Source: Chiloscyllium plagiosum
Taxonomy: Eukaryota
Assembly (NCBI RefSeq): GCF_004010195.1
Contig: NC_057756.1
Coordinates: 7,926,945-7,971,904 of the forward strand
DNA length: 44,960 nt
Direction: 5' to 3'
Of this stretch, positions 1 through 44,960 are shown piece by piece. The position numbers were made by a program, and so were the translations under genes. The notes beneath the pieces were generated by a model, which saw nothing but the letters and a program-made list of their open reading frames with translations, ran no database searches and had not been told where the DNA came from. Position 1 is the first letter of the stretch, and each line of letters opens with the position of its first letter.

Positions 1-189
1 TAAGGCCTGGCAACACAAACAAATAAAAAATTGTTTGGTCTCTTCTTTTCCACTCAGAATAAGCTATTGCAAAGTGAACAAGTTATTTTTGTCTCACAAC
101 TCTTAGTTCACAGGTCCAAACCAAAACTGACACAATAAACAGAAAAATAATGAAAAAATCAACAAGCATCCTAACACCTTCTTAACTAT

Positions 190-790
190 TTTATCCACCT
201 GTCCTGACATCTTAAGGGATAAGTGTACATGCACACCAAAATCCATCTGATCTTGGTACTTCCCAGGGTTCTACTATTTATTATGTATTCCTTTGCCTTG
301 TTTGTCCTGCCCATGTACATAACTTTACATCTTTCAGGACTGAACTCCATTACTCACTGATCTGCCGATCTGGCGAGCTCATCTAAATCCTCCTTGATAT
401 TTTTAACCTTGCCAACATTCCTGTCATTTGCAAATTTACTGACCAATCCTCTGACTTTCAAGTGTGAATCATTTATATAAACCACAACCACAATAATCCC
501 AATACTTACCCCGGTGGGATCCTACTGGTCATAGATGACCAGAGGAGAAAACACCTGTCAACCATCACCCTCTTTTGCCTGCCACTTAGCCAATTATGAC
601 TCCAACATGCCATCATTCCTTGGATCAAATGGGCTTTGATATTTGCTGTTACTCTCCCACACATGACCTTATCAAAAGCCTTGCAGAAGTCCAAGAAGAT
701 GTCTTCCAACCCACACCTGGTCACCTTTTTGGAAAAATCAACCAAGTTGTTCAGACATGACCTGCCCCTAACACCTTTCCTGCTGTAAGG
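190..790 (-). mobile_element. CR1/HER1 LINE fragment (reverse transcriptase region, degenerate)
   Basis: Minus translation GRSCLNNL..F..VT...DIFLDFCKAFDKV...W..NWLSGRQKRVMV matches CR1 RT motifs; stops and indels present. Confidence 0.85.
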
Positions 791-2506
791 AATCACTCTG
801 AATCTTCATTGATGAAGGGATCCCTTTGGATTCTCATTGTGTAAGGGATTATTTTTGATCCAAATCTAATGTTGTTGTATTGTTAATTCTGATACAGCAT
901 AGGAGACCAACTGTTCCCCAAGCTCAGTACTGATCCTACTACAGCAGACACTATGAAACAGTCAAACAAAGTGTGTCTAACCTGAGCTCTGTATGTGCTG
1001 ACAGTAAAGATAAATATAGAATCAAATGTTTGACACGTTTACTGACTGCTTTGCCTTTCTTTATCTGTTGGTTATCTCACCCCCTTATTGAGGTTTGTAG
1101 CACTGTGAAATTTGACAGGAAGTGTGATGTTGAACAGCATGTCTATTCTAGGAGCTGCTGTGTTGTCTTAATGGGCAATTCTAATGAAAATCAGCATAAG
1201 ACAGAAATTACAAACAATTGTAATTGGACTAGCAGTTTCAGAGTAAATATCAATCCCCAGTTTTTATCATGGCTCACTCCCATGACTAGATCATTCTTCA
1301 CTGATCTGCATTGGTTATCAAAGCTTCAACTTTATGACAATCTCCAGTTATTTCTCACCCCCTCATCTCCCTTCTCCATTCCCTAATCCTGTATCCTCCT
1401 CTAGATCTGCAATCTACACTGCAAACTCTCCGTGCTGCTCCATTACTATTGTCAGACTGGGAGCCAGTGTGTATCAGTGAGCTCAGTGAGGATGTGTGAA
1501 CCAGACTTGGTATGAGTTTGTACACTGGCTCACTGCTGGATTGGTTCCCAATCAGAGCTCAGTGCAAACAATCTTTAACAAAGACTATTAACCATAAATC
1601 TTTCTGAGGTAACGATAATATTAACTTGGAGAAATGACAGCAGGAAATAAGATTTCCCAATCATTTTCTGCTCCTAGAAATTTAATCAGTTTCTCCCTCT
1701 CAAGGTCTGGAAGAGAAAGGAGTTAATGAGACCTCACATCTTGTCCAACAGCTGTGAAGAGATTAAGGCATCTTTTAAACAATGTCCTTACAAACTACTT
1801 TGATTCTCTGCAGTATGATAGGTGCTCTGCAGAGAATTAGAAGGCTTCAAGAAATTAAAACAATGAAGAATTTGAATTTCTGCAGAGTTTTAATCTCCTC
1901 TGAATACCCCAAAACTCATGGCTCTGCATATTACTCATCCCTTGATCAAGAAAGATGCTCTGTTTGACTGACTTGAGCCTTACAGCCAGATCACAACAAT
2001 AAACAGAAACATTTCAAAGGCATCAATTCTTGGAATCTGTCCTTACAACATCAACAAAAAATGATGTTGATCATGGAAGTAAGTTCCTGTCATTATGTTA
2101 CTTACCCTGGACCTGTCCATCTCCTTGCCTGGGGGGTGATTGTCAATATGCACTGCTTGGGTTGAATGTTCTCTTCCTGTGCTGTATCCCCAATGGTGTT
2201 TCTTTAGAATTGCCAACATATCAGTGTAGGTGAGATCAGGAAGTTTGTTAAGTGAGAAGGCAGCAGTTTGTCCAAAATTTCAAATAAACTGTTAACCCAT
2301 TTTGTGGCCTTGATATTGTCTCTGTGCAGACCTCGGTAGCAGTTAATATGGTTCCAGGGGGCTAATGGATTTTCTCCTGTTTTTCTCTTCCATCATCTAT
2401 ATCATCGATGTCAACTGTAAATAGCTGAGGCCCCACCAACAATCCAGCTTGTCCCAGCATACGCTTCCACTGTGCACAATAATCTTCATCTAGCAATTTG
2501 TTAAAT

Positions 2507-2818
2507 GATTAGATTAGATTAGATTACAGTGTGGAAACAGGCCCTTCGTCCCAACAAGTCCACACCGACCCGCCGAAGCGAAACCCACCCATACCCCTAC
2601 ATTTACCCCTTACCTAACACTATGGGCAATTTAGTATGGCCAATTCACCTGACCCTGTACATCTTTGGACTGTGGGAGGAAACCGGAGCACCCGGAGGAA
2701 ACCCACGCAGACACGGGGAGAAGTGCAAACTCCACACAGTCAGTCGCCTGAGGCGGGAATTGAACCCGGGTCTCTGGCGCTGTGAGGCAGCAGTGCTAAC
2801 CACTGTGCCACCGTGCCA
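2507..2818 (-). mobile_element. HE1-type V-SINE, young full-length copy
   Basis: Reverse complement has tRNA-like head GGCACGGTGGCACAGTGGTTAGCACTGCTGCC, V-domain TGTGGAGTTTGCAC..CTCCCCGTGTCTGCGTGGGTTTCCTCCGGG, LINE-like tail and (TAATC)n end; nearly identical to 26835-27150. Confidence 0.92.
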
Positions 2819-2879
2819 CGCACAATGCTTTCTGGAAATTCAAACACAGTACATCTACAGGCTCTCCTTTATCTATAGC

Positions 2880-3300
2880 GCACATTATTCCTTCAAATAA
2901 CTGTAACACATTGGTTAAACACGATTTCCCTTTCACAAAACTATGTCGACTCTTCCCAATTACTTTGGCTTTGTCTAAATACTCAGTAATAAACTTTTAA
3001 CAGCTTCACCATGACAGAAAGTGTGAGTTTCCTCAGAACGAGAGTTTCCTGTTTTTGGCCTTCCTCCCTTGAATAGATAGGTTATATTTGCTACTTTCTA
3101 ATCTGGTGGAATCATTCCAGGATCCAGTAAACGTTGTAAAACTAACAACAACCAATTGACTGTGTCTTTCACCACTTCCATTAACACCATGGGATGAAGT
3201 CCACCAGATTCCAGGGACATGTTAGCCCACAGCTCCATTAGTTTATACAGTCTCACTTACCACATGATTGTATGTTCTTTCATTAAGGTTCTCTTTCTCT
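2880..3300 (-). mobile_element. CR1 LINE ORF2 fragment (continues at ~2330-2506 on the other side of the HE1 SINE)
   Basis: Minus translation resembles KL..L...SPG.DG.HP.VL.EV...G.IP.DWK.ANI..LFK.G...GN. Confidence 0.75.
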
Positions 3301-4199
3301 TCCACCTCTTTGATTTACTTTCTTGGGGCTGAATGATGACATAAATCATTTGATGCCCACAGTCCCCCCCACTCCTCCGTCAAAGAATTTATTGAAATTA
3401 CACCAATGGGAAGCAACCTCTTGGGGTCAGAAGCTTCTTCAATGAACAACGGAAAGATGTAAACTTTTATACGCTTGTTTTCAGCCTGCTTTTTGTATTT
3501 ACAGGCCAATCAAATCATTAATTAAGTACATCTGCACCCAATCACATTAATCATGTGACAGTATTCCAATACAGTTCAGCACCTGTAATTCAATCCTCCC
3601 TATAAGCAGTGTGGGGGCCTTACTGTCTAAGGCTACCCACGGTTACTCAGTGGAATATTTTTAATGCTTAGTGCATTTTAAAAGATTATATATATATTTG
3701 TATATATTCAAAGTCTATTGCTATGCTGATCTGGGAATCTTAACTGAAGCAAAACTATTTGTGATGGCTCTCAGACTTGAAATCAATGAGGTATGGAATT
3801 CTTCTACAAGCATACTCAAAGGTGTCCTGATCCAGCTGTCTCTATATAAGGAAGTGTGCCTGTGTGTTTGCAATTGGATCCTTTTTGTGTTATCTGAACC
3901 ATGTTATCTTGGATGTGTACCATCTACAAAGTCACTAGTGTTCTAACTTAAGGTTTACTTTAACATTACACTGAACAAGCTAGTCTAAGTCAACTGAAAA
4001 TCACTTTCATCGATTTTGTGATGCTTTCAGCCATGAGCAGCTTGTTGGCCATTTTGTGCTGTTTTTACCATCGACAGCAGCAATACATTTATCACCAGAA
4101 TGCTTTTGTATCCTTGAGACAATAGAGAACATTGATTTATTTCACTCACCATTTCCTTTCTCTTTCACCAAAATAACACCCTCCCTAAAGCACCAATGA

Positions 4200-4885
4200 T
4201 CACTTTACTTAAGCTATTCCTTTTGAGATACATGTAGAAACAATTGTTACCCATTTTCACTTTTTAGCCAGCTACCTCTCATGCTCCAATTTTCCAATTT
4301 CTTTCTCCTGATTAATAAAGGCATGGAGTTATAGAGTCAGAGTCTTTAGTTTTTGAGGCATTCTCTGCCAGTTGATACATACTGACTTCCTGCTCATCTT
4401 TATTTAACAACATGCTTTGCTTTCAGTTTGATATTTTTTGAACCTATTGATTTAACCACAGTTAATGGGACCTCCCTTTAGAATCATTCCTTATAGGAGG
4501 AGCGTACTTAACTTTGGCTTTGCTGAAATATCCCATTAAATTCTGTCCACTCTGTCTTTGTGTCTATTGATCTATCCCATGCCTGTTGTTCAAATTCATT
4601 TCAGCGAGCTCAGCTTTCACACCCACATTGTCGTCTTTATTTAAGTTTAAAATGCAAATCCTAGAACCAATCATCTCACTAACTGCTGCTCCGGGGGTCC
4701 CTGCACTCTGAGGTCAACCAGTAATACTGCCACATTGCACAATTCACGTCTAGTGTAGGCTGCTCTCAGAATATATCTTAAAGTTATTTTCTGAACTATT
4801 CATCCAGGCTACAACTGCAAATCTGATTTTTCTAGTTTAGATGAAGATTAAAACCACCCATGATTATTACTGCTCCTTTATTGTG
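4200..4885 (-). mobile_element. Old CR1 endonuclease-region fragment
   Basis: Minus strand near 4845-4875 reads AVIIMGGFN (APE GDFN-like motif); heavily decayed. Confidence 0.55.
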
Positions 4886-4904
4886 TACTCCTCTGGTCAC
4901 TACA

Positions 4905-5405
4905 CTGCTAGAAGGATGTGGAGGCTTTGGACTTGGTACAGAAATGGTTAACCAGGACGTTGCCGGGTTTGGAGGATATTAGCTATGAGGAGCTAATACC
5001 TCATAGCTAATACTTGGTTTAATTTCACTTGGACTTCGAAGCATGAGGGATAGAACCTCACAATATGATGAGAGGCATGGATAGAATGGACAGTCAGAGT
5101 CTTTTTCCCAGTCAGGTTACAAGGAAATATAGAATTTAGGTAAAAGGTATAAGTTTAAAGGAGATGTGAGTAACAAGGTTTTTACAGAGGGTGGTATGTG
5201 CCTGGAATGCATTGCCAGAGGAGGTGGTGGAGGTGAGGACAATAGCAATGCCTAAGAGGCATCGTGACAGACATATGAATAAGCAGGGAATTGAGAAATA
5301 CTAACAAGGTAGAGGCAAAAGACTTTTAGTTTAGAGAGGCAACTTGTATTGGCCCAACCTTGGTAGGCCGAAGGTCCTGTTCCTGTACTGTACTGTTCTA
5401 TGTTC
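4905..5405 (+). mobile_element. CR1/HER1 LINE 3' end
   Basis: KDVEAL..VQ...TR.LPG, WNALPEEVVE-type C-terminal motifs; tail GGCCGAAGG.CCTGTTCCTGTACTGTACTGTTCTATGTTC. Confidence 0.85.
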
Positions 5406-5543
5406 CAACCCAGTATTTTGTCATGTACACATTGTCTCACACTATGGTTACTGTTGGTGGCTGTAGAACACTCCCGCTAATAACTTCTCTCGCTTTCTTT
5501 TCCTTGCTATTAATTGAAGTTCACAGCACAGAATCTGATAAGT

Positions 5544-6253
5544 TACATAAATGATTTGGATACGAGCATAAGAGGTACAGTTAGTAAGTTTGCAGATGAC
5601 ACCAAAATTGGAGGTGTAGTGGACAGCGAAGAGGGTTACCTCAGATTACAACAGGATCTTGGTCAGATGAGCCAATGGGCTGAGAAGTTGCAGATGGAGT
5701 TTAATTCAGATAAATGTGAGGTGCTACATTTTGGGAAAGNNNNNNNNNNNNNNNNNNNNNNNNNNNNNNNNNNNNNNNNNNNNNNNNNNNNNNNNNNNNN
5801 NNNNNNNNNNNNNNNNNNNNNNNNNNNNNNNNNNNNNNNNNNNNNNNNNNNNNNNNNNNNNNNNNNNNNNNNNNNNNNNNNNNNNNNNNNNNNNNNNNNN
5901 NNNNNNNNNNNNNNNNNNNNNNNNNNNNNNNNNNNNNNNNNNNNNNNNNNNNNNNNNNNNNNNNNNNNNNNNNNNNNNNNNNNNNNNNNNNNNNNNNNNN
6001 NNNNNNNNNNNNNNNNNNNNNNNNNNNNNNNNNNNNNNNNGTATGTGTATGGAATGAGCTGCCAGAGGAAGTGGTGAAGGCTGGTACAATTGCAACATTT
6101 AAGAGGCATTTGGATGGGTATATGAATAGGAAGGGTTTGGAGGGATATGGGCCAGGTGCTGGCAGGTGGGACTAGATTGGGTTGGGATATCTGGTCGGCG
6201 TGGACGGATTGGACCGAAGGGTCTGTTTCCATGCTATATATCTGTATGACTCT
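5544..6253 (+). mobile_element. CR1/HER1 LINE 3' part spanning assembly gap
   Basis: YINDLD...SKFADDTKIGG...LQQDL...QMEFN.DKCEVLHFG before the gap; WNELPEEVV and HER1-type tail after it. Confidence 0.92.
5740..6040. other. Assembly gap (301 N)
   Basis: Run of n. The equivalent LINE segment in the 30288-31305 copy is about 550 nt, so the gap size is only an estimate. Confidence 1.
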
Positions 6254-7112
6254 AATTATTGACACAATTTCTTCCTGCAACCCATATCCAATGCATGAAA
6301 ATAATTTTCAACTTCTGTTGACTTGAAGTAATTGTGACTGAGCAGGGAGGCTCAAGTTTATTGCTCACAGTGAGCTGTTGTGATGTGGAACGCAGGTTCT
6401 GAACGGGTGGTGGAGGCAGATTCAACGGGAACTTTCGAAAGGGTATTTGGACAGATTGGAACCAATGGGTTCGATCTATCAGATAGCTAGAACTGGCATG
6501 AGAGGCTGAATGGCCTCTTTCTGTGCTGGTCATTCTGTGATATGAATTTTAACTGCTCTGTAGTTCAGAGACACAGGAAAATTATAAATTTCTGACTTTT
6601 ACATATGAATTGGCTTGTATTCTGTTTACCAGTCAATGACTTTACTTCCTTCTCGTGGTTGCATGCTGAGAAGACTGGATAGAAGGTGTCAGGTCTGGAC
6701 TCTCTGTTCTGACTGCTGCTGTGTTGCGAGATCCTCCTCTAGCCACAAGATTTGGGGAGGGAGTTCCAGATCTCAAGATCCAGATATGGCGGAGCAATGA
6801 AAAATGGGATATAGTCATGAGGTCGGAATTCGAGAAACAAACAGACTTCAGAATGCTATAGGGGCAAAGTTACATCCATAGTTGGGGGTGGGGTGTAGTG
6901 GTGGGGTGAGATGTGGGCATTTTTAGAAAGGAACATAGATAGGGAGGGTTGTAGGAACTGAAGAGGTGCTAAAGAGATAGGGAGGGTATATGAGCCTTTG
7001 TCACAGGGTCAGTCCTGAATGAGTGCTGTACTCGTGCAGTGTTAATACATGGCGTGCAACTTTGTCCAAGGGCTGTACTGAGTGAATGATGCCCTACTCA
7101 TGGGTACATTCT

Positions 7113-7431
7113 TTTTTTTTATATAGATATTTTTATTAGAAATTTAACATTTTTACAAGTTTACAAAAATAAACAAAACTCTCAAGTACAAACATTGATA
7201 TACAATTAAATCTTAAATATACAATAGCCAAAATTTAACAAAAGAAAAATACCGAGAAAGAAAAAAAAAACAAAACTACTAATCTAACCTACAACTAACC
7301 AGAGTGTATATTTAAGTCTCTTACATTATTCAAATAAGAGAGAGAGAGAAAAAAAAACAAAAAAAACAACGGATAACATCGAAATTGGGTAGTGAGATAC
7401 ATGCTCGGAATGTGTTAACATCAAATGTTCT
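7113..7431 (-). mobile_element. Short poly(A)-tailed retro-insertion (L1-like 3' UTR) with 12-bp target site duplication
   Basis: TGGGTACATTCT at 7101-7112 and 7432-7443; minus strand ends AATAAAAATATCTATAT(A)n. Confidence 0.8.
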
Positions 7432-8304
7432 TGGGTACATTCTGAGTGTGCATCATCTTAAGAACATTTCCCTGCCGCCTGTGTCTGAGCAACTTCACGA
7501 ACTCACCTGGAATATTTTCTCCTGTGTGTGTGTGTGTGTGAAGCGAGGCATGACATGGAGGCTTTGCAGACAGTAAAGAGGCTGCAATGTGTTTATATTG
7601 GAAATTTCCATTCTGCATTTAATCCAAGATTTCAAACAATGTGGGCAACGTGAGAAAATGTGAGACCATCTTTGAGCCAACAAGTTTCAATCAATATTGA
7701 ATTTAGTTGTTTTTTATCTGCAGATCAACGTGAATATTTTATTCTATTCTGTTTATAAATGTAATAATGTTCATAACTAACATGCTCCTTGCAATTTTTC
7801 ACTGCATGAACAAGATGCAATATTCAGAAAGTATGATCAGGTTTGATAACAAAGTTAAGTGAAGTCATGTTTCTGATCAGGACTGTTCAACCATGTTGGC
7901 TGCACTCAGTTTGGATATGATGGGGTCATAAGCAGCACTGGGGAGCAGAAGGGATGGGGAAAAGTTTCAGTTTGCTGAGCAAGAGGAGGAGAAGCTCTGG
8001 TTTGAGATTTCTCTCCGTACACTAAAAAGCAACATGCTGAAGTTTAATTGCACTCCATTTGCTGAAGACATTCTGCTTGCAAATTGCTGTTTGTGTTGAT
8101 GTAGAGGATAAGAGCCTGATCGAGCTGACAAGGACAGAAATTGGGAAGTTACATTGAGCATTTACAAAGCACTGCTTAGTTCATGAAGGAGGTATTGTGT
8201 CCAGTTCTGGTCACTGCAATTTAGGAAGAATGTGAGGGTCTTCAAGAGGGTACGGAGAAGATTGAATTGAATGGTTCCTGGGAGCAGGGATTTTAGTAAC
8301 TTCA

Positions 8305-8652
8305 TATAATCCCTGCAATGTGGAAACAGACCCATTGGCCCAACAAGTCCACACCGACCCTCCGAAAAGTATCCCACCCAAACCCATTCCTCTACCCTAT
8401 TATTCTACATTCACCACTAAGCAATGCACCTAACCTGCACACCCCTGAACACTATGAACAATTTAGCATGGCCAATCCACCTAAGCTGCACAAATTTGCA
8501 TTCTGGGAGGAAACTGAAGCAACCGGGGGAAACCCACGCAGACATGAGAAGAATGTGCAAACTCCGCGCAGACAATTTCCTGAGGCTGGAAGCGAACCCG
8601 TGTCCCTGGCGCTGTGAGTTAGCAGTGTTAACCACTGAGCCACCATGCCACC
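8305..8652 (-). mobile_element. HE1-type V-SINE, older copy nested in a plus-strand CR1 3' fragment (~8160-9010)
   Basis: Same head, V-domain and tail as 2507-2818 with many substitutions. Confidence 0.88.
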
Positions 8653-9105
8653 CATTTCAATTGGATAAGCTAGGCCAATGGAAATCTGTTTTAATTCGCT
8701 GCTAATGTAAAGGTCCGCGGGAGAGAGATTGAAGATTCTGTGTCCGATATACAGAGCAGAGCTTGTGAAGAAGGACTGTTATATACAGCGAGTGATAATG
8801 ATCTGGAACTCATTGCCTATGAGCTTTGGTGAAAGGGGAGATGCTCAATGATTTCAAATGGAAATTGCATGGACATTACTGGGAAATCAACTCTCGGAAC
8901 TATGAAGAGAGAGTGGGGAGATGGAACTGACTGGATTGCATTACAAAGAGGGCTGGCATGACCTTGGTGGGCTGAATGGCCTCCTGTGTTGCGATAACTC
9001 CATAACTTGAAGATGATACTAACCAGTGCCATTAATTGGATTCAGTGCAACTTAATCCAGCAACGTTTTTGATTTGGTTGTATTGACAAAGCTTGAAACA
9101 GCCTT

Positions 9106-9233
9106 TCAGCTTCCTTTAACTGTTTGCCGCTGGCAAACACAAACACCAGCAACAGTGAGAACAACAGCAACAATGAAGATCCCAGCTCATATTCCCACAA
9201 ACAAGATCACATGCAGAATCTCTCCTCTGGTAT
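9106..9233 (-). pseudogene. Transmembrane/short-tail pseudo-exon of a type I Ig-family receptor
   Basis: Minus frame (D)TRGEILHVILFVGI*AGIFIVAVVLTVAGVCVCQRQTVKGS*; preceded by TTTCACTGCGTTTTCTGG| (AG>GG acceptor, phase 1); in-frame TGA at 9189-9187. Confidence 0.6.
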
Positions 9234-9489
9234 CCAGAAAACGCAGTGAAATAATGATTCGCTTCCTGCCCATTTTCAGTCTCTCACTGTAGGTGAACAC
9301 TCAGGCTTCGTTTCACTGCAACATTTTCTGTAGTATTTGGTGGTGATGCAGTGAGAATGTCACCGGGTTAGCAATTCAGAATCCAAAGCTAATGTTCTGA
9401 GACATGGATTCAAATTCCACTGTGGCAAAAGGTGAAATTAGCTTTCAATTAAAAATCAGGAATTAAACAGCTAATCTACTGGAGACTAT

Positions 9490-9975
9490 GTAATAGTGCA
9501 GTACTCCCTCAGTACAGACCATCTGATGGTGCAGAATGGCCTCAGTACTGACACACTTACTGTGTGACACTCCCTCAGTACTGACCCTCTAACAGCGCAA
9601 CACTTGCTTAATACTGACAGGCCAAAAGAGCAGCATTTCCTCCGCCAACTGTGCAACACTCCTTTAGTATTGACCTCCAACTGTGCAACACTCCTTTAGT
9701 ATTGACCTCCAACTGTGCAACACTCCCTCAGCACTGACCATGCGACAATGCGGCACTCCATCAGTACTGACACACTGACACTGCAGCAGTCCCTCAGCAC
9801 TGACCCTCCCACAGTGCTGCACTCCTTCAGTACTGACCCTCTGACAGTATGCCACTCTCTCAGTAATGCCCCTCCAAGAGTGCAGCACCCTCTCTGAACT
9901 GACCCTCTGACAGTGTGGCTCTCCCTCAATACCTCCCCTCCACAGTGCCTTTCCTTCAGTACTGACTGTCTAGTG
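9490..9975 (-). repeat. 33-bp minisatellite array
   Basis: Tandem units complementary to GAGGGTCAGTACTGAGGGAGTGCTGCACTGTCA. Confidence 0.95.
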
Positions 9976-10377
9976 TGGAGGCACAACAACTGACCCAACC
10001 TCCACCTGAGGTGTTAAAGTCAATGGAGGAGGAGGAAAGGGAGGAGGTGGGAGAATGGATAACAGTGAGAAACGTCCAGAATCGGAAAATGTGTCAGGCC
10101 CCCACAGGCCCATAGCTAAAAGGAAAGAGGCAGCTGCAAGATGGACACACCAGCAACTCATCTCATGATGAAGGTGTGCCGAGGGATGGCCACCAACAGA
10201 AAAAGAGGTTCACACCATGGGGAAGAAGGAGAGGAATACCCACCAATCCAGAAACAGCCAATGTCCCAAGCGGCCTGCTAAAACCCGACATCCAACCTTC
10301 AGGAATCACAGCTCTGGGCAACCGGGGAGCAGCAACATTCTGAATTAGGAACAGAGCACCTGTCGGAGTCAGAACCA

Positions 10378-10478
10378 GAACTGAAAACAAAAATGCTGGA
10401 AATCACCATGGGTCAGGCAGCATTCATGGAGAAAGAGCAAGCTAACATTTCAAGTCTTGATGACTGTTCATCAGAACC
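10378..10478 (-). mobile_element. Penelope-type terminal fragment with degenerate hammerhead core
   Basis: Minus CTGATGA..AGTC-ATCAA-GACT.GAAATGTTA; flanked by near-perfect duplication TCAGAACC(A/T)GAACT. Confidence 0.6.
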
Positions 10479-11027
10479 TGAACTTCCTGGCTTCGCTCCC
10501 ACCCTAATGACACCAAATCAGGGCAATGCCCCTGGGGAGGTACAGGGCAGCTAGTGCAGAGAGTGATCAAACACTCGCAAGGATGCAGCGAGTCCACCAG
10601 CCATAAGACAACAGACAATGGGTCAATAGGAATTCCATGAACTCTCAACATGTGTCTCAAAATTGTCATTATTAATATGTGTAGCTTTAAATCTATTATG
10701 CAATGTGCTTCCAAGCTGGCTTTACCTGGCCATCATCAAAGTGGACCTCCTGTTTCTACAGGAGTGTCGGATACTGCTCCTTAGCAGCTACAGCAGATAG
10801 TGAGCTGATGGGCCAGTGGGCCTTCGATTTGGTTGGGAGAAAATGACGGCTGGTCCTCCGGCCTGGGTATTCTGCTGTGAGGAGGCAACTTCACTATCTC
10901 CAAGATTAAGAAGGTAGTGGGCAGGACCCTCCTCATAGCAGATGTTATGTAAAGAGACGGTCCTGGGACTAATTAACACATACGCCCCAGTGGTAAAGAG
11001 TGAGTGGCTGACTGTCCTGCAGCAGCT

Positions 11028-11375
11028 AGAGAGAGTATAGAGAGAGTAGCTTTTATTTGTCATTTCTACTATGTACAACTGATGCAGTAAAAAAGAGACA
11101 GCGTTCCTCCAGGACCAAGATGCTACACGGACAGCACAAGCTACACAATCATACATAGGGTGGCATAAAGTGCATGAGATATGCAAAACATGCAAATTTC
11201 AGTGTAATAAAGAATGATAATTAATAGACATTGTTCAAGCAGCAATTCAAAGTCATGCAAAGAATTTAAGATGGAAAAGAGTCCGCTCATACAGTGCTAA
11301 GGAGCCTGATGGTCTTGGGGAAGAAACGGCTGTACAGTCTGGCCGTGAGAGCTATGCTCAGGTATCTTTATCTCA
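11028..11375 (-). mobile_element. Rex1/Babar-like LINE 3' end nested in the Tx1 element
   Basis: Minus strand reads RLYSRFFPKTIRL (compare RFRNNFFPAIIRL at ~24740), then AATAAA and a (CT)n tail. Confidence 0.6.
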
Positions 11376-13374
11376 AAGGTGTTCAGAAATGGGAAAAACA
11401 GGCCAACTCTCGAGAACCATGCAGAACCTACTCCCGTTACAGGCAATGGGAGTCATTGTCACAGTGGAGGTGAGGAGCCAGCAAGCCTTGCTCTTTTCCT
11501 CAGAGGCCTCCAAAATAATCTTCAAGTTCAGGCTCCATGGAACAGGATGAGATGTGTCCACATTTCTTCTTCCAGAAGGTGCACAAGGAGAGTTCTATGC
11601 TCAACAGCCTGAAAGAGGAAGACAGCTTGGTACCTTCATCTCTGACATCCTGAGGATAAGTAAATGCTTTTATACTAGACTGTATGATATAAAGCCCACT
11701 GACAGCATGGCTTCCCAGTTGTTCCTTTCATCTATCATGGAGGTCTTAGATGACAGCACGTGGGGGAGACTGGACCAGCCATTATCTCTGAATGAGCTGA
11801 CCAAGGCTCTCAAGTCCTCAAGAAAGAATACCAGCCAATTTGCATTCAGCTCTGTGGGACCTGTTGGGCCAGGACCCACTAGAGGTGTACGACAGTGCAC
11901 TTCTGGCAGGTAGCATGTACAAATCCATGAAGAAAGGTTTCATCACCCTCATCTACAAGCAGAAGGAAGAGAGGGTGGAAATTAGAAATTGGTGACTAAT
12001 TTCACTGCTGAATGCAGACTACAAAATCCTATCTAAGGTCATCACCAACTAAGTCAGATCTTTTCTGGGATCAGTGAATCTCCCAGACCAAACTTCACTG
12101 CACTGGGCAGGACAATCTCTGAGAGTCTCGCGCTGCAGAGAGATATGATCACCGACATGCAGGACAGTGGGTGGACATCTGTCTCATCAGCCTCGATGTG
12201 CTCTCCAAAATGGGCTTTGAGGAGGAAATCTACAATTGGATCCAATTGCTCTATGCCAATTTTGTTAATGTGGCCTCAATTAATGGGTGGGAATCAGAAA
12301 GCTTTCTCACTCTATCAGAAAGCCTGCTCACTCTATCCTGCCTTGTTTCTGTGTTGTACAGAGCCCTTCACTGAGTCCATCAGGCAGGATGGAAGCCTAA
12401 GAAGGGTTACTATTCCAGGCAGGGGGGGCGACAGCAGGTTAAAGCCTCCTTGTACATGGATAACATCACAGTTTCCTGCTCGGATCCTCTGTCAGTGCAC
12501 AGACTCCGAGCATCTGAGACCAATTCAAACTGGCCTCAGGAGCCAAGGTAAATTAAGACAAGAGCGAGGCTGTGTTATTGGGGAATGGAATGACTGATCC
12601 TTTATTCCTTTCCCTGGGACAGATTACTTGAAAGTGCTGGGAATATGGTTTGGAGGGGCTGGGGTGTGCTCAAAATCTTGGGAGAAGTGCATCGTCAAGG
12701 TGAAGCAGAAACTGGAGTTTTGGGAGTACTGCTCCCTCTCCATTGTAGGCAAAAACCTGGTCATCAGATATGAGGTACCCTCGCTGTTGTTGTATGTGGA
12801 GCAAGTCTGGACGATTCCCCAAAAGTGGAGGTCGAAGATAGACTGAGTCTGCAGGGACTGCATGCACAAAACTCTAGATAAGGGGATGGGGCAATAATCT
12901 ACCCAACTTCATCATCATCATCCTAATGGCCACTTTTAGTGTGGCTGCATCAAGCTGTGCATAGATCCTTGATAAGCAAATACCAAGTATGACTACATAC
13001 TGAGGTTCTACCTGTCCATGGTATTGCAAAGGATGGAACTGGCCTTGTTGCTGCGGAATGCTCCAAGTCATTAGACTGTTCCATTTCACCTTTACATGGA
13101 GAAATTTGCAAAGAGAAACACCTTTGGCCACAAGTCCATCGGGAAGCGGTCAGCACATAGCATTCTCAAGACCCTGCGGGAAAAGGAGAGGGTGGAACCT
13201 GTCACATGATTCTCTCAGCAGACTGTCAAAGTCCTTTGGCGGAATGCCTCATCACCAGAACATTTCAATTAGTACCAAGACATCGTTTGGCTGGGGGAGG
13301 GTGGGGGGTGGCGGCAGGGGCTCCAAAAGAGCGAAGACAATTTCAGCTTTCGTGATACAAAATGGACAGTTTAG

Positions 13375-13830
13375 CACTCCCTGAGCAATGACCCCTCCAA
13401 CAGTGTGGTACTCCCTCAGTACTGACCCTCTGACAATAAGGCACTCCCTCACCAATGACCCCTCCAACAGTGCAGCACTGACCCTCAGCACTGACCCTCT
13501 AGCAATGTGGCACTTCCTCAGTACTGACCCTCCAACAGTGTCGTGCTCCCTCAGTACTGAACCTCTGACAATACTGCACTCCCTAGTGCTGACCATCTGA
13601 CAGTATGGTGCTCCCTCAGCACTGACTCTCAGACAGCGCAGCTCTCCCTAACTAATAACAGTCCCAAAGTGTGGCACTGCCCCAGTGCTGACCTTCCAAC
13701 AGTGCAGCACGCCCTCAGTACTGACTCTCCCACAGCTTAGCACCTTGTGATGAAACCAGTTTGGAGTTCATATCTCCAGCACAGAGACCTGAACTCACAA
13801 CCTTCAGTCTGAGAAGCATGACCCATATCC
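13375..13830 (-). repeat. 33-bp minisatellite array (13375-13740) attached to a SINE-like head (13770-13830)
   Basis: Tandem 33-mers; minus strand upstream reads TCTCAGACTGAAGGTTGTGAGTTCAGGTC (box-B-like). Confidence 0.85.
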
Positions 13831-13868
13831 CCTTGGACGAAGGGACTGTCAGAGGGGCTGGGGTTTAC

Positions 13869-14200
13869 CTAGAACCTGTAGATGAACTATTTCTTTGAAG
13901 GTGTGATTTTGAATCCCTCCACATCAACATAAAAGTAACGGTTGTCACTGTCCTCGAGTCTGAGTTTGTAAAATTTCAAGAAACAATCCTTTTCCTCTAA
14001 GTCTATAATTATATCTGTGCATTAAACATAGGACATCCTATAATTGGGATCTTTGTTGTAGGCAACAGTGTATTTCCAGTAATACTAGTACTTAAACAAA
14101 GCTCCCTGCATGGCCTTGTAAGAGTGGGACAGAAAGTCGAAGGTACAGGGTACAGCCCTTCGAGCTGCAATTGTCATTGACCATTCTTCTGTCGCCATAT
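13869..14200 (-). pseudogene. Siglec-like V-set pseudo-exon
   Basis: Acceptor CTCTCTCACACACACACTCAG|AT, donor CTAG|GTAAAC, phase 1-1; MATEEWSMTIAARRAVPCTFDF...GALFKY*...V*...DLEEKDCFLKFYKLRLEDSDNRYFYVDVEG(fs)HTFKEIVHLQVL; two stops and one frameshift. Confidence 0.82.
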
Positions 14201-14339
14201 CTGAGTGTGTGTGTGAGAGAGAAATAGAGAGAGGTACAGGGCATTATACAGCCAAATATGATTGAATTAGGAGACTGAGTACAGAGGAGGCTGGCTGACA
14301 TTTAACATGGATAACAGCACATTAGTGCGAATGAACATC

Positions 14340-14890
14340 TGAATCTGGAACAGAAGTTGGCCATTCAGCCCTTTGTTTGTGTTCCACCATTCAATAAGGT
14401 CATGCCTGAAATGTTTATGTTTAGAATTCCACATTCTCATCTATCCCCAATAACCGCTGATTCCCCAGCCCAACAAGAATCTATCCCACCTTAAAAATAT
14501 TCACAGTTCTCACCTCCACCACCTTCTCAGGCAATGAGTCCCAAAGTCACACACACTCTGTTTTAAAAAGGCAACCTGTAATTTTAACAGAGGCATAAAA
14601 GTGGATACATTTCCAAGACTTGATGTAGTGTATCCAGCATGCTGTGGGAGGTTAGGGGGGAAATTGTGGTGCTCCTTTCAGAAAACTTGTATCATCTATA
14701 GCTACAGGTGAGGTACTGGATGACTGGAGAGTGGCTAATGATGTGCCATTGTTTAAGCAAGGCTGCAAGGAGAAGCTTGGGAACTATGGACCTGTGGGTG
14801 GTGGCTAAGTTGTTGGAGGTGATTCTGAAAGATAGGATTTAGACCCATTTGGAGAGGCAAGGAATGATTAGGGACAGTCAGCACGGTCCT
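14340..14890. mobile_element. Two CR1 fragments (3' end on minus ~14340-14580; RT part on plus ~14590-14890)
   Basis: Plus strand reads ATGEVLDDWRVAN.VPLFKQG...K.GNY.P; minus strand carries a tail-type sequence. Confidence 0.7.
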
Positions 14891-15778
14891 TCTGACTACC
14901 TGTGTCCAACTTGCTTTGTCTCCTGTTCTCCTTTCATTTTGCTCTCTTTCTCTCTCTTGCTCCTTCTGCATCAGCTTTTCTCAAAGGCAGATTAGACCAG
15001 GTTCAGACTTGACTTTAGGGCTCAGGCTAAGATTCTCCAGTATCAAGAAGGAATGCTGTATTGTCAAAGATTCAGTAATGAGGCAGTGCCGCACTATTGC
15101 ACAATCAGTACTGAAGGAGTGCCACACGGTCAGAGGGTCGCTAATGAGAGAGCGTCGCATTATTGGAGGATCGATACGGAGGACGTGAAGCATTGTTGGA
15201 GGCTCGGTTCTCAGCGAGTGTGGTATTCTCAGATGAGGAGTAATGAGGCTGTGCCGCAATATCGGAGGATCAGTGCTAAATAAATGCCACACTGTTGGAG
15301 TGTCAGTGCCGAAGGAGTGCCACACTGTCGGAGGGTCAGTACTGAGGGAGTGCCGCACTGTCAGAGGGCCAGTAATGAGGGAACACCGCACTGTCGGAGG
15401 GTCAGTGCTGAAGGAGTGTTGTACTGTTGGAGGGTCAGTGCTAAATGAATGCCACACTGTTGGAGCATCAGTGCTGAAGGAGTGCCGCATTGTTGGAGGA
15501 TCAGTGCTGAGGGAGTGCTGCACTGTAGGAGGGTGGGTAATCAGATAGTGCAGCATTCTCAGAAGGTCAGCAATGAGGACATGCTGCATATTCAGAGGGT
15601 GAGTACTGATACACTACCTCCTTGTCGATATAATTAATAACTTGAATACTGTTCTCAGATTAGTTTCTCCACAAATGGGCAGAGGTTTCATTTCATGAGA
15701 AACCGACTGGTGAAATCACTATCTTTAAATAATGTGGGCTTAATTGAGGAAGGTGCTGTTTTTGGAAACATTACTTTT

Positions 15779-15824
15779 GCTGGAGCAGTGCAGCTGGTAG
15801 AATTAAAGGCAATTTCTGCATCAT
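15779..15824 (-). pseudogene. Putative signal-peptide exon relic, copy A
   Basis: ATG..: MMQKLPLILPAALLQ + 1 nt, then AAAAGTAATG (decayed GTAAGT donor); lies 1.6 kb upstream of the phase-1 V pseudo-exon. Confidence 0.55.
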
Positions 15825-17148
15825 GATTTGCACGTGCCTGTTTGTGACATGAGTGAGAATTGCTCAGCAGTTACTGACAAAATTATTTTGTTGCCAATAT
15901 TACACAGTCAGCAACCAGCCATCCTCAACTGATCTAACCACTTTGGTAACATCGTCTCCTCCTTCACTTTCTCCTGCACAGCGGAAACACCCAAGGCCTG
16001 GGATCAATGCTGGGAACAGTGCAATTCTTTCACTTGCTGAGCTCAGACCCTCTGGGGGCAGATAACACAGGATGTTGCTCCACCTGACTCTATTTCCTCA
16101 GAGCTCAGGCTAAGATTCTCCAAAAAAGGCAATTAGGGCCAGGCAGTACACACTACTGTTCACCAGGAAATAAACTTTATTAAAAAATTATTCTCGGCAG
16201 AGACACATTTACAGAAGATCAGTACTGAGGGAGTGCCGCACTGTTGGAGAATCGGTACTGAGTGAGTGCCGCACTGTCAGAGGGTCAGTTTTGAGAGAGT
16301 GCTGCACTGTCGGAGCGTCTGTGCTAAAGGAGTGCTACACTGTGAGAGGGTCAGTGCTGAGGGACTGCTGCACTGCTGGATGGTCAGTGGTGAAGGAGTG
16401 ATATACTGTTTGAGGGTTGTCACTGAGAGAGTATCGCACTGTTGGAGGGTCAGTCCTGAAGGGGTATCGCACTGTTGGAGGGTCAGTCCTGAGGGGGTAT
16501 TGCACTTTCGGAGGTCAGTGCTGAGGGACTGCTGCACTGTGAGACGGTGTACTGAGAGAGTGCGACACTGGCAGAAGGTCAGTACTGAGGGAGCGCTGCA
16601 CTGTTTGAGGTTCAGTACTGAGGGAGTGCCACATTGTTGGAAAGTCAGTATTGAGAGAGTGCAACAGTGTCCGCAGCACTGTCAGAGGGTCAGTGCTGAG
16701 GGAGCGCCAAACTGTCAGAGGTTCAACACTGAGGGAGTGCTGCACTGTTGAATGGTCAGTACAGGAATTGCTGCACTGTCAGAGGGTCCATACTGAGGGA
16801 GCGCCGCACTATCAGAACATCAGTACTCAGGGAGTGCTGCATTGTGACAGGGCAGTATTGAGTGAGCACTGCACTGTCAGAGGATCAGTGCTGAGGGAGT
16901 TGTACTGTCAGAGAGTAAGTACTCAGGGAATGCAGCATTCTCAGAGGGTCAGTAATGAGGGCATGCTGCATATTTGGAGGGTGAGAACTGAGGGGCTGTC
17001 TCCTTGTCTATATAATTAATAACTTGAATACAGCTCTCAGAGTAGTTTCTCCAGAAATGGGTGGAGGTTTCATCTCGTGATGAAGTCACTATTTTTAAAT
17101 AATGTGGGCTCGATTGAGGAAAGTGCTGTTTTTGGAGACATCACTTTC

Positions 17149-17196
17149 GACGGAGCAGTGCAGCTAGTAAAATTGAAGTGATTTCTGCGATTTGTG
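17149..17196 (-). pseudogene. Putative signal-peptide exon relic, copy B (no ATG, indels)
   Basis: ..SILLAALLR + 1 nt | GAAAGT. Confidence 0.45.
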
Positions 17197-18422
17197 ATTT
17201 TAATGTACCTGTTAGTGATCTGACTGAGAATTGCTCAGCAATCACTAACGAACTTCAATATTACACAGTCAGCAACCAGCCATCCTCATCCGATCTAACC
17301 TTCTTGGTAACATTGCCTCCTTCATCACTTTCTCCTGCACAGCGGTAACTTCCGAGGCATGGGATCAATACTAGGAACAATACAATTATTTCACTTGCTG
17401 AGCTCAGACCCTCTAGAGGCAGATTACATAGGATATTGTTTCACCCCTCTCCATTTCCACTTAACTGAACCCAGAAAAGACAATTATGGACAGGCAGGAC
17501 ACACTACTGTTCACCAGGAACTAAACTTTATTAAACATTTATTCAAGGGAGGGACACATTTATGGAAGATCAGTACTGAGAGAGTGCCGCACTGTCAGAG
17601 GGTCGGTTTTGCGGGAGTGCTACACTGTTGGTGGGTCAGCGCTGAGGGACTGCTGCGCTGTCAGATGGTCAGTAGTGAGGCAGGGATACACTGTCGGAGG
17701 GTTAGTACTGAGGGACTGCTGCACTGCCAGAAGGTCAGCAGTCAGGGAGTGCTGCACTGTTAGAGATTCAGTACTGACGGAGTGCCATATTGTCAGAGAG
17801 AGTGCATCAGTGTCAGAGGCTCAGTACTGAGAGAGTTCTGTACTGTACTGGGTCAGTACACAGAGATTGCTACACTGTCGGAGGGTGAATGTTGAGGGAG
17901 TGCCGCACTGTCAGAGGGTCAGTGCTGAGGGAGTGCTGCACTGTCAGAGGGTCAGTACTGAGGGAGTGCTGCACTCTCAGAGGGTCAGTACAGAGGGAGT
18001 GCTGCACTCTCAGAGGGTCATTATTGAGGGAGTGCTGAAATCTCACAGAGAGACCAAACTGAGGGAATGCTGCACTATCAGAAAGTCAGGGAGTGCTGCA
18101 TTGTGACAGGGTCAGCACTAAGTGAGCACCGCACTGTCGGAGGATGAATGCTGAGGGAGTGCTGCACTGTCGGAGGGTAGTTACTCAGGGAGTGCAGTAT
18201 TCTCAGAGGGTCAGTAATGAGGGCATGCTGCATATTTGGAGAATGAATTCTGAGGGGCTGTCTCCTTGTCGATATAATTAATAACTTGAATACAGCTCTC
18301 AGAGTAGTTTCTCCAGAAATGGGTGAAGGTTTCATCTCGTGAGGAGCCAACTGATGTAATCGCTATTTTTAAATAACGTGGTCTCGATTGAGGAAGGTGC
18401 TGTTTTGGGAGACATTACTTTC

Positions 18423-18468
18423 AATGGAGCAATGCAGCTGGTAGAATTGAAAGGGACTTCTGAATCGT
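18423..18468 (-). pseudogene. Putative signal-peptide exon relic, copy C (ATG>ACG)
   Basis: (T)IQKSLSILPAALLH + 1 nt | GAAAGTAATGTC; resembles the intact leader MIGKSYFLLLLLQ. Confidence 0.5.
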
Positions 18469-19319
18469 GATTTGAACGTGCCTGTTAGTGACAGTGACTG
18501 ACAGCCGCTCAGTAGTCACTGAAGAACTTCATCTTGTTCACAATATTACACAATTAGCAACCAGCCATCCACACCCAATCTAACCTCCTTGGTAAACATC
18601 TCCCCCTCCTTCACTTTCTCCTGCAACCTCCAAGGCCCAGAATCAATACCGGGAACAATACAATTCTCTCAGTTGCTGAGCTCAGACCCTCTGGAGGCAA
18701 ATAACACAAGATATTGCTCCATCTGACCCCAGTTCCACTGTCACATGGTTGAGACTTAACTGTCCCCAGAAAAGGCAATTAGGGATGGACAGCGCACACC
18801 GCTACTCACCAGGAACAAAAGATTATTAAACAATTATTCAAGGGAGGGCCGGACCTGTCGAAGATCAGTACTGAAGAAATGCCGCACTGTCAGACTGTCA
18901 GCACTGAGGGAATGCTGCACATTCAGAGTCTCAGTGCGCAAGGAACGCTGCACTGTCGGAAGGTCAGTATTGAGACAATGCTACACTATCGGAGGGTCAG
19001 TATAGAGGGAGTGCCACACTGTGGGAGGGTCAGTACTGAGGGAGTGCATCAGTGTCAGAAGTTCAGTACTGATGGGGTTTTGTACTGTCTGAGGGTTAGT
19101 ACTGAAGGAATGTGGCACTGTCAAAAAGTCAGTACAGCACTGTCAGAGGGTCATACTGAGGGGATGCCATGATGAAATGTTACATTAATAAAATGATTAA
19201 AACAGCACATGGCTCCCTTCTGTTTGAACCTGATCAATTGAGGCGAGTGCAGAGGGACATTGCTGCACCATTAGAAATGGATGGTTCAGGCTCGAGTCCA
19301 GTAATGACTTGAGTTCCCA

Positions 19320-20240
19320 ATCGCTGAAGCAAAGATGCAAAGACTCTGAAAATGGTGCAGGGGAGGTTGGCCAGAATGATTCATGGGAGCAGGAGTTTTA
19401 GTGACAGGGCTCAGTTGGAGAAGCTGAGGCTGTTCCCCTCACAGTAAAAGAGATTGAGGCAGTCTGGCCAAGGTGCAGCAGATGTGGACAGGTTTAGATA
19501 ATGAAGACAAAGGAAAACTGTTCCCCTTCACTGATAATACAAAGATCAGGAGAGACAAATTGAGGATTCTGAGGCAGATATACAGAGCGGGGAATGTGAG
19601 AAAAGACAGGAGTTTAGAAGAATGAAGTGGGTTGGGAGGGAGGGATATCAAACAAAATTATAAAATTATGACAGGACCAGACAGGGTAAATACAGGAAGG
19701 ATGTTCCTAATGACCAGGGTAATTCACAATCAGGAGGTGACAACCTAAGCATACAGAGTAAGCAATTTAGGACTGAAATGAGGAGAAATGTCTTTACCCA
19801 CAGAGTGGGGAGCCTGTGGAATTCTCTGCCACAGCAGTGGTTGCGGCCAAAACATTGAATATTTCCACAAAAGAGTTAGGTTGGTAATAAGGGCTAAAGG
19901 GATCAAAAGGACTGGGAGAGAAAGAGGAGAACAGGGGAGTGTGAGCTGGATGATCAGCCATGATATATTCAATAGTGGAGCAGGTTTGAAAGGCTGAATG
20001 GCCCACATTTGCTCCTGTTTTCTATGTTTCAAAGAGCAGTAATAATCTGGAACTCACTGCCTACAAAGTCAGGTGGAAGGGGTTATAGTCAGTGATTCCA
20101 AAAGTAAATCAGATGGACATTTGAGAGAAATAAACTCATAGAATGATGGGAAAACAGCAGGAGAATGGGACGAACAAGATTGCTCTACAGAGCAAGCCAG
20201 CACAGAGTGGATGGGCTGAAAGTCATTGAGCTTTTATGAG
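19320..20240 (+). mobile_element. Nested CR1 3' fragments
   Basis: KLRLF, FRTEMRRNVFT.RV...WNSLPQ motifs; two tails of the GGGCTGAATGGCC type. Confidence 0.75.
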
Positions 20241-20322
20241 TCCGGATTCTGATGCAAAACCATTGAACCAACCCCAACACCTTTCCAACGGATGCTAATA
20301 TCTGGCTCTTTCCATTTTACAG

Positions 20323-20610
20323 ATGCTCCTGACTGTCCTGATATAGTTACTCCCGAGGGATTTATGGGAAGGGACATTGGCATATATCATCTGTAAAGCT
20401 CTCCACACCTGCCCTAATAACCGTCCCAAACTGACCTGGAGTCAACTGCCATTTTTCTCAGTCAGTGGCACCAAACAGCACAGGGGCAAAATTTCCAGTG
20501 CTGACCTTTAACCCTTGTCACAAGTACCACTGTCAAACTGTCCACTGTATATGTGTCTGCACTCAAACCAACCATCAAGTGTTCAACTCGGGTCACCTTG
20601 AGTGTGAATT
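20323..20610 (+). pseudogene. Siglec domain-2 (C2-type Ig) pseudo-exon
   Basis: Acceptor CTCTTTCCATTTTACAG|AT, donor AATT|GTAAAT; DAPDCPDIVTPEGFM(fs)EGTLAYIICKALHTCPNNRPKLTWS...(fs)VLTFNPCHKYHCQTVHC..(fs)..RVTLSVN; three frameshifts needed. Confidence 0.82.
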
Positions 20611-20959
20611 GTAAATTATTGGTAATGCATTGCTCCTGCAAATGTGATGGTGTCGGTCTTGTACTAAATCAGATATTGGAGAAAGTGCAAATAGAATTTA
20701 CAAAGGATGATCACAGAGGTGAGAAGCTATAATGATCAGGAGAGACAGAACAGTCTGAGGCTTTTTTCTCTTGAAAAGAGGAAGATGAAGGATGACAAGA
20801 TTGAGGTCTTTAATATTCTGAAAGGATTTTAAATAAGGAAGATGTAGAGAAGATGTTTCCACTTGTGGGAGGAGGGGGAGACCAGAACAAGGGGTCATCG
20901 GTAGAAGGCAGTCCCTCATAAATCCAACAGGGAATTCAGGAGAAACTGGGCAGAAGGTT

Positions 20960-21305
20960 AAATATGGGGCTCCCTCTCACGGGGAATGGAGGGGAGGAAT
21001 GTGAGCCTTGCTCCCCACAGGAAATGGGGGGAATGTGGGACTCGCTTCCACAGGGAGTTGGGGAGGTGGTGAATGTGGGACTTGCTCTCACAGGGAATGT
21101 GGGACATACCCCCATAGGAAGTGGGGTAGGAATATGGGACCCATTTCCACAGGGAGTGAGGGGAGAATTTGGGGCTTGGTCCCACAGGGAGTTGGGGGAC
21201 GGGGAGAATGGGGACTTGCTCTCACAGGGAGTGAGGGAGAATGTTGGACTCGCTCTGACAAGAGTCGGGGAAAATGTGGGACTTGCTCTTATGGGGAGTG
21301 TTGGG
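20960..21305 (+). repeat. G-rich degenerate minisatellite inside a CR1 3' fragment (~20660-21530)
   Basis: Recurring GAATGTGGGACT(C/T)GCTCTCACAGGGAG units of variable length. Confidence 0.8.
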
Positions 21306-22339
21306 CTGAATCGTGTTGACGTATTTAAGTGGGTGAAGTTGGGTCAGCAGCCGAGGGAGAAATAGAGAGACGGTGATGGTGGGGGGGGGGGGTCAGGGTG
21401 GGGAGGGGGAGTGCAGATGCAGAGAGGGCTGGTGTGGGCAGAAACACTGCCTTGGAGTGGAGGGGGATGTTCCTGTATTGTAGTTTTGCTGTAATTCTGT
21501 GTAAAAGTATCTGTGGGTCAGGGACCAGCACAATTTATACAGATAGTAAACTTGCAGTTGTCTGTAGCTCATAGTTATTTTCAATTGCCATCCATATTTG
21601 GTAGTTAAACATTACTCCCTTGCATAGTCATTTACAGAATGTGGGTATCACTGGCTGGGCAAACCATGTTCCACAGATTTCTAACTTTCACATCACTACC
21701 ACAACTTGCTGAGGGAAAACTATACCTTGAAAATGAAAAGTCATAAACTTATGTGAAAATAGCTTTGAAACTTCGACAGCTGTGCACAGTTTTGCTAACC
21801 TTATTTAAAGGATACAGAGGGGGTGAGAGGACACATTTAAAATAGTTAAAAGCACAATACCAGCTCTGTGAGGTAGTGATGAATATGAAGTAAATAAAGG
21901 TTTGCAATGTTTTAACATGTTTTAATAAAGTCAGTTTGCAAATTCACTTTCCAGAAAGAGGATAGCGTGAGATCATTATGTTAGAGAACTACCAACACAG
22001 TCTTTCATAGCAAAACAACTCCCCTTAACTTTCTTGGAAAATGCTTCACATTTTCACTTGGATAAGCCAAGAAATGAAAGACCTTGGGAGGTGTATACCA
22101 GTACTGGGATTACATTGACAGAAAATGCTATTTTGCACTTTGTAAGTAAACATAGGAAAAATATAACAAGGACAAAATGAAAAAATACCACAAGTAAGCG
22201 AGAGCAAAGATGATTGAAACCAACCACAGGTCCTGTAAAGATACAGAATTTGCCATTGGTGATATTGTTATAACAAAATCTGCAGTAGTGAGAAAACTAT
22301 TTTGTTCAAATAGGAAAGTACTCTGTTAAGATACTTTCA

Positions 22340-22625
22340 CTTACCTCATCCTTGTCATTAATATATGCTATCAATAATTATGACTTCAGCATGGACCCTT
22401 GTAGGACACCAGTAGTTGAAGATTGCCATTCTGAAAAAGCACCCATCATTCTAACATTTTGTCTTCTAATAATTAGCCCAACCTCTATCCATGTTCATGT
22501 ACAACCTCCAACATGTGGGCTCTTTCCTGTTAAGTAGCATGACATTTTGTGACATGCCTTCTGAAAATTTCAACACATTCCATCCCCTGTTTCACCTTTT
22601 CTATCCTGCTTGATACCTCCTGAGA
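22340..22625 (-). mobile_element. CR1 RT fragment
   Basis: Minus strand resembles FQKA.., FSEW.....GV.QGSML...I.YIND.DE. Confidence 0.6.
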
Positions 22626-23899
22626 CCCCCATTTGTAATGGGGAATATTATTATTCTCAAATCGGCAGGAGTGAGAAAGTTCCTCTGGTCAAAAAATGGA
22701 GTTTGCATTTTATATTAAAGGCGTTTAAAGGCTAATTCGATTTTGCACTTGGATCGGCATTAAAGTCCTGAAGAGCATGCCACACAGATTTCCTTGAGTT
22801 TATCAGAATAACAGCACTGAGTTTATTCCAACTTAAAATGTAAAATGGTAAAATAAACAGATTCCCAAATTCAATGATGCATGGATGTACATAAACAAAC
22901 ACGTACACACTAACATGCAAATAACATTATAGGGCATCAAGGAAATGAAACAATAGGAAATTTGAGGGGAATGGAGGGAAAGTGGGTCTTGTTTGTCCAG
23001 ATATTGGGAATAGTATCAACCCCAGACAGATGCACTGGTTAAAGAAGCTCGTTCGCTACTACTGTCTCAAGAGCAAATCTGCATGAACAAGAAATGCTGT
23101 TCCTTTCATTGATGATCACATGTTAACAATGAAAACAAAGATGATGAAGTAGCCAATGAGGTGTTAAAGTGATTATGCAAGGAGGTCAATGATACCAAGA
23201 ATCAGATGCTAATAAAGTGATAAATGTGAAACTGGCTAAGCATGTTGGTACTGAATATTTATTTTTAGCATTCATTCCTTGAGCTGTGGGGGTCAGCATT
23301 CTGTGGGATTATAACACTCAGGTCAGACTCAGTCCCAAGTGATTGTTACTTTAGGCTGCTCTAAAATATCAGTTACGTGTAATTTTACCCAGAATTGGGA
23401 GCTGGTCTAGTTGCAAGCTTTCCTCTGGTTTATTCAGGACAGGATTTGGAAAGGGAGTTTAGAGATGGAAGGTGGTGAGGCTGGAAGTTGTTGAGTGCAT
23501 TACTATGTATTGAATTTAGTTGTCCTTCCAGGATGACAACTGAAATGTTGAGTTTCTGTGTATCAAACACAGAGAGAAGGTCCAAAGGCAGTCAGGCATT
23601 AGAACTCAGGCAAGAAGTTTGAGGAGTTGCCTGGTAGCTCAAGGATGGTATTGGGGTTCCTGAAAACCCATCAAGCTCGAGGAGATCAGAGGGATTCTGT
23701 GCGACTTATAGTTCAGCGCAAGAGAAAGTGGGTCAAAAAGAACAAGGATCATTTTCTTGATGCAATTGAGCAAGAAAAGAGATCAGGGAAAATCCTTGGT
23801 GTTTTGTACCTGTGAAGGAGCACAGCAATATCATTTACAGATTATTCTGAAGGAAGATCTAGAAAGGCATGGTAGTCAATTTATATGTGAACATTCATT

Positions 23900-24965
23900 A
23901 AGCCCCCAAGGATATGTCCTCAGCTTCCTATTGTACTCCCTGTACATCCATTACTGCATTGTCAAATTCCAAATGAATGCCACGTATAAGCTCGCAGATG
24001 ACACCACCATAGTTGATAGATATCTAACAACAATAAGTCAAAATACAGAAGAGAAAGAGAGGACTTAGTGACGTGGTGCAATGAGAACAACCCCTTTCTC
24101 AATGTCAGCAAAAATAACAAACGGATCATTGATTTCAGAAAGAAAGGAGAACATGCTCCCATCTACATCATGGAACGCCCTGCCAGTAGCAGTGGTGGAC
24201 TCTCCCTCTTTATGGGCATTTAAGCGGGCATTGGATAGGTATATGGAGGATAGTGGGTTAGTATAGGTTAGGTGGGCTTGGATCGGCGCAACATCGAGGG
24301 CCAAAGGGCCTGTACTGCGCTGTATTCTTCTATGTTCTATGTACATAAATGGAACTGACGTTGAAAGGGTGGAGAGCATCAAACTTCTCAGAGTGATGGT
24401 AACTGGCAATCTGTCCTGGACTTCCCACGCATGTGCAACAGTCAAGGAGGCACAACAACACCTCTTCTTCCTCAGGTGGCTCAGAAAATTCTACAGATGC
24501 ACCATTGAAAGCATACTGTGCAGGTGCATAATGGTCTAGTATGGCAACTGTCCTGCCAAGGACTGTAAAACTACCGAAGATGGTGTGCACAGCCCAGACC
24601 ATCACAGAAGCCATTGGACTACATTTACATGGCTCATTGATGCAGAAAGGTGACTGACATGATCAAGGACCATCACACCCCATTAATGATCTCCTACCAC
24701 CTCTTCCATCAGGCAGAAGGTACAGATCACAAGCACCAGCAGGTTCAGGAACAACTTCTTCCCGGCCATTATTAGACTGATGAATAAACTCTCTGGCCTC
24801 AAATAATGTTGACCTTGCTCACGTTGCTCTCACATGGTGCACTCCCTGTGCAATGAAACCTGTATTCCTCCGTACATCCTTGTTTACTATTGCCTGCCTG
24901 TATTGCTTGTAAACAAAGTTTTGCAGTGCAATTCGGTACGTGACAATAAATAAATCAAATCAAAT
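23900..24965 (+). mobile_element. Rex1/Babar-like LINE 3' part, interrupted by a CR1 3' end (~24170-24340)
   Basis: PQGYVLSFLLYSLY.H.C, KLADDTTIV, IIDFRK, LSWTSH....VKEAQQHLFFLR, FYRCTIESIL; tail AATAAATAAATCAAATCAAATC. Confidence 0.82.
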
Positions 24966-25439
24966 CACGTACAGCATGATGCAGTGTCTCTGTAGGACAT
25001 TTCAAGGTAAGGTTAGGAAAAGTGAAGAATTGCAATCTATTTCGAGATAAATGAGATGCACTGATCCAGCATGTCAATAAAGTATACGAGTATAAATTCA
25101 GAAACATGAGTGTCATAATCACATTGATGATTTGCTTATCACATCTTTTTAACACACAGTTAGAATTCATATTTTACATGTATTGTTTATTGTACTACTT
25201 ATCAAATGTTGCAATATAATGTTTATTTTTACTTGTCTAAAACCGTGATGTGTTGTATTTTGTATTTTTTGCATGTCTTTAGCTATGAGACTCTTACTCC
25301 TGTAAAGCAAAAGTTGCTGACCTCTCACTAGATTGTAGCATTTAGTTGGCAGTTGTTCATGAACATAGCAATGCTGAAAAGGTTTTTGGGAAAGCAGATA
25401 AATCTATATTATATTTTAACACAATTGTCACGACTTAAT

Positions 25440-25515
25440 TGTGACCCTCCAACAGTGTGGCACTCTCTCACTACTGACCCTCTGACAGTGCAACACTCTC
25501 TCAGTACTGATCCAC
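25440..25515 (-). repeat. Short 33-bp minisatellite remnant
   Basis: Two to three units of the same 33-mer. Confidence 0.8.
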
Positions 25516-26078
25516 CAAAAATATAATGTTTCCACAGCTCTGGTGCATCCTACACCAAGACTCCTTATACAGCTTCGCTGAAACCCACGATCACTTTCAT
25601 CTGGAAGGACCTTGGAAACAGATACATGGGGACACCATCCTCTATGTTTCTTTCCTGTACACTCAGGGAAATGGTAGTAAAGTAGATCTGAGGAATGTCT
25701 AATCAGCCATGTTCTTTTTGAACAACTGAGCTGACTCAAGGGACCAAAAGACCTACTCCTGTTCTTAATTCTTATGGTGAAAGGGTCATTCTCCATTTGG
25801 ACTTGGAAATAAATTGCTGTACCTTCAGTGTCACTCTCAAAATCCTGGAGGTCCTTCTCTAACAGAATTGTAGGTTTAGCTACAGCGACATAGACAGCAC
25901 CTTCATGGGGCAGTTAGGACAGACAGTGAAGATTACACACTGTGGAATAAATATTCAAATAGTCTGTGTGGATTGTCATCTTCGAGGAGAAAGTGAGGTC
26001 TGCAGATGCTGGAGATCAAAGTTGAAACTTTATTGCTGGAACAGCACAGCAGGTCAGGCAGCATCCAGGGAACAGGAG

Positions 26079-26114
26079 ATTCGACGTTTCGGGCACAGGC
26101 CCTTCTTCAGGAAT
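26079..26114 (-). ncRNA. Minimal type I hammerhead ribozyme motif
   Basis: Reverse complement ATTC-CTGAAGA-A-GGGC-CTGT-GCCC-GAAAC-GTC-GAAT. Confidence 0.8.
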
Positions 26115-26225
26115 GAGCCTTCGAGGAGAAAGTGAGGTCTGCAGATGCTGGAGATCAAAGTTGAAACTTTATTGCTGGAACAGCACAGCAGGTCAGGCAG
26201 CATCCAGGGAACAGGGAATGAGCAC

Positions 26226-26261
26226 ATTCCTGAAGAAGGGCCTGTGCCCGAAACGTCGAAT
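26226..26261 (+). ncRNA. Minimal type I hammerhead ribozyme motif
   Basis: ATTC-CTGAAGA-A-GGGC-CTGT-GCCC-GAAAC-GTC/GAAT: stem I ATTC:GAAT, stem II GGGC:GCCC, palindromic ACGT in place of stem III; predicted cut after C26257. Confidence 0.8.
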
Positions 26262-26754
26262 CTCCTGTTCCCTGGATGCTGCCTGACCTGCTGCGCTGTT
26301 CCAGCAATAAAGTTTCAACTGTGTGGATTGTCAACCTGGTTCATGGCAGATACAGACTCTGAACTGAGGACTGTACCAATTGAATTTCCACATGGGGTAG
26401 ATACGACATATGACCAATTGCCCAACTCAGAGTTTGATTCAAATGTTCAACAATTTCCTTATACTAGGCGAAAGTAATGCTGCCTGACCAGCTGTGCTTT
26501 TCCAGTACCACACTCTCGACTCCAATTTCCTTATCACTGGCTTCTTACTTCCTCATTTTGAATTGGTGTGTCATCCTTTTCTAATTAAAAACACAAATGG
26601 AACAGCACAGGAAAGTGACACTCAGCCCGAGCAGAGTATCTCGGCACTTACTCCCCAGACAAACTGTCAGGCAAGTAACACAATTGTTGGAATTCTCTTC
26701 CACAACCACCATCATCCTTTTTTGATACTGTCAAGCTTTAAATGTATTGTTTTA

Positions 26755-27565
26755 CTGGAGGCAGTTCAGAGAAGGTTCACCAGGATAATTTCTGGTATGA
26801 AGGGATTGTCTTATGAGCAAAGGCTAAACAAGGTGGGCGGCACGGTGGCACAGTGGTTAGCACTGCTGCCTCACAGCGCCTGAGACCCGGGTTCAATTCC
26901 CGCCTCAGGCGACTGACTGTGTGGAGTTTGCACGTTCTCCCCGTGTCTGCGTGGGTTTCCTCCGGGTGCTCCAGTTTCCTCCCACAGTCCAAAAGATGTG
27001 CAGGGTCAGGTGAATTGGCCATGCTAAATTGCCCGTAGTGTTAGGTAAGGGGTAAATGTAGGGGTATGGGTGGGTTTCGCTTCGGCGGGTCGGTGTGGAC
27101 TTGTTGGGCCGAAGGGCCTGTTTTCACACTGTAATGTAATCTAAAAAAAAAGTTAGGACTGTACTCACTGTAGTTCAGAAGAATGAGAAGAGATCTGATT
27201 GAAACAAATAGGTTTTTAATGGGTTTGGCAGGGTGTGTGGATGTTTCCCCTCTTATGAGTCTAGGACCAGAGGGCACAGTCTCAGAATAAATGGATACAA
27301 ATTTAAACTCTGATAAGGAGAAATTTCTTCTTTCAGAAGGTTGAGGGTCTTTGGAACTCCTTGCCACAGTGAGCTGAGCTGGTAGAGTCCTTCTGTATAT
27401 CAAAGGCTGAAACAAATTCTTCATCATTCAGGGAATCAAGGGTGACAGACAAAACATGGGGAAGTGAATGTGAGAAATGTTGGATTAGCCATTATCAAAT
27501 TAAATGATGGAGCAGACTGAAGTGGGCAAAAAGCCTACTCGTGCTCCTCTTTCTTGCGGTCCTAA
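26755..27565 (+). mobile_element. CR1 3' fragment split by an HE1 SINE
   Basis: LEAVQRRFTRIISGMKGLSYEQRLN [SINE] KLGLYSL.FRRMR.DLIET. Confidence 0.85.
26835..27150 (+). mobile_element. HE1-type V-SINE, young full-length copy
   Basis: GGGCGGCACGGTGGCACAGTGGTTAGC head with box B GGTTCAATTCC, V-domain and HER1-like tail. Confidence 0.93.
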
Positions 27566-27742
27566 TTTAAGAACAGATTCGAGTGATTGATGCCTTTGAA
27601 ACATTTTTACTTTGAGTAACATCAGGGGATATGGCTCAAGTCTGTGAAGACATTGTCTCAAAGCAGTTCTGATCTCTCAATAGGTAAGGTCTTGTTAATT
27701 TTTTTCTTTTTCAGAAGCTGATAAAATATCTGGGAGTGCACA

Positions 27743-27782
27743 ATGATTGGGAAATCTTACTTCCTGCTGTTACTTCTTCAAG
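27743..27782 (+). CDS. Siglec-like gene, signal-peptide exon
   Basis: Acceptor TTTTTTTCTTTTTCAG|27715, ACAATG start, MIGKSYFLLLLLQ + G | GTAATG (phase 1); joins 31669 to give MIGKSYFLLLLLQAGLA-QEW. Confidence 0.85.
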
Positions 27783-28559
27783 GTAATGTCATTGTCAGCG
27801 CAGACAGCTTTGTGGTTAATAGTTTTGAAAATGATCATTCTTATTGAGCTCTGGTTGGGAACAAATTTTGCAGTGAACCAGCATAGAGGAGGAAAGAGAT
27901 CTCAAAGAGTCCAACAGTTGGTGAAAGTTACAGAGATAGGGCATAGGATAGTGGAGGACTTGGAAATAGATGGAGATAATCATAAAACTGAGGTGTTGAC
28001 AGACAAAGTACAAATGTAGGTCAGTCCATGTGGGGTGACAGGGACAATTGGATAAAAACTGAAGGGTAATGTGGATCTTGAAGCCAGAACTCTGTTAACT
28101 CTGCCTGAAGTTTGTGTCTTTTGCCAATTTCATTCTGAATGATCTCCAGCAACTCCTAGGATAGACAAGAGAGAAGTTATCCTGATTGTCTCTGATCTGC
28201 TGCACTGTGTAAATTTGCAGACTCTGAAAACATTGCAGCTCCAGAGGAGATCAATTAGTTGCTGCCTGAGAGAGCAGTGGAATCAGAGTGGAGAGGAAGT
28301 TTGAAGAGCAGGAATTAAAAGAATATTGCAAAAAGAATACATTTTCAGGGCTGTGGGGGGAAGAGGATATCATGGGGATTAATTTGAGAGGCCTTTCAAA
28401 GATCTGACTCAGGGAAATTGGATGGAATGGTCTCCATCTATGCCATATAATTCTGAAATCCAGTGATTTAAGTTCCTTACCAGTGCTGAGCTTGGGGAAC
28501 AGTCAGTCTCCAAAGTCATATCGAAATCAACAATACAACAATATGGAGGTTGGATCAGA

Positions 28560-28880
28560 AATAATCCCTTAGGCAATGAGGATCCAAAGAGATCCCACAG
28601 ACATAATGAGGATCCGAAGAGAGTAAGTAGTCAATGAAGACCGAAAGAAATTTCTCAGACAAAGGGAATCCAAAGGGATCCCTTAAATAGTAATAAGCCA
28701 AAACGATTCCCCCAGACAATGAGGATTAAGAGATCCCTTAGTATATGGAGTTCCAAATACATTCCTCAGATAATGAAGACTCAGAGAAATCCCTCAGTCA
28801 ATGAGAATCCAAAGCGGTTACAAACAGGCAATATGATCAAATTGAGGGCAATACTTTCCAAGGGGTCCTCAGTAGATTCA
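28560..28880 (+). repeat. Degenerate ~28-bp minisatellite
   Basis: About ten units resembling GACAATGAGGATCCAAAGAGATCCCTCA. Confidence 0.75.
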
Positions 28881-29199
28881 TTCTATCACTGGGAGCGAGA
28901 ATTGGAGAAACTGAGAGTGAGTGCGAAACAAGAAAGTGGGAGTTGAAGAAATGAAAAACTTAATTTTGGATTAACTAATGGAAGTGTAGCTCAGAAGATA
29001 TCCTCTCCCAGAACTCCCCAACACTTGCCCCTTTTCAAGATGACAGAATCTCTCAGTTATCATGGTTTTCAGCAACCAACCTCTGATTTCCTTTCAGTTG
29101 AGTGGTGGTGATGCGGTACACTAGGAGGCTGACAGCTGAGATACTTGGGGACGAGGGGAGCACTCAGTTTGGATACGTCAGTCAAGAACGAGAGCTTCC

Positions 29200-29500
29200 A
29201 AATCAGCAATTTTTTCAATAACTCATGAGACATGGGCATTGCTGGCTGAGTCCAGCATTTATTGCCCACTCCTCACTGCTCCTTCAGAAGGTGTGGGCGA
29301 GCTGCCTTCTTGAGCTGCTGCAGTCCATGTGCTGTAGGTAGATCTACAACACCCTTAGGGAGGGAATTCCAGAATTTTGACACAAGTGACACTGAAGGAA
29401 TGGCGATATATTATCAAGGCATGAAAGTGAGTAACTTTGGAGGGGAACATGAAGGTGGTGGTGTTCTCATGTACCTGCTGCCCTTGTACTTCTAGATGGA
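29200..29500 (-). mobile_element. LINE (L2/CR1-group) 3' fragment
   Basis: Recognised from memory as the common shark repeat end GGGCATTGCTGGC...CAGCATTTATTGCCCA; clade not verified. Confidence 0.5.
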
Positions 29501-29544
29501 AGCCATGATGTGGAGGTGCCAGTGTTGAACTGGGGTGGATGAAG

Positions 29545-29632
29545 TTAAAAATCATACAACATCAGGTTATAGTCCAATAGGTTTATTTGGAAATAAAAGC
29601 TTTTGGAGCACTGCTTCTTCATCAGGTAGCAA
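29545..29632 (-). mobile_element. Penelope-type end, second family, degenerate hammerhead
   Basis: Minus CCTGATGAAGAAGCAGTGCTCCAAAAGCTT...AATAAACC; related pieces at 29980-30012, 41710-41778 and 42300-42330. Confidence 0.6.
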
Positions 29633-30287
29633 GTGGAGCCCCTCCAGCCTGAGAAATAAGCCAATAAGTTGATCCAATTGTGAAATGCACTCCACTTTCC
29701 TGCCTGCCCCCCCGCCCCTACCCCCCCCGCCCCCCCCCGCATGTCTTTCTTGTCAATCAAAGCTTTTCCTGTCTTAGCACTGAATATATTGAATGATCCA
29801 TCTATCACCATTCTCAGGTGCAGATATGTCCAAACATTCAAAATTCTTCATTATTTCAGTCTTGAAGACACTCCATCCATCCCCAATGCTCAGTAGCAGC
29901 AGTGTGTACTATCTGCAAGATGCACTGCAGAAATTCACCAAAGATTCTCAGACACCACCTTCCAGACCCTTCCACCTGGTAGGTTTTGGAACGCTGCTCC
30001 TTCATCAGATAGCTGTTATATCTAATCCAATGGACTCACAATTATCTGCAATTCTTGGTCTCTCTGTTCTGTCTCGTCATTGTTTACATCAATTACATTG
30101 TCCTCAAATAGTCCTCCAAGTGATTGCTGGCTTCCTAAATCCCACAATTAAAACTGTCTTCAAGACAGTACACTTATGTTAGGAATATGAAACTGTATCA
30201 TAAAATGTGATTGAGAGTCTGATTTAGATGTGAAGCCATCTAAAAAGGAGTTCTTCAAACAAAACGGTTTAAGAATCACTGCCTTAG

Positions 30288-31305
30288 GTCATGAGTAAGG
30301 CATTCAACAAGGTTCCCCATGGGAGACTGGTTAGCAAGGTTAGATCTCATGGAATACAGGGAGAACTAGCCATTTGGATACAGAACCGGCTCAAAGGTAG
30401 AAGACAAAGGGTGGTGGTGGAGGGTTGTTTTTCAGACTGGAGGCCTGTGACCAGTGGTGTATCACAAGGATCGGTGCTGGGTCCATTGCTGTTGTTCATT
30501 CATATAAATGATTTGGGTGTGAACAAAAGAGACATAGTTAGTAAGTTTGGAGATGACACCAAAATTGGAGATGTAGAGGACAGCAAAGAAGGATACCTCA
30601 GATTATAAGGGAATCTTGATCAGATGGTCTGATGGGCTGAGGAGTGGCAGATGGAGTTTAATTTAAATAAATCCGAAGTACTGCATTCTGGAAAATCAAA
30701 TCAGAGCAGGACTTGTACACTTAATGGTAAGGTCCTAGGGAGTGTTGCTGAATAAAGAGACCTTGTAGCACAGGTTCTTGGTTCCTTAAAAGCAGAGTAA
30801 CAGGTAGAAAGGATAGTGAAGAAGGCATTTGGCATTCTTTCCTTTATTAGTCAGAGCATTGAGTATAGGAATTGGGAGATCATATTGTGGCTGAACAAAG
30901 CATTGGCTAGGACACTTTTGGAATTCTGGTCTCCTTCCTAACAGAAACTTGTGAAACTTGAAAAGGTTTAGAAAAGATTTACAAGGATGTTGCCAGGGTT
31001 GGAGGATTTTAGCTGTAGGGAGAGTTTGAATAGGCTGGGGCTGTTTTCTCTGGAGCATCAGAGACTGAGGGGTGAGCTTATAGAGATTTATAAAATCATG
31101 AGGGGCATGGATAGGATACACAGACAAGGTCTTTCCCCTGTGGTGGGGGAGTCCAGGACTAGAGGGCATAGGTTCAGGGTGAGAGGAGAAAGATATAAAA
31201 GGGACCAAAGGGGCAACTTTTCCATACAGAGGTTGGTATGAGTATGGAATGAGCTGCTAGAAGAAGTGGAGGAGGCTGATACAATTACAACATTTAAAAG
31301 GTATC
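30288..31305 (+). mobile_element. CR1/HER1 LINE ORF2 3' part
   Basis: SKAFNKVPHGRL...PVTSGVSQGSVLGPLL..IHINDL...SKFGDDTKIG; stops present. Confidence 0.93.
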
Positions 31306-31668
31306 TGAGAGCTGTGACAAATTAGCGACTCATCATGGTGATAAGTTGTGGCTTCTGAGGGTTCCTCATTCATTGTGCTGCCCTGTAAATCAGCATAGAA
31401 TGTATCTCCATTGGCACATGTTTTAGACACTCTGTTGGATGGAAAACTGGCATTACTAAACAGGGGCATGAGAACTTTGAGCCAATGTAGAATGAAGTTG
31501 TCCACTCCTGTGTCCAGGGTTCCCTCCATCAACTGCATAACCTTGGTCAGATTTTTGTGTATCCTGTAGATGGTCCACACTGCAGGCACTCTGTACCAGT
31601 GATGGAAGACGTGAGTCTGGTGGATCTACAGGGCATCCAGCTCTAAATACTGATATTTCTCCCCGCAG

Positions 31669-32034
31669 CTGGACTGGCACAAGAGTGGAAAGTCCGCATT
31701 CCAGGTAAGGTGATGGTACACAAAGGTTCCTGTGCACAAATTCCATGTCATTATACTTACCCTTCTCATCTGACAAACCAACCGCGCATTGGAATCTGGT
31801 TTAACAATGAAAATGGGAAAACATCATCAACAGCCTTTCACTCCAAGGACCATAGTCACGAGTTGGCACGGTTCCGTCATCGAACCTGGCTGTCTGGAGA
31901 TCTGAAAGATGGAGATTGTTCCTTGATTATAAAAGACATCACACTGGAAGATGCAGGACCTTATTACTTCAGGATAGAATTTGACAGAGTGAATAGTTAC
32001 AACTACTTTCCTGTAACCCGGCTTCACGTTTCTG
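31669..32034 (+). CDS. Siglec-like gene, V-set exon V1
   Basis: TTTCTCCCCGCAG| ... TCTG|GTAAGT, phase 1-1, open; GLAQEWKVRIP..GSCAQIPC..GIWF..LSGDLKDGDCSLII..EDAGPYYFRIE: Siglec Cys pattern (B-E and interdomain Cys, no F-strand Cys) and essential Arg. Confidence 0.93.
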
Positions 32035-32334
32035 GTAAGTGCTAAGTTATAATTACTTGACAACCCTATTGTACATTCAAAGGGAAAGGACACACCGTCA
32101 GGTCAGAATTGTTAGTTTCATAGCTGTGTTAATCAGGTGACGCAGCTTTCAGGATTTCACCTATTTGTTCTCCCAAATCCACAAACTTAGGACAGGTGAT
32201 AGCATCCACATCAGAACCTAAACCGAAACTGAGCTGCAGACAATGAATTTTAATGCATCCTCCCTTCCTTGCGTCATCCAGCAACACCATCCCCAGAGAC
32301 TCGTGTGGTGACCATGTGGCATTTATCATCAGAT

Positions 32335-33442
32335 CAGCCTGGTAGGCTGATGGAGAAGGTGAAGTCACATGGGGTCCAGGGTGTACTAGCTAGATGGATA
32401 GAGAACTGGCTGGGCAACAGGAGACAGAATAGTAGTGGAAGAGAGTTTCTCAAAATGGAGACCTGTGACCAGTGGTTTCCACGGGGATTCATGCTGGAAC
32501 TACTGTTGTTTGTGATATACATAAATGATTTCAAGGAAGGTATAGGTGGTTTGATTAGCAAGTTTGTAGATGACGCAAAGATTGGTGGATAGCAGAAAAT
32601 GAAGGGGACTGTCACAGAATACAGCAAAATATAGATAGATTGGAGAGTTAGGCAGAGAAATGACAGATGGAGTTCAATCCAGGCAAATGCAAGATGATGC
32701 ATTTTGGAAGATCCAATTCTGGAGTGAACTGTACAGTAAATGGAAAAATCCTGGGGAAAGTTGATGTACAGAGAGATCTGAGTGTTCAGGCCCATTGTTC
32801 CCTGAAGGTGGCAACGCAGGTCGATAGTGGTCAAGAAGGCATATGGCATGCTTTCCTCCATTGGATGGAGCATTGCGTAACGAGTTGGCAGGTCATGTTA
32901 CAGTTGTATAGGACTTTGATTCGGCCACATTTGGAATACTGGTCGCAACATTACCAAATAGATGTGAATGCTTTGGAGAGGGTGCAGAGGAGGTTCACTA
33001 GGATGTTGCCAGGTATGGAAGGAGCTAGCTATGAAGGGAGGTTGAGTAGGTTAGAATTAGTTTCATTGGAAAGATGGAAATTGAGGGGGGGCCTGATTGA
33101 GGCCTAGCACGTCATGAGAGGTATAGACAGGTGGATAGCAAGAAGCTTTTTCCCAGAGTGGGGTCTTGATTACTAGGAGTCACGAGTTCAAGGTGAGAGG
33201 GGAAAAGTTTAAGGGAGATATGCATGGCGTTCTTTACACAGAAGGTAGAGGATGCCTATAATGTGTTGCCAGCAGAGGTGGCAGATGATAGCATCATTTC
33301 TTGACAGATACATGAATGGGTAGGGAGCAAAGGGATACAGACCCTTAGAAAGTAGGCAACAGGTTTAGACAGAGGCTCTGGATGGGTGCAGGCTTAGAGG
33401 GCCAAAGGGCCTGTTTCTGTGCTGTAATCTTCTTTGTTCTTT
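32335..33442 (+). mobile_element. CR1/HER1 LINE ORF2 3' part with tail
   Basis: GRLMEKVKSHG..WIENWL..IYINDF..SKFVDDAKIGG..MEFNPGKC..LERVQRRFTRMLPG. Confidence 0.92.
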
Positions 33443-33789
33443 GCTGCACTGCGACCTGACCGCCTCCTCTGGAACGTTCTCCTCCTTTGAATATTTAAGC
33501 GCTTTCACCTTTATTTCAAAGTCCTTTTCCATCATCATAAGAATGCCATAAGATTGCTCTCACCAGGATATCTTCACTGCTTCCCTCCCTCAGCATCTGC
33601 AACAAAAGACTTCCCATCCTCAGAAATGTCAAACTCCGTGTCAGCTCATCATGCGTCACTGCTCTAACACACTTCTGGCTGGTCTTCCACATTCTACCCT
33701 CTAGAAAGTCCAGGCCACCCAAATCTCATTTTACACCAAGTCCTGACCTGCTACCATCCACTGCATTTGCTGTCCTACACTCATTCCTC

Positions 33790-35110
33790 ATCAAGCATAG
33801 AATCACAGAGTCATACTGCAGGAAAAGATCTTTCAGTCCAACTCGTCCATACTGACCAAATTTCATAAACACTAGCCCCATTTGCCTGCATTTGGCCCAT
33901 ATCCCTCTAAACTTTTCCAATTTATGTACCTGTCCAAAAGCCTTTTTATTGTGGTAACTGTTGTTTCCTCTGGCAGTTCATTCCACATACAAACCACCCA
34001 CTGTGTGAAAAAGTCACCCCTCTGGCCCCTATTGAATCTTTCTCCTCTCAGCTTAAATTATGCTCCCTAATTTACATCCTTGTTACTTCCCTCTTCTTGT
34101 CATCTCCTTCAGCTCCATGGGAGATCCGGAGTTCTGTCCTTGGGTAGAGACTTGTCTTTACTCGTCCCACCATTGGTGGATTGACATTCTAGCTACCTGG
34201 AGCCTGGAGTTCAGGAATTCCCTCCCTCACCTCCCTGCCATTCTCTTCTGATATCCTGCTTAAGACCTTAAGACCATAAGAAATTGGAACAGGAGTAGGC
34301 CATTTTGCCCATTGAGCCTGCTCTGCCATTCAGGAAGATCATGGCGGATCCAATATTCCTCATGTCTACTTCCTGAATTTTCTCTTTTAGCCTTGATTCC
34401 TCAACTAATCAAAAATCTACACATTTCGGCCTTAAATATGTACAAGGCACTACCCCACACCTCTCTGTAGCAAGGAGGTCAAAAAACCTCCAACTGTCCA
34501 ACATTAGAAATTCCTCCTTATCTGAGTCTTAAATAGGTGACTTTTTATTCTGCAACTAGGCCCTCTTGTCTCAGACTTTCTTATGAGAGGAAACATTACC
34601 TGAGAAGTCCTTTCTTATTTGTTTCAATGAGGTGACTTCTCTTTTTTTGAAAACTACAGTGAGTAGAGTCCCAAACGGTTCAGCCTTTGCTCCAAAAACA
34701 ACCTCGCCATACCGAGGATCATCCGAGTGAACCTTCTCTCAACTACCTCTAATGAAATGATATATTTCCTTACATCAGAGAATCTAATCTGCTTGCAGTA
34801 CTCCAGATGTGATCTCACCAACACTTTGTACAATTATCCTCCTACCCCCTTAAAATAAGGACCAACATTCCATTTGCCTTCCTGATCCTTTGCTGCCCAT
34901 GTCTGTTAGCTTTCTGCGTTTTGTGCACAAGTATCCATACGACCCTTTGTGTTACAGTTTTCTGCAATTTTTATCAATTTAAAAATACTCTGTTCTTCAG
35001 TTCTCTCTTCCAGAGTGAACAATTTTGCATTTTCCCACAACATATTCCATTTGCCAAACTTTCGTCCACTGACTTAACAAATCAATAACCCTATGCAAAC
35101 TGTATGCATC
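33790..35110 (-). mobile_element. Two minus-strand CR1 3' fragments (~33790-34065 and ~34260-35110)
   Basis: Reverse-complement tails CATAGAATCACAGAGTCATAC.. and CCATAAGAAATTGGAACAGGAGTAGGCCAT..; decayed C-terminal motifs. Confidence 0.75.
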
Positions 35111-35229
35111 TCTCTCGTAATCTGCCTTTCCACCAATACCACCTTGGCTTTTCATCAGTTGCCCTAATATCACTTCATGTGACTTGGTATACTTTTCCTG
35201 ACTATGGTTTTTTTAAAATAACTTGGGAC

Positions 35230-36960
35230 AGGAAGATTAGTGTGGAGCATGCTCAATACTCCAGGACACAAGAAAGACGTGGTGTTAGTTCTCTTGAAGA
35301 ACATTACCATGGATATGTCCCCAGGGCCCAACGATACCTTCCCTCAAGTTATTGTGAAAGCTAAGAGAGGAGACTGCTGGGGTCTTGACCAAGATCTTTG
35401 CATCCTCACTAGTCACTGGAGAGGTCAGAGGGCTGACGAGTAGCTAATATTGTTCCTCTGTTCAAGAATCCCTTCTTGGGGGATAATCTAGGAAACTATA
35501 GACTGGTGAGTTTCATATCTGTGGTTGAGAAACTATTGGAGAGATTTCTTAAGAATGGGATTTACGCGCATTTGGAAAAACATGGCCTAATTAGGGACAG
35601 TCAGCATGGCTTTGTGCCGAGCAGGTCTTGCCTTACTCACTTGACTGAATTTTTCAAGGGGGTGATGAAGTTGATCAAAGAGGGTGGAGGAGTGGATGTT
35701 GTCTACATTGCTTTCAGCAGGGCCCCTCATGGTAGGCTCACCTAGAAGATTAAGATTCATGGGATACATGGTATCTTGGCTGCTTGGACTGAGAATTAGC
35801 TTGGCCATAGAAGGCAGAGGATAGTGGTGGAAGGGTGTTTTTCTGGCTGGAAGTCAGCAAGGATCGGTACAAGATCCTTTGCTGTTTGTAATTTATATAA
35901 AATGACTTGGATAAAAATATTGAATGTGGAGGGGCGGTTACTAAGTTTTCAGAAGGCACAAAGTTCAGTGGAGTTGTGGACAGCGTAGAAGGTTGTCAAA
36001 GGATACAGCAGGATACAGATCAATTGCAGATATGGATGGAGAAATAGAAGATGGCGTTTAATCTGAGTAAGTGTAAGGTACTGCATTTTCAGAGATTAAA
36101 TGTTAAGGAAAAGCATACAGTTAATGGCAGGACTCTGAACAGCAGTAAGGGAGAGAGGGATCTTGAGGTTCAAGTCCTTAACTCCCTGAAAGTGGCCACG
36201 CAAATGGATAGGGTGGTGAAGAAGGCATATGGCATGCTTGCCTTTATTTGTTGGGGAGAAAGTGAGGTCTGCAGATGCTGGAGATCAAAGTTGAAACTTT
36301 ATTGCTGGAACAGCACAGCAGGTCAGGCAGCATCCAGGGAACAGGAGATTCGACGTTTCGGGCACAGGCCCTTGGGAATTGAGTACATGATGCAGCTTTG
36401 TAAGACTTTGTTTCGGCCACACATGGAGTATTGTGTTCAATTCTAATCGCCAGATCACAAGAAGGATACAGAGGCTTTGGAGAGTATGCTCAAGAGGTTT
36501 ATCAGGATGCAGCCTAGATGCGAGGGTGTGAGCTATTAGGAGAGGCCAGAAAAATTCAGTTTGCTTTTTCTGGAGCAGCGGAGGCTGAGGGGAGTCTTGA
36601 CAGAATTCTATGAATTTATAAGATGCATAGATCGGATTGATGGTAAGAATGCTTTTTCCCAGAGTTGAAATATCTAATACCAGGGAGCATGAATTTAACG
36701 GTGAGGTGGGCAAAGTTCAAAAGAGATGTGAGAGGCAAGTGTTTTACACATTGAGTGATAAGAATCTGGAATGCGTTGCCAGGTATGGTGGTGGAGCAGA
36801 TGCAATCGGGGTGTTTAAGGGACTTTTAGATAGCACATAAATATACAAGAAATGAAGGGATATGGACCAAGGACAGACAGAAGGGGCTAGTGCAATTTGA
36901 TGTCATGTTCAGTACAACATTGTGGGATGAAGAGCCTGTTCTTGTGCTTCCTGTTCGATA
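35230..36960 (+). mobile_element. CR1/HER1 LINE ORF2 remnant
   Basis: GNYRLVSFISVV.KLLE...SQHGF...RSCLT.L.EFF; KCKVLHF; VVKKAYGMLAFI; RPHMEYCVQF. Confidence 0.92.
36256..36371 (-). mobile_element. Young Penelope-type terminal fragment inserted in CR1
   Basis: By eye identical to most of 25987-26102; flanked by TTGGG (36251-36255, 36372-36376); truncated inside the hammerhead. Confidence 0.85.
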
Positions 36961-37056
36961 CAAAAAGAGAAATTGCTGGAAAAGCTCAGCAGATCTGGCA
37001 GCACCTGTGCAGAGAAATCAGTTAACTTTCGGTCCTGGTGACCTTTCCTCAGAACG
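36961..37056 (-). mobile_element. Penelope-type end, third family, degenerate hammerhead
   Basis: Minus GTTCTGAGGAAAGGTCACCAGGACCGAAAGTTAAC followed by GCTGCCAGATCTGCTGAGCTTTTCCAGC. Confidence 0.6.
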
Positions 37057-37270
37057 GTTCTATGTTCTATATTTTGTAAATTGAGTGTGTCATATAAATA
37101 CAATGTTGGAACACATTTTGCTAATTACAAGCGTGATCTGCAAGTTTATCGTGCCTTCTAATAATTTGTTCTAATCCACCTCAGCACTGACCATCCCTCA
37201 ATCCAATCTCATCTGTAAATTTGGAGTCTACAAGTCACTTGATACTAAATACGAATGTTTCTCTCCCCAA

Positions 37271-37639
37271 CTGGACTGTCACAAGAGTGGAAACACGATT
37301 GTCCTCAAGAGGTGACAGTGCAGGAAGGTTCCTGTGCACAGATTCCTTGCCATTACAATTATCCATCATGTCTGGAAAATGAACCACGCAATGGAGTCTG
37401 GTTTAACAGTGAGAACCAGAAGCCCTGGGATCCCATAGCCTTTCACTCCAAGGATCACAAACACGAGTTGCCACGGTTACGCAATCGGACCCGGCTGGCT
37501 GGAAACCTCAAAGATGGAGACTGTTCCCTGATTATAACCAACGTCAAACGAGAAGATGCAGGACCTTATTTTTTCAGAGTAGAATTTGAAAATGGCCCCA
37601 GTTTTAACTATTATCCTGTAACCCAGCTTCATGTTTCCA
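37271..37639 (+). CDS. Siglec-like gene, second V-set exon V2 (open frame, non-canonical AA acceptor)
   Basis: GLSQEWKHDCPQEVTVQEGSCAQIPC..GVWF..LAGNLKDGDCSLII..EDAGPYFFRVE; donor TCCA|GTAAGT; homologous acceptor reads CTCTCCCCAA|CT. Confidence 0.75.
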
Positions 37640-38418
37640 GTAAGTGCTGTGTTATAATTGCTCAATAGTTCACATCCAACGCTCAACGGGAAACAACATA
37701 AATTGTGACATGTGATAGTAACACAAAACACAGTGTGTGATAACGCCATGTCTGATTTTCAGTAACCGGGAGGTAGCTTCCAGTTCAGTCCTGGATAAAC
37801 CTCTGATACTGACTTGAAGATTAATGATTCAATGTATTGACTCAGTCCATCAATGCAATAAGGTGATCCACTCTTACTTATCTCTCAAATCCTGTTTAAA
37901 GGTCTTAAAAAGACAAAATAGACTCACATTTCTGTCACGCCTTTCACCATCTCAGGGTATTCCAAAGAGTTTCATAGACAATAAATTAATTCTTTAATTG
38001 GAGTTGCTGCTGCCATGAAGAATTCACAGCAGCCAAATATTGCACAGCAAGCTCCAAAACCAGAATTTTGACAAAAATCTGATTGCATGTTCCATTTTTC
38101 TGGCTGAGATTGTTACAAATAGGTGCTGCCCTGCTGCACACAGGATTTAATTGGAATATGACAGATTTTGAAGAATGGGAGGAGCCTGTTGTCCATGGGC
38201 TCTGAGCTGCTCCCCCACCTCACCCAGTACTGTTCAATCATGGGTGTCAGAGTGAAAATGTGTTTAACCGAGTGAGATACACTTCAAGTCAGAAATAAAG
38301 GAAGTCTTTATTTGTATTAATTGTACTCAGTTCTTAGATCATGCTGGGAAAAGTGCTTTCTCGCATAGGACTGTGATTTCTTCATGTTATATTCACCTAA
38401 AAGGATCTATTGTGTTAG

Positions 38419-38700
38419 ATTTCACAGATAAACCCATGATAGTCCCTGAGGAAATTATCGCAGGAAAGCAAGTGAATCTAAGCTGCACATTCAACACAAC
38501 ATGCATTAGAACAACTCCTGTCTTAACCTGGGACACTCATGGATCAGTCTCAAACACTGTAACTCAGCATGGTGTCACTCTGACCTATACTTCTGTTCTG
38601 AGCCTGATCCCATCACCCAGATACCAGGGACAAACTCTCACCTGCAGAGTGAGTTATCCAACTGTTTCTTCAGAGGAGACCCTCACACTGACAGTACAAT
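38419..38700 (+). CDS. Siglec-like gene, Ig domain-2 exon (C2/C1-type)
   Basis: TGTGTTAG|AT (alternative in-phase acceptor at 38428) ... CAAT|GTAAGT; DFTDKP..GKQVNLSCTFNTTC..PVLTW..TSVLSLIPS...GQTLTCRV; second Cys fits the Siglec interdomain disulfide. Confidence 0.93.
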
Positions 38701-39969
38701 GTAAGTATGGACTTCATTCATTCTACAATGGAACAACAAGCTAAATAGGCAAAGCAAGGTCCCACAAGCAGCATTCTAGTTTTTTACAAATAAAAACTGA
38801 CCATAGAGAACTGTAATAATTGCTGAAAAGAGGCATCTATTTGAAGTCTTGCCTCTTGCACTCATTAGGACCGAAACACAAGAAAATACTCTATCAAGGA
38901 AAAAACAATTCACAAAGCGAGTGAAAGGGCTGCTGAGTGGAGGATGGTGGTTTACACAGACTATGTCCTGGCAGCCGGAACCGTTAAATGTCTCATTTAA
39001 CAGATAACATTGAGAACTGGTTAAAATGACTCTGATTGCTCAGCGCGTTCCCATGGGATTCAGCAAAGATTGTCTATTTCCACAAATCTTTCTAATTGAA
39101 AATGTTGTGCCCATTTGAGTTGATCATGTGACCACAGCATGTGAGAAACCTATTCCAAATTTATTTCCTATGTAGTTGTTAGCTCAGTCAAGATTATTGC
39201 TTTAATATTGTCCATCAGTGGAGCCATATTTAATGCTGTACACTAAGGCTTGGATAGCTGCTGGCCAGACAGTTATTACTGCAGCAGAGATGGACATTGC
39301 TCATAGGGAGAAGACTCCAACAGTACTGTCTTGGAAATTCAAGATTTGACTCAGTAATTTGCCTTTTCACGTAACCTTTGAACTTACCTATTTACATTGG
39401 AGAAGTCAAAGATTCTGATGGAATTAAGTAAAATAGTTATTGAGGGAAAGTTAGATTATTTACTGACCTTTTTCCTGAGGAACAATTCAACTGACTCTGT
39501 ACTTACCCACCTCCCCCATCAACAAATACACTTATCGCCAGTCCCAGTCCCTGACCAGTCACCCGCGCTCGCTCCCAGCCCCAATCCTGATCTGACATCT
39601 CTCTTTCACCTCTCACTCTTTGCCCTGCTCCCCCATTCCCTCACTCAGGACCTGACACCATATTTCACCCACACCAAACCCGCTGCTTCCTTCCTCATCT
39701 CTGAATCTGATCTTCATAGGCAGTCAGAATGGCAGTTTGGTCTCATTTCTGAAGCAGTGTTGATCAGAATCTCTTGTCACAAATACATTCTCCTTCTGTA
39801 AAGAAAGAATAGAATGGCATTCTGTATGAGATTGCCACTCTTCAGAGCATCTGGCACTCTATTCTCAGTTTTACATTAAGAACTCAGGACTGAATGGTGC
39901 CAAAGGATCAGTTAAATTTCTTAAGAAAGCATCTGGGACTATGATTGATGACTAAGATGTTATTTCCAG

Positions 39970-40135
39970 CTGTGCAGCACTCCCTCAACAATAACCCTCT
40001 GACAATATGCCATCCCCTCAGAACTGACCATCAGACAGCGCAGCAGTCCCTCAGTACTGACTTTCCGACAGGGCAGTGCTGTCTCAGTACTGACCTTCTG
40101 ACAATGTGGCACTCCTTCAGTATTGAACCTCTGTT
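39970..40135 (-). repeat. 33-bp minisatellite array
   Basis: About five units of the same 33-mer. Confidence 0.9.
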
Positions 40136-40352
40136 ACTGAACTAAAGTGTCTGTCTGCATTACATGCATGAAGTAACTGACGCTAATGTCACTTTTTTTC
40201 TTGTTCTCAGAGTCTCTCAAAGTTCCTTACACTGAAAATGTGTGAACTGATCTCTCTTTGCTTTCAGATGCACTGCAGGATCTCTCAATTACTAGATAGA
40301 TATGGGGTCTTGCTGCGCACTTTGCTCACAATATTCTCTTCCCTTGTTTTAG

Positions 40353-40634
40353 ACTCACCACGGAATCTCTCAATTACTTCTCCTGCTGTGATTAAAGCTT
40401 CATCAATCAACATAATTGAGGGGAATTCTGCAGTGATAATCTGCTCTGTTGAGAGCTTCCCAGCTTCTAACCTGACGTGGAGACATCTTAACGTCACAAT
40501 GAACAGAACAAGTTCCAACAATGAGCTGTGGTTGGAGATTTCTTCCATTACATGCATGGAGACAGGAGACTATCAGTGTGTGGCAGAGAATGAACATGGG
40601 AAAATGGAGGGATCCTTAACTATCGCTGTGGAAT
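40353..40634 (+). CDS. Siglec-like gene, Ig domain-3 exon (C2/I-set); gene continues beyond the window
   Basis: CTCTTCCCTTGTTTTAG|AC ... GAAT|GTGAGT; YSPRNLSI..EGNSAVIICSVESFPASNLTW..LWLEI..TGDYQCVAENEHG. Confidence 0.93.
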
Positions 40635-42184
40635 GTGAGTATACACAAGACTTCAAAATTGCTCACACACATATGAATACATATGTATTTCCCTGTAGAC
40701 GAAAGTGATTGGTCCTCTCTCTCTGGTGCACTGAACTATAAATATGAGCTTTAATTCAATGTGGATAGAATGGAAACTATTTGTTAAGAAAATGCTACGT
40801 GGAACTTGCAGGTACCTGCCCCCTGGGTTCTACATTTATTTGTGATGAGATTTGATTTGTGTCAGTGGAATAAGAATTTCAATGGCTGCTACTTACAATA
40901 ATGCTGAGAAGTAAAGGCAAGGTTTGTTGCAACATTTTTAATATCTCACTCAGATCAGTTCAAAGGTCTGAATCTGTGTAAGTTTGAATCAGTTCAACAG
41001 TTAATGGGGGAGAAAGTGAGACTGTGAGAAACAGGAGCTGGCTCCATGCAAGAAAAGGATCGTTAGCTGTGCTGCTGAGAAAGTTATGGAAGGATCCTGA
41101 TTCTGTCTGGTTGAAGTTTAGGGTTAATTCCAGGAGCAGTTTTAAAGCTAAATGAAGTAATGAACCAAACAAGGTTCTGGAAGCTAGTAGACGAGGCTAA
41201 ATGACACAGTTAGGACTCAGGCTTTGATGCTATATTGGGTGTTCAGAAGAGGTTTATGCTTTATTAATAATTCAGAAAGTGGGGAACTGGAACCCCATGT
41301 AAAGTTTGAATGAGATTTTACAATCCACAGGACCATTAATATTTTGAAGTGTTGCTGAGAAATCTATGGGATTTTGGAAATTTGGATGTACATTGCACAT
41401 ATATTGTCGATTGTGTTACTGTTCTAACTTTAGATTAGAGTCAAAAAGTGTGGCCATGGAAAAAGCTCAGCAGGTCAGGCAGCATTTGAGGAGCAGGAGA
41501 GTTTCGGGCAAAAATCAGGAATGTGAAGGAGGAAAGGGGCTGAGAGATAAGTAGATGGGTGAGGGAAAGGTTGGGGGAGGGGCGAAGAAGATAGGTGAGA
41601 TGTAGATAAGTGGATGTAAGTAGGAGGTGATTGTGCTAGGTTGGTGGGGAAGATGGAGTGGATGGATGGGAAGGAAGATAGATAGCTAAGTCAGGTCAAG
41701 AGGGCGGTGTCAAAAATCAAACGACACCAGGTTTATTTGAAATTGCAAGCTTTCAGAGCTCCGCTCCTTCCTCGGGCATGGTAATGATAGGGAGATGTAA
41801 GACATAATATTTATAAGCAAAAACTTAACTTTAAAACTACCTGTCCTTGTTGGGTCCTTTAATCAGTTCGGAGGTGGACTGCTGATTAAATTGCAAAATC
41901 CAGATACTTTTCAAGCCTTTGCCCCGAGATAATGAAGATTTTATACAGAGAGAGACAGAGAGAGAGAGAATTGAAGTGGCACCTCACACCTAAAGTGCAT
42001 TGTCTAACCTGAGATATCATCCCTTGTACATTGTTAAAACATTTAATTATCTAGGGACAAAGACTTGAAAGGAATCTGAATTTTGCCCTTCAATCATTAG
42101 TTTACCTCCTGTTTAAAGATTCGACAAGGAGAGCTAGTTTTAAAGATGCTCGCATTTTACTTTTAAGTATAGTGTCTCATACCT

Positions 42185-42271
42185 GGAAATGTGTTGCTGG
42201 AAAAGCGCAGCAGGTCAGGCAGCATCCAGGGAACAGGAGAATCGACGTTTCGGGCATTAGCCCTTCTTCAT
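42185..42271 (-). mobile_element. Penelope-type terminal fragment with 15-bp TSD
   Basis: TAGTGTCTCATACCT at 42170-42184 and 42272-42286; minus TGAAGAAGGGCTAATGCCCGAAACGTCGATT. Confidence 0.8.
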
Positions 42272-42697
42272 TAGTGTCTCATACCTCCCTATCATACCAC
42301 GCCTGGGGAAGGAGCGGAGCTCCAAAAGCAGATGCTGAAAGTTGTGACTTTGAATTAGATAAGTCAGCAATAATTCATAAGTGTGCCTCCTGCAAAGCAG
42401 TGGAAACATTCAGAAGAAAGGAGGGATGAGGAAGAACCTTCAGATCAGTAAGAACCAACACAATAGATCTTGAGAATAAAGACTACAGAACTGTTTTTCA
42501 TGTTATCCTTCCACCCATGTGTTTTTTTTTCATTTGGGTAATGAGGGGTTTATAAACAGATGTTAGAGTTTTAATTTATCGAGGTTACTGAATTTAATTA
42601 GATTGTTTACCTGTTCCCAGAATAGAATGACTTGTAGGGAATAGTGATTCTTGTGAAATACAAAAACCTGGTCCCTGCTTTCTATCAACCTGGGTCT

Positions 42698-43376
42698 TGT
42701 GAGAAACAAAGCTCACTCACTTCAATACTTTCAGTCCGAGACAAGATCTGAATCAATAGTGTCATTTATTTTACACTTGCAAGTGGTTGTGATGTCCACA
42801 AGGCAGGGACAAAACACACTGAATTCGATATTTATATAATTTGGTTCCTACATATTTTTTCTTATTTCATTGTTTCCCCCCCTGTTTACATCTTCCACTT
42901 CCCTAAGACCGGTACCACACTTGCAAGTGGGTGTGATGTCCACAAGGCAGGGACAAAACACACTGAATTCAACAAATACTCGATATTTATATAATTTGGT
43001 TCCTACATATTTTTTCTTATTTCACTGTTTCCCCCCCGTTTACATCCTCCACTTCCCTAAGACCGATACCCATTACTCCTGTTTATCTCTTGTCTTATCC
43101 GGCCTTGTCTGTGACAAAATGCTTATTTCTGACCTCACAAGGCCGTTTGACCTCATCCCATCCTTTGCTTACCATTATCTACTCCCTCCATCTGTGCTGC
43201 CCCTCACAGCATCTTATCACTAAGCCCTTTTAATTGGGGTTTGTTCCTGTGTTTCTGTAAAAGTGGGAAACAGATGTTTATACCTACTGTTTGTACAGGC
43301 GTATCCAGCTTAACTTCATCCCATCACAACATCTTATCTATTTGCCCGTAATATCTACCATTGTTTTGCTGTCACA
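42698..43376 (-). mobile_element. Endogenous retrovirus 3' LTR
   Basis: TGTGA...TCACA termini, TATATAAA boxes (two, from an internal duplication), AATAAA about 70 nt before the 3' end; directly follows the env stop. Confidence 0.8.
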
Positions 43377-43400
43377 TTTCATTCTGGCATACAATTTTAG

Positions 43401-44960
43401 CTAATACCCAAAATTCGCAAGCATCATTTCAGAGATTTCATCCATCTTGGTCTCACTCATCTCCTCATTATTTAGCCGATAAAGTTCCTCTGTCTGATTC
43501 CCTCTTAGGGGCGTCTGTTTCATCAAGGCTGTTTCAATCAGTCTTTGGGTGAGCCATCGTATACAGGGTATGATACAACAGCCAATGGCCACCAATACCC
43601 CGACTACTACTATCAGGGAAGTAAGGATAGAAATCACCACCCCCTTCTACCTTCCAAACTAGGATTCAAGCCATCCCGTGAGAGATGTGTCTACTCCTGA
43701 ATTCTCAGCCAGTTCCTCTGCTAAGGTAGTCAATCCCCTTAAGGCCCGAGTAATTGAACCATCAGGTGCAGTGTTAAAGGTGCAACAGCTTCCTCCTAAC
43801 ATCACACACACACCCCCTTTTTTCTGCTAAAATCATATCAAGGGCCATTCTGTTCTCCCATGCCATCCTACTCATCGCATCAAGCTGTTCTGATATTCCT
43901 TTAACCGCCTCTCTTGTATAATTTATAAATCGCTGTTGATTATAGAAAATGTAATTTATCCAATCTACATTTTTATTAATTGTTACCCACCAAAAGAGAG
44001 CTGACGCAAAGCCTGCTGCAGTCTGGTTATGAGCCTTGAATTCATCAGGTACCCCCCCCGCCCCTTGGGACTCCTACCGAATCGAGATAAATCCTGTCAT
44101 CAAAAGAAGTGTCTAACAGTGATCTCTTACCCCTTCCCTTTTTCCCTACTATCTTTTCCTTCTCAAATGCCAGGGTAAATGGAATTGCCAATTGTACAAT
44201 TGCACATATCCCTCTCCAATCCGGAGGTAGGGTGGGTCTCAATATTTTGCCTCCACAGTACCACCACAGATCCGCTCGGGGAACCTTTAATGCTGAGTAG
44301 TTCCCTCCTTTCTCCGTTTCGGTAACATTCTTAATCTCTGTACATAATTTCAGCTCCCCCAAATCTCTAGCCCGGCTTGTATCTCGTCTATGCACCCATG
44401 ACGTGTGATTTCCAACTGCGGCGGAAAATGTGGGGTGAATTTGTACATCTTTCTTCTCCAAGGGAGGGAACATCAGAGATAGGGACGTACAATTCCTATC
44501 ATTCCATGCAGTCTCATCCTGATACAGGGCTATCATACATTTCATGCCCTTCCTGTCTCGCTTCCACCCGAGTGGAAAGGAAACCACCTGGGCCACTGGC
44601 CTACTGGAGGCTCTTGTTCAGACTTTTTACAGTATACTTTACCCATTCAAACCAGGCATTTGCATCCCCGTACCCAGTCTCTATCTCGATGGTCTGTTTC
44701 AAATCCTTTACCTCTATAATTTTTACTACTGTAGGATCATTGGGAGGAGTGAAAGGTTGTATCTCATTACCCAGTAATTCTACCCATTTTTCCCTGTCCT
44801 ATGCTAATTCGAAAACAACAGCCCACAAACACCTTCCTATTTGCTTTCATTTCAATCCCAAATGTTTCATTTAATTGTACCTCATAAGTGCCACCTCCCA
44901 AAACTGCTTCGTGCCATGTGGTTTTCCTTATCGTTAAATATATGGGGTTACACATTTTAT
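43401..44960 (-). pseudogene. env: Endogenous retrovirus gamma-type env, disrupted, 5' end outside the window
   Basis: Furin site RGKR/SL; GVPRG(fs)VPDEFKA.NQ.AAGF..FWWVTINKNVDWINYIFYNQQRF; ISD-like MAWENRMALDMILAEK; CX6CC (CVMLGGSCC); TM helix; homopolymer frameshifts and two TAG stops. Confidence 0.93.

What the first reader, a model, noticed from the sequence alone, without database searches (positions are those of the whole stretch)
27743..40634. One leader, two intact first-domain V-set exons: a Siglec-like gene with switchable or doubled sialic-acid-binding heads
Seen: V1 (31669-32034) and V2 (37271-37639) both start with the signal-peptide remainder (GLAQEW/GLSQEW), share intron flanks, and keep the F-strand Arg and Siglec Cys pattern. 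Both are free of stops and frameshifts at about 65% aa identity (79/122, hand count). Differences cluster in strand A, the CC' loop (NENGKTSST vs SENQKPWDPI) and the FG region (DRVN vs ENGP). I found no second leader or C2 exon in the LINE-filled interval between them. Known: CC' loops tune Siglec glycan specificity, and human SIGLEC12 has tandem V domains. Inference: either mutually exclusive ligand-binding cassettes on a shared constant region, or a V-V-C2-C2 receptor.
Basis: partly seen in the sequence, partly recalled or inferred. Interest (0 to 1): 0.8.

Follow-up and report, generated by a model that had tools for sequence, protein, structure and literature searches.

The report
Shark Siglec gene with two lectin heads
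This shark gene for a sugar-sensing immune receptor carries two copies of its binding-domain exon that related sharks splice one after the other into a double-headed receptor, not a switchable one, and in this genome the second copy has a damaged splice signal.

Summary
One leader (27743-27782) is followed by two open Siglec-type V-set exons, V1 (31669-32034) and V2 (37271-37639). They share 79 of 122 residues, and no second leader or C2 exon lies between them.

The "switchable" reading is not supported; the "doubled" reading is.
- RefSeq orthologues in Chiloscyllium punctatum and Hemiscyllium ocellatum are L-V1-V2-C2-C2-TM-tail.
- In two related organisms, intron-free contigs join 32034 directly to 37271.
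- 23 of 120 elasmobranch Siglec-like models carry 2-4 adjacent V domains.
- V2 belongs to an old "non-first" V type with an extra BC-loop cysteine.

In this genome V2 is therefore either skipped or spliced at the next AG, 15 nt downstream and in frame. No RNA of this species covered the stretch, so this stays open.

The gene is a new member of a known kind (tandem-V Siglec, as in human SIGLEC12), and its close relatives are already annotated. The scan noted a second two-V Siglec-like gene 138 kb upstream in the same genome (s1-883858); I did not check it.

The parts
27743..27782 (+). Leader exon (coding part): MIGKSYFLLLLLQ plus the first base of the next codon; donor CAAG|gtaatg, phase 1
   Evidence: Sequence read; tblastn of orthologue P0151 residues 1-14, 13 of 14 identical. 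The only other leader-like hit in the window is 1664-1623 on the minus strand.
31669..32034 (+). V1: first Siglec-type V-set exon (366 nt, phase 1 to 1), acceptor cag|, donor |gtaagt
   Evidence: Open frame; Pfam V-set and Ig_CD22; PDB Siglec-10 and sialoadhesin E about 1e-14 with Arg aligned; 6 of 121 residues differ from P0151; covered by spliced contigs of X1 and X4.
32035..37268 (+). V1-V2 intron, repeat-filled, with no leader, V or C2 remnant
   Evidence: tblastn found nothing beyond chance-level hits. Repeat depth reaches hundreds of thousands, while the unique bins have zero depth in X1 and X4 and 11-30 in the DNA-like run X6. Weak RVT_1 at 35437-35742.
37269..37270 (+). Lesion at the V2 acceptor: AA where V1 has AG and where the relatives splice
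   Evidence: Sequence...TGTTTCTCTCCCCAA|CTGGACTG against V1 ...ATTTCTCCCCGCAG|CTGGACTG. The relatives' contigs start their V2 piece exactly at 37271. The X6 DNA contig covers 37233-37459 with one unlisted difference, probably near its end, so AA is likely but not proven in that run.
37271..37639 (+). V2: second Siglec-type V-set exon (369 nt, phase 1 to 1), donor |gtaagt intact; has the extra Cys33 (PSC) and a lineage-specific Cys10
   Evidence: Open frame; Pfam; PDB Siglec-8, -7, -5 and CD33 E about 1e-14 with Arg aligned; 111 of 122 residues identical to P0151; joined to V1 in X1 and X4 contigs; Cys columns.
37284..37285 (+). First AG downstream of the V2 polypyrimidine tract; an exon starting at 37286 stays in frame (15 nt shorter)
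   Evidence: AG scan. Its use is inferred and not observed.
38419..38700 (+). C2-set exon 1 (282 nt, phase 1 to 1) with the three-cysteine pattern of Siglec domain 2
   Evidence: Translation; Pfam C2-set_2 E 2e-7; 90.6% identical to P0151; boundaries from sequence.
40353..40634 (+). C2/I-set exon 2 (282 nt, phase 1 to 1); the TM and tail exons of the orthologues are not found in the rest of the window
   Evidence: Translation; Pfam Ig_3 and I-set; tblastn of P0151 and P0257.

Best explanation
[quoted passage not shown] That gene encodes a membrane Siglec whose mRNA carries both V exons in series: leader-V1-V2-C2-C2-TM-tail. The two V exons are an old duplication, not alternative cassettes. V1 is of the 'first/only head' type. 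V2 is of a 'non-first head' type shared by three shark orders. Each keeps the sialic-acid Arg, so the ancestral product is a double-headed lectin. I infer that V2's extra BC-loop Cys33 takes the place of the C2-domain cysteine that normally bonds to the first head. In this genome a single change (AG to AA) removed V2's acceptor. V2 is then either skipped, giving an in-frame single-head L-V1-C2-C2 receptor (my odds about 45%), or spliced at the first downstream AG. That AG is 15 nt into the exon and in frame, and would trim the vestigial signal-peptide remainder AGLSQ (about 40%). The remaining odds go to a G allele or a base error. Shown: the exon anatomy, the lesion in the assembly, and the tandem splice in relatives. 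Inferred: the outcome in this species, the disulfide, and the lectin function.
For: The exons are open and Siglec-like, with Arg and the cysteine pattern. RefSeq proteins P0151 (XP_072409733.1) and P0257 (XP_060708619.1) read ...HVS|AGLSQEWK..., that is V1 then the whole of V2, then C2, C2, TM and tail. X1 contig 1 (1054 nt) lies on 31667-32034 at its letters 566-933 and on 37271-37639 at 197-565. X4 contig 8 (1427 nt) lies on 31667-32034 at 155-522 and on 37271-37638 at 523-890. Both therefore join V1 to V2 with no letters between. The unique intron bins have depth 0 in X1 and X4 but 11-30 in the DNA-like run X6, so these contigs come from spliced RNA. X4's listed differences reproduce 16 of 17 changed residues of P0257; the 17th needs a second base that the table hides. 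V1 against V2 gives dN 0.223, dS 0.707 and ratio 0.315, with 25/24/42 differences by codon position and one in-frame 3-nt indel. After 45 random substitutions an open frame survives in only 15-20% of trials. 23 of 120 elasmobranch models have 2-4 adjacent V domains. Cys33 occurs in 29 of 35 non-first V domains, 0 of 25 first-of-several and 3 of 101 single domains. In the tree V1 sits inside a starred set of mostly first or single domains, and V2 sits outside it with later-position domains of orectolobiform, lamniform and carcharhiniform sharks. The acceptor reads AA, and the next AG at 37284-85 is in frame.
Against: There is no RNA of the window's own species: the single-cell run X11 laid 0 reads, which is no test. 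The tandem splice is therefore shown only in relatives, where the acceptor must be intact. Contigs drop rare isoforms, so a minor V1-only or V2-only form in relatives is not excluded. Whether AA holds in other individuals is unknown. The one DNA-like contig over the site may come from the same animal as the assembly, and its single difference is not listed. The Cys33 association is phylogenetically clustered: the pairs test had only 4 independent pairs and cannot reach significance. The tree rests on 121 columns with many open forks. RefSeq multi-V models are automatic predictions.
Confidence: 0.8

Rival explanations
1. Mutually exclusive ligand-binding cassettes: the leader splices to either V1 or V2, and each then splices to the shared C2 exons, giving two receptors with different glycan specificity.
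For: All exons are phase 1, so L-V1-C2 and L-V2-C2 would both be in frame. V2 keeps a signal-peptide-like start, GLSQEW. Differences concentrate in strand A and the CC' region.
Against: In both relatives the only contig covering V1 also carries V2 directly behind it. All RefSeq isoforms seen for the orthologue contain both. V2 has the cysteine typical of non-first domains. Here V2 has no AG at the site the leader would need.
Confidence: 0.05
2. V2 has long been a dead pseudo-exon, a relic of exon or gene duplication that is never spliced in any species and is open only by chance.
For: It lacks an AG acceptor in this assembly. An early draft model (P0006) could use only half of it. V2 in the window lineage shows 7 private amino-acid changes against 3 in V1, including a cysteine seen in 0 of 161 related domains.
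Against: It is spliced in two relatives. The dN/dS of 0.315 across the V1/V2 split, the in-frame indel and the conserved branch-point, tract and donor flanks argue for long purifying selection. An open frame after that much neutral change is expected in only about 4-20% of trials, even before indels are counted. The excess of private changes is not significant (Fisher p 0.27 on the listed places).
Confidence: 0.05
3. Two separate genes or an assembly collapse: V1 and V2 each belong to their own gene, and a leader and C2 exons are missing between them.
For: The family is clustered, with paralogue remnants in the window: a leader-like hit at 1664-1623(-), a V-like hit at 14003-13917(-) and a C2-like hit at 20347-20548(+). 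The interval is repeat-rich.
Against: The same V1-then-V2 order and direct splice occur in two other organisms and in two chromosome-scale RefSeq annotations. DNA-like contigs of X6 tile unique parts of the interval with 0-3 differences. The only N run in the window is 5740-6040.
Confidence: 0.03

Closest known systems
[quoted passage not shown]
   Same: Orthologous exon by exon: against P0151, V1 is 115/121 identical, V2 111/122, C2a 90.6% and C2b about 86-88%. The order is the same: leader, V1, V2, C2, C2.
   Different: Those models splice V2 at the canonical site (…VS|AGLSQ…), whereas the window reads AA there. The window's V2 has a private Cys10. The TM and tail exons lie outside the window. 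These are automatic models; I saw no experimental paper on them.
Human SIGLEC12 (Siglec-XII)
   Same: A Siglec with two N-terminal V-set domains followed by C2-set domains (passage in PMC6288428).
   Different: Human Siglec-XII has lost the essential Arg (R122C; same passage, and a passage in PMC13358205), whereas both shark heads keep it. Common descent of the duplication was not tested here and is unlikely from what is known of primate CD33-related Siglecs (recalled). The shark orthologues' tails carry two YxN tyrosine motifs rather than the ITIM/ITSM pair (read; the motif names are recalled).
Single-head CD33-related Siglecs, sialoadhesin and MAG (solved V-set structures)
   Same: Sequence similarity of each head at E about 1e-11 to 1e-15, the canonical Arg on strand F, an N-terminal Trp aligned to sialoadhesin Trp2, and the three-cysteine pattern.
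   Different: They have one V-set domain per chain, and none has the extra BC-loop cysteine of the non-first shark V type.
Mutually exclusive exon systems (for example FGFR2 IIIb/IIIc; recalled, not searched)
   Same: Duplicated, same-phase, ligand-binding Ig exons lying side by side.
   Different: Here both exons are present in one transcript in the relatives, so the defining exclusivity is not met.

Membership tests
[quoted passage not shown] | V-set domain with the essential Arg on strand F | tested here: met
   V1 YYFRIEF and V2 YFFRVEF align to the Arg of Siglec-10, sialoadhesin and Siglec-8. Arg is kept in 148 of 161 related domains.
[quoted passage not shown] | Unusual cysteine pattern: two Cys on strand B plus one on strand E in the V domain, and three Cys in the following C2 domain | tested here: met
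   GSCAQIPC…GDCSL in both heads and NLSCTFNTTC…TLTC in C2a. The pairing itself was not testable.
[quoted passage not shown] | V-set followed by C2-set domains, a TM segment and a tyrosine-motif tail | tested here: inconclusive
   The C2 exons are present. TM and tail are seen only in the orthologues P0151 and P0257 and were not found in the window.
[quoted passage not shown] | Binds sialylated glycans | not testable with these tools
   Needs glycan arrays or binding assays.
Tandem-V Siglec (SIGLEC12-like architecture) | Two V-set domains in one mature mRNA or protein | tested here: inconclusive
   Met in two related organisms (contigs of X1 and X4) and in RefSeq models. In the window's own genome the V2 acceptor reads AA and no RNA was laid (X11: 0 reads).
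Tandem-V Siglec (SIGLEC12-like architecture) | Orthology with mammalian SIGLEC12 | not tested
   No mammalian sequence was put in the tree. RefSeq's names 'Siglec-12/13' are automatic labels.
Mutually exclusive cassette exons | The two exons never occur together in one mRNA | tested here: not met
   V1 and V2 are adjacent in the same contig in X1 and X4.

The most novel reading that the evidence does not exclude
Galeomorph sharks, and independently rays, have an undescribed class of multi-headed Siglecs with 2-4 stacked V-set lectin domains. It is built from a dedicated, ancient 'internal head' V type that keeps its own sialic-acid Arg. This type has a BC-loop cysteine that would disulfide-bond to the head above it, in the way a C2 domain normally does. 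The window's gene would be a natural experiment within that class: a one-base acceptor loss that is either removing the second head or shortening the V-V linker by five residues.
Probability: 0.4. Interest if true: 0.6.

Novelty: new member of a known kind. Interest (0 to 1): 0.4.

Why it matters
The double-headed form matters for how avidity and specificity for sialoglycans were built early in jawed-vertebrate immunity. Two heads, each with the binding Arg, could read two glycan features at once. The multi-V models found across sharks and rays suggest this design is common there, whereas in mammals it is known only from SIGLEC12. Siglecs of cartilaginous fish appear barely in the literature I could search. 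For the scan itself the main lesson is a correction. Two same-phase V exons behind one leader in this gene family mean tandem domains, not a switch, and the same pattern noted 138 kb upstream (s1-883858) should be read in the same way. The acceptor lesion offers a simple test case for exon loss against cryptic-site rescue.

Tried and rejected
- **RNA of the window's own species:** the raw single-cell run X11 laid 0 reads on 31655-37654, which is no test. No other RNA holder of organism C was on record.
- **Truncated difference table:** table 3 lists only part of the differences (170 not shown) and seems to hide those within about 30 letters of a piece's end. The synonymous/non-synonymous counts therefore cover 14 of 15 (V1) and 17 of 23 (V2) differences for X4, and 7 of 20 and 8 of 20 for X1. 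The state of 37270 in X6 is inferred from the absence of a row.
- **Internal V1 donor idea** (CAG|GTAAGG at 31704/31705, from s1-885986): not conserved. X4 reads A at 31705, which removes the GT, and V1 is continuous in both relatives' contigs. I rejected it as a conserved mechanism; it is untested in this species.
- **Phylogeny-aware test of 'non-first position goes with Cys33':** only 4 independent pairs, so no significance is possible.
- **Relaxed constraint on V2 in the window lineage:** the counts are suggestive (5 non-synonymous to 1 synonymous, against 3 to 4 in V1, at listed places) but not significant (p 0.27).
- **Rfam at gathering threshold on 27000-44960:** no family.
- **Pfam on the envelope-like ORFs at 43777-44617(-):** no family.
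- **Literature:** five searches gave no listing on shark or ray multi-V Siglecs. The library lacks most subscription journals, and supplements are closed; Supplementary file 9 of PMC8455134 may list shark Siglec families, but I could not see it.
- **Structure prediction:** not run, because the tool returns no coordinates and could not test the disulfide.
- **Splice-site scoring (MaxEnt type):** not available offline, so the skip-versus-cryptic odds rest on general knowledge (recalled).


Full report
**What is in the sequence.** On the + strand a short leader (27743-27782, MIGKSYFLLLLLQ, donor CAAG|gtaatg) is followed by four phase-1 exons. These are V1 31669-32034, V2 37271-37639, a C2-set exon 38419-38700 and a second C2/I-set exon 40353-40634.
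- V1 and V2 are open in the frame set by the leader.
- Both match Pfam V-set and the CD22-type first Ig domain above the curated cut-offs, and the two later exons match C2-set_2 and Ig_3/I-set.
- Against solved structures the best matches are Siglecs only. V1 matches Siglec-10 and sialoadhesin at about 1e-14. V2 matches Siglec-8, -7, -5 and CD33 at about 1e-14. In both, the F-strand Arg aligns to the canonical sialic-acid Arg.
- tblastn with every exon and with the full orthologous proteins found no further leader, V or C2 between the two V exons.
- The interval is repeat-filled, with a weak reverse-transcriptase fragment.
- The only N run in the window is 5740-6040.

The V2 exon is preceded by ...TGTTTCTCTCCCCAA, where V1 has ...ATTTCTCCCCGCAG. 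The branch-point-like CTAAAT and the pyrimidine tract are kept, but the acceptor AG reads AA. The donor is intact. The first AG after the tract is at 37284-85. An exon starting at 37286 is in frame and 15 nt shorter. Flank similarity between the two exons is confined to the splice-signal neighbourhood: 20/30 upstream and 22/30 downstream, falling to background beyond about 60 nt.

**Age and constraint.**
- V1 against V2 gives dN 0.223, dS 0.707 and a ratio of 0.315. The differences by codon position are 25/24/42, and the single length difference is 3 nt.
- Random substitution leaves the frame open in 15-20% of trials after 45 changes and in 4-6% after 90, before indels are counted.
- V2 was therefore a selected coding exon for most of its history.

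**Relatives.** The joined spliced model of the window was not built or searched. I searched exon by exon.
- The V2 exon alone, run against 1.84 billion representatives, found proteins with two to four V stretches at the top of the list.
- The closest proteins are from Chiloscyllium punctatum. P0006 is a 2018 draft model with V1 plus half of V2. P0151 is RefSeq XP_072409733.1, 572 aa. Its 90% cluster also holds Hemiscyllium ocellatum XP_060708619-21 (576 aa) and an isoform with another N-terminus.
- Both full models read leader-V1-V2-C2-C2-TM-tail with the junction ...HVS|AGLSQEWK.
- The window differs from P0151 at 6 of 121 V1 residues and 11 of 122 V2 residues, so it comes from a related species that is not the same one.
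- No closer protein was listed among the best 120 of 156.
- The TM and tail exons are not in the window.

**Transcript evidence.** The look-up of sequencing runs gave no RNA holder on record for the source organism C. It did give small-share holders in two other organisms. I laid X1 (organism A), X4 (organism B), X6 (organism C, DNA-like) and X11 (organism C, raw single-cell RNA) on 31655-37654.
- X1 contig 1 (1054 nt) lies on 31667-32034 with its letters 566-933 and on 37271-37639 with letters 197-565.
- X4 contig 8 (1427 nt) lies on 31667-32034 with letters 155-522 and on 37271-37638 with letters 523-890.
- In both contigs V1's last base is followed at once by V2's first base.
- The contigs run on for 196 and 537 letters past V2, off the laid stretch, and I did not see what those letters hold.
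- The unique intron bins (32055-32254, 33455-33654) have depth 0 in X1 and X4 but 11.6 and 30.1 in X6. X1 and X4 are therefore spliced-RNA assemblies, although the tool only guesses that they are RNA.
- No other contig covers V1 in those runs.
- X4's listed differences translate into the residues of P0257 at 16 of 17 changed codons. The 17th needs a second base that the table hides. This supports the RefSeq model independently.
- X11 laid nothing, which is no test.
- X6 matches the window with 0 differences over 31655-32216. It has one unlisted difference over 37233-37459. Since weaker rows are listed, that difference probably lies near the contig's end, so X6 most likely reads A at 37270. This is not proven, and X6 may be the assembly's own animal.

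**The family.**
- Of the 120 elasmobranch Siglec-like proteins listed, 23 carry two (15), three (6) or four (2) adjacent V domains scoring at least 100 bits. They come from ten species of sharks and rays.
- At the column of V2's Cys33 (…YPSC…, BC loop), Cys is found in 29 of 35 non-first V domains, 0 of 25 first-of-several and 3 of 101 single V domains. The raw Fisher p is 9e-23.
- The trait is clustered on the tree, however (6 changes), and the pairs test has only 4 independent pairs.
- In the domain tree (161 rows, 121 columns, many open forks), V1 falls inside a starred (96) set of 73 mostly first or single domains. V2 falls outside it, with its two orthologues (99) and among later-position domains of orectolobiform, lamniform and carcharhiniform sharks.
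- Some Mustelus later domains and the ray domains look like separate, younger duplications.
- By analogy with the C2 domain's BC-loop cysteine, which bonds to the first strand-B cysteine of a Siglec V domain (recalled from CD33 annotation, not tested), I infer that Cys33 bonds V2 to V1. A V2 used as an alternative first head would leave that cysteine unpaired.

**This genome.** By parsimony against the two RefSeq orthologues, the window lineage has 3 private amino-acid changes in V1 and 7 in V2. One of the V2 changes is a Cys at position 10, where 0 of 161 related domains have Cys. At the listed places the window-private changes are 3 non-synonymous to 4 synonymous in V1, and 5 to 1 in V2. This fits relaxed constraint but is not significant (p 0.27). 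The frame is still open, so any loss is recent.

From general knowledge of 3' splice-site mutations (recalled), the usual outcomes are exon skipping or use of the next AG. Both are in frame here.
- Skipping gives a standard single-head Siglec, in which V1's cysteine can pair with C2a.
- The +15 AG gives ...HVS-E-WKHD..., keeping the Trp that aligns to sialoadhesin Trp2. This is two residues shorter than the shortest natural linker seen (…VSAQEWKG… in catshark models).
- I put skipping at about 45%, cryptic-site use at about 40%, and a G allele or base error at about 15%.

**Comparison and novelty.**
- Human SIGLEC12 is the known Siglec with two V-set domains, and it has lost its Arg (passages in PMC6288428, and PMC13358205).
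- The shark gene works like that architecture, with both Args kept. Orthology with SIGLEC12 was not tested and is unlikely.
- The orthologues' tails carry two YxN tyrosines. Other paralogues carry LLYASI/TEYAQI-type motifs (read; the motif names are recalled).
- Five literature searches listed nothing on shark or ray multi-V Siglecs.
- The gene is thus a new member of a known kind and is already modelled in RefSeq for close relatives. The switchable-head idea is not supported.

**Limits.** The difference table is truncated. There is no RNA of the source species. The tree is short. The disulfide and lectin activity are inferred.

Noticed in passing
window 43404-44617 (- strand): Three adjoining ORFs (43404-43646, 43777-44073, 44048-44617) read like a retroviral envelope gene, with a hydrophobic membrane anchor and a stretch …LDMILAEKRGCVCDV… that recalls the conserved transmembrane-subunit motif (recalled). 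Pfam gave no family for the two ORFs I scanned. They lie downstream of C2b, probably in the next intron of the Siglec gene.
   Followed up: partly
window 1623-1664 (-) and 2091-2183 (-): A second leader-like exon (MIGKSYFLLSFLQV, 11 of 14 identical to the orthologue's leader) and a tail-like stretch sit on the minus strand. They suggest a paralogous Siglec-like gene running the other way at the window's start.
   Followed up: no
window 13917-14003 (-) and 20347-20548 (+): Weak V-set-like (…CFLKFYKLRLEDSDNRYFYVDVE, no Arg at the Siglec position) and C2-like (…ICKALHTCPNNRPKLTWSQ…) remnants are probably decayed exons of family members (E 0.04-0.05).
   Followed up: no
window 36255-36454 (also about 26040-26300 and 42100-42250): A short repeat that translates as …STAGQAASREQEIRRFGHRP… has by far the highest depth in all three contig runs (up to 873,682 in X1). 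Another reader called the copy at 25964-26333 hammerhead-bearing. Rfam at gathering threshold found nothing in 27000-44960; I did not scan the 25964-26333 copy.
   Followed up: partly
window 31701-31710: V1 contains a strong-looking internal donor, CCAG|GTAAGG. It is not conserved, because organism B reads A at 31705, and it is not used in the relatives' contigs.
   Followed up: partly
window 31669-31692 vs 37271-37294: The first 24 nt of V1 and V2 are 22/24 identical, against 75% for the whole exons. This could reflect local gene conversion or a shared splicing element; it is unexplained.
   Followed up: no
window 30288-30605 (+): A reverse-transcriptase fragment (RVT_1, 30.4 bits, just above the cut-off) lies in the leader-V1 intron.
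   Followed up: partly
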